Below, piece after piece: positions 1 through 64,000 of a stretch of DNA of 64,000 bases. The number at the start of each line of letters is the position of its first letter. Positions within the stretch are counted from its first letter, which is position 1. Both the position numbers and the translations under genes were made by a program. Origin of the DNA: an uncultured Alphaproteobacteria bacterium (GTDB lineage Bacteria > Pseudomonadota > Alphaproteobacteria > JAPOUT01 > G958296285); the NCBI GenBank assembly GCA_958296285.1, contig OY282459.1, positions 1,604,999-1,668,998 of the forward strand, read 5' to 3'. Below the pieces are notes generated by a model. It did no database searches and was not told the DNA's origin. It saw nothing but the letters and a program-made list of their open reading frames with translations.

Positions 1-3000
1 CCTGCGCCTGTGGAGAAACTGCCTGTGAAGTTGGCGTCCGCGGCGTTTTCAAAGAGGTCGTTGCCTGTTCCGCTGAGGAAATTGCCGATGATTGTTCCCG
101 CGTTGCTTGCCCTGTTGCCGAGCCAGTTTGAGAGGCTGATGGCGCGATTGGTCGCGGCGGCGGTGTTGGAGGAATCCATGATGATGGCGCGTGTCGCGGA
201 TGATCTCGCGCGGATGGTCGCGCCTGCGGCGACATCCAGCGTCAGCTGCCCGGAGCCGGAGAAAAGCCTGACGACAGCGATGCGGCTTCCCTGGTTTCCT
301 GACGCACTATGGGTTCCGCCGTCAATGTCTATATGCGCCGTTCCCGTTCCTGAGGCGCTTGCGTCTATAGCGATGCTTTCGGTGCCTGTCGTGGAGGCGT
401 TCGCGGTCACGTCCATCGTGATATTGCCGCCTGTGCTACTTGCGGAGATGGCGTGGCTTGAGGCGGAGCCTGTGGAGACTGCGCCTGCGATATTCATGGA
501 GATATCTCCGCCGCCGCTGGCGCGGATGGCGTGCTCGCTGCCGCTTGTTCCCGTTGTGGAGATAGCCGCATCGCTGTCGGTGGTGATGCGGATGGGCATG
601 GCGTTGTTTCCTGTGGCGAGGCTGAGGGCTATTCCGCTTGTCGCGTTGATTCTGCCTTGCATGACGTGGATTTCGCTTCCCGCGCCCGTGAGTCTGATGG
701 ATGGCGTTGTGGCAGGGGTATCGTAGATGATGGCGAGGCGGCTGATATTTGTGGCGATTCCGCCGCTATATCCTGCGGCGTTGTCGCAGACGACCTGTCG
801 GTTGGCGACCCCTGGAGATACGGGAACGCGGTTTTCGGTGAGTTTTCCGCAGATCATAGTTCGGTCTAATTGGAGGACGTTATCGGCGATAAAGAGGAAG
901 CCTTGGGCGCTGGAGAGGCTTCCGAGAGATGTCGCGTCTGGGAGGCTTGTCGCGGCGATAAGCGGGATTGTTCCGCTATTGGGGATGTTTCCTGCGGAGG
1001 CTGTGAGTTCCACGGTTCCCGCGGTGAAAATGGCGGAGGAGAGATCGTTGATAGAGAGGAGGGCTGATGTTGGGGCTGTTGTGGCGTTGTAGCGGAATCG
1101 TATTGTTCCGCTTGTCTGCGTGAAATTTTCAAGAAGGGTGAAGGAAACTTGCCCGCTCGCGGCGGCATGGTCTATGACGAGCGTTCCCGTATTGATGAAA
1201 CTGTCGTTTCCCGCGCCGAAATTGCTTCTTCTTTGGTTGATTGTCATAGTTCCTGCGTTTTGGACTTCGTCGTTTCTTCCGCCCATAGTGAATTGTCCTG
1301 TGAAGTTTGCGCCGGCGGCGTTTTCAAAGAGGTCTCTGCCTGCGCCGCCGATGAAGTTTCCGATGATTGTTCCCGCGTTGCTTGCTCTGTTTCCGGCCCA
1401 AATTCCTGATCCGATGGTTCTAGGGGTCATAGTTGCCCTGTTGCTGGAGGAGAAGAGGATGGCGCGGCTCGCGCTTCCTGTGGCTTGGACTGTGGCGCCT
1501 GACGCGACATCCACGGTGAGTTGTCCTGCTCCTGTTGAGATGAGGGAGATGACGGCGAAGATTCCTGCCTGGGTTCCTGAGGCGCTATGGGTTCCGCCAT
1601 CAATATCCAGATGGATTCCGCCTGTATTTGTGTTCGTGGCGAAGAAGGCGGAGCTGAGTTCTCCAATGGCGGAGCTATTTCCGGCGAGGGATGCGGTGAT
1701 ATTGTTGCCTGCGTTATTCACTCCGGAGATTCGCGCGAAGATGGCGTGTCGGGCGGCGCCTGTGTCTGTGTTCATGACGCTGGTTCCCGCGGCGGTTGTG
1801 ATGCGAAGCGGGCTGACATTTTCTGTTGGGTCTATGCTGATGGCGGCGCCTCCGATGTCTTCTGGCGTTTTGATGATGGGGCTTGCGCCGGCTTGGACAT
1901 GGATTTCGCCTCCGCCATTGAGTTGTCGTATGAAGGGCGTTCCTGTGGCGGTGGCGCTATAGAGAATGGCGAGATTATCCACCGCGGCCGTTATGCCGCT
2001 GGCGTAGGCTTCTGCGAGGGATGCGTCGCAGACGACCTGTCTTGTGGCGACTCCTGGGGCTTGGGGGACTCGTGTGGTGAGGAGTTTGCCGCAAACTCTA
2101 GCGCCGACTATTCTGGTCAGGGTGAGTTGCAGGATGGAAGTCGCGCCGCTTGAGACGATGCTAAGGGTTCCGAAATCAGGATTGACGAGTCCGCCTAATG
2201 TGGCGAGGCTGGGATTTTCTATGAGTTGGATGACGGATCCGATGGGGAGTTCTCCGCGGAGCGGCTGAAGTTCTATGGTTCCGGCGATAAAATTGGGCAT
2301 TCCGCTGAGTCTCATAAGAGGCTCGTTGGGGGGCATATTCACGCCGCTGCCTGTGGGGTTGAAGAGGAAGCGGAGGATTCCGCTTTGGGATGGCGTGGTT
2401 TGTCCGAGGATGAAATCGGAGAGGTTGGAGAGGACGATCTGTCCGCTCTGTGCATAATTAATGACGAATGTTCCTGTGCTTGTGAGTCTGTTTCTTTGGG
2501 CGGGCATGGAAGGGTCTGTGAGCGTTCCGAAATTGGAGGTTCCGGCGAGGGTCATAGTTCCTGTGTTGGTGATGGTTCGTCCTTGCGGGCCGTTGGCGAA
2601 GGAGAAGTTTCCCGTAAATTCTCCATCATTGGCGAAGGTGATTGCTGGTCCGCTGAGGGTGAGAGTTCCTTGGATCATGCCGCCTCTTCTATTGGCGATG
2701 GTTTCCAGCCCTGTGATGCGGGCTCCTGATTGTGTGGTGATGAGTCCCGTATTGATGATGCTGTCGGCGCCGGTTCCGAAGTCGGATGTGCCGAAGAAGC
2801 TTATGACTCCTATATTGGTGATTTGGTCGTCTCCGCCTGCGAGAGAGACGTTTATTTCCATCATGCCGCCGCTATTATTGACGATATGGTCTTTGAAGTT
2901 GGCATTGGCGCCGCTTGCGATGACGCTGGCGATTTCTCCTCCGATTATTCCCGCGTTTGTGAGGATATGGGCGAAAGTTTCGGTTCCTGTGAAGGCGGCG

Positions 3001-6000
3001 AGGTTGCCGCGCTGAAAGAGGACGGCTCGGATTCCGGTTCCCGTTCTGTTGCGGGCGCAGTTATGGATGCCGGCCTGTGTGGAGACAGCGCCGGCGCAGA
3101 CGATATTGCCTGGGCGAACATCAAGGTTGAAATGCGGCGCGGCGAGATCGGATCGGAGGCGGATTGCGGCGGCATTGTCGCCGAAGACGGAGACTCGCGC
3201 GCCTGTTCCGGCGATATCTACGTTGATATCTCCATGTCTGCCGCGCGCGTTGGCGTCTATGGCGTGGGAGGAAGCGCCCGCCGTTCTGACGACTGCCGCG
3301 CCGCCTATGTCTATGTTGATTGTCCCGGCGGCGTCTGCGGAGATTCCGTGGACATTCATTCCGAAACTGTCTATGAAGGCGTTCCCAGCGAGTTCCACCG
3401 TGACGCTTTCCAGTAAGGATTGCGCGCGGATGGCGTAATCATTCACGCCTATTTTGAAGACGCTGCCCTCTATTTTGACGGAGACGTCTCCCCAGCTTTC
3501 GGCGAGGATAGCGGGATTATTGGCTCTGGCTCTATTGTCTCTATTGGCGATGAGGGTTCCTGAGGCGGTTGTGATGGCGATGGGTTTTTGTCTGGCGGCG
3601 GAGGAGTTTGTCCTGATGCTGAGAGCGGCGCCCGGGTTGAGGTCTGCGGATTTGACGATTTGGCTCGCATTTTGGCGGATATGGATTTCGCCGCCGAGTC
3701 CTGTATGGCGGATGAAGGGGGTTTCGGTGATTTTGGAGATTCCGAGCGAGGCGGCGAGGGCTTCTGTCGGGGCTTGGGTTCGGGCGTTGAGGGCGGTCAG
3801 TTCGTCCGCGGTGGCGTCGTCATCCACTTGGAAGATGTTTCCGTCCACATGGAATCTTTCGCCTCGCGCGTAGTTTGTTGCGTTGCTCCATGGGTTTGCG
3901 GCGGGGGCTGTCGGGGTATAGAGCATAGCGAGGTCGTTTTGGCTCTCTGATATTCCGGCGAGAAGGATGTCGTCGCAGAGGACTTGGAATCGGGTTATTC
4001 CGGGGGGAATGGGCGTTGTTCCGATGGAAGTCGCGATATTTCCGCCGCAATATGCGTTGGGGTTTATGAAGGTGATTTGGAGGGCGTTTCCGCTGATGGC
4101 GAGGGTGGCGGGCGTTCCTAATGCGAGAGCGAGCGTTCCGAGGTTTGTGGATGAGGAGATTGCGGTTCCTGTGATAAGATCCAGCGTTCCGGAGGTTGGG
4201 AAGGCTCCTGCCGTGGCGATGATTTCTATTGTTCCGGCGGTGAAGGTTGGCGCTGCCGTGCCTAGATTGAGGAGGGCTTGGGTGAAGGATGCGAGGGTTC
4301 TTGTTCCGCCGAAATCCATTCGGAATCGGAGCATTCCGCTTGTTTGGACGAAGTTTTCAAGATTGGCGAGTGAGATTTGGGCGTCTCCCGCCGCGTCATG
4401 GTCTATGACAAGAAGGCTTCTATTTTCCAGCCTGTCCGTTCCGGCTCCGAAATTGGATGACGCGTTGAGGGTGAGCGTTCCTGCATTTTGGATTTCGTTT
4501 TCGCCTGCGCCCATCGTGAAACTGCCGGTGAAACTGCCGCCCGCCCTATTCTCAAAGAGGAGATCGCCGCTGAAGATGTTGTGCAAAGCGCCGAGGATTC
4601 TGCCGCTATTGCTGATTCTGCTGCCTGTCCAATCGCCCGATCCGATGCTGCGCGGGGTTGTCGTGGCGGTGTTGAAGGATTCTATGTAAATCGCGTGGGT
4701 CGCCGATCCTCTTGCTTCCACGCTGGCATTGGCGGCGACATCCATTGTGATCTGTCCTCTTTGGGTCTTGAGCAAGACGACAGCGAAGTCCGCCCTTGCC
4801 TGCGCGCCTGACGAACTGTGCGCGCCGCCGAGGATATTCAGATGAACCTCGCCTCCTTCTTGGGTTTGGGCGAATATGGCGTTGCTGTTCGCGCCTGTGG
4901 TGGAGGCGTTTCCGGTGATGTCTATTGTGATGTCGCTGGCTTCTCCCCCCACGGACTCCGCGAAGATGGCTTGGCTGTTGGAGCCTGCGGTGGAGGCGTT
5001 GCCTTTGATGTCCAGCGATATGCGTCCGCCGTTCTGAGCGTGAATGGCATGGCTGCTATTGCGGGTGTCTTGATTGGAGACGGTCGTTCCTGCGGCGGTT
5101 GTGATGGCGATAGGTTCTGAGAAAGCTGTGAAGAGGTTGACCGCCGCGCCTGCGCTTTCGGCGCTGGTTTTGAGAATGGGACTTGCGCCGGCGCGGATAT
5201 GGATTTCGCCGCCTACGCCCGTATGACGAATGAAGGGCGTTCTGACGGAGGTGATTCCGAGCGAGGCGGCAAGAGCTTCTGTCGGGGCTTGGGTTCGGGC
5301 GTTGAGGGCGATGAGTTCGTCCACGGTGGCGTCGTCATCCACTTGGAAGGTGAGGCTTCCTATTCGGAAACTGTCGCCTTTGGCGTATATTACGTCGCTT
5401 CGCCATGGATTTGCGTATGCGGCATAGAGGATTGCGAGTCTGAAGGCGCTTTCGGAGATTCCTGCTGGAACGATCTCGTCGCAGAGGACTTGGAATCGGG
5501 CGATTCCTGGGGCGATGGGGGCGTTTCCTGTGGTGGCGAAGTTTCTGCCGCAGAAAGGCGTTGGCGGGGCGAAGGTGATTTGGAGGACATTGCTGGAGAG
5601 GGCGAGACTTCCATAGAGTCCTGGCGTGAGGAAGAGGAGCGCGGGGGAAACGTTGAGGTTCGCGGCGCTGACGAGGTTGAGGGTTCCGGAGGTTGGGATT
5701 TCTCCTTCGGCGGCGATGACGTCCAGCAAGATTCCTGTGGAAATGGTTGAGGTTCCGCTTCCTAGATTGAGGAGGGGCTGCGTGAAGGATGCGAGGCTTC
5801 TGCCGGGCGCGAGATTGATTCGGAATCGGAGCGTTCCTGTCGTGAAGGTGAAACTTTCCAAACCTGCGAAGTTGATTTGGGCGTTTGCGTTGGCGGCGTG
5901 GTCTATGGTGAGGGTTCCCGTATGTTGATTGATGAAACTGTCGGTTCCGCTTCCGAAATCGGCATTTCCATTGATTGTGAAGAATCCTTCATTTCGGATT

Positions 6001-9000
6001 TCGTCATTTCCTGCGCCCATGCTGATTCCGCCTGTGAAGCGCGCTGTCGCGGTATTCTCAAAGAGGTCTGCGCCCGATTCGCTTATGAGATTGCCTATGA
6101 TTTCGCCTCTATTGGTGATTCTGTTTCCCGTCCAGCTGCCTGTTCCGATTGCGCGGGAGGTCATGGAGGCGGCGTTGCTGGAGTTGAGACGGATCGCGCG
6201 CCTTCCGCTGCCCATAGTTCTGACGGCGGTGTTTTGAGCGATGTCCAAGGTGATTTGTCCGCCGTTTGACGAGAGAACGATTGTCGCCGCATTCGCGTTG
6301 GTTTGCGCTCCGGAGGAGCTGTAGGTTCCTGCGCGGAGATTTACGCTCACCCTTCCCGCCATTGCGCTTGTTGCGGAGATTGCGCTGCTGTCGCCGCCTG
6401 CGGTGGAGACATTGCCGCTGAGATCCAGGGAGATTCTGGATGCGTCGGCGCTTGCGGCGAGGATCGCGTGATTGAGGTTTCTGGCGTCTTGGTTAGAGAT
6501 CGTTGTTCCTGCGGCGGTTGTGATGACGATAGATCCCGTATCGGCGTTTATGCTGAGAGCGTTCCCTTGGGCTTGGGCGCTGGTTTTGGTGATTGTCCCC
6601 TGCGTGATATGGATTTCGCCGCGATTGCCTGAATGTCGGATGAAGGGCGTTCCTGTGGCTGGGCTGTCATAGATGATGGCGAGATTGTCTTCGCCTGTGG
6701 CGATTCCTGCGGAAAAGACTCCGTTTCTTTGGGAGTTGCAGGAGACTTGTCTGGTGGCGGTTCCTGGCGAGACGGCTTGGCGGGTTGTGATGGGGCTTCC
6801 GCAGATGAGTTGGTTGAGGACAAATTCCAATGCCAAGACGCCTTCCAGACTTAGGCGGAATTGGCCGTAGGAGCTGGTTAGCACTATCGTGCTGAGGTCT
6901 CTGCCTTCAATAAGCCTTATGACGGTGCCGGCGGCGAAGTTTCGTCCTGTGTCTATTTCTATGCTTCCTCCGCTGATTCTCGCCCTCGCCCCGCCCGTAT
7001 TGAGGATCGCGGATGCGGGCGGGGTGTCCTGATCTAGGGCGAAGACAATCGCTCCTGCTGTATGGTTGAAGTTCTCCAGATTCGTGATTTGAATTTGTCT
7101 GTTTCCGTTCGCGGCGTAATCTATGAGGAGCCTTCCCGTATTGACGAAATTGTCGGTTCCGCTTCCGAAATCACCGTTTCCGTTGATAATCATGGTTCCG
7201 GCGTTTCGGACTTCGTCATTTCCGGCGCCCATAGTGATCGTTCCTGTGAATTGTCCTGTGGCGGTATTTTCCAACAGGTCGTTTCCGGCGCCGCCGAGGA
7301 AGTCTCCGATGATTGTTCCTCTATTGGTGGCTCTATTGCCTGCCCACATTCCCGTTGTGATGGTTCTGGGGGTTGTCGCGGCGCGGTTGCTGGATTGGAT
7401 GAGGATCGCGCGCTCGGCGCTGCCGATGGCTTGGATGGCGGCGTCTGAGGCGATGTCCAAGGTGAGCAGGCCTGATCCTGACATCATGGTGATAATGGCG
7501 GTGTTCGCGTCCTGCATTCCTGACGCGCTATGGATTCCGCCGTTGATATTCACATCCACTCTTCCTGCGCCTGTTGTGGTGGCGAAGATTGTGTTGGCGT
7601 TCTGTCCTGCTGTGGCGGTATTTCCGCTGAGGTCTAGGAAGATATTGGCGGCGGCGGAGCTTCTAGCGCGGATGGCGTGGTTATTGTTTCCTGCTGTGTT
7701 TTGGTTGGCGATGAATGTGTTTGGGGCTGTGGTGATTCGGATGGGGTTCGCGCCTGAGGAGAGGATGCTGACGGCTTCGGTATCGGATTCCGTTCCTGTT
7801 CGGACGATAGATCCCTGCATGACATGGATTTCGCCGCCGTCGCCTGTATGTTGGATGAAGGAGGTTCCTGTGGCGGGGCTGTCATAGATGATGGCGAGGA
7901 AATTGTCGCTGCTTGTGATTCCTTCGCTATAGATTCCATTTCTTTGGGAATCGCAGATGGCTTCTCTGTTTGCGATTCCTGGCCCCATGATATCTCGGGA
8001 TCGGACGGGGCTTCCGCAGATGAGTTGCTGGAGCCTGATCTGCACGACTCCGCTTCCGGAGATGGAGAGCGCTCCTTGGTTTGAGGTCAATCCTCCGAGA
8101 CTTGTGAATCCGTCTGTTCGCCCTATGAGAGGAATGATGGTGTTCGCGGCGAAGGTTCCTCCTGTTTCTATTTCTATGAGTCCTTGTCTGAGGACGACCT
8201 CCGCCGCGGCCAGATGAAGGAGCGGGGATGTTGGGGGATCGTTTTCGTTCAGCCTGAATCGGAGTGTTCCGCTGTTTTGGGTGAAGATTTCCAGATTGGC
8301 GATGGAGAGGAGATTTTGGCGGCGCGTGATTCCGGCGGTGCTGTCATCAGGGGGCGTATTGAGAGCGTTGAGCGCGGTGATTTCGGCGGGGTTGCTAGAG
8401 GAGACGTCAAAGATGGCGTTTCCGACTCGGAAGACGCTTCCTGTGGCGTAAGAGTTTGTCATGCCCATCGGCGGAGCTTGCCACTCTTCTATGGCGCTGA
8501 TGACGGCGGCGTAATCTATGACGAGGATTCCTCGCCCTTGGTTGAAGAATTTGTCGCCTGCCGGTTCGTTAGGTCCGAAATCGGAGTTGGCGTTGAGCGT
8601 GAGCGTTCCTTCGTTTCGGACTTCATCCACATTGCTTGAGGAGGGAAAGAGGATCGCGCCTGTGAATTGCGCGCCTGCGGTATTTTCAAAGAGGGTGGAT
8701 CCGCCTGTGGTTCTTATATTTCCGATGATTGTTCCGGCGTTGGTGATTCGGCTGCCTCCGAACATTCCCGTTCCGATTCTTCTTGTGGTCATTCGCGTTC
8801 CGTCATTATCGCTGGCGAGGTAGATTGCGACGGTCGCGTCTCCTGCGGCTTCCACGGTCGCGCCTGATGCGATGTCCAGCGTGAAGAGTCCTCGCGCTGT
8901 ATTGGCGTCTATGACTCCTCTAATTGCGCTTCCTTCGGCTCTATGATTTCCGCCGATGATGTCCAGATCCACGATTCCCGTCCCGATCAATTGCTGATTG

Positions 9001-9710
9001 GCGATGATGGCGGGCGCTGATCTAGAGAAGGTGCTTCCTGCGAGGGTCATAAGGATATTGCCTGCGGTTTGGGCGTGGATCGCGGCGTTGGGGTTGCTTG
9101 CGCTCCCTGCGTCAGGATCGTTGTTGGCGATCATCGTATTTGGGGCGGTTATGATGCGGATGGTTCTTGTGGCGGCTGCGCCTGGCGTTATTCCGACTGT
9201 CGCGCCATCTGAGGCGCTGGCGGGCTTGACGATATTTCCGGAGAGGATGTGGATTTCGCCGCCATTGCCTGTATGGCGGAGATATTGCGCGGTTCCTGTC
9301 GCTCGGTCATAGATGATGGCGAGGCGGCTGTCGTCATAATCTATAGAGGCGTCATAAGCGGGCGCGATGTCATATTGGTCGCAGAGGATTTCCTTGTCGG
9401 CATATTGGGTGGCGGCGAGGGGTTCTGACCATCCATTGGCGGCGGTTGTTCCGTTGATTCCGCCTGGGGATCCTATGATTTCGCCTATGGCGCGATAGAC
9501 TCTCTCTGTGCCGTCTGCTGTGTGTCGGACGATTTCGCCTATTTCGTAGTCGGCGTGGTTGTAGTGAGAATATTGGACGAGTCGGGCGAGGCTTGACGGG
9601 GCGGTCGCGCCTGCGCCGCATTCATCGGCGGCGGGGGCTATTTTCGGCGCGGCGAGGATCGCGCTTGCCGCGGCGAGGGAAAAAGTTAAGAGGCGTATTT
9701 TTCCAGGCAC
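1..9710 (-). CDS. Giant secreted beta-helical repeat protein (autotransporter/adhesin-like), N-terminal >=3236 codons; ORF runs off the left window edge
   Basis: The ORF tracker accepts ATG/GTG/TTG starts yet lists no minus-strand ORF in the frame with codon low coordinate = 0 mod 3 anywhere in 1-9710, so that frame has no stop for 9.7 kb. An ORF with no in-window stop is evidently not reported. Reverse-complement translation gives a GTG start near 9710 with a Sec-like signal peptide (M)PGKIRLLTFSLAAASAILAAPKIAPAADE and an in-frame TAA just upstream. The body is Gly/Thr/Asn/Ala/Ile-rich with recurring motifs: rc of 1261-1320 = AAGANFTGQFTMGGRNDEVQ, plus GGEIHI, FENTAxAxFTG, GAGNDEVxNAGT, DFGSGTD, QVLCD, LAIIYDSPATGT, FQVDDDAT. 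Plus-strand frames 0 and 1 are the usual GC-rich antisense shadows. Confidence 0.7.
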   Translation of the reverse strand, partial: MPGKIRLLTFSLAAASAILAAPKIAPAADECGAGATAPSSLARLVQYSHYNHADYEIGEIVRHTADGTERVYRAIGEIIGSPGGINGTTAANGWSEPLAATQYADKEILCDQYDIAPAYDASIDYDDSRLAIIYDRATGTAQYLRHTGNGGEIHILSGNIVKPASASDGATVGITPGAAATRTIRIITAPNTMIANNDPDAGSASNPNAAIHAQTAGNILMTLAGSTFSRSAPAIIANQQLIGTGIVDLDIIGGNHRAEGSAIRGVIDANTARGLFTLDIASGATVEAAGDATVAIYLASDNDGTRMTTRRIGTGMFGGSRITNAGTIIGNIRTTGGSTLFENTAGAQFTGAILFPSSSNVDEVRNEGTLTLNANSDFGPNEPAGDKFFNQGRGILVIDYAAVISAIEEWQAPPMGMTNSYATGSVFRVGNAIFDVSSSNPAEITALNALNTPPDDSTAGITRRQNLLSIANLEIFTQNSGTLRFRLNENDPPTSPLLHLAAAEVVLRQGLIEIETGGTFAANTIIPLIGRTDGFTSLGGLTSNQGALSISGSGVVQIRLQQLICGSPVRSRDIMGPGIANREAICDSQRNGIYSEGITSSDNFLAIIYDSPATGTSFIQHTGDGGEIHVMQGSIVRTGTESDTEAVSILSSGANPIRITTAPNTFIANQNTAGNNNHAIRARSSAAANIFLDLSGNTATAGQNANTIFATTTGAGRVDVNINGGIHSASGMQDANTAIITMMSGSGLLTLDIASDAAIQAIGSAERAILIQSSNRAATTPRTITTGMWAGNRATNRGTIIGDFLGGAGNDLLENTATGQFTGTITMGAGNDEVRNAGTMIINGNGDFGSGTDNFVNTGRLLIDYAANGNRQIQITNLENFNHTAGAIVFALDQDTPPASAILNTGGARARISGGSIEIDTGRNFAAGTVIRLIEGRDLSTIVLTSSYGQFRLSLEGVLALEFVLNQLICGSPITTRQAVSPGTATRQVSCNSQRNGVFSAGIATGEDNLAIIYDSPATGTPFIRHSGNRGEIHITQGTITKTSAQAQGNALSINADTGSIVITTAAGTTISNQDARNLNHAILAASADASRISLDLSGNVSTAGGDSSAISATSAMAGRVSVNLRAGTYSSSGAQTNANAATIVLSSNGGQITLDIAQNTAVRTMGSGRRAIRLNSSNAASMTSRAIGTGSWTGNRITNRGEIIGNLISESGADLFENTATARFTGGISMGAGNDEIRNEGFFTINGNADFGSGTDSFINQHTGTLTIDHAANANAQINFAGLESFTFTTGTLRFRINLAPGRSLASFTQPLLNLGSGTSTISTGILLDVIAAEGEIPTSGTLNLVSAANLNVSPALLFLTPGLYGSLALSSNVLQITFAPPTPFCGRNFATTGNAPIAPGIARFQVLCDEIVPAGISESAFRLAILYAAYANPWRSDVIYAKGDSFRIGSLTFQVDDDATVDELIALNARTQAPTEALAASLGITSVRTPFIRHTGVGGEIHIRAGASPILKTSAESAGAAVNLFTAFSEPIAITTAAGTTVSNQDTRNSSHAIHAQNGGRISLDIKGNASTAGSNSQAIFAESVGGEASDITIDITGNASTTGANSNAIFAQTQEGGEVHLNILGGAHSSSGAQARADFAVVLLKTQRGQITMDVAANASVEARGSATHAIYIESFNTATTTPRSIGSGDWTGSRISNSGRILGALHNIFSGDLLFENRAGGSFTGSFTMGAGENEIQNAGTLTLNASSNFGAGTDRLENRSLLVIDHDAAGDAQISLANLENFVQTSGMLRFRMDFGGTRTLASFTQALLNLGTAAPTFTAGTIEIIATAGAFPTSGTLDLITGTAISSSTNLGTLALALGTPATLAISGNALQITFINPNAYCGGNIATSIGTTPIPPGITRFQVLCDDILLAGISESQNDLAMLYTPTAPAANPWSNATNYARGERFHVDGNIFQVDDDATADELTALNARTQAPTEALAASLGISKITETPFIRHTGLGGEIHIRQNASQIVKSADLNPGAALSIRTNSSAARQKPIAITTASGTLIANRDNRARANNPAILAESWGDVSVKIEGSVFKIGVNDYAIRAQSLLESVTVELAGNAFIDSFGMNVHGISADAAGTINIDIGGAAVVRTAGASSHAIDANARGRHGDINVDIAGTGARVSVFGDNAAAIRLRSDLAAPHFNLDVRPGNIVCAGAVSTQAGIHNCARNRTGTGIRAVLFQRGNLAAFTGTETFAHILTNAGIIGGEIASVIASGANANFKDHIVNNSGGMMEINVSLAGGDDQITNIGVISFFGTSDFGTGADSIINTGLITTQSGARITGLETIANRRGGMIQGTLTLSGPAITFANDGEFTGNFSFANGPQGRTITNTGTMTLAGTSNFGTLTDPSMPAQRNRLTSTGTFVINYAQSGQIVLSNLSDFILGQTTPSQSGILRFLFNPTGSGVNMPPNEPLMRLSGMPNFIAGTIELQPLRGELPIGSVIQLIENPSLATLGGLVNPDFGTLSIVSSGATSILQLTLTRIVGARVCGKLLTTRVPQAPGVATRQVVCDASLAEAYASGITAAVDNLAILYSATATGTPFIRQLNGGGEIHVQAGASPIIKTPEDIGGAAISIDPTENVSPLRITTAAGTSVMNTDTGAARHAIFARISGVNNAGNNITASLAGNSSAIGELSSAFFATNTNTGGIHLDIDGGTHSASGTQAGIFAVISLISTGAGQLTVDVASGATVQATGSASRAILFSSSNRATMTPRTIGSGIWAGNRASNAGTIIGNFIGGAGRDLFENAAGANFTGQFTMGGRNDEVQNAGTMTINQRRSNFGAGNDSFINTGTLVIDHAAASGQVSFTLLENFTQTSGTIRFRYNATTAPTSALLSINDLSSAIFTAGTVELTASAGNIPNSGTIPLIAATSLPDATSLGSLSSAQGFLFIADNVLQLDRTMICGKLTENRVPVSPGVANRQVVCDNAAGYSGGIATNISRLAIIYDTPATTPSIRLTGAGSEIHVMQGRINATSGIALSLATGNNAMPIRITTDSDAAISTTGTSGSEHAIRASGGGDISMNIAGAVSTGSASSHAISASSTGGNITMDVTANASTTGTESIAIDASASGTGTAHIDIDGGTHSASGNQGSRIAVVRLFSGSGQLTLDVAAGATIRARSSATRAIIMDSSNTAAATNRAISLSNWLGNRASNAGTIIGNFLSGTGNDLFENAADANFTGSFSTGA

Positions 9711-9892
9711 CGATATTCTCTCCCAAACTCTCTCCCCCCGAGAGCGGCGTTATTTTGGCGTTATGTGGCGCTATTTTTTGGCGCTATTTTGGCGCTGTTT
9801 TAAAGGAGCGTCAAGACGGCAGCCCGTTCCGAATCACATAGGCGAGAGTAGAGCATATTGTGGCTTAACTTTGCGTTAACGCAATCGCCTTT

Positions 9893-10408
9893 CTAGCGTC
9901 TTTTCATTTTGACGAAGTTGAACTCATCAGAGTTGTTTTTTTGTTGGGGCGGCGTTTCGCGCTCTATTTCCGCGAAGAGGTTTGGGTCAATAGTTGGGAA
10001 GAAGGCGTCGCCTAGGGGTTTGGCGCGGATTTCGGTCAGATAGATTGATGAAGCTTGCTCCATGAAGGCGGCGTAGATTTCCGCGCCTCCGATGATCCAG
10101 ATTGCCTGTCCTTTTCGGAGAGCTTTTTCGGCGATTTGGGCTGCGCGGATCGGGTTTCGCGCGCGGAGAACTCCTATTGGGAGGGCGAGATTTTTCTGTC
10201 TTGAGATGACGATATTGGTTCGTTTTTGGAGGGGTTTTTTATTTTTAGCGAAGATGGCTTGCCAAGTTTTTCGTCCCATGATGACGGGCTGTCCGAGGGT
10301 GAGTTTTCGGAATCTTTTAAGATCGGCGGGGATTTTCCATGGGAGCTGGTTTTCATGTCCGATGACGCCATTTTGGGCGACTGCGGCGATGATGGCGATT
10401 TCTGCCAT
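9893..10408 (-). CDS. folA: Dihydrofolate reductase
   Basis: 171 aa; IAAVAQNGVIGHENQLPW ... PVIMGRKTW ... IWIIGGAEIY are classic DHFR motifs. Start codon overlaps the thyA stop. Confidence 0.9.
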   Translation of the reverse strand: MAEIAIIAAVAQNGVIGHENQLPWKIPADLKRFRKLTLGQPVIMGRKTWQAIFAKNKKPLQKRTNIVISRQKNLALPIGVLRARNPIRAAQIAEKALRKGQAIWIIGGAEIYAAFMEQASSIYLTEIRAKPLGDAFFPTIDPNLFAEIERETPPQQKNNSDEFNFVKMKRR

Positions 10409-11217
10409 CAGACGGCGACCGGCGCTTTGATATGGGGATGGGCTTCGTAATTTTGGATTGCGATATCGTCATATTGGAATTCCAAGAGGTCTTTGACCTT
10501 CTGATTGAGGACGAGTTTGGGGAGCGGCAGCGGCTCGCGCTGAAGTTGCTGTCGGGCTTGATGGAGATGGTTCAGATAGAGATGAACATCGCCGAAAGTA
10601 TGGATAAATTCTCCGGCCTTGAGTCCGGCGACATGGGCGATCATTTCTGTTAGGAGCGCGTAGGATGCGATATTGAACGGCACGCCGAGAAAGATGTCGG
10701 CCGATCGCTGATAGAGTTGGCATGAGAGACATCCGTCCGCGAGATAGAATTGGAAGAGGCAGTGGCATGGGGGGAGTTTCATTTTGTGGATTTCGGCGAC
10801 ATTCCATGCGCTGACGATGAGTCGCCGCGAATGAGGGCTATTATTAATGTCATGGAGCAGATTTTGGATTTGGTCTATTGTTCTGCCGTCATGGTTTCGC
10901 CAAGATCGCCATTGTTGCCCATAGACCGGCCCGAGTTCGCCATTTTCGTCTGCCCATTCGTCCCAGATTCGGACGCCTTCTTTTTGGAGTTTTTTGACAT
11001 TGGTTTCGCCTCGGAGGAACCAGAGAAGTTCATGGATGATGGATTTGGCGTGGAGTTTTTTTGTTGTGAGGAGCGGGAAACCCTCTTTCAGGTCAAAGCG
11101 CATTTGATATCCGAAGAGGCTTCTCACGCCTGTCCCTGTTCTATCGGGGCGATTTTTGCCGTTTTCCAGCGCCTCTTGGAGCAGTTTGAGATATTGCCGC
11201 ATGGCATGTTTCCTCAT
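10408..11217 (-). CDS. thyA: Thymidylate synthase
   Basis: 269 aa; [16 protein letters not shown] ... catalytic Cys region CHCLFQFY ... [16 protein letters not shown]. Confidence 0.92.
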
Positions 11218-11304
11218 CCTCGCCGAATCGGGATTTTATCGCATTTTTTGTGATTTCAAAAAACATATTCTCGCTAGAGGAATTGGTCTATAATCGTCAT
11301 TGCC

Positions 11305-11680
11305 GGTCATTCGGCTATAGCGATAAACGCGCAAGCGATTACGTTTTGCGGACGCGGGGGCAGTACCCGCCGCCTCCACCATATCGCATCTTCTAGGAGT
11401 TTGCGATTTGACGGGGGCGAAACAGGATCGACGGGGACGGAAAGTTTGTGTCTTTCGCTCGGCATTGCACCGCCGTTATCGGGCTACGGCATAACTGCCA
11501 ACGACAACTATGCGGATGCTCGTCTCGCTGCGTAAGCGTTGAGGCTGCATCGCCTAGACATAATTGTCTGCAAGTCCTGAGTCATTCGCAAAGGTTCAGG
11601 CGGGGTTTGGCGGGCGCCCGGCAACAGAAGCCCGCCATTTTCGCGCCTTTTGGGGGTCGCGGGGGCGTTTCGCGGATTGG
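11305..11680 (+). ncRNA. ssrA: Permuted (two-piece) tmRNA: acceptor piece ending CGCCTCCACCA (~11371-11381), short intervening loop, then coding piece starting GGGGGCGAAACAGGATCGACGGGG (~11413) with tag ORF ANDNYADARLAA* (11497-11535)
   Basis: Tag reading frame GCC AAC GAC AAC TAT GCG GAT GCT CGT CTC GCT GCG TAA gives the alphaproteobacterial ANDNYAxARLAA tag. 5-prime GGGGGCG pairs with 3-prime CGCCUCC, giving the G3:U70 alanine identity pair, followed by ACCA. The UCGACGGGG 5-prime motif is conserved in tmRNAs. The 3-prime half lies upstream of the 5-prime half as in alphaproteobacterial permuted ssrA. A possible -10 TATAAT sits at ~11293. Exact ends are uncertain. Confidence 0.6.
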
Positions 11681-11689
11681 AAGAGGGCT

Positions 11690-12226
11690 ATGCGGTCATT
11701 AGGAAAGAGCGGGATAGACTATGCGGTTTTGATGCGGGGCGCGATTCTGGGATTGATTCGCGATCTTTTGTCTCGCGTGTCTGCGGATGGTTTGCCTGGT
11801 CGTCATCATTTTTACATATCCTTCGCGCCTGATTTTGACGGCGTTGAGATGTCGGCGTCTCTTCGCGCGCGCTCTTCTTCTGACGAGATGACGATTGTTT
11901 TGCAGCATCGTTTCGCGTCTTTGGAGGTTTCGGAGGATTGTTTTTCTGTGAGTTTGTGGTTTGGGGGCGTTTCGGAGCGTTTGACGGTTCCTTTTGAGTC
12001 GCTGACGGCATTCGCGGATCCGTCTGCCGGTTTCGCTTTGAGTTTGGGAGATTTTTCGCGCGCTTCGCGCGATGCGGGGAAAGATGAGGACGTCTCTTCC
12101 GAATCTTCGGGGTCTGAAAGCGAAAAGAGCGAAAAGAGCGAAAAGGGCGAAGGGGACGCGGCGGGCGCGGCGGATGGCGGGGGCGAAGTGATTTCGTTGG
12201 AGAGTTTTCGCAAGGAGAATTCTTGA
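11690..12226 (+). CDS. sspB: ClpXP adaptor SspB (alpha-type stringent starvation protein B)
   Basis: [18 protein letters not shown] ... [12 protein letters not shown] ... [15 protein letters not shown] ... matches alphaproteobacterial SspB. Start chosen at the internal ATG (RBS GAAGAGGG) because the upstream part of the 11564 ORF overlaps ssrA. C-terminal tail carries an (SEK)3 repeat. Confidence 0.75.
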
Positions 12227-13644
12227 TGTCTAAACAGAAGGGGGGGGCTTGGCGTTTGGAGCGTGATTCCTTGGGCGAGACGCGCGTTCCTTCGGATCGC
12301 TATTGGGGGGCGCAGACTCAGCGTTCATTGGAGAATTTTCGGATTGGGGGGGATCGGATGCCGTTGTCGGTTGTTCATGCTTTGGGCGTTGTGAAGATGG
12401 CTTCGGCGCGGGTTCATATGCGTCATGGGAAATTGTCGGCGGAGATTGGGGGGGCGATAGAGCGGGCGGCGGCGGAGGTGAGGGATGGTCTTTTGGACGA
12501 TCACTTTCCGCTTGTGGTTTGGCAGACCGGTTCGGGGACTCAGACCAATATGAACGTGAATGAGGTTATCGCGAATCGGGCGATAGAGTTTTTAGGTGGG
12601 ATATTGGGATCGCAAGCTCCTGTTCATCCGAATGATCATGTGAATTTGGGTCAGTCCTCCAACGACAGTTTTCCGACAGCGATGCATATTGCGGCTTCTG
12701 TTGAGATTTCGGAGCGTTTGATGCCGTCTCTTTCGGCGTTGGAGGATATTTTGGTTGAGAAGGCGCGGTCTTTTCGGGGGATAGTGAAGATTGGTCGCAC
12801 GCATATGCAGGATGCGACTCCCTTGACTTTGGAGCAGGAGTTTTCGGGCTATGCGGCTCAGATTGGCGGGGCGCGGCGGCGGATAGATTTGGCGTCTCGG
12901 AGTCTGCTGCCGTTGGCGCAGGGGGGGACGGCGGTTGGGACGGGTCTGAATTCCTATTCGGGTTTCGCGGAGGATTTCGCGGCGGAGGTGAGTCGGATCA
13001 CTGGTCTTCCCTTCACGAGCGCGCCGAACAAATTTGAGGCTTTGGGCTCGCATGACGCGATTGTGGAGGTTTCGGGGGCTTTGAATGTTTTGGCGGCGTC
13101 TCTTTTCAAGATTGCGAATGACATTCGTCTTTTGGGTTCAGGTCCTCGCTCTGGCTTGGGGGAGTTGTCGTTGCCTGCGAATGAGCCTGGGTCGTCCATC
13201 ATGCCGGGGAAGGTGAATCCGACTCAATGCGAGGCTTTGACGATGGTGGCGGTTCAGATGATGGGGAATCATTTCGCGGTGACTGTGGCGGGGAGTCAGG
13301 GACATTTGGAGTTGAACGTCTTCAAGCCTGTTTTGATTGACAATTTGCTGCGCTCGGTTGTTTTGGCGGGGGATGGCTGTCAGAGTTTCGCGGAGCGGTG
13401 CGTATCGGGATTGGAGGCGAACAGAGATCGGATTGGTTCGCTGGTGGAAGCTTCTCTGATGCTGGTGACGGCGTTGGCGCCGCATATTGGCTATGACAAG
13501 GCGGCGAAGATTGCGAAGACGGCGCATGAGCGCGGGACGAGTTTGCGTGAGGAGGCTGCGCGTTTGGGTTTTGTGTCTGCCGAGGATTTTGATCGCTTCG
13601 TGCGCCCTGAGAGGATGACGTCTCCGAGCGATGAGAAGGGTTGA
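12223..13644 (+). CDS. fumC: Fumarate hydratase class II
   Basis: 473 aa; [18 protein letters not shown] and [16 protein letters not shown] (SS-loop signature) are aspartase/fumarase family motifs. ATGA overlap with sspB. Confidence 0.95.
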
Positions 13645-13663
13645 TGCGTTTTCTTTTTGGCTT

Positions 13664-16600
13664 TTATTTCGGGGTTGCGGGGGCAGGTGAGGGCTTGGCG
13701 GCAGGCGGGGACGAGGTTGCGGGGGCAGGCGAGGTCGCGGGGGCGGGGTTGGCGGCGGGCGTGGGATTTTTTTCTGGTTTCAAGCCTAGATAATCGGCGA
13801 GTTCGGGGGAGATTTCTCCGCCTTCGGAGAGAGTTTTGGCGCTTTTTTCTAAGATTTTCGCGATGAAACTTTGCTCAAAGTTTTTTGTGATTTCGCGTCT
13901 TTTTGGCTTGGCGAGACTTCCTGCGAGGAGGATTTTGAAATCGGCGAGGGTGGGGTCTTGAGGCGGGGCGAATCGGAGTTCGGCGTCTAGGGCGAGTCTT
14001 GGGAGATTGACATGGAGATCGGCGCGCCCCTGCACGTCTTTGGCGCGAAGCGGGAGGCGCATGAGGGAGACGGTTCCGTTTTTGACGGCGATATTTCCTT
14101 TTGGGGATCCGATGGGGGTTTCGCCTTTGGAGAAGGCGAGTTTGAGCAATTTTTTCAGTTGGGAGACTGTTTGGATTTCCCCGATCGCCTGATTGACGAG
14201 CGCCGCGTTGAAATGGCGCAAGACGGCTTGGCGGAGATGGATATGTCCTGATCCTTTCATGGATGAAGCGAGGGCGAGGGGCGTTTGTCCTTCGGCTTCC
14301 ACGGCGCCCGACATATCGGCGCCGCCTTTGATATAGGGGTCTCCCCAGAGCATTTTGGAGATGTCTTCCATTCGGGCGTTTGTGATGGAGAAGTCGGCGC
14401 GGAGTTTCGGGGTTTCGTCATGGGAGAGCGCGAGGGATCCGCGGAGCGCGCCTTTGGCGATTTGGGCGCGGAGGTCGTCCACGGCGATTCTTTCTTGAGA
14501 GAGGAGGATTCGGAGTTGGAGATTTTGGAGCGCAAGGTCGCTTCCGCGGGCTTCTTTGGCGGCGAGCGAGATTGTTCCGGAGATTCGGCGCAGATTTTTG
14601 AGAGGCGAAGGGTTTGCCGACCATTCGACGCGATGATTGCTCCAGAAGAGTTTAAGCGGGAGTTTTTTGGCGGTGAGTTTTGCTTGGAGTTTGTCCTTTT
14701 GGTCGCCCTGTTCATAAGAGCCGTTTCCGGCGAGGTCGCCTTGATCGGCGGTGAGGCGCATATTTTTCCATGCGAGTCGGCTGCCCTGTTTTTCTATTTG
14801 GGCGTTGAGGGCGAAGGGGAGATTTTTGAGATGTCCGAATTCGCCGAATCCTGCGGCGGCAATAAGGGAAGCGAGGGATCGGCTTTGGATTTCCGCCTTG
14901 CCTTGCAGGAAATCGGGCGCGGCATTTTTCCAGACGGCGTCTCCTGAGAAAGAGTAGTTGTCGTTTCCGATATTCAATTTGGCGGAGAGTTTTAACGGCT
15001 TGTCTGTCGCGCCTTGGAGGGAGACGGCGATTTTCGCCGCGCCTTTGGCGGTCAGTTTTTCGGAGAATCCCATTTGTTGGAGGAGGATTTGGCTTTCGCT
15101 GTTTTCGGCATGGAGATTGAGATTGATGGATCTGGGCGAGTCTTGATGCGATGGCGAGAAGGGGGCGGGGGCGATATTGGCTTCGGCGTGGATTTGGGAT
15201 TTTTGCGCGGCGGCGTGGATTTTTATCGCGGCGGCATCCTTGAGGTCTCCGCCTGTGATGATTTCGGCGCGGAGGTTGAGATTCTCAAGCGCGCGGATTT
15301 GCTTTTCGGTGAGGATCGCCGCCGCGCCGATCAGTTTGACGAGAGGCATGGGCTTTGGGAGTTTGGCGTCCATGGCGAGCGAGATTGCCGGCGCTTTATC
15401 GCCGAGCGCGATTGTTCCGGCGAGGCTTATCGTTCCGTTGTCGGCGGTCTGCAGGGCGATCTTTTCCAGATGCAGCTTGTCGTCCGCGCGGAGGATGATG
15501 TCGGCATTAGGGAAGATTTCTTGTTGGAATCGGATGTCTTTGGCGGCGATTTGAGCTTGGATTCGCCGCGCGGTCATTTGCTGTCGGAAACTTTCCTTTT
15601 GGACGATCTTGGGGATGGCTTGGATCAGGCTCTGCCATTCGTCAAGACGGAGATCGCTGAGTTTGACGTCAAGCGCGATATTCGGGGGCAGATTGTTCTG
15701 TGGCGCGTAGAGGATTTTTCCTGCGAGGGCGGTTTTTCCGAACGAGGCTTCTATTTTTTCCAGAGCGATTTTCCGCTGATGGATTTGGAGATCCGCGGAA
15801 AATTCCATTTTTCCTAGAGTCGCGGCGGAGATTTTTTTCAGAGGCTTATAGAGAGCGGCGTTTTCTCCGAGGATCCAGAGCAGGAGCGTTTTGGGGGCGG
15901 CGGCGTTGAGCGCGATTGTTCCTTGAAATTTGGGGTTATCGGCTTTTTGTTGGAGGTTGAGCTGGATGTCGGCTTGTCCTGGGAGTTTCGTTGTGAGTTC
16001 CAATGTTGTGGTTTCGCCTTTTTGGACTGTCTGACGGAAGGCGAGATCGCGGAGAATTTTCCCGTCATGGATGAGGCTTTCCAGCGAGGCATGGATTTTG
16101 AATGGCATATTGCGGGGCATTTTTTCGGCGATTCTTTGGACGAGTTGGCTTATTCGGATGAATCGGTCTGTCAGTTCGGCGAGTCCTTTCTGTCCTTTTC
16201 CGAAGATGTGGTCGGCGTCCATATTTTTGCCTTTGAGTTTGAGGTTGAATCCGTCCTCGTCATTTTGGAGATTGGTTTCGGCGCTGCCCTTGAGGCGGGT
16301 TTCGCCGAGGGCGATTTGGATGTCTCGCATAGAGAGTCTGTCGGCGTTGATAGTCAAGCCTGCTTCTATTCGGACGGGGGCGTCTTGGGTTTTTTGGGTT
16401 TTTCCGTTTTTTTCGGTTTTTTCGAGGGTCTTTGAGGCTTCCCCGAAGAGCCATTGGCTGGATTGGGTTTGGAAGATGAGGACTCCGTCTATTCCTCTAG
16501 CGCCTGCGTCTTCGGTGAGGATTCCTGAGAAGATGGTGTGGAGTCCGTTTTCCTTTCCTCGGAGTTCCACGTCGAGCGGGACGGCTTTATTGGCGGAGAA

Positions 16601-17236
16601 TCGTCCCGACGAAGCTCGTCCCTGATAGGTGATATTGTGATAGGCGAAGGATCCTTCGGCTTTGAAAGGCCCGACGAGAGAGTTGGCGCGCATAGAGATT
16701 TGGGCGTTTCGGAAGGCGTTCACCCATCCTCGCTTATGGTCAATATATCGGATCGCGCCCTTTTCTATAGAGACGCTGTCCAATCGGACATTATCCAGCA
16801 GGCCGGGGTCGCCTTTTTCGGAGACTTTCTGTTGGAGGGATCGGATAAAGTTGAAGTTGTCGCTGCCATTGGCGAAGCGCTCCAGCGTGAGGACGGGCTT
16901 GATCATATTGAGATGGGTAAATCGGAGGTCTCCGCTCATCAAGGATACGATATCTATGCGGGCTTCCAGCGATTTGGCTTGGAAGAGCGGCCCGCTTTGG
17001 GATTCGGGGCTGTTGGCGAGGGTGATATTTTGGAGGGCGAGTGATGGGGCGGGGAACAGTTTCAATCCGATATTTCCGCCTATAGCGATTTCGCGCTCTA
17101 GGATTTTTCCGAGTTGTTTTTCTATTTCGGGTCGGAATCGGTTCCAATCCACGAAGTTTGGGGCGATGAGGATGGCGGCGATCGCGACAATTGCGAGGGC
17201 TAAGAGGGATGAGAAGAGGATTCGGATTCTACGCAT
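13664..17236 (-). CDS. AsmA-family outer-membrane biogenesis protein (large, 1190 aa)
   Basis: N-terminal TM anchor MRRIRILFSSLLALAIVAIAAILIAP followed by the AsmA-like NFVDWNRFRPEIEKQLGKILEREIAIGGNIGL region. Long beta-rich body. Low-complexity P/A/T-rich C-terminus. Confidence 0.8.
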   Translation of the reverse strand: MRRIRILFSSLLALAIVAIAAILIAPNFVDWNRFRPEIEKQLGKILEREIAIGGNIGLKLFPAPSLALQNITLANSPESQSGPLFQAKSLEARIDIVSLMSGDLRFTHLNMIKPVLTLERFANGSDNFNFIRSLQQKVSEKGDPGLLDNVRLDSVSIEKGAIRYIDHKRGWVNAFRNAQISMRANSLVGPFKAEGSFAYHNITYQGRASSGRFSANKAVPLDVELRGKENGLHTIFSGILTEDAGARGIDGVLIFQTQSSQWLFGEASKTLEKTEKNGKTQKTQDAPVRIEAGLTINADRLSMRDIQIALGETRLKGSAETNLQNDEDGFNLKLKGKNMDADHIFGKGQKGLAELTDRFIRISQLVQRIAEKMPRNMPFKIHASLESLIHDGKILRDLAFRQTVQKGETTTLELTTKLPGQADIQLNLQQKADNPKFQGTIALNAAAPKTLLLWILGENAALYKPLKKISAATLGKMEFSADLQIHQRKIALEKIEASFGKTALAGKILYAPQNNLPPNIALDVKLSDLRLDEWQSLIQAIPKIVQKESFRQQMTARRIQAQIAAKDIRFQQEIFPNADIILRADDKLHLEKIALQTADNGTISLAGTIALGDKAPAISLAMDAKLPKPMPLVKLIGAAAILTEKQIRALENLNLRAEIITGGDLKDAAAIKIHAAAQKSQIHAEANIAPAPFSPSHQDSPRSINLNLHAENSESQILLQQMGFSEKLTAKGAAKIAVSLQGATDKPLKLSAKLNIGNDNYSFSGDAVWKNAAPDFLQGKAEIQSRSLASLIAAAGFGEFGHLKNLPFALNAQIEKQGSRLAWKNMRLTADQGDLAGNGSYEQGDQKDKLQAKLTAKKLPLKLFWSNHRVEWSANPSPLKNLRRISGTISLAAKEARGSDLALQNLQLRILLSQERIAVDDLRAQIAKGALRGSLALSHDETPKLRADFSITNARMEDISKMLWGDPYIKGGADMSGAVEAEGQTPLALASSMKGSGHIHLRQAVLRHFNAALVNQAIGEIQTVSQLKKLLKLAFSKGETPIGSPKGNIAVKNGTVSLMRLPLRAKDVQGRADLHVNLPRLALDAELRFAPPQDPTLADFKILLAGSLAKPKRREITKNFEQSFIAKILEKSAKTLSEGGEISPELADYLGLKPEKNPTPAANPAPATSPAPATSSPPAAKPSPAPATPK

Positions 17237-17280
17237 TATTTTTTCCGTTAGGGTTTCGCGCCTATTGTCTTCGGCTATTT

Positions 17281-18663
17281 TTAGGATGTTCGGCGCAGAT
17301 TTTCTGCGGCTTGGGCTTCGTTTTTCTGATAGTCCCTGAGCGCGGCGAGGATTCCCATTTTGGCGTCAGGGAGTTTTCCGTCTCCCATTCTGAGGAGTTG
17401 GAGGCAGAACCATCCTTGTTTTCCCCAACCGTTGATGGCTCTGACGAGTCGGATGGGGCTGTTCGCGCCGAGGATCGGGGTTGGTCCGAGTCGGAGGGTG
17501 TTTTCATATTGAGGGACGGCGGTTTGATAGACTCCGTTCATCAGATTTCTGGCGGCATAGGGATCCACGCAGAAGGGTCTGGCGAGTCCGGCGACATCCA
17601 CGACGGCGGATTTGATGGCTTCTTCCAAGCCCTGCCGCGATCGGAATCCGCCCGTGACCATGAGAGGCATGGAGACGGCTTCTCGGATATTGACGGCGTA
17701 TTTCATAAAATAGGCTTCTCGGGCGATGGTGCTGGGCTGAATGCGTTCATTGTCTTTTGGTCTCCACTTTTTGAGATTCTCCAGACGCATCATAGCGGGG
17801 GCTTCGTAGTTTCCGCCAGAGATTTCAAGGAGGTCAATGCCTTCGCTCTGCAGCCATTTGGCGACTTGGATGGCTTCTTGGTGCTGAAAGCCGCTTTTTT
17901 GGAAGTCGGCGGAGTTGAGTTTGACGGAGATTGGGAAGTCCCGCGCGGTGATTTTTCGGACGGCGCGGACGATTTCCAACAGGAGTCTTGCCCTATTTTG
18001 GAGGGATCCGCCCCATTCGTCGTTTCTGCGATTGACATGGGGCGAGAGGAATTCGCTGATGAGATATCCGTGGGCGGCGTGGATTTGGACTCCTGTGAAT
18101 CCTGTTTCGCGGGCGGTTTTGGCGGCGAAGGCGAAGCGCTGGATGATGGCGAGGATTTCGTCATGGACGAGAGCTTTGGGTTCTCCGAAGACGGCGCCCG
18201 GCATGCGGAGTTTGATTCCTGACGGGGCTTTGGGCTGTGGATTGACGGATTTGGGGGTTTGGCGTCCTGCGTGGCTGATTTGCATCCAGAGATGGGCGCC
18301 ATTTTTGGTTCCCGCCTTGGCGTAGTTTTTGAGGGCTTGGATGGCTTCGTCTTTTTGGCGTCCGTCTATGGCGACATTTCCTGGTCTTTCCAAATGGGCG
18401 CGATCCACTTGGACATTTCCGGTGATGAGGAGTCCCGCGCCGCCTCGGCTCCAGAAATCGTAGAGATTGACGTGGCGTTTTGTGGCGTGATTATCCGGGC
18501 TGGCGAGTCCTTCGGTCATAGCAGCTTTGGCGAAGCGGTTTGGGAGGACTGCGCCGCAAGGGAGTTTGAGGGCGTAGGTAAGGATATCTTCGGAGGACGC
18601 GCCTTTTCCGGAGACGGCGATTCCTGCGCTCTGATCCTTGTGTTGCAGGGCGGTGTGGGTCAT
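17281..18663 (-). CDS. NADH:flavin oxidoreductase, Old Yellow Enzyme / NemA family
   Basis: LPNRFAKAAMTEG ... GAGLLITGNVQVD ... HAAHGYLISEFLSP ... NRRNDEWGGSLQNRARLLLEIV are OYE TIM-barrel motifs. Start placed at the internal ATG (18663) because the conserved N-terminus begins there. Confidence 0.8.
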   Translation of the reverse strand: MTHTALQHKDQSAGIAVSGKGASSEDILTYALKLPCGAVLPNRFAKAAMTEGLASPDNHATKRHVNLYDFWSRGGAGLLITGNVQVDRAHLERPGNVAIDGRQKDEAIQALKNYAKAGTKNGAHLWMQISHAGRQTPKSVNPQPKAPSGIKLRMPGAVFGEPKALVHDEILAIIQRFAFAAKTARETGFTGVQIHAAHGYLISEFLSPHVNRRNDEWGGSLQNRARLLLEIVRAVRKITARDFPISVKLNSADFQKSGFQHQEAIQVAKWLQSEGIDLLEISGGNYEAPAMMRLENLKKWRPKDNERIQPSTIAREAYFMKYAVNIREAVSMPLMVTGGFRSRQGLEEAIKSAVVDVAGLARPFCVDPYAARNLMNGVYQTAVPQYENTLRLGPTPILGANSPIRLVRAINGWGKQGWFCLQLLRMGDGKLPDAKMGILAALRDYQKNEAQAAENLRRTS

Positions 18664-18815
18664 GTGTTTTATTGCGTTCCCCTCTTTGGTCTCGCGGATT
18701 TTTTTCGCGCTAGAAAAAGATTCGGATTTGTGCGATAGGATAGGAAATCTTTGATGAGGCGACAAGCGCTGCGGCGCGCGTCTCGGGCAATTTAGGACAT
18801 GGTTTTTTCGGGGAT

Positions 18816-20081
18816 ATGGTTTCGGACATGGATTTTGCGAGTTCTGGTCTTAGCGAGGCCTTGTTGCGCGCGATAGAGGATGCGGGCTACCGCGATCCGA
18901 CTCCCATTCAAGCTCGGGCGATTCCGATGGTTTTGCAGGGTCGGGACGTATTGGGCTTGGCGCAGACAGGGACGGGCAAGACGGCGTCCTTCACTCTTCC
19001 GATGATTGAGATGCTTTCGCATGGCGTTGCGAAGGCTCGGATGCCTCGTTCATTAATATTGGAGCCGACTCGGGAGTTGGCGGCGCAGTTGGCGGATCAG
19101 TTTCGGATTTATGGGAAGAATCATCGTTTGAAGGTTGCGCTGTTGATAGGGGGGGTGTCTTTTGAGGAGCAGAATCGGATTGTGGAGAAGGGGGCGGATG
19201 TTTTGGTGGCGACTCCGGGTCGCTTATTGGATCATTTGGAGCGGGGTCGTGTTTTGCTGAACGGGGTTCGGATTTTGATTATAGACGAGGCGGATCGGAT
19301 GTTGGATATGGGTTTCATACCTGACATAGAGCGGATTGTTCAGCGTATTCCTTCGTCTCGTCAGACTCTTTTATTTTCGGCGACGATGCCGCGGGCGATT
19401 GAATCCTTGGCGGATCGTTTCATGCGGGATCCTGTTCGGATTGAGGTTTCGCCTCGGGCGAGCGCGGCGGGGACGGTTTCGCAGCATTTGATATGGGTGA
19501 AGGAGGATTTGAAGATTCGGGTTTTGGAATCTCTTTTGCGGAGCGAGCCTATTCGGACGGCGCTTGTTTTTTGCAATCGCAAGCGCGATGTTTCCCTTTT
19601 GGAGAGGCGCTTGGCGAAGTCTCGCTTCAGCGTTGGGGCGCTTCACGGGGACATGGATCAGCATTCGCGGATGCGGACATTGGATTCTTTTCGTGAGGGC
19701 GGGATTCAGGTTCTTGTGGCGAGCAATGTGGCGGCGCGAGGTTTAGACATGATGGCGGTGAGTCATGTTGTGATTTATGATGTTCCGCCTCATTCGGAGG
19801 ATTATGTTCATCGGATTGGTCGGACGGGTCGCGCTGGCGAGGAGGGTTTTTCTTTCATGCTGGCATGTTATGAGGATGTGGATCACGTTCGGTCGATTGA
19901 GGGTCTTATTCGGGCGGCGATTCCTCTGCACGAGAAGAGCATGAAGCCGCCTTCGCCTGGTTCGGAGGCTTGGATGTTTCGGAAGAAAGAGAGCGATTCG
20001 TCTCGCAAGAAAGGCGGACGCCGCCGCTCATCGCGTCGGGGTTCTGATCGTCGGCGCGCTGGCGTTTCTGGCGGGGGTTAG
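18816..20081 (+). CDS. rhlE: ATP-dependent DEAD-box RNA helicase with RS/RG-rich C-terminal tail
   Basis: Q-motif PTPIQ, motif I AQTGTGKTASF, DEAD (IIDEADRM), SAT, HRIGRTGRAG, then a basic RRSSRRGSDRRR tail. Confidence 0.9.
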   Translation: MVSDMDFASSGLSEALLRAIEDAGYRDPTPIQARAIPMVLQGRDVLGLAQTGTGKTASFTLPMIEMLSHGVAKARMPRSLILEPTRELAAQLADQFRIYGKNHRLKVALLIGGVSFEEQNRIVEKGADVLVATPGRLLDHLERGRVLLNGVRILIIDEADRMLDMGFIPDIERIVQRIPSSRQTLLFSATMPRAIESLADRFMRDPVRIEVSPRASAAGTVSQHLIWVKEDLKIRVLESLLRSEPIRTALVFCNRKRDVSLLERRLAKSRFSVGALHGDMDQHSRMRTLDSFREGGIQVLVASNVAARGLDMMAVSHVVIYDVPPHSEDYVHRIGRTGRAGEEGFSFMLACYEDVDHVRSIEGLIRAAIPLHEKSMKPPSPGSEAWMFRKKESDSSRKKGGRRRSSRRGSDRRRAGVSGGG

Positions 20082-20094
20082 GGTCGCGCGGCGT

Positions 20095-28832: not shown

Positions 28833-29487
28833 AACGGGCGGCGTCCAAGCCCATCTGCCAAAACCCAACCTCTAACCGAGTCGCGTCCCCAAAGATTCGC
28901 GCAAGCCTCTCAAACCGCTTCGGCGTCGCCTCTTCAGCAAGAGCATCCAACTGCGCGATCGCCGTCCGTGTCGCCTGCTGAAACCCGTCAGACGCATATT
29001 CCTCAACCCAAGACCGATAAGGATTATTGTCCAAATTGCACTCCGCCGCCAAGCGCTTCCCAATCTCGCCATAACCGACAACGCAAGGCGCGAGCGCCGT
29101 CAGCAAATCCAACAAATCCCCCGCCATGCCGCGCTCCAAAACATAGCGCGTGTAAGCCATGTTCGGACGATCCTCCTGCGCTTTCTCCATCTCGTCCCGC
29201 GAAATCCCCCACTTGGCGCAAAAGCCGACATGAAGCTCCATCTCAGTATCCATGATCATAGAAAGATTGTTCTTGGCGGAGCGCATCATCTCAAGCGAGT
29301 CGGCTTTGTAAATGGCGAGAGCGTAAGCGCGGGAGAAATGAATCAGAAACAAATAATCCTGAACGAGATAATGCCGAAAGGCTTTCTCCGACAGCGATCC
29401 GGCGCCGAGCTCCTCTACGAAGCGATGATGCGTATAGTCATGCCAATCTTTCTGATTGGCGGCTTTGAGTTTCTCAAAAAGACTCAT
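28831..29487 (-). CDS. tenA: TenA/THI-4 family protein (thiaminase II / aminopyrimidine aminohydrolase-like)
   Basis: HRFVEELGAGSL..AFRHYLVQDYLFLIHF ... heme-oxygenase-like TenA fold motifs. Start placed at MSLFEKLK, whose ATG overlaps the sufA stop. Confidence 0.7.
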   Translation of the reverse strand: MSLFEKLKAANQKDWHDYTHHRFVEELGAGSLSEKAFRHYLVQDYLFLIHFSRAYALAIYKADSLEMMRSAKNNLSMIMDTEMELHVGFCAKWGISRDEMEKAQEDRPNMAYTRYVLERGMAGDLLDLLTALAPCVVGYGEIGKRLAAECNLDNNPYRSWVEEYASDGFQQATRTAIAQLDALAEEATPKRFERLARIFGDATRLEVGFWQMGLDAAR

Positions 29488-29846
29488 GCGCCGTCCGCGG
29501 TTTTGAGCATGACGGATTCGCCGCATCCGCAGGCGTCTGTCTCATTGGGGTTCTCAAAGACGAATCCTGATGAGATGGCGTCTTCCTTGTAATCCATGCG
29601 CGTTCCCAAAAGGAACATCAGCGCTTTGGCGTCAATGAGGATTCGGACGCCCTTATCTTCCACGACTTCGTCCAACGGCTCGGGCTTGTCGGCGAAGTTG
29701 AGAGTGTAGGACTGCCCTGCGCAGCCTGCGTTTTTCAAGCCCAAACGGAGCGCGGAGGCATCGCCCTTGCCTTTTGCTCGCGCCAAGAGATCGCGCGCGC
29801 GTTTGGCGGCGTTTTCGGTGAGGGTTATGGCTTTCGGTCGTTCCAT
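29484..29846 (-). CDS. sufA: Fe-S cluster insertion protein (SufA/IscA/ErpA A-type carrier)
   Basis: 120 aa; LRLGLKNAGCAGQSY ... C-terminal CGCGESV three-Cys signature. Confidence 0.85.
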   Translation of the reverse strand: MERPKAITLTENAAKRARDLLARAKGKGDASALRLGLKNAGCAGQSYTLNFADKPEPLDEVVEDKGVRILIDAKALMFLLGTRMDYKEDAISSGFVFENPNETDACGCGESVMLKTADGA

Positions 29847-29861
29847 AAGACAGAGATAGCG

Positions 29862-30200
29862 CTAAAACATGTTGAGCGCAAGACGGGCTTCGTCCGACAT
29901 TCGGCTTGGATCCCATGGGGGGTCAAAGGTCATATTGACGGTGACGTTTCCGACTCCCGGGACGTCTCGGACGGATTCTTCCACCCATTGCGGCATGATT
30001 TCGGCGACAGGACATCCCACGGTCGTCAGCGTCATATCTATGGCGACTTCGCGGAGGTCGGAGATTTCCACCCCATAGATGAGTCCGAGTTCATAGATAT
30101 CCACAGGGATTTCGGGATCATAGACGTTCTTGAGGGCGCTGACGATATTTTTCGTCAGCGCGTCTTTTTCTTTTTTGGTGATGGTTTTGACTTTGGTCAT
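29862..30200 (-). CDS. sufT: SUF system Fe-S assembly protein SufT (DUF59 / MIP18 family)
   Basis: 112 aa; VYDPEIPVDIYELGLIY ... LTTVGCPVAEIM is the DUF59 core with conserved Cys. Confidence 0.8.
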   Translation of the reverse strand: MTKVKTITKKEKDALTKNIVSALKNVYDPEIPVDIYELGLIYGVEISDLREVAIDMTLTTVGCPVAEIMPQWVEESVRDVPGVGNVTVNMTFDPPWDPSRMSDEARLALNMF

Positions 30201-30210
30201 GGCTTGTCTT

Positions 30211-31428
30211 TCAGGCGAAGAATTCTACCGCATATCGGAGGGCTTTGGCTAGGGCTTCCACCTCTTGGTGTCTGTTATAAAGGGCGAAGGATGCGCGGGC
30301 GGTCGCGCCGATTCCGAGATGCTCCATCAGAGGCTGCGCGCAATGATGTCCTGCGCGAAGCGCCACGCCTTTGCGATCGGCGATGGTGGCGAGATCGTGG
30401 GGATGGGCGGTCTCGCCGACAAAGGAGAGAAGGGCTGCGCTTTTCTCGTCTCCCAAGATTCGGATCGCGTTGATTTTGGCGATTTCTTCGCGGGCGTGAT
30501 GGAGGAGTTCCTTTTCATGTTGGGCGATTTTGTCCAAGCCGATTTCCGAGACATACTCCACGGCTTTGGCGAGTCCGACCGCTTCGGTGATGGGGGGCGT
30601 TCCCGCTTCAAAGCGCTGCGGCGGGGGCGCGTAGTTTATCGCGTCTCGCGTGACTGAGGCGATCATCGCGCCTCCGCCCTTGAAGGGGGGCATTTTTTCC
30701 AAATGCGCCTTCTTGCCATAGAGGACGCCGATGCCGTTTGGCCCATAAAGTTTATGCGCTGAGAAGGCGAAGAAATCGCAATCCATGTCGCGCATGTCGC
30801 TTTTCTGATGGACGGCGCTTTGGCATCCGTCCAAGACGACAGCGGCGTCTTTCTGATGGGCGATTTTTATCATCTCTTTAAGGGGAGGCGAGACGCCCAG
30901 CACATTGGACATGGCGGTCATGGCGACAAGTTTCGTCCGTTTGGAGAAGAGTTTTTCGTAATCCTTCAATGAGACATGCCCGGCGGGGTCGCATTCCAGC
31001 CACTTCAAGACGACTCCCTTCTCTTTGCGGAGCATGTGCCAAGGGACGATATTGGAATGATGCTCAAGGAGGGAGAGGATGATCTCGTCCCCTTCCGCCA
31101 TGATCGGAGCGGCGAAGCTTCGGGCGACAAGATTGAGAGCCTCCGTTCCGCCGCTTGTGAAGACGATCTCTTCCTCATGCTCGGCGTTGAGGAAAGATTG
31201 GACGACCGCCCTAGCTTTTTCGTAGGCGCGCGTGGCTTCATCGGAGAGGGCGTGGATTCCGCGATGGACATTGGCGTAATGGCTCTCGCGCATTGCCGTC
31301 ATGGCATGGAGAACCTGTTTGGGCGCTTGGGCGGAGGCGGCGCTGTCCAAATAGACGATGGGCTGTCCGTGGATTTCGCGGGCGAGGAAGGGGAAATCGG
31401 CGCGATATTTCTCAAGCGGCGGGGTCAT
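30211..31428 (-). CDS. sufS: Cysteine desulfurase SufS (group II)
   Basis: 405 aa; HKLYGPNGIGVLYGK (PLP-Lys) and RAGHHCAQP (active-site Cys loop of SufS/CsdA type). Confidence 0.9.
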   Translation of the reverse strand: MTPPLEKYRADFPFLAREIHGQPIVYLDSAASAQAPKQVLHAMTAMRESHYANVHRGIHALSDEATRAYEKARAVVQSFLNAEHEEEIVFTSGGTEALNLVARSFAAPIMAEGDEIILSLLEHHSNIVPWHMLRKEKGVVLKWLECDPAGHVSLKDYEKLFSKRTKLVAMTAMSNVLGVSPPLKEMIKIAHQKDAAVVLDGCQSAVHQKSDMRDMDCDFFAFSAHKLYGPNGIGVLYGKKAHLEKMPPFKGGGAMIASVTRDAINYAPPPQRFEAGTPPITEAVGLAKAVEYVSEIGLDKIAQHEKELLHHAREEIAKINAIRILGDEKSAALLSFVGETAHPHDLATIADRKGVALRAGHHCAQPLMEHLGIGATARASFALYNRHQEVEALAKALRYAVEFFA

Positions 31429-32686
31429 GTTTTTCGCTTTTTTCGCTTTTTTCGCTTTTCAGCAGTTTTTTGAGGGAGAGACGTGCGGCGTCCATCGCAT
31501 GGTTCATGTTGGGGAGAGAGGGGAGATGGTCTTGGATGAAGGCTTCCAAGAGCATGGATTTGGCGATTTTTTCGGAGAGTCCGCGCTGTCGGAGATAGAA
31601 GAGGGCGTTGTCGTCCATCTCGCCGACCGCCGATCCATGGGCGCATTTGACGTCGTCGGCATAGATGGCGAGTTCGGGCTTGGCGCGCATATGGGCGTTG
31701 GGCGAGAGGAGACAAGCGCGCGAGTTCTGTCGCGCGTCTGATTGGTTGGCGCGATGGGCGATATGGGTCGCCGCCTGAAAGACGCCCCTCGCGCGGCCTC
31801 CGAGGATCGCCCGCGCCGAGAGAAAGCTTCTCGCCCCCCCGCTCTTGTGAAAGACGCGGGCGGCGATATCGGCGTGGCGCGAATCTCCCGCCAAGATGAG
31901 AGCGGCGAGATGGGCGTCGGCGTTTTTTCCGTTGAGGCTGCAATCCCATTCCATGCGGGCGAGTTTCGCGCCTTCGGCGATGATGGCGGTCTGACAGCGC
32001 GCCTCTTTTTGAAGCGCGATCCGCGCGGCGCTGGCATGGATGAAAGAGTGTCGCGCCTCTTGGATGATCAGATGATGGAGCGCCGCGCCGGCGTCAAGAT
32101 GAATCTGTCGGACGAGATTGAGAAACCCCCCTCCCTCTCCCGCCGGATGCGTTTCCATGAGAGAAAGTTTCGCGCCTTTTTCCAAAAGGACAATGAGGCG
32201 GGGATAGGCGGCATGGTTTTGGGAAGCGGCAAAGATGAAGCGGATCGGCGAGGCGATGCGGGCGCGCGCCCGAACCCTGATCGCGATCCCTTCTTGCGTG
32301 AGGGCGCGGTTGAGCGAGGGAAGCGCGGCGCTCTCCTCTTCTTGGAGAAAATCCGCCGCCCATGACGGCAGAGACGCGCCGGACAGAGGGGCAATCTCAA
32401 GCCCTGTCTCTTTCGGGAGATTTTTGGGCGGCGTCATCAGGAAGCCGTCTTTGATGAGGATGTCCGCGGCGTCTCGCTCCGCGTCTTTCGGGCGTTTGGG
32501 GAGCGCGGATGGCTGACGCGCAAGCGCCGCGGCGATGTCTGTGTAAGTCCAGCCTTCCAAGCGCCGATGTGGCAGCCCTTCGCGCAAGACTCTTTGGCGG
32601 CATTGATCGCGGATCGCCTTGTCGCCGTGAAGTTTTGTCCAAGAGGGGAGATTATCGGGGAAAAGATTTTCGGGGTTAGGCGGCAT
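31412..32686 (-). CDS. sufD: Fe-S cluster assembly protein SufD, with C-terminal (SEK)3 tail
   Basis: SufB/D family body. Start placed at MPPNPENLF (32686) because the tracked N-terminal 55 codons overlap sufC by 175 nt. C-terminus ends ...[16 protein letters not shown], encoded by (GCGAAAAAA)3. Confidence 0.8.
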   Translation of the reverse strand: MPPNPENLFPDNLPSWTKLHGDKAIRDQCRQRVLREGLPHRRLEGWTYTDIAAALARQPSALPKRPKDAERDAADILIKDGFLMTPPKNLPKETGLEIAPLSGASLPSWAADFLQEEESAALPSLNRALTQEGIAIRVRARARIASPIRFIFAASQNHAAYPRLIVLLEKGAKLSLMETHPAGEGGGFLNLVRQIHLDAGAALHHLIIQEARHSFIHASAARIALQKEARCQTAIIAEGAKLARMEWDCSLNGKNADAHLAALILAGDSRHADIAARVFHKSGGARSFLSARAILGGRARGVFQAATHIAHRANQSDARQNSRACLLSPNAHMRAKPELAIYADDVKCAHGSAVGEMDDNALFYLRQRGLSEKIAKSMLLEAFIQDHLPSLPNMNHAMDAARLSLKKLLKSEKSEKSEKHDPAA

Positions 32687-33419
32687 AGCCTTCTCTTTCC
32701 ACGATTTCGGCGAGTTCGGCGCCGCCTCTGCGGGCGATTTTTCCGTCTCGCAAGAGATGGACTTTGTCAAGGGCGAGATGCTCAAGGAGTCTTCGGTAAT
32801 GGGTGATGAGGAGCGCCGCCATGCCGTCCTCGCGGAGGGCATTGACGGCATGGCCGAGCAGTTTTAAGGCGTCAATATCCAGCCCTGAGTCTATTTCGTC
32901 CAAAATGGCGAGACGGGGTTTGAGGATCGTCATTTGGAGGATTTCCAGTCTTTTCTTCTCTCCGCCGGAGAATCCGTCATTGACGTTTCGGCGGAGGAGT
33001 TCCTCCGAGATTCCGAGCCTCTCCGCCGCGCCGCGACAGAGTCGGAGGAAATCGGCGGGACTGATCTCCTCCTCGCCGCGCGCTTGGCGTTTGGCGTTGA
33101 GGGCTGCGCGGAGGAAGGGCATGACGCCCAAGCCCGGAATATCCACCGGCTGCTGAAAGCCCAAGAAGAGTCCGAGCCTCGCGCGCTCTTCGGGGGCAAG
33201 GGCGGAGAGGTCGCGCTTCTGAAAGCGCATTTCTCCCTTGCGAGGCTCATAGCCCTCGCGCCCTGCGAGGGCGAAAGCGAGGGTGCTTTTGCCCGATCCG
33301 TTCGGTCCCATCAGGGCATGGATTTCGCCGTCATTGATGGCGAGATGAAGCCCATTGAGGATGGGCTTTCCTTCCACGGCGACATGGAGATTGTCCAGCG
33401 TTAGGAGCGGGGTCGTCAT
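32676..33419 (-). CDS. sufC: Fe-S cluster assembly ATPase SufC
   Basis: Walker A GPNGSGKSTL, ABC signature, Walker B LAILDEIDSGLD. Confidence 0.92.
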   Translation of the reverse strand: MTTPLLTLDNLHVAVEGKPILNGLHLAINDGEIHALMGPNGSGKSTLAFALAGREGYEPRKGEMRFQKRDLSALAPEERARLGLFLGFQQPVDIPGLGVMPFLRAALNAKRQARGEEEISPADFLRLCRGAAERLGISEELLRRNVNDGFSGGEKKRLEILQMTILKPRLAILDEIDSGLDIDALKLLGHAVNALREDGMAALLITHYRRLLEHLALDKVHLLRDGKIARRGGAELAEIVEREGYAA

Positions 33420-33429
33420 GGTTCTGTCT

Positions 33430-34899
33430 CTAGCCGACGCTCCCTTCCAGGCTCAAGCCGAGAAGATTTTGGGCTTCGGCGGCGAATTCCATTGGGAGTT
33501 TCTGCAGCACTTCGCGGCAGAATCCATTGACGATGAGGGCGATGGCGTCGTCTTCCGAGAGTCCTCGCTGACGGCAATAGAAGAGTCGGTCTTCGGAGAT
33601 TCGGGCCGTTGTGGCTTCATGCTCCAGCTGGCATGAGGGATTTCCCGCGTCAATATAGGGGATCGTATGGGCGGATGCGTCTGGCCCCAAGAGGAGAGAA
33701 TCGCATTGGGTGAAGTTCCGCGCCTTCTCGGCTTTGGGATGAACGCGGACGAGTCCGCGATAGGCGTTGGAGGATTGCCCTGCCGATATGCCTTTGGAGA
33801 TGATTCGGCTTTTGGTATTTTTTCCGAGATGGATCATTTTCGTCCCTGAATCCACCTGCTGTTTGTTGTTGGAGATGGCGACCGAATAGAAGGCGCCCGA
33901 ACTTCCGTCTCCGCGCAAGACGCAGCTTGGATATTTCCAAGTGATGGCGGAGCCTGTCTCAATCTGCGTCCAAGAGATATGGGCGTTTTTCTCGCGGCAG
34001 TCGCCGCGTTTGGTGACGAAATTATAGACTCCGCCCTTTCCGTCTCTGTCTCCCGGATACCAGTTTTGGACGGTGGAGTATTTGATTTCGGCGTCTTGGA
34101 GAGCGACAAGTTCCACGACCGCGGCGTGCAGTTGATTCTCTTCGCGCGTTGGCGCGGTGCAGCCTTCCAGATAGCTGACATAAGAGCCTTTGTCGGCGAT
34201 GACGAGGGTTCTCTCAAACTGTCCTGTCTTCGCTTCGTTGATTCGGAAATAGGTTGAGAGTTCCATCGGGCATCGGACATTGGGGGGGATATAGGCGAAA
34301 GATCCGTCTGAGAAGACGGCGGCGTTGAGGGCGGCGAAATAATTGTCGCCTTGCGGGACGACGCTTCCCAGATAGGCGCGGACGATCTCCGGATGCTCGC
34401 GGACGGCTTCCGAGAAGGAGCAGAAGAGGATTCCTTTTTCGGCGAGGGCGTCTTTGAATGTCGTGGCGACAGAGACGGAGTCAAAGACGGCATCCACAGC
34501 GACATTGGACGAGACGACTCCGGCGAGGCGCTCGCGCTCCATCAAAGGGACGCCCAGTTTCTCATAAGCGCGGAGGAGTTCGGGATCCACCTCATCCAGA
34601 CTTTTCGGCGCGTTTTGGGATTTTGGCGCGGCGTAATAATGCAGCTCCTGATAGTCAATCGGGGGATGAGAGATTTTTGCCCAAGATGGCGGCGTCATGG
34701 TCTTCCATCGGGCATAGGCTTTAAGGCGCCACTCCAAGAGCCATTTGGGTTCGCGCTTTTTGGCGGAGATGAGACGGACGATTTCCTCGCTCAAGCCCTT
34801 GGGGGCTTTATCCACCTCTAGTTGGGTTATGAAGCCGTATTTGTAGTTTTCCCCGAGGGCTTCGGCGGTTTCGCGCGTTTGGGCTTCTATGCGGCTCAT
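33430..34899 (-). CDS. sufB: Fe-S cluster assembly protein SufB
   Basis: SufB-family body (..YGFITQLE.., ..[18 protein letters not shown]..). Start placed at MSRIEAQT (34899), which gives an ATGA overlap with the upstream desulfurase stop. The tracked 60-codon N-terminal extension is Arg-rich junk. Confidence 0.88.
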
Positions 34900-36023
34900 T
34901 CTGCGGCCTCGCGTCTGTTTTCGTGATGGAGGATTTTTCGGATCGCCTCGCCGAACCGTTCCACATCCTCTTCTGACGAGTTCCAGCCGAGACTTGCGCG
35001 AAGCGCCGAAGCGGCGATGCGAGGGGGAGCGCCCATCGCCGCCAAGACATGAGAGGGGGCGATTTTCCCGCTTGAGCAAGCCGATCCTGCCGATAAGCGG
35101 ACCTCTTCCAAATCAAAGCGGATAAGCGAAGCCTGCGCCGTGATGGAAGGGAGGGCGAAGGCGGATGTGTTCGGCAGACGCGGCGCGTTTTCTGAAAAAA
35201 TGACGGCATTGGGGTCGGCGTTTTTGATGATCTCTTCCATGCGGTCGCGGAGAGATTGGATGCGCGTCTGATCTTTGAGGTCGGCGGCGCTTTCGGCGGC
35301 TGCGCCGAATCCCGCGATTCCGCCGAGATTTTCCGTTCCGGCGCGCAAAGACCGCTCCTGTCCGCCGCCATGAAGCAGGGGTTTGAGCGGCAAGTCTCGC
35401 GCCAAGACAAGAGCGCCGATGCCCGAAGGCGCGCCGATCTTATGCCCTGACAAGGAGACGGCGTCCGCGCCGAGCGATTGGATATCCATGGGGATTCGGT
35501 CGGCGGCTTGGGCTGCGTCCGTATGAAAGATGCCGCCCGCCTCGCGGACGATTTGGGCGATCTGACGGACAGGCTGCAATGCGCCGGTCTCATTATTGGC
35601 GAGCATGACGGAGACGAAACAAGGCGCGTCTTTTTGGGCGAGCGTGGCTTGAAGAGGTTCTGCCGAGACGATTCCGTTTTTGTCGGGGGCGACAGTGAGA
35701 ATCTCCAGCCCTGACATTTGGGCGGCTTTGAGGAGAGACGGATGCTCTATTTCCGAAACAATCGCCGTTTTGGCGGCGGCGGCGTGAGCAAGACCGAAAG
35801 CGAGATGATTCGCTTCCGTCCCGCCGCTCGTGAAAATGACATGTTCCGCATCGGCATGGAGGAGGGCGGCGATTTTGTCGCGGGCTTCTTCTATGATTTC
35901 GCGCGCCCTGCGCCCTGCTTCATGGGGGGATGAGGGATTTCCGCCGTGGCTGATGGCGGTTTGGGCTGCGCGGAGGGCTTCGGGGCGTATTGGCGCGCCG
36001 GCGTTGTAGTCCAGATAGGTCAT
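34896..36023 (-). CDS. Cysteine desulfurase, NifS/IscS-like (group I aminotransferase class V)
   Basis: 375 aa; [12 protein letters not shown] ... [17 protein letters not shown] (PLP-Lys) ... SAGSACSSG (catalytic Cys loop). Confidence 0.85.
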
Positions 36024-36439
36024 GCGGATCGCCTTTCCGAGACAAGATCGCTGAGGCGTCTATTTTTGAGATAATCCAGAATATGCCGTCCCAGCCCTGC
36101 CCAGAGATGATGGGCGGCGCAGCGATCTTCTCTGCCCATGCAGGCGAGAATGCCGTCTTCGCGGCAGGCGGTTGTCTTGAAGCGCTCGCCTGCCGAGAGG
36201 ACGATTTCGGAGATTCGTATGTCATTGGGGAGTCGGGTCAGACGGTATCCTCCGCGCGCGCCTCGGACGCTTTCAATGAGTCCGGCCTGTCTGAGTCGGA
36301 CGAAAATCTGTTCCAGATAGGCGAGCGGGATTTGCTGTCGCTGGGCGATTCCTGCGATAGAGATCGGGGCGTGATCGGCGCGTTTCGCGAGATCGGTCAT
36401 AGCGAGAACGGCGTAATGTCCGCGTGTTCCTAGTCTCAT
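36020..36439 (-). CDS. Rrf2-family transcriptional regulator (IscR/SufR-like) heading the suf operon
   Basis: MRLGTRGHYAVLAMTDLA wHTH N-terminus; cluster-ligand Cys triplet ACREDGILACMGREDRCAAH. Start at the internal ATG (36439), because the tracked upstream 22 codons read through the operator palindrome. Confidence 0.8.
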   Translation of the reverse strand: MRLGTRGHYAVLAMTDLAKRADHAPISIAGIAQRQQIPLAYLEQIFVRLRQAGLIESVRGARGGYRLTRLPNDIRISEIVLSAGERFKTTACREDGILACMGREDRCAAHHLWAGLGRHILDYLKNRRLSDLVSERRSA

Positions 36440-36488
36440 AGTTTTCCGCCTTTTTGTGCTATAGTGATGTGGGATATTTCTAGGATAG

Positions 36489-36505
36489 TTGACTTTTTTA
36501 GTCAA
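36489..36505. promoter_or_regulatory. Perfect palindrome TTGACTTTTTTAGTCAA, ~50-65 bp upstream of the Rrf2 start; candidate Rrf2/IscR operator in the suf promoter
   Basis: Exact inverted repeat TTGACT-N5-AGTCAA read directly in the 36440-36568 intergenic region, between divergent genes. Confidence 0.4.
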
Positions 36506-36568
36506 GTTTTAGGGGGGCGCGGGACAGCGCGATCATCTATTGTCAAGGGAGGCTAGCGCGATTGGGAC

Positions 36569-37273
36569 ATGGCGGATGTAATTTTTAATGGTCCTGCGGG
36601 GCGTTTAGAGGGCGATTATCATCATCCTTCGGATGGCGATGGTCGTCTTTATGAGGGTCGGAGCGCGTCTGGCCCTCCGATCGGGTTGGTTTTGCATGCG
36701 CATCCGCGGTCAGGCGGCACGATGCGCGCGCCGTTGGTGGAGGGTCTTTTTCAATCATTAGCGCGGATGGGTTTCGCGGTTTTGCGATTTAATTTTCGGG
36801 GGGTTGGTCGGAGCGAGGGTGTTTTTGACAATGGCTCTGGGGAGTTGTCGGATGCGGCGGCGGCGTTGGACTGGCTTCAATCCTACCATGCGAATCCTTT
36901 GCAATGCTGTGTTTTGGGGCATTCTTTCGGGGCGTGGATTGGGATGCAGTTGCTGATGCGGCGTCCTGAGGTGAATGCTTTTGTCTCGGTTTCGCTTCCT
37001 GCGAATCTCTATGATTTTAGTTTTTTAGCGCCCTGCCCTGCTGCTGGACTTGTTCTGCATGGCGATGAGGACAAGGTTGCGGATCTTCGTTCTGTTCGTT
37101 CTCTTGTGGAGCATCTGAAGAGTCAGAAGGTTGTGGAGATACGTCAGAAGGTGATTGCGGGGGGCGATCATAATTTTGATGATCGGGTTGATGAGATTAC
37201 GCGGGAGGCTCGGGCTTATCTGCATGAGCGTTTAGAGAAGTCTCGGGAGAAGCGCGGCGGTGGTCTTCCTTGA
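36569..37273 (+). CDS. Alpha/beta-fold hydrolase
   Basis: 234 aa; nucleophile elbow GHSFGA, catalytic Asp/His context HGDEDKV ... GGDHNF. Confidence 0.7.
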   Translation: MADVIFNGPAGRLEGDYHHPSDGDGRLYEGRSASGPPIGLVLHAHPRSGGTMRAPLVEGLFQSLARMGFAVLRFNFRGVGRSEGVFDNGSGELSDAAAALDWLQSYHANPLQCCVLGHSFGAWIGMQLLMRRPEVNAFVSVSLPANLYDFSFLAPCPAAGLVLHGDEDKVADLRSVRSLVEHLKSQKVVEIRQKVIAGGDHNFDDRVDEITREARAYLHERLEKSREKRGGGLP

Positions 37274-37305
37274 GGCGGATGGATTTGGGTTTTATGGGTT
37301 AGGGT

Positions 37306-38400
37306 TTATTGGGGTTTGTAGAGTTTTCCGCCTGTGAGTGGTTTGGGCGCGCCTGTTGTTGAGGGGAGGGAGATTGGGAGATTGGCGAGGCTTCTTGCGG
37401 CGAGATAGGCGAAGGCTTGGGCTTCCATCATATCGCCGTTCCATCCGATTTCTTCGGCGGTTTTGAGTGGTTTGGCGAGGGTATTTTGGAGGATTTTGAT
37501 GAGGGATGGATTATGTCGTCCGCCGCCTGTGATGATCCATTGTTTTGGCTCAACGGGGAGATAGTTTTGGGCTGCGGCGATAGTTTTGGCGGTGAGGAGG
37601 GTTAGTGTGGCGGCGCCGTTTTCGGGGGAGAGGTTTTGGACGGGCGTTAGGGAGAAAGTGTTTCTGTCCAGGGATTTTGGGGGAGTTTTTTGGAAATAGG
37701 GATTTTGGAGATATTCCGTGACGGTTTTTTCTTTTGCTTCGCCTATGGCGGCGAGTTTTCCGTTTTGGTCAAGAGGTTTTCCTGTGTGTTGGAGGCACCA
37801 ATCGTTGAGGAGGGCGTTTCCTGGCCCTGTGTCAAAGGCGAGGATTTTGTTTTTGTGGATGTAGGTGATATTGGCGACTCCGCCGATATTGATGATGGCG
37901 CATGGTTCGGCGATTTTGTCTCGTTTGACGAGGGCGTTATGGTAGAGGGGTGCGAGGGGCGCGCCTTCGCCGCCGTGTTTGATGTCGTTTTGTCGGAAGT
38001 CTGCGATGACGTTGATTTTTGTGAGGTTGGCGAGATGTTGAGGGTTTCCGATTTGGGTTGTTTGTTGGGATTGGGGGTTGTGGTGGATTGTTTGTCCGTG
38101 GAATCCGATAAGGATGGGTTTTATTTTTTGGTTTTTGAGGATTTTTTTGATGGTTTTGGCGTGTCGTTTTGTGATGGTTTTTTCTGCGTGGTCGAGGAGT
38201 TTTGGATTGTGTTGTGGGGTTGTTTTGATGAGTTTGTGGAGAGTTTTGCGTGTGGTTTTGCTGTATGGGAGGAAGAGGGTTTTGCCGGGGTTTGCGATGG
38301 TTGTTCCGTTGGTTTGGAGGATAGCGGCGTCTATGCCGTCTAGGGATGTACCGGACATCAATCCGAGGACGTTGATGTTTTGGGGTTTGGGATTAGTCAT
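37306..38400 (-). CDS. anmK: Anhydro-N-acetylmuramic acid kinase
   Basis: 364 aa; VLGLMSGTSLDGIDAAIL N-terminal ASKHA-fold motif and overall AnmK length/architecture. Confidence 0.9.
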   Translation of the reverse strand: MTNPKPQNINVLGLMSGTSLDGIDAAILQTNGTTIANPGKTLFLPYSKTTRKTLHKLIKTTPQHNPKLLDHAEKTITKRHAKTIKKILKNQKIKPILIGFHGQTIHHNPQSQQTTQIGNPQHLANLTKINVIADFRQNDIKHGGEGAPLAPLYHNALVKRDKIAEPCAIINIGGVANITYIHKNKILAFDTGPGNALLNDWCLQHTGKPLDQNGKLAAIGEAKEKTVTEYLQNPYFQKTPPKSLDRNTFSLTPVQNLSPENGAATLTLLTAKTIAAAQNYLPVEPKQWIITGGGRHNPSLIKILQNTLAKPLKTAEEIGWNGDMMEAQAFAYLAARSLANLPISLPSTTGAPKPLTGGKLYKPQ

Positions 38401-38413
38401 GTTGTCTCCAAAA

Positions 38414-38553
38414 GAGGGGGGTCAAGGGGGGCTAGCCCCCCTTGAAAAAAGGGGGTTCGGGGGAAACCCCCGAAAGGTCGGCGGGCGTGGCGCAACGAAG
38501 CAGGCGTAGCCCGAAGGGCAAGCCTGCGAGAAGCCCGCCGACCCCCCTGCCGG
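38414..38553. repeat. Composite REP/MITE-like element, copy R4
   Basis: CAAGGGGGGCTAGCCCCCCTTG palindrome; TTCGGGGGAAACCCCCGAA hairpin; GTCGGCGGGCGTGGCGCAACGAAGC...GCCCGCCGACCCCCC arms. Confidence 0.7.
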
Positions 38554-38573
38554 CATAGCTTGATGCTCGGGCT

Positions 38574-39683
38574 TTATTTTTGACGAGAAGGAAAGTTAAC
38601 AATCAAATCTTTGCCATACTCAATTCCTGCAACCTTACAAGCCTCCATCAAGAATATTACCTTATCTTGAGTGCTACTGTGTGTATCCATATGCCAATCT
38701 CCGATTTGTCTAGGTTGCCGGAAATGGTCTTGCTTCTCACGCCGAGGACAGTTGGTTCTTCGACGACGAAGTCTGAGAGCAAATTGCTCCATGAAGTTTG
38801 GAATCTCATTGTCAAGACGCCGAAGAATTTCCACGAAGGCGTCGACGACTTGCCTATGAATGTGTTTTTCATTCCAGAGGATGTAGAAGATCTGTCCTTC
38901 TTCTTGAGCAACACCTGGCCTGTCTATTTTTCGTGGTGAAAAGACTCTTGCCTCAGTCAATGGAGCAGAGGGTTGCGATGAGGGCTGAGGCCTCAAACTC
39001 TTCAAAAAATTTACGATATCCTCCCTGCTCGGCGCATTGCCAACCCTTTTAGCAACTTCATCAATAAGCTCATCAATAATTGACGTGGTTTCCTTCTCAA
39101 CCATCTCCTTCCAAACGTCAGGAATAGTTCTACGGGCTTCCTCACGGTTTGTCCTTTCTTCAAGATCCTGTCGGGCATTATTTTGAGCACGTTGGGAGAT
39201 AACCTCTTGATGGCTCAGATACCGCCATAGATACTCTGCCGACTCTTCTGGCTCACTGTTAACGATGTTGATGTTGCGTACCAATCTTTCTTTGTATCCG
39301 CCTGTCCTAAAGGTGAGATATACTCGCCATTCTCCTCCATCCGTAAGGAGAGCTAGAAGCGCTCCAGCATCATAAACATATCCGAAAAGCTGTGGCTCAG
39401 CGCCACCAGCTCTTTTATACGCCTTCGCTTCAATGACGACAAAAAGGTTGCCTCTATCAAGCAGAGCATAATCTACATCCCCCCTTCCTCCGCTTTCATT
39501 CCTAAGAGAGTATTCCAGCTCTACTTGTTCCATGTCCTCCGTATTCCATCCTAAAGATCGGAGAATAGGTTCAATAATCCCGGATTTTACCATGGCCTCT
39601 TTCTTGTCATCATAGCGGCCAGATAAAATATCCCTGCGGATTCTTTTCAAAAGTTCAACAAGCGTTTTTTTGTTAGCAGACAT
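38574..39683 (-). CDS. Restriction-endonuclease-like protein with HsdR N-terminal-type PD-(D/E)xK domain (369 aa), in an AT-richer island
   Basis: N-terminus EAMVKSGIIEPILRSLGW ... GDVDYALLDRGNLFVVIEAKAY fits the type I restriction R-subunit N-terminal / Mrr-type nuclease core (D...E-x-K). C-terminal 200 aa uncharacterised. Base composition visibly AT-richer than flanks. Confidence 0.5.
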   Translation of the reverse strand: MSANKKTLVELLKRIRRDILSGRYDDKKEAMVKSGIIEPILRSLGWNTEDMEQVELEYSLRNESGGRGDVDYALLDRGNLFVVIEAKAYKRAGGAEPQLFGYVYDAGALLALLTDGGEWRVYLTFRTGGYKERLVRNINIVNSEPEESAEYLWRYLSHQEVISQRAQNNARQDLEERTNREEARRTIPDVWKEMVEKETTSIIDELIDEVAKRVGNAPSREDIVNFLKSLRPQPSSQPSAPLTEARVFSPRKIDRPGVAQEEGQIFYILWNEKHIHRQVVDAFVEILRRLDNEIPNFMEQFALRLRRRRTNCPRREKQDHFRQPRQIGDWHMDTHSSTQDKVIFLMEACKVAGIEYGKDLIVNFPSRQK

Positions 39684-39780
39684 GTCTTGCCCCTAGCCCT
39701 TCTTGTGCTTCAATAATACGAGCTTTTCGCTACCAATCAAGATGAAGCCATGCGAGCAGGGCAACGGGAACTCCACAAGA

Positions 39781-40155
39781 TCAGCCCCAAAAAGACTTGA
39801 TAAGCAAAGGCAGAATCATCACGACAAGAATCCAAAGAACCGTCTCCACACGCCCCATGCGAACCTCTAAGTTCCCCAACCGTTCATCCATACGCCCCAC
39901 TTGAGCTTCCAAGTTCGTCAGCCGATCCTCCACACGCCCCAACCGATCCTCCACACGCCCCACGCGAGCCTCCACACGCCCCACGCGAGCCTCTATGCTC
40001 ACCGACCGATCATCCAACGAGGAAAGGCGCGTATCCACGCTCCGCTTCCATTCGGCGTCTCTATCTGTCTCAAGAGCGCGAATCGCCGCTGTCGCCTTGT
40101 CGTCAGGGACATTCGCCGCCTTGAAAGCGTCATAAACTTCTACAAGAGACATCAT
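39781..40155 (-). CDS. DUF1640-like coiled-coil membrane protein, paralog 1 (124 aa) with 11-aa/33-bp tandem repeats
   Basis: Conserved N-terminus MMSLVEVYDAFKAANVPDDKATAAIRALET, then RVGRVEARVGRVEDRLGRVEDRL... repeats, then C-terminal TM WILVVMILPLLI. Confidence 0.6.
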   Translation of the reverse strand: MMSLVEVYDAFKAANVPDDKATAAIRALETDRDAEWKRSVDTRLSSLDDRSVSIEARVGRVEARVGRVEDRLGRVEDRLTNLEAQVGRMDERLGNLEVRMGRVETVLWILVVMILPLLIKSFWG

Positions 40156-40206
40156 TCTCCTCCATCATCTATCGTCAAGATTATAGCACATTTTATCGGC
40201 AAAAGC

Positions 40207-40362
40207 TCCTCTAGCAGGGGGCGCGTGGGTGGGTCGCATTTGCTCGCTTCGCGTTGCTTCGCTCGCAAATGCTTTTTTCCCACCCACCCACGCGCTTTCG
40301 GGGGGGATTCCCCCCCGAACCCCCTCTTTTCTTGGGGGGCTAGCCCCCCAAACCCCCCTTAA
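40207..40362. repeat. Composite REP/MITE-like element, copy R5 (module D inverted repeat + hairpin + B palindrome)
   Basis: GGGGGCGCGTGGGTGGGTCGCATTTGCTCGCTTCGCG..CTCGCAAATGC..CCCACCCACCCACGCGC, then TTCGGGGGGGATTCCCCCCCGAA, then CTTGGGGGGCTAGCCCCCCAA. Near-identical to 45829-45965. Confidence 0.7.
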
Positions 40363-40381
40363 CGGGAGCATGTCAAGCCCG

Positions 40382-41680
40382 TCAGCGCCCCGTCGGCAAA
40401 TCCCGAAACGGCTTCGCCTTATCAACCCGAATGTCCGCAGGCATCCCCAAAACACGCTCCGCAACAATGTTCCGCAAAATCTCATCCGTCCCGCCAGCAA
40501 TCCGAAAGCCCGCCGCCCAAATCCACTGCTGCTGAAACGCCGCCCCAAAAGGCGACAACTCCCCATCACTGACAACCCCTGCCATATCCTGCATCTCCAT
40601 CGCGAAAGCGCCAATGTCCTGCATCTTCCGCGCCGAAACAATCTTAATGATGGAACTCTCCGGCCCCGGCGTCTCGCCCTTGGAAAGAGCGGTGAGCGTC
40701 CGCATCTTGGTATATTTCAAGCCCTGACTCTCCGCATACCACTCGGCGATCTTGGCGCGAATGTGCGCGTCTTTGACGGCAGGCCCATTCTCGGTCTCCA
40801 GATCGCGGGCGATCTCCAGCAGATCGCCGGCATCGGCGCTCTCGCCCATGCCGACCGCGAGACGCTCATTCATCAAGGTCGTCAAGGCGACCTTCCAGCC
40901 CTCGCCGACTTCGCCGAGCCTCTGACTGTCAGGAATCCGGACATCATTAAAGAAGACCTCGTTGAAATTGCTGCCTCCCGACATCTGCTTGATCGGACGC
41001 ACCTCCACGCCCGGCGCATGCATATCCAAGAAGAAGAAGGTCAAGCCGCGATGCTTCGGCTGATCAGGATCGGATCGCGCGACAATGATGCCGTAATCGG
41101 AGAAATGCGCGCCCGAAGTCCAAACCTTCTGCCCGTTCAAGATCCAATCGTCCCCGTCTCGCTTGACTCGGCTTCGTATCCCTGCGACATCCGATCCCGC
41201 CGCGGGCTCTGAGAAGAGCTGACACCAGATTTCCTCGCCATAAAGGGCGGGTTTGACGTATCGCGTCAGGGTTTCCTTGTCGGCATAGGCGATGAGGGTT
41301 GGGATGCACATGCCGAGTCCGATTTCAAAATATCCTCGCGGCAGATGATATTTGGCTTCTTCCTGATTGTAGATGACGGATTGTATGGCGGTACCGCCCA
41401 TGCCTCCATAGTCTTTGGGCCAAGTGATGGCGGCGTATCCTGCGGCGGCTTTTTTCTTCTGCCATTTTTTGGCTCTGGCGAGTCCATCGGCTTCGGACTC
41501 TCGGGTTTCGGCGCGCGCGGCTTTGAGATTGTCGGCGTCTTTGGGCTTGGCGTTTTGATTGAGGAAGTCGCGGACTTTTTTACGGAAGGCGGCTTCTTGG
41601 GGTGTGTCGTTGAGGTGCATGATGGTTCTCCTTATGCGACGTTTTTCATTTCTAGGAGTCGGACGAGTCTCTCTTTCCAC
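40382..41680 (-). CDS. Acyl-CoA dehydrogenase family protein
   Basis: 432 aa; ACAD N-terminal/middle/C-terminal domain motifs (..GSDVAGIRSRVKRDGDDWILNGQKVWTSG..). Confidence 0.85.
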   Translation of the reverse strand: MERETRPTPRNEKRRIRRTIMHLNDTPQEAAFRKKVRDFLNQNAKPKDADNLKAARAETRESEADGLARAKKWQKKKAAAGYAAITWPKDYGGMGGTAIQSVIYNQEEAKYHLPRGYFEIGLGMCIPTLIAYADKETLTRYVKPALYGEEIWCQLFSEPAAGSDVAGIRSRVKRDGDDWILNGQKVWTSGAHFSDYGIIVARSDPDQPKHRGLTFFFLDMHAPGVEVRPIKQMSGGSNFNEVFFNDVRIPDSQRLGEVGEGWKVALTTLMNERLAVGMGESADAGDLLEIARDLETENGPAVKDAHIRAKIAEWYAESQGLKYTKMRTLTALSKGETPGPESSIIKIVSARKMQDIGAFAMEMQDMAGVVSDGELSPFGAAFQQQWIWAAGFRIAGGTDEILRNIVAERVLGMPADIRVDKAKPFRDLPTGR

Positions 41681-42753
41681 CTTCGCTGCGCGCCGATGAC
41701 GAGAGAGAGTGTTCTAGCGCGGCGATAGAAGAGTTGGCAATCGGATTCCCATGTGAATCCGATTCCGCCATGGGTTTGGACGTTTTCTTGGGCGGCGAAG
41801 ATGAAGGCGTCTGACGCGCTGATTCTGGCGGTTGCGGCGGCGATGGCGAGGTCGGCGCTTTCTTCTTGGCTTCCGAGCGTCATAGCGGCGTAATAGCAGT
41901 TGGATCGGGCGAGTTGGTTTTTGACGTAGATATTGGCGAGTTTATGTTTGATGGCTTGGAAGGATCCGATGGGTCTGCCGAAAGCGAATCGTTCTCTAGC
42001 GTAAGTTTGGGCCATTTCCAGGGCTGCGTCCGCGCCGCCGAGTTGCTCAAAGGCGAAGAGGACGGCGGATCGGTTGAGGATTCTGTCCATCATTTCTTCG
42101 GCTTTGTCGCCTTCGGCGAGGATTTCGGCGGGCGCGTCGTGGAAGGTGATTGTGGCGTATTTTCGGCTTGGGTCTATTGTTCTGACATTTTGGCGCTTGA
42201 CGTTTGGCGTGTTGGCATCGGCGAGGATGATGACGGCTTGGTCTTTTTTATTTTTGGCGGTTGTGATGACGAAGTTCGCGCTCATTCCGTCGGGGACGGG
42301 CATTTTTGTTCCTGAGAGTTTATGTCCGTCAAAGGCTGTATTTGTGTTGGCGAAGGTTGGCGCGCCGGCTTTTTCGGAGAAGGCGAAGGTTCCGATAGCC
42401 TCGCCTGAGGCGAGTTTAGGGAGCCAATGTTTTTTGGCGTTTTCGTTTTGCGTGGCTTTGAGGGTTTCTGCGGCGACATAGATGCTAGAGGAGAAGGGGA
42501 CGGGTGCGAGCGCGCGTCCGAGTTCTTCTGCGATGACGCAGAGTTCCAGCATATTCATATTGGTTCCGCCGTATTTTTCGGGGATTGCGGCGCCGAGGAG
42601 TCCCATATTGGCGAGTTGGTTCCAGAGTTTGGTGTTGTGCGTTTTGTTGGATTCCAGGATTTCGCGGACTGCCGTGAGCGGGCAATGGTCGGCGAGCATT
42701 TTGCGCGTTTGATCGCGGAGGATTTTTTGGTCGTCTGAGAAGTCTAGGTTCAC
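41632..42753 (-). CDS. Acyl-CoA dehydrogenase family protein (second, adjacent)
   Basis: 373 aa ACAD fold (..YARERFAFGRPIGSFQAIKHKLANIY..). Forms a tandem ACAD pair with the upstream gene. Exact start/overlap uncertain. Confidence 0.82.
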   Translation of the reverse strand: MNLDFSDDQKILRDQTRKMLADHCPLTAVREILESNKTHNTKLWNQLANMGLLGAAIPEKYGGTNMNMLELCVIAEELGRALAPVPFSSSIYVAAETLKATQNENAKKHWLPKLASGEAIGTFAFSEKAGAPTFANTNTAFDGHKLSGTKMPVPDGMSANFVITTAKNKKDQAVIILADANTPNVKRQNVRTIDPSRKYATITFHDAPAEILAEGDKAEEMMDRILNRSAVLFAFEQLGGADAALEMAQTYARERFAFGRPIGSFQAIKHKLANIYVKNQLARSNCYYAAMTLGSQEESADLAIAAATARISASDAFIFAAQENVQTHGGIGFTWESDCQLFYRRARTLSLVIGAQRRWKERLVRLLEMKNVA

Positions 42754-42766
42754 TGTCGGCGTTCTT

Positions 42767-43213
42767 TCAGGCGAGGATTGCGCGGAGCAAGACTCCTGTT
42801 ATGAGGAGCAGGCAGACGGTGTTGAGGATCATATTTGCTCTGCCCATCCATTCCAGCCGTGCCATATGGATTCGGATTTCCCCGATTTCCCTATGCATTT
42901 CGTCTTGGAGTTCATGGATTTTGTTTTCCACTGCTATGATTCGGTCTTCCACTTTTCCGATGCGCTCTTCCACTTTTCTGATGCGCTCTTCCACCACTAT
43001 GATTCGGTCTTCCACTTTTCCGATGCGCTCTTCCATTTTTCCGATGCGTTCTTCCACTTTTCCGATGCGGTCATCCATTTGTCCGATGCGGTCTTCTATT
43101 CGCCGCAGACGTTGTTCGTCTCGGTTGGTTTCCAGGGCTTCTACGGCTGCGGTGGCTTTATCGTCATCCACGTTAGCGGCTTTGAAGGCGTTATAGACTG
43201 CGACAAGGCTCAT
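42767..43213 (-). CDS. DUF1640-like coiled-coil membrane protein, paralog 2 (148 aa) with ~8 copies of a 33-bp repeat
   Basis: MSLVAVYNAFKAANVDDDKATAAVEALET, then EDRIGQMDDRIGKVEERIGKMEERIGKVEDRIIVVEERIRKVEERIGKVEDRIIAVENKI, then TM ILNTVCLLLITGVLLRAILA. Confidence 0.6.
   Translation of the reverse strand: MSLVAVYNAFKAANVDDDKATAAVEALETNRDEQRLRRIEDRIGQMDDRIGKVEERIGKMEERIGKVEDRIIVVEERIRKVEERIGKVEDRIIAVENKIHELQDEMHREIGEIRIHMARLEWMGRANMILNTVCLLLITGVLLRAILA
42925..43110. repeat. 33-bp in-frame tandem repeat array inside DUF1640 paralog 2
   Basis: Plus-strand shadow ORF reads MRSSTFPMRSSTFLMRSSTTMIRSSTFPMRSS... with strict 11-codon periodicity. The DNA shows repeated TTCCACTTTTCCGATGCGCTCTTCCA-type units. 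Confidence 0.65.
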
Positions 43214-43320
43214 GGATTGTCTCCCTGTTTATCTCCCTGTGATATGGGGAGATAGCGAGAGTCTAGCGGTTTTTTCTCTGTCTCGCAAGAGTTCTTGCGA
43301 TGCGGGGGGGCTTGTGGGGA

Positions 43321-43563
43321 TTAGGAGGCGAGATTAATCAGGATAGCGCCTGTCAGGGTTAGATTTGCCATGACAAGAACGATGAGGGTTCCGACCATCC
43401 ATTTCAACAAGACGATATCGGCTTCCACTTTGGCGATGCGGTCTTCCATTCTACGCTTCCATGGCTCGTCTAGGCTGGTTTCTATGGCTTTGACGGCTTC
43501 TGTGGCTTTGGTTTGATCCACATTGGCGGCTCTGAGAGCGTCATAGACTGCGACAAGGCTCAT
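43321..43563 (-). CDS. DUF1640-like membrane protein, paralog 3 (80 aa, repeat-less form)
   Basis: MSLVAVYDALRAANVDQTKATEAVKAIETSLDEPWKRRMEDRIAKVEADIVLLKWMVGTLIVLVMANL. Same N-terminus and upstream region as the gene at 42767-43213. Confidence 0.55.
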   Translation of the reverse strand: MSLVAVYDALRAANVDQTKATEAVKAIETSLDEPWKRRMEDRIAKVEADIVLLKWMVGTLIVLVMANLTLTGAILINLAS

Positions 43564-43670
43564 GGATTGTCTCCCTGTTTCTCTCCCTAGAATACAGCGA
43601 GCCTAGCGGTTTTCTCTCTGTCTCGCAACCATTCTTGCGATGCGGGGGGCGAGGCGGCAGGGTCATCTCG

Positions 43671-44150
43671 CTAGAAGCAGAAGCTAAAATGTCCGTCAAA
43701 ATCAATCTTGAGAGACCCATGCATGATAATGTCCATGCCTACAAGAACGTCAAAGGGGAGATTTCTTCCCGCGTCAAAGTCCAATCCCTCAATTGGAGGA
43801 AAGGGGAAAAGGATTCTGCCCTCCTCTTCCCCGGACGGGTTAATGCCCGTCCCCATAGGCAGCCCGAGAGCGAAGAGATATTGTTGTCTTGGGGTCGTTC
43901 CGGATGCCGAGACCATCTCCATCATGCCCCTGGCTTGCAACCCGACCTCTTCGGCGACTTTTGGAGAGATGCATGTGCGAGAGGCTCCTGTATCCAATAA
44001 GCCGCGATAAGGTCTCATGCCTTTGGGCGGAGTCCGCATAGGAGAGGCGTCTTTTTTTTGGGCGAGGTCAGAAATGATTTTCGGCTCAGAGATAACAACG
44101 GTCAGAATAGCCCCTGTCCCTTTTTGGCAGTTACCCGACAGGCACGACAT
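43671..44150 (-). CDS. Retropepsin-like (clan AA) aspartic protease
   Basis: YRGLLDTGASRTCIS contains the D-T-G-A catalytic motif with hydrophobic-hydrophobic-D-T-G spacing. C-terminal DVLVGMDIIMHGSLKIDF is the flap/dimerisation-type segment. Confidence 0.65.
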   Translation of the reverse strand: MSCLSGNCQKGTGAILTVVISEPKIISDLAQKKDASPMRTPPKGMRPYRGLLDTGASRTCISPKVAEEVGLQARGMMEMVSASGTTPRQQYLFALGLPMGTGINPSGEEEGRILFPFPPIEGLDFDAGRNLPFDVLVGMDIIMHGSLKIDFDGHFSFCF

Positions 44151-44499
44151 GCGAATAGAAGCCTAGGTCTACAGGGACATCGGTGATTTCCTGCACGGAG
44201 AAGATATCGTCATCATAAAGGAGTTTTCCTGTGCGCTCGGCGTCTAGGGCTGTGGAATAAACGGCGATCAGTTTTTCCCCGCGCAGCAGAGCGTGCTGGT
44301 TGCGATACTCCTTGAGAAGTTTGGGGAGCATTTTTTTGAATGCCTCGTAGTTTTTGCGGATTTCTTCGTCTCTATCTTTTCCGAGAGAGGCTATTTTCGC
44401 GTCATCAGACATTTTTGCCCTTTCCGTAGCTTTCTGCAGCTTCCTGTAGAATGTGGCTTTCCCTTGCGCGAGGCATTGTTTGATTTTAGCGCTCTCCAT
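44131..44499 (-). CDS. Hypothetical 122-aa protein co-transcribed upstream of the retropepsin-like protease
   Basis: 20-nt overlap with the downstream gene; charged helical protein with no known motif. Confidence 0.4.
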   Translation of the reverse strand: MESAKIKQCLAQGKATFYRKLQKATERAKMSDDAKIASLGKDRDEEIRKNYEAFKKMLPKLLKEYRNQHALLRGEKLIAVYSTALDAERTGKLLYDDDIFSVQEITDVPVDLGFYSHVVPVG

Positions 44500-44539
44500 A
44501 GATCATGTCCATATGCTTACCCTTCTTGCATGAGATCAA

Positions 44540-44617
44540 GCGAGGCGGGGGGTCGGCGGGCGCAAGCCTGCGAGAAACCGCTCGTGGCGTAGCCTGCCTA
44601 CCCTCTTGCTCGCAGGA
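44540..44617. repeat. REP/MITE-like element, copy R6 (short)
   Basis: GGGGGGTCGGCGGGCGCAAGCCTGCGAGAA...CTCGTGGCGTAGCC...CTCTTGCTCGCAGG. Confidence 0.55.
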
Positions 44618-44618
44618 A

Positions 44619-45680
44619 CTATAATAGCTCTTCTGGCGGTATTCCCGCTTTCAAGAGCATTTTTACAAATTCCATGCCGTTAATCAGAAATACCCCTTCC
44701 TCCTCGGCAAGTTTGCGGCAATCTTCAGTAAAAGCGTTTGCCGAGCTTATAACCCAAGCAGAGAAAGAAGAGTCATCATCTTGTTGATCTTTCCTGTAAT
44801 CACTCACCTGTTTAACAGCCTCTTCGTCGGTTTCCGTGTTTCTTGGGAAAAACTTAACCTGCACGTAAATAACGTGCTTCATTGGTTCAAAAATTGCGAC
44901 AACATCGGCATCACCCGTTTTATCCCCTTTGTTCTGTGGAGGCATATCAACCGCTGTCGCTCCGATTTTCTTTAAGTAAAGAGCAACAAGTTTCTCGAAC
45001 TTTTTGGGATTGAGATTCTTCACTATCCAATTCAGAACCGGGTTGGCCAGCTCTTCAAGCAACTCCTCTGAGAGTCTTGTAGGTCTGCTTTCCCTAAATC
45101 TAGCCAGCGCCTCTTCAATGCTGTCTTTTACATTATTCACGAAGAGATTTACCCATTTACTCTTCATCTTTGCCGTGAGAGCAGCATCTGCATAATCCCA
45201 TTTTGAGATTCCTTTGGCGATGGTGCTCACTTTCCAATAGAACCCAAGATCAAACTGTTTATCGCTTCTATAGAGCTTGCCATCTCGAATCTCCAAACCG
45301 AGATTACTTAGAGCGCTAGACTCAGAAGCGTCCAAATTGGAAATCGGATGTGGGCCCGAAACCAGCTCATAAATTGAAAATTCATGTCCATAGGGACTTG
45401 GAACTAAAACGCAATCTCCCTTTTTGAAATCAGCGAGAAAATACCACAGCCCCCATGCCCATCTTCGGAATTCAACATACGCCTCTTTAATCTTCCTGCG
45501 AAACAACTCTTCTCTCTTGTCCTCGGATTCACTCGCCAAAATCTCGGCAATAAAGGATTGCGTTGAAAGAGATTGATGCCCAAATCCGATGGTCAGAATG
45601 CTGCCTTCATTCAAAAGAGGCACAGATGCCTCTCGCTCATGCTTAATCCTATGTAGCCAATAATTCCTTTCTTCTGCCAT
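44619..45680 (-). CDS. Mrr-type (type IV-like) restriction endonuclease with N-terminal putative modified-DNA-recognition domain
   Basis: C-terminal GDADVVAIFEPMKHVIYVQVKF ... VISSANAFTEDCRKLAEEEGVFLINGMEFVKML resembles the Mrr_cat PD-(D/E)xK core. AT-richer region. Confidence 0.55.
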   Translation of the reverse strand: MAEERNYWLHRIKHEREASVPLLNEGSILTIGFGHQSLSTQSFIAEILASESEDKREELFRRKIKEAYVEFRRWAWGLWYFLADFKKGDCVLVPSPYGHEFSIYELVSGPHPISNLDASESSALSNLGLEIRDGKLYRSDKQFDLGFYWKVSTIAKGISKWDYADAALTAKMKSKWVNLFVNNVKDSIEEALARFRESRPTRLSEELLEELANPVLNWIVKNLNPKKFEKLVALYLKKIGATAVDMPPQNKGDKTGDADVVAIFEPMKHVIYVQVKFFPRNTETDEEAVKQVSDYRKDQQDDDSSFSAWVISSANAFTEDCRKLAEEEGVFLINGMEFVKMLLKAGIPPEELL

Positions 45681-45746
45681 TTTGCCTGCCCTCCAATGTT
45701 TCTAGCGGATATTCATTGTATTATATCCCCCGCTTCTCATTTATTC

Positions 45747-45970
45747 AAGCGAGCAGGGGGGTGCGGGGGGTGCGACACCCCCCGCGAAAAAACAAGGCGG
45801 GCATAGCCCGCCTATGACTCTTGCGAGCAGGGGGCGCGTGGGTGGGTCGCATTTGCTCGCTTCGCGTGCTTCGCTCGCAAATGCTTTTTTCCCACCCACC
45901 CACGCGCTTTCGGGGGGATTCCCCCGAACCCCCTTTTTTCAAGGGGGGCTAGCCCCCCTTGACCCCCCTT
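45747..45970. repeat. Composite REP/MITE-like element, copy R7 (extra GC hairpins + module D + hairpin + B palindrome)
   Basis: GGGGGGTGCGGGGGGTGCGACACCCCCCGCG; GGCGGGCATAGCCCGCC hairpin; CTCTTGCGAGCAGGGGGCGCGTGGGTGGGTCGC...CCCACCCACCCACGCGC (module D); TTCGGGGGGATTCCCCCGAA; CAAGGGGGGCTAGCCCCCCTTG. Confidence 0.7.
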
Positions 45971-45993
45971 TACGGGAGATTCAATCCTAGCCG

Positions 45994-46536
45994 TTAACGA
46001 TCTCGGCGCTCGCGGCGGCGCTCCTGCCACCTCTTACGCCTCTCGCCGATTTCCTCGCTCGCCTCGCCAAGAGCCTCAGCAAGCTCGCGCCGCTCCTCAA
46101 GACTCAAGCCTCCAAGAATATCCACGACATCGCCCCAGCCCCTCCGCAAAACGCGCTCGCCAGAATCCACAACCCGCGATTGCGCCCGATCCAAAATGGC
46201 GGCGGCAGCATCCTTATCAAACGACTCTTGCCGAAGCGCGGCGGCGAGATTCTTCAAAGCGCCCGCTGTCTCACGAGACGCCATATCGCGGAGGTCTCGC
46301 ATCTCGCCGCGCCGCGCCCTGAATTTCTTTCGGAGTTCCTTGCGCGCGTCATCAGGCACGGCATGGACAATGGCGCGCATCTCTCCGCCAAAGCCCCGAT
46401 GGGAGCCGATGCGGAAAGTCGCGTAAGCGCCAACGACAAAAAGATTGATCGCCAACGACACAATGAGTCCGCCAAGAATCCATTTCTGACGGCGTTCTTT
46501 TTTCCTCTGCGGATCTGCGGGATTGATGTCGGTCAT
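45994..46536 (-). CDS. Periplasmic Spy/CpxP-like protein (third gene of ECF sigma operon)
   Basis: N-terminal TM WILGGLIVSLAINLFVVGAYA, then a helical Arg/Glu-rich domain. Confidence 0.45.
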   Translation of the reverse strand: MTDINPADPQRKKERRQKWILGGLIVSLAINLFVVGAYATFRIGSHRGFGGEMRAIVHAVPDDARKELRKKFRARRGEMRDLRDMASRETAGALKNLAAALRQESFDKDAAAAILDRAQSRVVDSGERVLRRGWGDVVDILGGLSLEERRELAEALGEASEEIGERRKRWQERRRERRDR

Positions 46537-46570
46537 GGTTTTTCTCCTTGGTTGAGGGTTTTTGAGGGTT

Positions 46571-46942
46571 TTAGAGTTCCAGCGGGTCTGACGGATTCAG
46601 CGCATCCGCGATGAAACCGACAGGGGATCGCTCCGCCTCGTCAAAGAGGAGGAAGGGGAGATTATCAGGCTCTTCGGCGAAGGGCATCGCGCCGGCTGCC
46701 TGAAGCGCGACTCCGAGCAGAAAAGACGCCGCCAAGAGAGCGCCGCGCGTCCAAAAGTTTGGCGCGGGCGCGCGGAAGCGGAGGGCGGCGAGAGGGGCGG
46801 GAGCGGGGGATTTTTCCGCTTGGACTTGCCTGAGGATTCTCGCCTTGAGCGCCTCCGAAGGGGGCGGGACATTAGACGTCTCTCGCATCAGCGAAGAGAT
46901 GGCGTCATGGGGTCTGTTGGGATTTTTGAGGATTCCGCTCAT
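46571..46942 (-). CDS. Putative anti-sigma factor (single-pass membrane)
   Basis: 123 aa; central TM ALLAASFLLGVALQAAGA. Sits immediately downstream of the ECF sigma gene with a 4-bp gap. Confidence 0.5.
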   Translation of the reverse strand: MSGILKNPNRPHDAISSLMRETSNVPPPSEALKARILRQVQAEKSPAPAPLAALRFRAPAPNFWTRGALLAASFLLGVALQAAGAMPFAEEPDNLPFLLFDEAERSPVGFIADALNPSDPLEL

Positions 46943-46945
46943 GGT

Positions 46946-47554
46946 CTAACCCTTCGCGGCGCGATGAGTCTGCGGCGCTTTTTCAAGATGGAGGATATGT
47001 TGGAGTTTTCGGCGCAGATTTTTTTTCGCGCGCGCGAGGAGGGATTCCACCGCCTCTATGCTGAGATGGAGGGTTCGGGCGATTTGCGCCTGTTTCATCT
47101 CCCAGTCATAGAAGAGAATGACGGCTTCGCGCTGTCGTTCTGGGAGTTCTTGCAGGGCTTTTCGGACGGATTTTTCGCGCTCGCGGATTTCCATTTGGGC
47201 GAGGACGTTTTCGCGGGGATCGGGGATAGCGAGGAGCGCGTCAGGGTCTTCATATCGGCGCTTTCGGGTTCGGTTCGCGTCTCTGCAAAGATTGATGGCG
47301 ATGGCGGAGATCCATATTTTGGGCGTTCCGGCTTTTGGGGAGAAGCTGCGGGCGCTCTTCCAGATTCGGAGGAAACTTTCCTGCGCGATATCTTCGGCGA
47401 GGATGGGGTCGCCTGTCATTCGGCGGGCGAGGGCGTGGATCGGGGCGAGATATCTATTCATCAGCGCGGCATAGGCGTTTTGGTCGCCATGGGCGATGGC
47501 GATCATAAGATTTTCGTCTTGGCTATTTTTCGCTTTTTTTGCGGCGGTCGGCAT
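46946..47554 (-). CDS. RNA polymerase ECF-type sigma-70 family factor
   Basis: Region 2 (IAQESFLRIWKSARSF) and region 4 HTH (QREAVILFYDWEMKQAQIARTLHLSIEAVESLLARAKKNL). Confidence 0.85.
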   Translation of the reverse strand: MPTAAKKAKNSQDENLMIAIAHGDQNAYAALMNRYLAPIHALARRMTGDPILAEDIAQESFLRIWKSARSFSPKAGTPKIWISAIAINLCRDANRTRKRRYEDPDALLAIPDPRENVLAQMEIREREKSVRKALQELPERQREAVILFYDWEMKQAQIARTLHLSIEAVESLLARAKKNLRRKLQHILHLEKAPQTHRAAKG

Positions 47555-47632
47555 AGTTGGTTCCTTTTTTGCCCTATCACTCTTTACTACGCGGGAGGTT
47601 TGAGAATCCGTCTCCTTTTTATTTTTAGGAGA

Positions 47633-50584
47633 TTAGGCTTCTTCGCCGATGATTTCGGCGAAGAGTTGATGGATGTCTTTCTGTCGTTGGGCGAGGGTTT
47701 TATGGAGGGTTTGGAAGTCTTTCATGCCTGCGGCGCTTGCGAGGAGGGCGAGGAGAGATTTGGGCGCGGTGTCGGGGGCGAGGATTCCGTCCAGGCAGAG
47801 ACATAGGATTTGCGTGAGCGTTTCATAGAGTTGATGGGCTTTGATGAGGGATTGGATTTTCTTTTCCGCGAGAAGATCGCGGCGGGCGATTTCTTGGAGC
47901 GTTTGGTTGGGATTTTTTCCGATCAGATCGGGATGCTGATGGGCGTGGATAAGGATGAGATATTGCCGCAAGAAATCGGCGTCTCGGATTCCGCCATATT
48001 GGAAACGGATGTCCCACTGAGATTTTGGCGGATAGGCTTTGGCGATTCTTTTTCGGAGACGGGCGATATCGGCGGCGATTTTTCGCGGATCGCGGGGTTG
48101 GACGAGGATGTCTTTGATTCCGTCATCTATGGTTTTTTTGAGGTTTGGAGCGGCGGCGACAGTTCTCGCGGAGACGAGCGCCATATGCTCCCAAGTTTCG
48201 GCTTCTTGGCGCTGATAGTGGAGGAATTGCTGAAGCGCGAGGGCGACTGGCCCCGCGCGTCCTGACGGACGCAGCCGCATATCCACATCGTAGAGTTTGC
48301 CTGCGGCGCTTGGCGCGGCGCAAGCGGAGACGAAGGCTTGCGCCCATCGGGCATAGGCGGCGGGGGCGGAGGAGTCTTTTGAGGCTTGGGATGTTTTGGG
48401 GTTTTGATAGAGGAAGACGAGGTCTAGATCGGAGGCGTCCGACATGCTTTCCGCGCCCAATCTCCCCAAAGCGAGGATGGCGATATTTTCGGCGCGGAGG
48501 GCGTCATCTTTTCGGCGTTGTTTTTGGCGCTCCTCCATCACGGTCTTTTTGAGGACAGCGATGACGGTTTCGGCGCAATCGGCGTAGGCTTTGCCGGCTT
48601 CTCTAAAATCGCATGTTCGGCGCAAGATGGCGGCGCCTGTTCGGAAGCGCTGTTCTGTGGCGAAGCGCTGGATGGCGGCGATTTTATCTTCTAGGAGGTT
48701 GGCGTTTTCCACTTGGCGGGCGAGGGCGTTTCGCATAGCGTCTTGGGTTGTCAGATCGGCTCTAGCGAGGAGGGCTTCTATCATTTGGGGGTATCGGGCG
48801 AGTTGTTTGGCGAGTCTGGGGGCGGTTCCGCAGATATCGCAGAGGAGTCGGAGGAGCGCGGGCTGGCTTTCAAGGAGGGAGAAGAGTTGGTCGGCGGCGG
48901 GGAGTTGTTTAAGGAATCGGTCAAAGAGGAGGATTGCCTGATCGGGTTCGGCGGTGTCGGCGAGATTTTCTAGGAGTTTGGGCATGAGTCTTGTGAGGCT
49001 TTGGCGGGATTTTGGAGAGTTTGTGGCGGGGAGTCTTGCGGCGTGCCAGCTCTGCGCGGCGCGGACGACATTTTTGGGATTGGCGAAGCCCATAGAGGCG
49101 AGGGTTTGGATGGTTTCGGGGTCTTCGTCCGAGCCTGTGAAGAGGAGCGCTTCGCCGTTTCGGGCGAGGGACGGGGATCGGGCGAAGAGGGCGGCGTAAT
49201 GGTCTGAGACTTTTTGGCGATGGCTGCCGAGATCGGCGGCGAAACCTCTCGCATTGGGATAGTTGAGGAAGAGGGCGAGATGTTTAAGTCCGTCTTCGTC
49301 TTTGGGGATGGCGTGCGTTTGGGCGTCATGGATCATTTGGAGACGATGCTCGGTTCGTCTGAGGAATTGGTATGCGGCGTTCATGTCGCGGGCGGCGCTT
49401 TTGGAGATCCATTGTCGCGCGGTCAGCCGTCCGAGCATGTCGCGCAGTCCGGCGCGGCGGAGTTGCGGATCGCGTCCGCCTGTGATCAGTTGCTGCGTTT
49501 GGACGAAGAATTCTATTTCGCGTATTCCGCCGGCGCCTCTTTTGATGTCCAGTCCAAGGATGGAGGATGCGGCGCTTTTGGATTTGGGCTGCCGCTCCAC
49601 TTGGCGCTTCATGGCATGCATGTCTTCAATGACGGCATAGTCTAGATATTTTCGCCAGACAAAGGGGCGGATCTCGTTGAGGAATTGGCGTCCCTGTTTG
49701 AGGCTTCCGGCGACAGGTCTAGCGCGGATATAGGCGGCGCGCTCCCAATGCTGTCCGAGATTTTGGTAGTAATCCAAGGCGGCGGGGAGCGAAACGGCGG
49801 CGGCGGTGGCGCTGGGATCGGGGCGCAAGCGGAGATCTAAGCGGAAGACATATCCATCTTGAGTTTTTTCCTGAAGGAGTCGCGCCAAGCCTTTGGCGAG
49901 ATCGGGATAGAAGCGCTCAGGCTTGGCGTTTTTTCGGAGAGCGGCGGCTCGGAGAGCGGCGGCTCTAGGATCGTAGAAGAGGACGATATCCACATCGCTG
50001 GAATAATTGAGTTCTCGCGCGCCGAGTTTCCCCATGGCGAGGACGACAAGCCCGCTTTTTTCGGGTTCGTCATTTTTGATTTCGCCCTTTCGCTTGGCGT
50101 CAGCGAGGAGCCATTGGACGGCGCTTTGGATCGCGCGATCGGCGAAGGTTGAGAGCGCGCGCATCACGGCGTCCAGCGTCCATATTTCGGAGATATCGGC
50201 GATGGCGGTCAGAAGCGCGATTTCGGTTTTGGCGCGGCGGAGACCCCGCATCGCCTCATGGATGGTTGAGGCTTTCGCGGCTTGACTGGTGTCGTCTTGG
50301 AGTTTGGCGAGCGTCCGCTCTGGCGTCTTGGCGAGGATCGCCGCGCAGAGATCGGGGTCTCGCTCTATGATTCCCGAAAGGAATTCGGAGTTTCCGAAGA
50401 TTCCGCGCAGCAATTCTCGGATGGACGGCTCATGGAGGAAGGGGGCGAGGGCGTTGTTTTTCTCCGCGAGCCTTTGGAGCATGTCGTTGGCGCGGGTTTC
50501 ATGGAAGGGTTTAGGGAATCGCCCGCCCTTTCCCTTTTTGGCGATGAGCGCGGCGAGATTTTCGCTCTGCGCCATATTTGTCAT
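47633..50584 (-). CDS. glnE: Bifunctional glutamine synthetase adenylyltransferase/adenylyl-removing enzyme
   Basis: 983 aa; two nucleotidyltransferase halves (..GKLGARELNYSSDVDIVLFYD.. and ..LGRLGAESMSDASDLDLVFLY..). Confidence 0.9.
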   Translation of the reverse strand: MTNMAQSENLAALIAKKGKGGRFPKPFHETRANDMLQRLAEKNNALAPFLHEPSIRELLRGIFGNSEFLSGIIERDPDLCAAILAKTPERTLAKLQDDTSQAAKASTIHEAMRGLRRAKTEIALLTAIADISEIWTLDAVMRALSTFADRAIQSAVQWLLADAKRKGEIKNDEPEKSGLVVLAMGKLGARELNYSSDVDIVLFYDPRAAALRAAALRKNAKPERFYPDLAKGLARLLQEKTQDGYVFRLDLRLRPDPSATAAAVSLPAALDYYQNLGQHWERAAYIRARPVAGSLKQGRQFLNEIRPFVWRKYLDYAVIEDMHAMKRQVERQPKSKSAASSILGLDIKRGAGGIREIEFFVQTQQLITGGRDPQLRRAGLRDMLGRLTARQWISKSAARDMNAAYQFLRRTEHRLQMIHDAQTHAIPKDEDGLKHLALFLNYPNARGFAADLGSHRQKVSDHYAALFARSPSLARNGEALLFTGSDEDPETIQTLASMGFANPKNVVRAAQSWHAARLPATNSPKSRQSLTRLMPKLLENLADTAEPDQAILLFDRFLKQLPAADQLFSLLESQPALLRLLCDICGTAPRLAKQLARYPQMIEALLARADLTTQDAMRNALARQVENANLLEDKIAAIQRFATEQRFRTGAAILRRTCDFREAGKAYADCAETVIAVLKKTVMEERQKQRRKDDALRAENIAILALGRLGAESMSDASDLDLVFLYQNPKTSQASKDSSAPAAYARWAQAFVSACAAPSAAGKLYDVDMRLRPSGRAGPVALALQQFLHYQRQEAETWEHMALVSARTVAAAPNLKKTIDDGIKDILVQPRDPRKIAADIARLRKRIAKAYPPKSQWDIRFQYGGIRDADFLRQYLILIHAHQHPDLIGKNPNQTLQEIARRDLLAEKKIQSLIKAHQLYETLTQILCLCLDGILAPDTAPKSLLALLASAAGMKDFQTLHKTLAQRQKDIHQLFAEIIGEEA

Positions 50585-50617
50585 CTTGTCATAGAGAGGG
50601 TTGTCATAGAGGAGCGT

Positions 50618-50791
50618 TTATGCGCCTGCGGCTTTTTTGAGCTGCGCCGAAGGCTTAAAGCGGAGGGTTTTAGAAACTTTGATTTGGATGGCTTCGCCCG
50701 TTTTCGGGTTTCGTCCCATTCTGGCGGCGCGATGGGCGATGGTGATTCCTCCGCCTTTGGAGACTTGCCGCGCGAAATCGGATTTGCTCAT
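50618..50791 (-). CDS. Short HU/IHF-family DNA-binding protein (57 aa, apparently N-terminally truncated); below the 60-aa ORF-track cutoff
   Basis: Reverse-complement translation MSKSDFARQVSKGGGITIAHRAARMGRNPKTGEAIQIKVSKTLRFKPSAQLKKAAGA contains the HU beta-arm signature RxARxGRNPxTGExIxI. An RBS GGGGAAACGAA precedes the ATG, and an in-frame TAG lies upstream. Confidence 0.45.
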   Translation of the reverse strand: MSKSDFARQVSKGGGITIAHRAARMGRNPKTGEAIQIKVSKTLRFKPSAQLKKAAGA

Positions 50792-50825
50792 TTCGTTTCC
50801 CCATTTTGCGTGGTTCCCCTATGTG

Positions 50826-51293
50826 TCATATTTTTCTTGATTTCGCAAGGATTGATGGTTTTTTTCGGTTTTTCGATTTTTTGGCGCGCCTGACGAAACG
50901 GAAGAAAACGGCGCTCCCAAAGATGAGGAGAAAAATCGGCGCGCTCCAGAGCGGGATTGTCGCGCCTGTGATTGGAGGTTTCAGGAGGATTGCTTCGCCA
51001 TATCGTCTGACGAGGAAGGCGAGGATTTGTTTTTCGGATTCTCCTCGCGCGATTTTTTTTCGTATGACTCTGCGGAGGTCAATAGCGAGGGGCGCTTCGG
51101 ATTGGGCGAGCGGCTGTCCTTGACAGACGAGACATTGGAGTTTGGCGATGATGTTTCGGGCGGTTTTTTCTTTTTCGGCGTTTGAGAGCGGCGCTTCGGC
51201 GCGGAGATTTTGGCGAGGATCGGGGGCGAGGGCGAGCGCGAGGGCGCTCGTCATGGCGATGGCGATTGGGAGAAATCGGGCGTTTTTTGTCAT
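50826..51293 (-). CDS. ccmH: Cytochrome c-type biogenesis protein CcmH/CycL
   Basis: LQCLVCQGQPLAQSEAPLAIDLR (LRCxxCQ heme-handling motif), signal/TM N-terminus. Start placed at MTKNARF (51293), which overlaps the ccmF stop. Confidence 0.8.
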   Translation of the reverse strand: MTKNARFLPIAIAMTSALALALAPDPRQNLRAEAPLSNAEKEKTARNIIAKLQCLVCQGQPLAQSEAPLAIDLRRVIRKKIARGESEKQILAFLVRRYGEAILLKPPITGATIPLWSAPIFLLIFGSAVFFRFVRRAKKSKNRKKPSILAKSRKI

Positions 51294-53191
51294 GGGGCGC
51301 GCCTGTGTTTTTTTCTGACGGCGGCGGCGAAGCCGCCGGCGGTCATAAGGATCGCGCCCAGCCATATGAGGGGCGCGAGGGGATTGAGATAAAGTTGGAT
51401 TTTTCTAGCCTCGCCCTTCCCTTTCGTGCCGAGAATGGCATGGAGATCGGCGAGCGGGTTCCACAATGTGGCGATAGCGGCTTCTTGGGTTATGGTTTCG
51501 CGGGCGATATAGTTTCGGGTTTCGGGGGCGAGAGACGCGATGCGCTCCCCATTTCGGCTGACATGGATTTCGGCGCGCCATGCGATATGGTCTTGTTCTT
51601 GGACGGGTTGGATATTTTTCAAGACGATCTCATATCCTGCGAAGCGGGTTTGTTGATTTGGGGCGAGATTGGCGATTTTCTGTCGCTGCGCGGCGCTTGT
51701 GGCGACAGCGCCGAGGATGAAGATTCCGAATCCGGCATGGGCGAGGGTCATTGGGATTCTCATTTTTCTCATAGGCGGGGGGTCGTCTAGGATTCTGCTG
51801 ATCGCGCCGGCGAGGATCCAGATTCCGAATCCCGCGCCGATTGCCGGGATGACGGTTTCGGGCGCGGCGAAGATTCCGACAAGTGTCGCGGCGGCGAGGG
51901 CGGCGAAGGCGGCGGCGGTCAGTCTCTGCAGAGCGCCGAGAGCGTCCGCTTTTTTCCAAGAGAGGTAGGGCGCGATGGGCATTAAGATGAGGATGGGGAT
52001 CATCAGCGGGAGGAAGGCGCGTTCAAAATAGGGCGGTCCTACGGAGATTCGCTCAATGCCGAGCGATTGGAGGATCGCGGGATAGATTGTTCCGATGAAG
52101 ATTGTCGCGCATCCGCATAGGAGGAAGAGGGCGTGGATAGAGATTGCGGTTTCGCGGCTGACGGCGGCGAAGTTGGTTTTGTTGCGGCTGTCGGCGAGTT
52201 TCTGCCACCTCGCGGACAGCGTTGCGAGCGCGCCGCAGAGGGCGGCGGCGAGGATTGCGAGGATGAAGGCTCCGCGGGCGGGGTCTTCGGCGAAATTATG
52301 GACGGAGATGAGGATTCCGGATCGCGTCAAGAATGTTCCGAAGACGCTGAAGGCGAAGGTAAGGATTGCGAGGCTTATTGTGAGGAAGAGGGCTGTGTGG
52401 TTTCTTTCGGTCATCATGCTCGCGTGGATGAGGGCTGTGGCGAGGAGCCAAGGCATGAGGGCGGCGTTTTCCACTGGGTCCCAGAACCAGAATCCTCCCC
52501 ATCCGAGTTCGCGATATGCCCACCAAGCGCCGAGGGCGATTCCTGCTGTGAGGAGCGCCCAAGTGATTTGGGCGCAGGATCGGATTGCGCGGATGCAGGG
52601 TTGGATGGCGTTTGTGTCGCCTGTCCAGAGGAGGGCGACGGCGTAGGAGAAGATGATGGAGGATCCGACATATCCTGCGTAGAGGATAGGGGGATGGATT
52701 GCGAGGGCGGGGTCTTGGAGGATGGGGTTGAGTCCGAGTCCTTGGAGAGGCGCGGGGTTGAGTCGGAGGAAGGGGTTTGAGGTTAGGATTGTGAAGGCGA
52801 GGAAGGTTGTGATGATTGCGGCTTGGATGGCGAGGGTTTTGATGGCGAGGTTTGGGTTTTCTTGATTTTTTCTGAATGCGGGGCTAGCGAAGATGGTGAG
52901 GAAGAGGATCCAGAGGATCATGGATCCTTCGTGGTTTCCCCAGAGGGCGGCGATTTTATAGGGGATGGGTTTTGTGGAGTGGGAGTGGAGGGTGACGATT
53001 TTGACGGAGAAATCGGATTGGATGAAGGCGCAGATGAGGGTGAGGGCGGCGGCGGTGATGAGGGTTAGTTGGGCGATTTGGATTTTTTGGGCGATTTGGA
53101 GTGGGGGATTTTTTGTGGCGCAGAGGATGATTTGCGCGATGGCGAGCGCGGTTGCGAGGGTTAGGGTAAAATGTCCGATTTCGGTGATCAT
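51290..53191 (-). CDS. ccmF: Cytochrome c-type biogenesis heme lyase subunit CcmF/CycK
   Basis: 633 aa polytopic membrane protein with the CcmF WWD-domain region (..GWGGFWFWDPVENAALMPWL..). Confidence 0.9.
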   Translation of the reverse strand: MITEIGHFTLTLATALAIAQIILCATKNPPLQIAQKIQIAQLTLITAAALTLICAFIQSDFSVKIVTLHSHSTKPIPYKIAALWGNHEGSMILWILFLTIFASPAFRKNQENPNLAIKTLAIQAAIITTFLAFTILTSNPFLRLNPAPLQGLGLNPILQDPALAIHPPILYAGYVGSSIIFSYAVALLWTGDTNAIQPCIRAIRSCAQITWALLTAGIALGAWWAYRELGWGGFWFWDPVENAALMPWLLATALIHASMMTERNHTALFLTISLAILTFAFSVFGTFLTRSGILISVHNFAEDPARGAFILAILAAALCGALATLSARWQKLADSRNKTNFAAVSRETAISIHALFLLCGCATIFIGTIYPAILQSLGIERISVGPPYFERAFLPLMIPILILMPIAPYLSWKKADALGALQRLTAAAFAALAAATLVGIFAAPETVIPAIGAGFGIWILAGAISRILDDPPPMRKMRIPMTLAHAGFGIFILGAVATSAAQRQKIANLAPNQQTRFAGYEIVLKNIQPVQEQDHIAWRAEIHVSRNGERIASLAPETRNYIARETITQEAAIATLWNPLADLHAILGTKGKGEARKIQLYLNPLAPLIWLGAILMTAGGFAAAVRKKHRRAP

Positions 53192-53225
53192 GGTTGTGTT
53201 TTGGGGCTATTGGGTTTTGAAGTAA

Positions 53226-53495
53226 AGGGGCGGCGAGCCGCCGCGGGCATCTTTGTCGCTGCCGCGACAGGCATCTTTTTCATAGACAGGCATTTTGGAT
53301 TTGCCCCAGGGGGAACTAAAGCATAGAAGCTGAAGGTGAAGGGGGGTCAAGGGGGGCTTGCCCCCCTTGAAAAACCAAGCGGGCGAAGCCCGCTATAGTC
53401 GGCGGGCGTGGCGCAACGAAGCAAGCGAGGCGAGCGTAGCGAGACGAGATTGCGAGAAGCCCGCCGACCCCCCTGCATCGCGTGAGCTCTTGCGT
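53226..53495. repeat. Composite REP/MITE-like element, copy R8 (modules A-B-hairpin-C-TIR)
   Basis: Module A with an internal 21-bp duplication (GTCGCTGCCGCGACAGGCATC); CAAGGGGGGCTTGCCCCCCTTG; GCGGGCGAAGCCCGC; GTCGGCGGGCGTGGCGCAACGAAGC...GCCCGCCGACCCCCCTGCATCGCGTGAGCTCTTGCG. Confidence 0.7.
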
Positions 53496-53551
53496 TATTG
53501 CCGAAACAGAAAAAAGCCTTTACAATCCATGCAACCGCGAGGAGATGAATC

Positions 53552-53809
53552 ATGAGTCTTGTAGCAGTCTATGACGCCCTCAAAGAGGCGAAAGTCAGCG
53601 ATCACAAAGCCACCGCCGCCATAGAAGCGCTGGAAACAAGCCTTGATGAGCCGTGGAAGCGGCGCATAGAAGAGCGTCTTACCAAAATAGAAATCTCTAT
53701 GGAAGCGCGTTTCGTTCGCCTTGAATGGATGTGCAGAGTGAATATGATTCTCATAAGCGTGTGTCTTGCCTTGCTGGTCGGCGTTCTGCTCCGCGCGATC
53801 CTCGCTTAA
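53552..53809 (+). CDS. DUF1640-like membrane protein, paralog 4 (85 aa)
   Basis: MSLVAVYDALKEAKVSDHKATAAIEALETSLDEPWKRRIEERLTKIE...RLEWMCRVNMILISVCLALLVGVLLRAILA. Embedded between repeat copies R8 and R9. Confidence 0.6.
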   Translation: MSLVAVYDALKEAKVSDHKATAAIEALETSLDEPWKRRIEERLTKIEISMEARFVRLEWMCRVNMILISVCLALLVGVLLRAILA

Positions 53810-53950
53810 AAGAGCTCTTGGCGTTGGGGGGTCGGCGGGCGTGGCGCAACGAAGCGGGCGCAGCGCGTAGCCACTCGTGGCGTAGCGCAAGCCCGCGAGA
53901 AGCCACTCGTGGCGTAGCCCGCCGACCCCCCCTGCTCGCAAGAGTCTTGA
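53810..53950. repeat. REP/MITE-like element, copy R9 with clear terminal inverted repeats
   Basis: AGAGCTCTTGGCGTTGGGGGGTCGGCGGGC ... GCCCGCCGACCCCCCCTGCTCGCAAGAGTCTTG. Confidence 0.7.
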
Positions 53951-54574
53951 TTATGATTCCTTCGTGATGTTGAGACTGTCTCTTTCTTTCAAATAGGCGA
54001 TCGCGTTTTTGAGAAAATTCTCGCCATTTTTGAATCTGCCAAGACCTGTATTGCAACTGTCGCAAATAAAATCACGGATGTTGCCTGTGTGATGATCGTG
54101 ATCGGCGACAATTTTCGCCGTGATTCCGACGATAGACCTCTTTTGACAAATCGGGCATTTGAAAGTTTCTCCTCGGCGAGGGCGATTTTTTTCCATCTTT
54201 TTTGCCTGACTGCTTTTGGGCGCGCGTTTGTCAATGTCTGTTCTGCACTTCACGCAGCTGGGACGGCGGACGATGCCGTGCTTATTGTTCTGGTTTCTAG
54301 CGAATTGGCTGACAGGCAGAAGGCAATGACAGATATTGCAGATTTTTTCTTTGTATTTATCGCCCGTTTTGAGGATATCCACCTCTTTGACTCCGCTTGC
54401 GGCGACAGTCCATGTTTCATTGCTGCCTATGAGCCAGACGACAAATTTATCGGCTTGGGTTTCTTGAATCAGTCCGATGGAGTTGGTTTTGAAGTTTCGG
54501 ATTCGCCTTTCCGGCGCGCCTCCTTCATGGAGATGCCCTGCGCCTTGGATGCAGGCGACCCACCTATGCGACAC
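53951..54574 (-). CDS. Endonuclease VII-like His-Me finger nuclease with Zn-ribbon Cys pairs; putative type II restriction endonuclease
   Basis: KIVADHDHHTGNIRDFICDSCNTGLGRF matches the HxDHDHxTGxxRGxLCxxCNxxLG endonuclease VII / Hpy99I-type motif. CNICHC, CVKC, CPIC Cys pairs. 11-nt overlap with the upstream methyltransferase. Confidence 0.55.
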   Translation of the reverse strand: MSHRWVACIQGAGHLHEGGAPERRIRNFKTNSIGLIQETQADKFVVWLIGSNETWTVAASGVKEVDILKTGDKYKEKICNICHCLLPVSQFARNQNNKHGIVRRPSCVKCRTDIDKRAPKSSQAKKMEKNRPRRGETFKCPICQKRSIVGITAKIVADHDHHTGNIRDFICDSCNTGLGRFKNGENFLKNAIAYLKERDSLNITKES

Positions 54575-55382
54575 GGACGCAGCTCCGCAGCCTTTGTTTT
54601 GCGAGCTGGATATAGTCCTCCGAAATATCCACGCCGATATATTCGCGGCGGTTCAAGAGAGCCATCTTGCAGCTCGTGCCGGATCCGCACATTGGATCAA
54701 AGACGAGCTCGCCTTCATTTGTCCATGAGAGGATGTGATCCTCGGCCAATTTTTCGGGGAACACGGCAGGATGTTGGAAGGCGATTCTGTCCGATGTCGT
54801 TCCGCCCATTCCGACGGCATAAGACCATATGTTGGTTTTGGTCTTTTCTTTTTTGAGCTCTTTAAGGTTTTTTCTATTGACCGCGTCTGATCCCTTATTA
54901 TAGACGACCATTTCAAAGCCATGTCGGACTGTTTTCTCTTTGAGGGGGTTGAAGGTCTTCGGACTGCCTTTGCTCAAGACGAACATAAATTCAAAGGCGT
55001 TGGTATAGGCGTTGCTTCGCATGAAGGGCGTATTTTTTTTCTGATAGATCATGGTGTCATGCATGCTGAATCCTATTTTTTGGAAATAGAGTCCTTGTCT
55101 AAAGCTTGTGAGGCTGCGTCCTCCGTTGATGCGGTCTCCGACGATCCATACGACGATGCCGCCTTCCGCGGTTATTCTATAGAGTCCGTTGGCGATTTCG
55201 TGGAAGTTGAATTGATAGCCTTTATAGTCGCGGAGCGAATCGTAAGGAGGGGAGGTTATGGTGAGATCCACGCATCCGCGAGGCATAGATTTCATAAAAT
55301 CCACGCAGTCTGCCGTGAAGAGTCCGCGCGGTGATTGTTTTTCCTCAAAGAGGGGGCGGTTTTGCGTTTCGGGCGGGTTCAT
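54564..55382 (-). CDS. DNA amino-methyltransferase (beta-class N4-cytosine/N6-adenine, SPPY motif)
   Basis: Motif IV DLTITSPPYDSLRDY precedes motif I DPMCGSGTS (beta permutation). 272 aa. Confidence 0.85.
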   Translation of the reverse strand: MNPPETQNRPLFEEKQSPRGLFTADCVDFMKSMPRGCVDLTITSPPYDSLRDYKGYQFNFHEIANGLYRITAEGGIVVWIVGDRINGGRSLTSFRQGLYFQKIGFSMHDTMIYQKKNTPFMRSNAYTNAFEFMFVLSKGSPKTFNPLKEKTVRHGFEMVVYNKGSDAVNRKNLKELKKEKTKTNIWSYAVGMGGTTSDRIAFQHPAVFPEKLAEDHILSWTNEGELVFDPMCGSGTSCKMALLNRREYIGVDISEDYIQLAKQRLRSCVRVA

Positions 55383-55451
55383 GGACAGGTTTCGCTTTTT
55401 GTTCTCCGAATCGCTTTATTTTACAATCCTATTTTTAGAGGTAAAGGGCAG

Positions 55452-55545
55452 TTGGGGGGGTCGGCGGGCTTCCTCGCAGGCTCGCGCTACGCGCTTCGCT
55501 CGCAAGTGCTTTTTCCTACCCTACCCCCGCGCTTCGCGCTGCTTG
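55452..55545. repeat. REP/MITE-like element, copy R10 (overlaps 3-prime end of the methyltransferase-HNH gene)
   Basis: TTGGGGGGGTCGGCGGGCTTCCTCGCAGGCTCGCGCTACGCGCTTCGCTCGCAAG... Confidence 0.55.
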
Positions 55546-56990
55546 ATCCATCCTTTATCTGTAAGACATTTGAGCAGATATTCCTGCGACTTTACGCCCT
55601 TGAGCCTGTTGCATGAACCGCATAGAAGTTGCAGGTTGCTGATGTGATCGGTTCCGCCTTTGCTTCGCGGGATGATGTGGTCTGTTTCTAGATTCTGCAT
55701 TTGGAAGTGCTGCCCGCATCCGTTGCAGTAGCCGCCTTGCTCGCCATAGAGCAGTTTTTTGTTTTCAGGACTGTTATATTTTTTCGGGATCTCGATGTCC
55801 GTGCGTTTTGGTATATCGGTGCGCCGAATACATTGATAAAACAAGCCCAGTTCATTTTTCAGGCGATCATCAACCAAGTCGGCGGCTTTGGACGAGATAT
55901 CAATGCCAATCCATTCCCGCTGTTTGTTTTCAGCGGCGATGCATGCGGTGGCGCACCCGCAGAATGGATCAAACACAATATCCCCCGAGTTGCTAGACGC
56001 CATGACAATGCGCTCCACCAGCTTCAACGGTTTCTGCGTGGGGTAATGCGTATTTTCTTTAGAAGAGGCGCTTAACGGAGGAATATCGGTCCACAGATTC
56101 GGGGGTTTTTGCCCTTGGTCAGGCGCGAGATAGCGTTTGAGGTTTGGAAAACCATCTTTCCCCGGATGATGGATTAAATCGTGTTTATCCAAGAAATCTA
56201 GCCGGTCATGCACGCCTCTTATGGCGAGGTAACCAGGGGCTAAAACCTTATCAATATATTTGGCATATTCCCCGCTTTTGGGGACAGACCAATGCCTGCC
56301 GCCATAGTTGGAAGGATTGTATCCCTTCCAGGGTCGTCCTGACTCGCCTGAACTAGTCTCCGCCCCCGTCAAGTCGCCCGTTCGATAAACACCTCGCTTG
56401 TCTTTGTGACGGTAATATTTTTTTACATATTCAGAATTAAGAGGCAGGCGGTTCGCAGGGACATCTTTGGGACTTGCCCCATAAAACAGAATAGAATCGG
56501 TTATCCTTCCGAACACCTTGTCGTTATGAGCAGATGTGCGCTGCCACGTAATCTCACCCTGAAACTTATTGCTCCCAAAAATGCAGTCCATTAAGAGTTT
56601 TAAGTAATGGCTGGCTGTGGAGTCGCAGTGCAGATAGATTGAGCCCGTTGCTTTAAGTATGCGCCGCATTTCAATAATGCGAATAACCATGTAGATCAGA
56701 TATGCCATCATGGAATCGCTGTGTCCTTCGCGCACAGCTGAAAGCAGAGAATACAGGGTTGGATTCTCATGTTTGATGATTCCATGCCAAGCGAGGCTGA
56801 TATCGTTCAACCCCCATGTGTCCTTGAATTCGGCGCCTGCAGCTTGGCTGCCAATCGGCGCGGCATAATTGGCGTTGGAATTGAAGGGGGGGTCTAGATA
56901 AATCAGGTCAACCGAGGCGCTGTTCATGCCCCGCATGATGTCAAGGTTGTCGCCCGTCCAAAGCGTGCGGTTTTTCCAATTGGGAGGCAT
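55521..56990 (-). CDS. DNA N6-adenine methyltransferase fused to a C-terminal HNH endonuclease domain
   Basis: Motif IV DLIYLDPPFNSN, motif I DIVFDPFCGCATACIAA, then C-terminal HNH CNGCGQHF...DHIIPRSKGGTDHISNLQLLCGSCNRLKG. Confidence 0.85.
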   Translation of the reverse strand: MPPNWKNRTLWTGDNLDIMRGMNSASVDLIYLDPPFNSNANYAAPIGSQAAGAEFKDTWGLNDISLAWHGIIKHENPTLYSLLSAVREGHSDSMMAYLIYMVIRIIEMRRILKATGSIYLHCDSTASHYLKLLMDCIFGSNKFQGEITWQRTSAHNDKVFGRITDSILFYGASPKDVPANRLPLNSEYVKKYYRHKDKRGVYRTGDLTGAETSSGESGRPWKGYNPSNYGGRHWSVPKSGEYAKYIDKVLAPGYLAIRGVHDRLDFLDKHDLIHHPGKDGFPNLKRYLAPDQGQKPPNLWTDIPPLSASSKENTHYPTQKPLKLVERIVMASSNSGDIVFDPFCGCATACIAAENKQREWIGIDISSKAADLVDDRLKNELGLFYQCIRRTDIPKRTDIEIPKKYNSPENKKLLYGEQGGYCNGCGQHFQMQNLETDHIIPRSKGGTDHISNLQLLCGSCNRLKGVKSQEYLLKCLTDKGWIKQREARG

Positions 56991-57104
56991 AGCCCGTTCT
57001 CTATCGGCGAATCAGCAGTGATGTTCATTTTAAAGCTAGAAAATCTTTAAAGCTAGGAAATCTTGAAATTAGAGGGAAGGCTAAAAAACAATTCTAGGCG
57101 CACG

Positions 57105-57368
57105 CGATGCAGGGGTGTCGGCGGGCTTTCTGCTTACAAGAGCTCTTGCGAACAGGGGGGTCGGCGGGCTTCTCGCGGGCTTGCGCTACGCGCTACGCCC
57201 GCTTCGTTGCGCCACGCCCGCCGACTATAGCGGGCTTCGCCCGCTTGGTTTTTCTTGGGGGGCTAGCCCCCCAAACCCCCCTTCACCTTCAGCTTCTATG
57301 CGTTAGTTCCCCTGCGGCAAAAACACATGCCTATCCATGAAAAAGATGCCTGTCGCGGCAGCGACCTC
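57105..57368. repeat. Composite REP/MITE-like element, copy R11 (TIR-C-hairpin-B-A reverse)
   Basis: CAAGAGCTCTTGCGAACAGGGGGGTCGGCGGGC...GCCACGCCCGCCGAC; GCGGGCTTCGCCCGC; CTTGGGGGGCTAGCCCCCCAA; then the reverse-complement module A, as in copy R1. Confidence 0.7.
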
Positions 57369-57790
57369 TAAGGCAAGTCAGGAGGCCTATAATTCTCGTC
57401 ATGCTTGGCGAGCAAAATCTCCGCCTCAAAAATCCCATCGCCCCGAAACCGCCCCTCCGCAATAACCCCCTGACCCTCCCGAAAAAGCGCCGGCGGCAAC
57501 CCCCCAAACCAAACCTCAACATCATGAACAAAATCCGTCAAAACAAAAACCACGCGCCCCCCATCACGCGCCACGCTGCGCGGACGAACATATCCGCCAA
57601 GCCGAATCCTCTGCCCCTCCAGAGGCGGCTCGGCAACCAGCTGCGCCGGCGTCCTGTAATAAGAAACGCCATCCTCCAACGCGGCGAGAATAAGCGCGAC
57701 CGCCCCGCCCAAAAGCGCGAGAGCAAAAACAAGACCAACAGCGCGGCGAGCGGAAGAACGCATGACGCCCATATCGCGCGAAACCCCCAT
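57368..57790 (-). CDS. ccmE: Cytochrome c maturation heme chaperone CcmE/CycJ
   Basis: N-terminal TM GLVFALALLGGAVALILAAL, OB-fold body, C-terminal heme-binding LLAKHDENYRPPDLP (His in HDENY). The true start is probably the internal Met (MRSSARRAV, ~57763). Confidence 0.85.
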   Translation of the reverse strand: MGVSRDMGVMRSSARRAVGLVFALALLGGAVALILAALEDGVSYYRTPAQLVAEPPLEGQRIRLGGYVRPRSVARDGGRVVFVLTDFVHDVEVWFGGLPPALFREGQGVIAEGRFRGDGIFEAEILLAKHDENYRPPDLP

Positions 57791-57796
57791 AAAAGT

Positions 57797-58744
57797 CTAG
57801 AGATTCATTTCAGCGCGAGTCGCAGGCCCCACAATCCCATCGGCGATAAGCCCGCGCTCCCTCTGAAAAAGAAGAACGGCGTCTCGGAGAGTCTCGTCAA
57901 AGACATCCCTTTTCGCGCCCGCCCCCCTCACGCCGGCGCGGAGAAGAGCGTCAGCGACAAGCGCGACCGCTTCGCCTTTGATAGGAGGCGCGGTCAGGCG
58001 GAGAAGCGGCGGCGCGTCATCAGCATGGACGGGAACAGGAGGTCTCGCCGCGAGAACATGCTTGTCAATGCGCTGTCCTCTGAGGATGATCGGCAGTTCC
58101 AGCGCCCAATCGCCGTTCTCCGCCATGCGATGAAAAGCGCGCATCCGATAGGCGGTGTAGCGCAAAATGCGATTGGAATGATCGGCGAGCCATCTGCGCC
58201 TCTCGGCGATATAGGCGCCGATCCACGGTCTCGCGCCGATCATCTCGGGCGCGCCGTGTTTTTCGGAGACGGCGCGGGCGATTCTCCGCCAAGATCCATG
58301 AATAAAACTGTCATAGATGACGGCGTAAGCGAGAGGGTCTTTCATGCCGAGTTTGAGGGCGGCGCGACATGCGGGCTGCCAATAGAGCCGATCCAGCAAT
58401 CCGTCTTGGCAGAGATGCATGACGGGATCGCCTCCCGCGGCTCTGAGCAGATTGCGGAAGGCGGGATCGTCATTGAGGGCGCTGTCGGATTTTTCCAAGA
58501 AGGGGAGATAGGTTGTCAGTTTTTTCGCGCAAAGAGCGTCTTCTTGGCTTGCATAGTTTCGGATGAGGAGATAGAGCGAGCCTGAGGTTAGAGAAAATTG
58601 GGCGCGTCCGAAACTGATTCCGCCGCGATCGCCGGCGGCGACAGTGACTTGAGCGTAATCGGGACGCGCTTTGCCCGTTTCAAAGATATTGACGATGGCT
58701 TGGATCGCGCGTTTTTGGATCGTGTTGGGCGTGGGGTTTTTCAT
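57797..58744 (-). CDS. Glycoside hydrolase family 46 (chitosanase)-like domain fused to a C-terminal peptidoglycan-binding domain
   Basis: N-terminal ..ARPDYAQVTVAAGDRGGISFGRAQFSLTSGSLYLLI..KKLTTYLPFLEKS resembles the GH46 DGRGYTxGxAGFTTxTGD...YLPxL core. C-terminal ALLRAGVRG..FDETLRDAVLLFQRERGLIADGIVGPATRAEM is a PG_binding_1-type domain. Confidence 0.55.
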   Translation of the reverse strand: MKNPTPNTIQKRAIQAIVNIFETGKARPDYAQVTVAAGDRGGISFGRAQFSLTSGSLYLLIRNYASQEDALCAKKLTTYLPFLEKSDSALNDDPAFRNLLRAAGGDPVMHLCQDGLLDRLYWQPACRAALKLGMKDPLAYAVIYDSFIHGSWRRIARAVSEKHGAPEMIGARPWIGAYIAERRRWLADHSNRILRYTAYRMRAFHRMAENGDWALELPIILRGQRIDKHVLAARPPVPVHADDAPPLLRLTAPPIKGEAVALVADALLRAGVRGAGAKRDVFDETLRDAVLLFQRERGLIADGIVGPATRAEMNL

Positions 58745-58792
58745 TATGCAAAGATAGTCTGATGGATAGAGGGGCGAATAAGTTTTCTGTTT

Positions 58793-59470
58793 TTATTTTT
58801 GGTTTTCCCCCTGCCTTTTGATTTGGCGGATAGTTTGAGAGAGTTCTCGTCTTTGGGGCGAGTCTTTTGGGAATTGGTTGAGGAGTTTTTGCCAGAGTTT
58901 TTGGGCTTTGTCGTGGCGCTGTTCCTGATGGGCGGCGAGGGCGAGGAACCATAGGGCGCGGAGATTTTTGGGATTTTTTTCTTGGGCGCGTTCTAGGAGG
59001 TTTCGGGCTTCTTGGGTGATGGTTCCGTCGGCGCGTTCTGTGATGGCTTCGGCGAGGGCGGAGAGGATAGGCGCGGTTTCTTTTATGGCTGCGGCTCTTC
59101 GGAAAGCGTATTCGGCTTGGGCGTATTGTTCTTGCTGCAATCGGATAAGTCCGAGGATTTCCCATCCTTTTTGGTCTCGGGGTTTTTTGGCGAGTTGGTT
59201 TTCTATTCGGGCGGCGAGGGCGTTAGGGGGGAGATTTTGCGGTTTGCCTTTGATGCGCTCGGCGAGGGGTTGGTCGGGCAGATGGGGCGATCCGACCGCG
59301 AGATAGATTGCGATGGCGGCGATTGGGGTAAAGACGGCGATTGCGAGGATTGCGTGGGTGAAGGCGTTTGTTTTTTTGGCGTTGCGGAAGGCGAAGCCGA
59401 GCGCCGCGGCGGTGATAACAGCGAAGATTGCGAAGAGAAGGAAGAGGTTCATTTGGGCGGATATTTTCAT
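58793..59470 (-). CDS. ccmI: Cytochrome c-type biogenesis protein CcmI/CycH (TM + TPR)
   Basis: Two N-terminal TM helices (LFLLFAIFAVITAAALGFAF; ILAIAVFTPIAAIAIYLAV), then TPR-like helical repeats. Confidence 0.7.
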   Translation of the reverse strand: MKISAQMNLFLLFAIFAVITAAALGFAFRNAKKTNAFTHAILAIAVFTPIAAIAIYLAVGSPHLPDQPLAERIKGKPQNLPPNALAARIENQLAKKPRDQKGWEILGLIRLQQEQYAQAEYAFRRAAAIKETAPILSALAEAITERADGTITQEARNLLERAQEKNPKNLRALWFLALAAHQEQRHDKAQKLWQKLLNQFPKDSPQRRELSQTIRQIKRQGENQK

Positions 59471-59658
59471 TGATTCGGATTGTCCAGCGTTGAGGATAGT
59501 CTTTATGGGGTTTGTTTTGGAAGGGTCTCATTGCGGGGCGCTTTTAGGGGAGCGGATGAGATTGGACGCTTCCGCGCCCAGCCCGTCATTTGAATCTATA
59601 CTATGAGGTCAGACGCTTGATTCGTTCATCGTCCGAGTTTCAAAGTTTGGAAAGCGCC

Positions 59659-60897
59659 ATGGCTGAAAAGAAGCGGCAGATTCCCCATCAGACGATTTTT
59701 ACTGGTGATAATCTGGACATCATGCGCGGCATGGATAGCGAGAGCATTGATCTCATCTATCTTGATCCGCCCTTTAATTCCAACCGCCATTATAAAGCGC
59801 CGATTGGCTCAAAGGCGGCGGGGGCTCAGTTCAAAGACGCATGGACGTTTGAGGACACGAAAGCCGCCTGGTGGGGTCTGATCGCCGATGAGCAGCCCGC
59901 GCTTTACAAGCTCATTGACACGGTGGGCGAGATCGGCAATGAGGGCGACAAAGCCTATCTCATTTACATGGCGATGCGCCTTTTGGAAATGCGCCGCATT
60001 CTGAAAGAGACGGGCAGCATTTATCTTCATTGCGATCCCACTATGAGTCATAGCCTCAAAATGGCTATGGATGCGCTGTTCGGACGCAAGAATTTCAGAA
60101 ACGAGATCGCTTGGTGCTATACGGGGCCCGGCAAAACCAAGAGCTGGTTCCCTCGCAAGCACGACATTATTCTGTTTTACGGCGCAAGCGACGGGGCCGC
60201 GTTTCGGTCGGATTCGGTGAGAGTGCCGTATAAGCAGCTCAACATACAGCACAGAGAGCGGCAAGAAACGGGCATAGGGGGAAAGCTTACGTCAGGCAAT
60301 ATCGATCTATACAAAGAACGAGGCAAAATCCCGGAGGATTGGTGGTCAGACATATCACCTGTCGGCAGGATAAAGAAGGAGCGCACAGGCTATCCCACGC
60401 AGAAGCCTTTGGCGCTGTTGCGGCGCATTATCCTTGCCTCCAGCCATGCCGGGGACATGGTGCTAGACCCATTTTGCGGCTGCGCGACTGCCTGCATCGC
60501 GGCGGAGGAATTGTCCCGCCAATGGATAGGAATTGATCTCTCGCCCTTGGCGGCGAAACTCGTTAAACAGCGCATGAAAAACGAGCTTGACCTCCTTACC
60601 TATAAAGATCTCATGCATAGGCATGACATTCCGCGGCGAAGCGATCAGATCACGAAGCCGTCTAGGAACATCAACCACATTCTTTTTGGCGAGCAGGAGG
60701 GCAGATGCAATGGCTGCCGCCATTCTTTTCCGTTCCAGAATTTCACCCGCGATCATATTATTCCCACCGACAAGGGCGGCGCGGACACGGACGACAATCT
60801 GCAGCTTCTGTGCGCGCGCTGCAATTCCATCAAGGGCAGTCGCCCGATGGAATATCTGATCGCTCAGCTGAAAAAAGACGGCACGATAGCAAGATGA
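59659..60897 (+). CDS. DNA N6-adenine methyltransferase-HNH endonuclease fusion, paralog of 55521-56990
   Basis: DLIYLDPPFNSN, DMVLDPFCGCATACIAA, C-terminal CNGCRHSF...DHIIPTDKGGADTDDNLQLLCARCNSIKG. Same domain order and many identical blocks as the 55521 gene. Start placed at MAEKKRQIPHQ; the tracked start is 59590. Confidence 0.85.
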   Translation: MAEKKRQIPHQTIFTGDNLDIMRGMDSESIDLIYLDPPFNSNRHYKAPIGSKAAGAQFKDAWTFEDTKAAWWGLIADEQPALYKLIDTVGEIGNEGDKAYLIYMAMRLLEMRRILKETGSIYLHCDPTMSHSLKMAMDALFGRKNFRNEIAWCYTGPGKTKSWFPRKHDIILFYGASDGAAFRSDSVRVPYKQLNIQHRERQETGIGGKLTSGNIDLYKERGKIPEDWWSDISPVGRIKKERTGYPTQKPLALLRRIILASSHAGDMVLDPFCGCATACIAAEELSRQWIGIDLSPLAAKLVKQRMKNELDLLTYKDLMHRHDIPRRSDQITKPSRNINHILFGEQEGRCNGCRHSFPFQNFTRDHIIPTDKGGADTDDNLQLLCARCNSIKGSRPMEYLIAQLKKDGTIAR

Positions 60898-61406
60898 GAG
60901 AGATTTCGCGGGGTAAAGGTGATATAATTATCGGCGCGTTTTTGGTTTTTTGGGGGGCGAGTCTGATGGGCTATATTGACGAAACTTTGGGGAGCGATGA
61001 GAAGATTCTTCACCCTGTGGAGTTTCATTGGACGCACATGTTCGTAGCATACTGCTATCTGCTCATAGCGGTTGCATCTCTACTTATGCTGTCTGTCTCT
61101 CCTTTTGCATTGATTTTCTTTGTCAGCGGAATCCTCCTTTTTATCTATCGGACGATCCAATACTATTCCACGGAGAGAGCTTTGACGAACCGGCGCGTCA
61201 TTCAGAAGAAAGGTTTTATAGCGCGGAAGGTAGAGAACATTTCGTTGCAGAAGATTGAGGAGGCGAATTTATCGCAGTCAATCCAGGGAAGGCTCCTTGG
61301 TTATGGCACTGTGCGTCTTTCGGGGACAGGCATAGGTAAGATCGTTCTTAAAGACATTGACGATCCTCTAAAGTTCATGAAGTCTCTGAATGACGCGCGG
61401 CTGTGA
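60894..61406 (+). CDS. Bacterial PH-domain (bPH_2/DUF304-like) membrane protein
   Basis: ATGA overlap with the methyltransferase-HNH stop. Two TM helices (IIIGAFLVFWGASLMGY; FALIFFVSGILLFIY), then RRVIQKKGFIARKVENISLQKIEEANLSQSIQGRLLGYGTVRL is the YdbS/YdbT-type bPH fold. Confidence 0.55.
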   Translation: MREISRGKGDIIIGAFLVFWGASLMGYIDETLGSDEKILHPVEFHWTHMFVAYCYLLIAVASLLMLSVSPFALIFFVSGILLFIYRTIQYYSTERALTNRRVIQKKGFIARKVENISLQKIEEANLSQSIQGRLLGYGTVRLSGTGIGKIVLKDIDDPLKFMKSLNDARL

Positions 61407-61993
61407 GATTGAAGAAAGAGCGCGCTATGCGGGAAATGATTCATTCTTTCTGCGAAAGAATCAAAGAAGACGAAATAGAGATATACAATGAGTTCAGTCT
61501 TCAACATGAACTTGGCATTTTTCTGAGGCGCTCTCTTCCCAAACTTCTTGTTCAATTTGAGCGTAACGTTTCATATTTTGGATTCTCAAAAGGGAATTTT
61601 AAGAAAAAGGAAATGGACATCTCTATTTTTGACAGAAAAAGCGCCTCCCCCGATTTGCATTGCGCGATAGAGTTGAAATTTCCTAGAAATGGTCAATATC
61701 CAGAGCAAATGTATAGTTTCTGCAAAGACATCGTTTTTCTTGAGCAACTGAGAAAAGCAGGCTTTCAGAAAGCATGTCTCGTCATATTCGCTGATGACTA
61801 TGGCTTTTATGAAGGTCAGGGAGAAGGCATATATGGATATTTCAGAAAAGGCGTTCCTCTTCATGGAACAATAGAGAAGCCCACCGGTTCAAAGAGCCAT
61901 GAGGTGCATATCAGCGGAACCTACGAGGTAAAGTGGAATCAAGTCAAAAATTCTCTTTTCTACTCCGTGATAGAAACAGATGTTGCGCGCTAG
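61403..61993 (+). CDS. Hypothetical protein, possible PD-(D/E)xK nuclease fold
   Basis: ATGA overlap with the upstream gene. ..DISIFDRKSASPDLHCAIELKFP.. gives D-(x)n-E-x-K spacing. AT-richer. Confidence 0.35.
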   Translation: MRLKKERAMREMIHSFCERIKEDEIEIYNEFSLQHELGIFLRRSLPKLLVQFERNVSYFGFSKGNFKKKEMDISIFDRKSASPDLHCAIELKFPRNGQYPEQMYSFCKDIVFLEQLRKAGFQKACLVIFADDYGFYEGQGEGIYGYFRKGVPLHGTIEKPTGSKSHEVHISGTYEVKWNQVKNSLFYSVIETDVAR

Positions 61994-61996
61994 AGA

Positions 61997-62584
61997 TCAA
62001 GCCGCCAGCTGTTTTTGGAGTTCGGCGTCTCCGCCGGTGTATTTTCCGTTGAGCCAGATTTGTGGGACGGTGATGGGCGTTTTTGGCCCCACGATAGGTT
62101 TGACGCGGGCGAGCATCTCATAGAGGGCGCGCGGGCTTCGGACGACATCATGATAGTCGTATTTGACGCCGGCTTTTTGGAGGCGTTTTTTGGCATTTTG
62201 GCAATGGGGGCAGCTTTCTTTGCCGAAGAGGTGATTGCCTGACAGTTTGGATCGCGGCGCATAGGCGTCAATGACGGCTTGTGTCAAGACTCCGCGATTG
62301 AGAGCCTCGCCTTGGCTGACGAGTTGGTTTTCCACCAAGACGATTGGGGCATGCCATCCGCCTCGGATGAGAGGCTTCCACCATTCGGTGAGCCATTCGC
62401 GCATATTCACTTTGACGGGGATTCCTTGGAGTTCGTTTTCGGCGGCGTCTTTGATGACGTCTGCTGTGAGGGCGCATTCTCCGCAAGGGATTTTGACTTG
62501 GAATGGTCCCCACGCGCCTGCCCATTTAAAGACGGTGATCTGCACGGGTTTTGGGGTCTTTTTGGCGGTCATGGTTTTGACCAT
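61997..62584 (-). CDS. Tandem thioredoxin-fold protein: N-terminal CGEC domain + C-terminal glutaredoxin (CPHC) domain
   Basis: IPCGECALTADV and GKESCPHCQNAKKRLQKAGVKYDYHDV...TVPQIWLNGKYTGGDAEL (the classic Grx TVPxIFIxGxxIGG segment). Confidence 0.6.
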   Translation of the reverse strand: MVKTMTAKKTPKPVQITVFKWAGAWGPFQVKIPCGECALTADVIKDAAENELQGIPVKVNMREWLTEWWKPLIRGGWHAPIVLVENQLVSQGEALNRGVLTQAVIDAYAPRSKLSGNHLFGKESCPHCQNAKKRLQKAGVKYDYHDVVRSPRALYEMLARVKPIVGPKTPITVPQIWLNGKYTGGDAELQKQLAA

Positions 62585-62587
62585 GCC

Positions 62588-62812
62588 CTATAGGACATCT
62601 TTCGGCAAGCCGAACTTCTGTCGTATCTTGGGAATATTTCCTTTCGCGACTACCCTATTTTCGCCATGATACCCGATGACACAAAAGATAGAACGCTTTT
62701 TATGGCGAACAGCCCTTTCGCTGCCTCTTCCTCGTTTGGGATCAAGATAGAACCCCTTATCAAATTTCTGTAAAGCTTTCATCAAACTCCGAACAGTGTA
62801 AACTTTAGCCAT
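62588..62812 (-). CDS. hicA: HicA-family toxin (mRNA interferase, YcfA-like)
   Basis: KALQKFDKGFYLDPKRGRGSERAVRHKKRSIFCVIGYHGENRVVAKGNIPKIRQKFGL follows the HicA G-x-R-x-G-S-H ... H-x-G ... I-x-K-Q-x-GL pattern. Start placed at the internal Met. Confidence 0.55.
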   Translation of the reverse strand: MAKVYTVRSLMKALQKFDKGFYLDPKRGRGSERAVRHKKRSIFCVIGYHGENRVVAKGNIPKIRQKFGLPKDVL

Positions 62813-63257
62813 GCGCCCGCCGCGATGTTTTTTCTGCCAAATGGCGAGGCATCCGTATCGGAAGCACGGCATAGATTCGGCGCGCGCCTTCTTTGGGAGG
62901 AGAGAAGAAGGCGCCCTTTTGCGCGATCATAAATTTTTTCCAATAGACAATAGGCGCTCTAGAAAAACAGAGGCGATCGGGATTGTTTTCAGATTGCGCG
63001 AACTCTATCTGCGCGATGACGCAGCCATGCAATTTTTCCAAGGCGGCTTCAAAAGTTTTTCCGGAGCCTCGGAGATCCATTTCAAGAGCGGTGGCTTCCC
63101 ACTCGCCATCATCTTTCCGCTCGCCGAGAACGCTGACCGCCGGCCCATAGATAGGCTGCGGCATGTCATTGGGCAAGGCTTCTAATTTTTTGGGGACTGC
63201 GGCAGTTTTGTTTCCTTTGGACATGGTTGTCTCCGTGGTATCTCGGTTCTTTATCAA
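62805..63257 (-). CDS. hicB: HicB-family antitoxin-like protein
   Basis: ..PIYGPAVSVLGERKDDGEWEATALEMDLRGSGKTFEAALEKLHGCVIAQIEF resembles the HicB N-terminal RNase-H-like domain (DLPGC..G.T.EEA). Sits upstream of hicA, which is the reversed order. Confidence 0.5.
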   Translation of the reverse strand: MIKNRDTTETTMSKGNKTAAVPKKLEALPNDMPQPIYGPAVSVLGERKDDGEWEATALEMDLRGSGKTFEAALEKLHGCVIAQIEFAQSENNPDRLCFSRAPIVYWKKFMIAQKGAFFSPPKEGARRIYAVLPIRMPRHLAEKTSRRAHG

Positions 63258-63272
63258 GCCGTCATGGATATT

Positions 63273-63788
63273 CTATTGCGATCGGTGGGCGTTATCGTTC
63301 TTCCCCAAGCCTTCTTGCAGATCCCTGAACAAACGTTCATTGTCGGCGCAAAATTTACGAAAGCCTGTAAAATCGCGCGATTCCTCCCCTTCCCCAAGAT
63401 ATTCTATCGCTCCCTCAAAAGTGAATGACAGATAATCCATAGCGCTCATGACGACAAATTTCGTGTCTTCTTCCACGTTATGCCGCATAACGCCCTCTAT
63501 ATCCTTTCCCCATTTCTTGAGAGCCTTGGCGCGCTCTTTCTCGGGGAATTCCGCATTGACCCAAAGACGCACGGCATCTTCAGCCGTGATGGCGACTCGG
63601 AGATCCTGTTCAGGATCGGAATATCTGTAGCGTCTGCGATCCCGATATTCCTCTCTCCTCTTCTCGTCCCACTCCCACCAACCTTTGGGAAGCTCATTGT
63701 TGAACATGACATAGATCATTGTCTTCGCGCTCCTTGTGAAGTCTCGCGGCTGAGTCCCATTATAGACATGAGAGCTGGGTTCCGTCAA
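63273..63788 (-). CDS. Hypothetical protein (171 aa)
   Basis: ORF only; Trp/Glu/Arg-rich, no recognised motif. Confidence 0.35.
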   Translation of the reverse strand: MTEPSSHVYNGTQPRDFTRSAKTMIYVMFNNELPKGWWEWDEKRREEYRDRRRYRYSDPEQDLRVAITAEDAVRLWVNAEFPEKERAKALKKWGKDIEGVMRHNVEEDTKFVVMSAMDYLSFTFEGAIEYLGEGEESRDFTGFRKFCADNERLFRDLQEGLGKNDNAHRSQ

Positions 63789-64000
63789 AAGCCGTTGAAG
63801 CGGGCGATTTCGGCGAGAGAGGCGCGCTCGGTTCGGAGCTCATTCACTTTGTCGGTCTCGTCCATATAGCCGAGACCCATGCCGCAGAAGAACATATGCC
63901 CGTCAGGAATATCCAAGACGCGGCGCAAAGTGGGCGTGAAAACCGCCCACGCCTCCTGCGGACAAGTGTGCAGACGATATTCGCGCGCCAACAGCATGAG
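63785..64000 (-). CDS. 3-prime end of a gene continuing past the right window edge (nitroreductase-like C-terminus?)
   Basis: Tracked 70-aa ORF ..FFCGMGLGYMDETD.. The reading frame remains open to position 64000. Confidence 0.35.
   Translation of the reverse strand, partial: LMLLAREYRLHTCPQEAWAVFTPTLRRVLDIPDGHMFFCGMGLGYMDETDKVNELRTERASLAEIARFNGF

What the first reader, a model, noticed from the sequence alone, without database searches (positions are those of the whole stretch)
53192..57367. cycHJKL (ccmI-ccmE-ccmF-ccmH) cytochrome c maturation operon is split by a 4.2-kb insertion carrying repeats, a DUF1640 gene, an R-M pair and a methyltransferase-HNH fusion
The genes ccmI (58793-59470), ccmE (57368-57790), ccmF (51290-53191) and ccmH (50826-51293) are all on the minus strand in the canonical cycHJKL order. 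However, ccmE and ccmF are separated by 53192-57367. This stretch contains three REP/MITE-like copies, the plus-strand DUF1640 paralog, the endonuclease VII-like nuclease plus SPPY methyltransferase, and the methyltransferase-HNH gene. ccmF and ccmH must now be expressed from a promoter inside or at the edge of the insertion. This is a clear example of the repeat family delivering defence cargo into an essential operon.
Basis: partly seen in the sequence, partly recalled or inferred. Interest (0 to 1): 0.65.

Follow-up and report, generated by a model that had tools for sequence, protein, structure and literature searches.

The report
Repeat-bounded defence island splits ccm operon
A 4.1-kb block of restriction-modification genes, bounded by inverted copies of a palindromic repeat, sits between two cytochrome c maturation genes that are adjacent in relatives; the insertion is ordinary, but the native DNA beside this and every similar repeat pair shows a mirror-image distortion of base composition that suggests long-term single-strand exposure.

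Summary
ccmI, ccmE, ccmF and ccmH are correctly identified. ccmE and ccmF lie 4.2 kb apart here, against 0-44 bp in four more distant relatives.

The insert (about 53227-57365) is composite. Two strain-level relatives carry only a 2.5-kb version, with an Hpy99I-type restriction-modification pair and an 85-aa gene. The 1.7-kb methyltransferase-HNH cassette is specific to this genome, and its breakpoints lie in two direct copies of a 49-nt repeat module.

The island is bounded by about 270-bp inverted copies of a dispersed palindromic repeat. I found no target-site duplication and no recombinase.

The unexpected result is compositional. ccmE has a mirror-image strand composition although it is native and not inverted. 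At all seven clearly bounded inverted repeat pairs examined, in three loci of two genomes, the left flank is G+T-enriched and the right flank G+T-depleted, fading over about 1 kb. This does not depend on cargo, gene orientation or the sign of the local background skew. On both sides the G+T-rich strand is the one running 5'->3' into the element. I infer chronic 3'-tailed single-strand exposure. That inference is untested.

The parts
50826..51293 (-). ccmH (cycL). The ORF could also start at 51365.
   Evidence: PF03918, E 7e-38. LQCLVC motif present. Third-position strand bias is native.
51290..53191 (-). ccmF (cycK). It is intact. Its 5' 600 nt form the G+T-enriched left flank of the island.
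   Evidence: PF16327 and PF01578. WWD motif present. Third-position keto skew is -0.7 to -0.9 on the coding strand. Left-flank z = +3.6.
53192..53226 (.). Remnant of the native ccmE-ccmF spacer, possibly extending to 53236.
   Evidence: The sequence up to about 53236 is invariant in the window, L087 and L088, although L088 has a different repeat variant beyond it. L081 has a 44-bp spacer.
53227..53507 (+). Left arm: a '+' copy of the dispersed modular palindromic repeat, head outward. It carries an outward-facing terminator-like hairpin (53394-53378 on the minus strand).
   Evidence: 87% identical to the reverse complement of 57137-57365. Aligned with other copies. Terminator-like site found.
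53552..53809 (+). 85-aa coiled-coil protein with a C-terminal hydrophobic segment, function unknown. The family is specific to this clade.
   Evidence: No family hit. Paralogues lie at 42767-43213 and 43321-43563. All 17 homologues come from this clade.
53810..53949 (+). Internal repeat copy separating the small gene from the R-M pair.
53951..54574 (-). Type II restriction endonuclease, an Hpy99I homologue (beta-beta-alpha-Me fold).
   Evidence: PDB 3fc3, E 2e-47, covering residues 23-198. PADLOC REase_II, E 4e-50. PF18275 and PF02945.
54564..55382 (-). Beta-class N4/N6 DNA methyltransferase (SPPY), overlapping the nuclease gene by 11 nt. It is the presumed cognate methylase.
   Evidence: PF01555, E 2e-38. 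PADLOC MTase_II and oMTase. SPPY at residue 44.
55455..55534 (-). Repeat module, a direct copy of 57155-57202. It is one breakpoint of the strain-specific cassette.
   Evidence: (family D2), and alignment A2.
55476..57154 (-). Cassette of about 1.68 kb present only in this genome. It carries the MTase-HNH gene and is absent from L087 and L088.
   Evidence: BLAST and the junction alignment. Third-position skew is about 0, the least ameliorated part of the island.
55521..56990 (-). Beta-class DNA methyltransferase (DPPF) fused to a C-terminal HNH nuclease.
   Evidence: PF01555 and PF01844. Motifs checked. At least 8000 homologues share the architecture. 52-60% identical to the paralogue at 59590-60897 outside the middle region.
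57093..57365 (-). Right arm: a '-' copy of the repeat, head outward, ending 2 nt from the ccmE stop codon. It carries an outward-facing terminator-like hairpin (57229-57245 on the plus strand).
   Evidence: As single-stranded DNA it folds to -64.5 kcal/mol, z = -2.8.
57368..57790 (-). ccmE (cycJ). It is intact and of native lineage, but has a mirror-image strand composition.
   Evidence: PF03100. HDENY motif present. Closest relative is L081, as for its neighbours. Plus-strand third-position GC skew is -0.46 and AT skew +0.96, against about +0.6 and -0.5 in native genes.
57366..58450 (.). Right-flank gradient. Skew rises from mirrored at the island edge to native by about 1.2 kb, running through ccmE and GH46.
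57797..58744 (-). GH46-like + PG_binding_1 gene, ancestral between ccmI and ccmE.
   Evidence: PF01374 and PF01471. Same position in L081, L082 and L083 and in L002, L005 and L037.
58793..59470 (-). ccmI (cycH).
   Evidence: PF23914, E 2e-21.
59575..61996 (+). Second insertion, between grx and ccmI, without the repeats. It carries the MTase-HNH paralogue (59590-60897), a bPH_2 protein and an unknown ORF.
   Evidence: Pfam. L081 has grx and ccmI 94 bp apart. The insertion is present in L087 and L088. No flanking repeats found.

Best explanation
The stretch between ccmE and ccmF is a composite island. It sits at a site bounded by inverted, head-outward copies of a dispersed, modular, hairpin-rich repeat that resembles REP/REPIN/BIME elements.

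The older layer is shared with two strain-level relatives. It is an Hpy99I-type Type II restriction-modification pair plus a small membrane-anchored coiled-coil gene. The younger layer is found only in this genome. It is a 1.7-kb cassette encoding a beta-class methyltransferase fused to an HNH nuclease, lying between two direct copies of a 49-nt repeat module.

Cargo is gained, lost and exchanged by recombination at the repeat copies. This is inferred from the breakpoints. It does not look like classical transposition of the whole unit.

The ccm genes themselves are intact. How ccmF and ccmH are transcribed is unknown. The candidates are read-through across the co-oriented cargo or a promoter near the left arm.

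The mirror-image composition of ccmE is not a sign of foreign origin or inversion. It is one instance of a footprint that flanks every repeat pair examined.
For: Empty sites:
- L081, L082 and L083 have GH46-ccmE-ccmF-ccmH-(hu)-glnE with ccmE-ccmF gaps of 20-44 bp.
- In L084, ccmE overlaps ccmF.
- By the script's criterion (HSP-to-HSP gap <=300 nt) 47 of 84 loci have ccmE directly upstream of ccmF. Reading the same table at <= about 600 nt gives 57 of 84.

Composite structure:
- L087 and L088 are 96-99% identical to the window in native genes. They hold a 2.46-2.50-kb island without the MTase-HNH gene.
- The junction falls in the repeat module that is present once in those strains and twice, as direct copies, here.

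Cassette turnover:
- The site between the Metal_resist gene and the acyl-CoA dehydrogenase genes (ACAD) carries Mrr_cat here, a different 339-aa gene in L087 and a PDDEXK_4/HSDR_N_2 gene in L088. The right-hand repeat is shared with L087; its state in L088 was not checked.

Architecture:
- Where both boundaries carry a copy (window I1, I2 and I4; L089 s1 and s2; L090 sA), the left copy is '+' and the right copy is '-'. Island I0 has a copy only at its right boundary. The '+' copy of I3 (44560-44617) lies inside the interval.

Cargo identity.

CGWCG avoidance:
- CGWCG is 3-fold under-represented: 51 observed against 166 +/- 13 expected, and O/E 0.31 under a Markov model, while CGSCG has O/E 1.06.

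Cargo composition:
- Cargo skew is near zero, against strongly skewed native genes.
Against: - No target-site duplication of 5 bp or more at the junctions.
- No transposase, integrase or RAYT (the transposase that moves REPINs) in the 64-kb window. The agent of movement is therefore unidentified.
- The cassette polymorphism could equally be a deletion between direct repeats in the ancestor of L087 and L088.
- The two arms are no more similar to each other (87%) than to copies elsewhere (86-90%). They are therefore not a recent duplicate pair.
- A repeat pair without cargo exists (L089 16546-16860). The repeats therefore do not need cargo and may simply mark recombination-prone sites.
- Activity of the enzymes and transcription of ccmFH are untested.
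Confidence: 0.75

Rival explanations
1. The intervening genes are ancestral: the operon was always interrupted in this lineage.
For: The 2.5-kb core of the island is shared by three strain-level genomes.
Against: The four next-closest relatives have adjacent ccmE and ccmF, as do most alphaproteobacterial loci. The cargo lacks the host's strand bias.
Confidence: 0.02
2. The whole 4.1-kb unit is a single transposon-like element. Its long terminal inverted repeats are mobilised in trans, and it inserted in one step.
For: It has inverted arms of about 270 bp, head outward. R-M units flanked by inverted repeats with empty-site evidence are documented (PMC2853133).
Against: There is no target-site duplication. 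The unit exists in 2.5-kb and 4.1-kb forms whose breakpoint is an internal repeat. The arms are not unique to the unit but belong to a high-copy family. No transposase was found in the window.
Confidence: 0.1
3. The repeats are passive colonists of intergenic DNA, like REPINs. They arrived after the cargo. The cargo entered by unrelated routes, and the association is coincidental or reflects permissive sites.
For: A repeat pair without cargo sits between trpG and trpE. The second MTase-HNH island (59575-61996) has no repeats. MTase-HNH homologues in other genomes are solitary genes without such repeats.
Against: Cargo polymorphisms between strains break exactly at repeat copies. Five of the six compositionally foreign segments in the window carry a repeat copy at one or both boundaries.
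Confidence: 0.2
4. ccmE and the other mirrored flanks were imported by recombination from a relative in which these loci lie in the opposite orientation to replication.
For: The mirrored composition looks like that of a native leading-strand gene. CcmE is of the same lineage as its neighbours.
Against: All seven paired sites, and the right flank of I0, have the same polarity. Skew changes as a smooth gradient of about 1 kb rather than a step, running through the uninterrupted GH46 ORF. The opposite flank is enhanced rather than mirrored. The pattern is present at a cargo-free pair and in loci whose background skew is of either sign.
Confidence: 0.08
5. The flank footprint comes from replication. 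Forks pause at the hairpin-rich repeats, which prolongs exposure of the lagging-strand template behind the fork. The leading strand is then reprimed downstream, which leaves a gap on the other strand.
For: The sign and the kilobase length scale fit. The repeats form stable hairpins.
Against: The two flanks reach similar absolute levels whatever the sign or size of the local background skew (+0.24 in the window, about 0 in L089, about -0.15 in L090). This fits a symmetric process better than two different fork-related processes. The model is not excluded.
Confidence: 0.25

Closest known systems
[quoted passage not shown]
   Same: R-M genes lie between inverted repeats, and a related genome has the empty site. 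In some of the published cases only part of the system lies between the repeats.
   Different: The published clear cases have short repeats (26-65 bp) that are unique to the unit, with 8-bp target duplications. Here the arms are about 270 bp and belong to a high-copy family. There is no duplication, and cassettes are nested.
Hpy99I restriction-modification system (CGWCG; PDB 3fc3/3gox; PMC2699513)
   Same: The nuclease aligns over its full length with Hpy99I (E 2e-47), including the Cys4 zinc motifs and the catalytic region. A methyltransferase gene lies next to it and overlaps it. CGWCG is depleted in the window.
   Different: The host is an alphaproteobacterium. Specificity and activity were not tested. 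I did not compare the methylase class with that of M.Hpy99I.
REP / REPIN / BIME-type palindromic repeats (PMC3116915, PMC3337134)
   Same: They are short, non-coding, intergenic, hairpin-forming and multi-copy. They occur as inverted doublets; L089 16546-16860 is a back-to-back doublet.
   Different: The units are larger and modular (150-280 bp per arm). Doublets can enclose 1-4 kb of genes. No RAYT transposase was seen in the sequence available. No Rfam family matches.
Type IIC single-chain restriction-modification enzymes (PMC4081073)
   Same: Methyltransferase and nuclease domains are in one polypeptide, and the gene stands alone in other genomes.
   Different: Most Type IIC enzymes have an N-terminal PD-(D/E)XK nuclease and a gamma-class methylase. 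This protein has an N-terminal beta-class methylase and a C-terminal HNH domain. I found no characterised member in the literature I could search.
cycHJKL / ccmIEFH operon of rhizobia
   Same: Same genes, same order, same strand.
   Different: This clade has an extra GH46/PG-binding gene between ccmI and ccmE. In this species there are two insertions, grx|ccmI and ccmE|ccmF.
Palindrome-induced chromosome breaks (SbcCD/RecBCD in E. coli; PMC6061781, PMC3315005) and strand-coordinated mutation of resected single strands at breaks (yeast work, from my own knowledge)
   Same: The inferred footprint has the geometry expected of 3' tails on both sides of a break at a palindromic element.
   Different: Here it is an evolutionary compositional footprint, not an observed break. 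No nuclease, break or resection has been shown.

Membership tests
System I cytochrome c maturation cluster (ccmI-ccmE-ccmF-ccmH) | CcmF with the WWD motif and the CcmF_C domain | tested here: met
   PF01578 and PF16327. WGGFWFWDPVEN at residue 231.
System I cytochrome c maturation cluster (ccmI-ccmE-ccmF-ccmH) | CcmE domain with the haem-binding His in HDENY; CcmH with a CxxC motif; CcmI with a TPR domain | tested here: met
   PF03100, PF03918 and PF23914. HDENY at residue 130 and LQCLVC at residue 52.
System I cytochrome c maturation cluster (ccmI-ccmE-ccmF-ccmH) | Contiguous, co-transcribed operon | tested here: not met
   ccmE and ccmF are 4.2 kb apart, and GH46 lies between ccmI and ccmE. 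Transcription cannot be tested here.
Type II R-M system, Hpy99I family | Nuclease homologous to Hpy99I over its full length | tested here: met
   3fc3, E 2e-47, residues 23-198 aligned to 22-198. PADLOC REase_II, E 4e-50.
Type II R-M system, Hpy99I family | Adjacent cognate DNA methyltransferase | tested here: met
   The N6_N4_Mtase gene overlaps the nuclease gene by 11 nt. That it is the cognate methylase is inferred.
Type II R-M system, Hpy99I family | Recognition and cleavage of CGWCG | not testable with these tools
   Indirect only: CGWCG has O/E 0.31 while CGSCG has 1.06.
Type IIC (single-chain) R-M enzyme | Nuclease and methyltransferase in one polypeptide | tested here: met
   PF01555 and PF01844 in one 489-aa ORF. 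DPPF and the HNH motifs are intact.
Type IIC (single-chain) R-M enzyme | Usual architecture: N-terminal PD-(D/E)XK nuclease + gamma-class methylase | tested here: not met
   N-terminal beta-class methylase with a C-terminal HNH domain.
Transposon-like R-M unit (Furuta et al. 2010) | Terminal inverted repeats | tested here: met
   Arms 53255-53492 and 57137-57365, 87% identical over 238 nt.
Transposon-like R-M unit (Furuta et al. 2010) | Short target-site duplication matching the empty site | tested here: not met
   No direct repeat of 5 bp or more at the junctions. Only a displaced AAGG 4-mer.
Transposon-like R-M unit (Furuta et al. 2010) | Repeats unique to the unit | tested here: not met
   At least 11 copies or fragments in the 64-kb window, and more in L089 and L090.
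REP/REPIN-like repeats | Short non-coding palindromic units, multi-copy, intergenic, occurring as inverted doublets | tested here: met
   (doublet at L089 16546-16860).
REP/REPIN-like repeats | Associated RAYT (tyrosine HUH transposase) in the genome | not tested
   None found in the window. The rest of the genome was not available.
DUF1640 (PF07798) | Match to the Pfam model | tested here: not met
   No hit for 53552-53809 even at E<=10, nor for its two window paralogues at E<=1. One distant paralogue (P0258) has a precomputed PF07798 hit.

The most novel reading that the evidence does not exclude
Inverted pairs of this palindromic repeat are sites of chronic outward 5'->3' resection, starting from recurrent breaks or nicks. 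Over evolutionary time this has rewritten the composition of about 1 kb of native genes on each side, amino-acid content included. On both sides the strand running 5'->3' into the element is G+T-rich. The effect overrides the genome's own replication-linked strand bias. If so, a gene such as ccmE can look 'inverted' or 'foreign' by skew while being neither. These genomes would then carry a readable fossil record of where their DNA is habitually single-stranded.
Probability: 0.45. Interest if true: 0.8.

Novelty: new variant of a known kind. Interest (0 to 1): 0.6.

Why it matters
The insertion itself adds one more case of restriction-modification genes lodged inside a housekeeping operon. It comes with unusually clean comparative evidence: empty sites, a 2.5-kb form and a 4.1-kb form. 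It shows cassette exchange at repeat copies among near-identical strains.

The flank footprint matters more.
- If it is a mutational record of single-strand exposure around palindromic repeats, it links a class of bacterial repeats to a specific DNA transaction.
- It offers a sequence-only way to map that transaction.
- It warns that local skew anomalies, routinely read as inversions or horizontal transfer, can arise in place.

Tried and rejected
- **Source genome.** It could not be fetched by exact protein look-up. Close strains were reached instead through the protein cluster.
- **The one genome-contig scan.** These were useful for synteny statistics but not as close outgroups.
- **Repeat 25-mer in metagenome contigs.** No match. 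The repeat core is also absent from the 86 loci held at that point, apart from one chance hit.
- **Rfam and tRNA scans.** Nothing in or near the island, only a tmRNA at 11.3 kb. There is therefore no tRNA-type integration site.
- **Target-site duplication.** None found.
- **Recombinase.** Pfam, PADLOC, NCBIfam and PHROGs scans of the larger window ORFs found none.
- **Phage and plasmid collections.** They match only the methylase part of the fusion, at about 40% identity. No vector was identified.
- **Polarised substitution spectrum among the three strains.** Underpowered, with 29 changes in the right flanks. Transitions were not significant. The only hint is C>A:G>T of 5:0 in right flanks against 4:18 elsewhere (Fisher p = 0.0016).
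- **Promoter scan.** No sigma-70-like site for ccmF. This is not informative for an alphaproteobacterium.
- **Rejected explanations for the mirrored ccmE.**
  - Foreign origin: the closest relative is L081, as for its neighbours.
  - Local inversion: the ORFs are contiguous and co-oriented.
  - A property intrinsic to the gene: ccmE matches ccmF in L084 and shows no consistent shift in L081-L083.
  - Transcription or R-loop bias: flank genes on the plus strand behave the same.

Full report
**1. What is at the coordinates**

- ccmH: 50826-51293, or 51365 if the longer ORF is used.
- ccmF: 51290-53191.
- ccmE: 57368-57790.
- ccmI: 58793-59470.

The diagnostic motifs are intact: WGGFWFWDPVEN in CcmF, HDENY in CcmE and LQCLVC in CcmH.

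Between ccmF and ccmE lie four genes:
- An 85-aa plus-strand ORF (53552-53809).
- A 207-aa His-Me/Endonuclease_7 nuclease (53951-54574).
- A 272-aa N6_N4 methyltransferase with SPPY (54564-55382). It overlaps the nuclease gene by 11 nt.
- A 489-aa N6_N4 methyltransferase (DPPF) with a C-terminal HNH domain (55521-56990).

**2. Is it an insertion?**

The one genome-contig scan returned only relatives at 44% identity or less. A protein search found closer ones.

- L081 (CcmF 57% identical) has the order grx-ccmI-GH46-ccmE-ccmF-ccmH-hu-glnE. Its ccmE-ccmF spacer is 44 bp.
- L082 and L083 have GH46-ccmE-ccmF-ccmH-glnE with 20-bp gaps.
- In L084, ccmE overlaps a ccmF-ccmH fusion.
- Across 84 loci, the script counted 47 with ccmE directly upstream of ccmF on the same strand, at an HSP-to-HSP gap of 300 nt or less. 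My reading of the table at about 600 nt or less gives 57. The exceptions are mostly Rhodobacterales.

The GH46 gene is therefore ancestral in this clade, and the 4.2-kb stretch is not. All six native proteins, CcmE and GH46 included, have L081 as their best relative at similar identity.

**3. Anatomy of the insert**

It is bounded by inverted copies of a repeat: 53227-53507 and 57093-57365, 87% identical over 238 nt. Further copies or fragments lie at 53810-53949 and 55455-55534. Elsewhere in the window they lie at 24604-24785, 27840-27993, 28651-28838, 38415-38578, 40213-40368, 44560-44617 and 45826-45978.

The family is modular and rich in hairpins. Examples are GGGGGGCTAGCCCCCC, GGGCGAAGCCC, and GTCGGCGGGC...GCCCGCCGAC spanning about 75-107 nt. 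Each arm carries a terminator-like hairpin that faces outward from the island.

The right arm ends 2 nt from the ccmE stop codon. The left arm starts 35-45 nt upstream of the ccmF ATG. The remaining native spacer is thus comparable with L081's 44 bp.

Other checks:
- No direct repeat of 5 bp or more flanks the unit.
- No transposase or integrase was found in the window.
- No tRNA or Rfam element is nearby.

**4. Cargo**

*Nuclease and methylase.* The nuclease is a full-length homologue of the structurally solved Hpy99I (3fc3, E 2e-47; PADLOC REase_II, E 4e-50). Hpy99I recognises CGWCG (PMC2699513). CGWCG occurs 51 times in the window, against 166 +/- 13 in dinucleotide-preserving shuffles. Under a third-order Markov expectation its O/E is 0.31, while CGSCG is at 1.06. 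This fits long exposure to such an enzyme, but specificity was not measured.

*Methyltransferase-HNH fusion.* It belongs to a very large family with the same two-domain architecture. There were 8000 hits at the candidate cap, and the listed top hits are 55-70% identical over the full length. In other genomes the gene stands alone. A paralogue at 59590-60897 is 52-60% identical in the catalytic parts and differs in the middle region. I assume that region is the target-recognition region. Most Type IIC enzymes combine a PD-(D/E)XK nuclease with a gamma-class methylase (PMC4081073). This architecture differs, and I found no characterised member.

*The 85-aa ORF.* It has no family match. Its 17 detectable homologues are confined to this clade. 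One of them carries a precomputed PF07798 hit, which is the only support for 'DUF1640'.

**5. Strain-level comparison**

The CcmF cluster contains two further assemblies. L087 comes from a 1.72-Mb contig and L088 from a 104-kb contig. Both are 96-99% identical to the window in native genes.

Both have an island between ccmE and ccmF, but it is only 2.46-2.50 kb long. It runs repeat, methylase, Hpy99I-like nuclease, repeat, 85-aa gene, repeat.

The MTase-HNH cassette (window about 55476-57154) is absent from both strains. The junction lies inside the 49-nt repeat module, which is single in those strains and duplicated in direct orientation here (55455-55503 and 57155-57202). The cassette also has the least host-like third-position composition of the island. 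I therefore favour gain in this genome, although deletion between the direct copies cannot be excluded.

At another repeat-bounded site, between the Metal_resist gene and the acyl-CoA dehydrogenase genes (ACAD), the three strains carry three different nuclease-like genes. The right-hand repeat copy is shared with L087; its state in L088 was not checked.

The second MTase-HNH island, between grx and ccmI, is present in all three strains and absent from L081. It has no repeats.

**6. Expression of ccmF and ccmH**

The three large cargo genes are co-oriented with the operon, so read-through is conceivable. However, the left arm presents a canonical-looking hairpin plus T-run to minus-strand transcripts just before ccmF.

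L088 has a different left-arm variant that lacks the repeat 'head'. Only the 45 nt upstream of ccmF are common to all three strains. No sigma-70-like site was found there.

**7. The compositional anomaly**

The window has a strong strand bias that does not depend on gene orientation. Plus-strand third-position GC skew is about +0.55 to +0.86, and AT skew about -0.4 to -0.76. In 500-nt windows over 1-22 kb, G+T ('keto') skew is +0.24 +/- 0.05 and never falls below +0.08.

The cargo is near zero. ccmE is the mirror image (-0.46 and +0.96), and its first and second codon positions are shifted too.

The change is a smooth gradient. Going from the island edge through ccmE and GH46, plus-strand third-position keto skew runs about -0.8, -0.7, -0.4, -0.3, -0.1, 0, +0.2, +0.4. 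It reaches +0.7 in ccmI. On the other side, the first 600 nt of ccmF are more skewed than the background.

**8. The anomaly is general**

Every repeat-bounded interval in the window shows the same picture:
- Right flanks: -0.06 to -0.33, z of -6 or lower. These cover orf24817, the TenA-family gene, ACAD, the Metal_resist gene and ccmE.
- Left flanks: enhanced, +0.30 to +0.52.

The three right-flank genes that can be compared with L081 (ccmE, ACAD and the Metal_resist gene) are syntenic there. The pooled third-position profile rises monotonically from -0.54 to +0.6-0.7 over about 1.4 kb. The repeat-free island at 59.6-62.0 kb has no mirrored flank.

Using paralogues of the 85-aa protein, I fetched two other loci of the L087 genome. 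L089 has a background skew of about 0. L090 has a background skew of about -0.15, opposite in sign to the window, which suggests the other chromosome arm. The same footprint appears at each clearly bounded inverted repeat pair:
- L089 8546-9929, with flank genes on the plus strand: +0.40 on the left and -0.16 on the right. The mgtE 5' end reaches -0.48.
- L089 16546-16860: +0.43 and -0.38. This is two inverted copies back to back, with no cargo, between trpG and trpE.
- L090 2559-4322, with flank genes on the plus strand: +0.34 and -0.27.

A second island in L090, from about 10.4 to about 15.5 kb, shows the same signs. Its right-hand repeat copy was not detected, so I left it out of the pooled analysis.

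Pooled over the seven sites, per 200 nt:
- Left flank: +0.42, +0.41, +0.37, +0.27, +0.24, +0.20...
- Right flank: -0.32, -0.19, -0.15, -0.14, -0.03, +0.04...

The footprint is therefore tied to the repeat pair. It does not depend on cargo, gene orientation or the sign of the local background skew. Stated without reference to strand labels: on each side, the strand that runs 5'->3' into the element is G+T-rich.

**9. Interpretation of the footprint (inference)**

The genome-wide bias has the direction usually ascribed to deamination of exposed single strands (C>T and A>G), which is established knowledge about strand asymmetry. The local footprint has the same character but switches strand across the element.

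The geometry is that of 3'-ended single strands left by 5'->3' resection outward from a break, or a pair of nicks, at the element. Palindromes are known to be cleaved by SbcCD and repaired from the sister chromosome in E. coli (PMC6061781, PMC3315005). REPIN-type doublets are thought to be handled by HUH transposases (PMC3116915). Neither was tested here.

Status of the alternatives:
- A fork-pausing and repriming model also gives the right signs. It fits less well with the similar absolute levels reached on both sides under backgrounds of +0.24, about 0 and about -0.15.
- Import from a differently oriented relative is rejected (see the rival explanations).
- Local inversion is rejected.
- Transcription or R-loop bias is rejected.
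- Recent substitutions among the three strains are too few to settle the matter.

**10. Verdict**

The reported split of the ccm operon is real and is an insertion. It is a nested, repeat-bounded restriction-modification island, a known kind. It is not a one-step delivery, and no transposition hallmarks were found.

ccmE, although native, has a mirrored composition. That observation led to a reproducible footprint around every inverted repeat pair examined, and I have not seen such a footprint described.

Noticed in passing
window 50618-50791 (-): The HU-family gene downstream of ccmH has an in-frame 111-nt internal deletion (57 aa against 94 aa in L087, L088 and L081). The deletion lies between short direct repeats (ATCACCAACGCC and TTCACCATCGCC) and probably inactivates the protein.
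   Followed up: partly
window 59575-61996: A second insertion without repeats lies between grx and ccmI (94 bp apart in L081). It carries a paralogous MTase-HNH gene (59590-60897, +), a bPH_2 membrane protein and an unknown ORF. It is present in L087 and L088 with length variants of the fusion (412 and 480 aa).
   Followed up: partly
window 42767-45978; L087 17372-20482; L088 17393-19495: The site between the Metal_resist gene and the ACAD genes carries different cargo in the three near-identical strains. Here the cargo is Mrr_cat, DUF5678-like and aspartyl-protease-like genes plus two small paralogues. L087 has an unrelated 339-aa gene in place of Mrr. L088 has a PDDEXK_4/HSDR_N_2 gene.
   Followed up: partly
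whole window: Several 5-bp palindromes are strongly avoided (Markov O/E): GTWAC 0.18, GGWCC 0.21, GTSAC 0.21, CGWCG 0.31 and CCWGG 0.50. This suggests a history of several restriction systems.
   Followed up: no
window 28831-29526 (-), 40382-41680 (-), 45994-46536 (-), 24817-25953 (-): The TenA-family gene, the second acyl-CoA dehydrogenase, the Metal_resist gene and an unknown ORF each have a mirrored or neutral strand composition at the end that abuts a repeat copy, like ccmE.
   Followed up: yes
L089 16546-16860 (L087 genome): A cargo-free inverted doublet of the repeat sits inside the trp operon, between trpG and trpE. It has a full-strength skew footprint on both sides.
   Followed up: partly
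window 1-9324: A set of mutually similar plus-strand ORFs and repeats (for example 1093-1979, 3675-6818 and 7093-8033) has no Pfam match. It appears to be a paralogous gene family of unknown function.
   Followed up: no
window 11262-11639 (+): A two-piece (permuted) alphaproteobacterial tmRNA gene with tag peptide ANDNYADARLAA.
   Followed up: no
L088 about 7100-7540: ccmE in L088 carries a frameshift near its 5' end, and the gene caller reported an antisense ORF instead. It may be an assembly error or a real pseudogene.
   Followed up: no
window 38574-39683 (-): A 369-aa protein with an HSDR_N-like nuclease domain is the only large gene in the repeat-bounded island between anmK and the ACAD genes. 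It has no PADLOC match.
   Followed up: no
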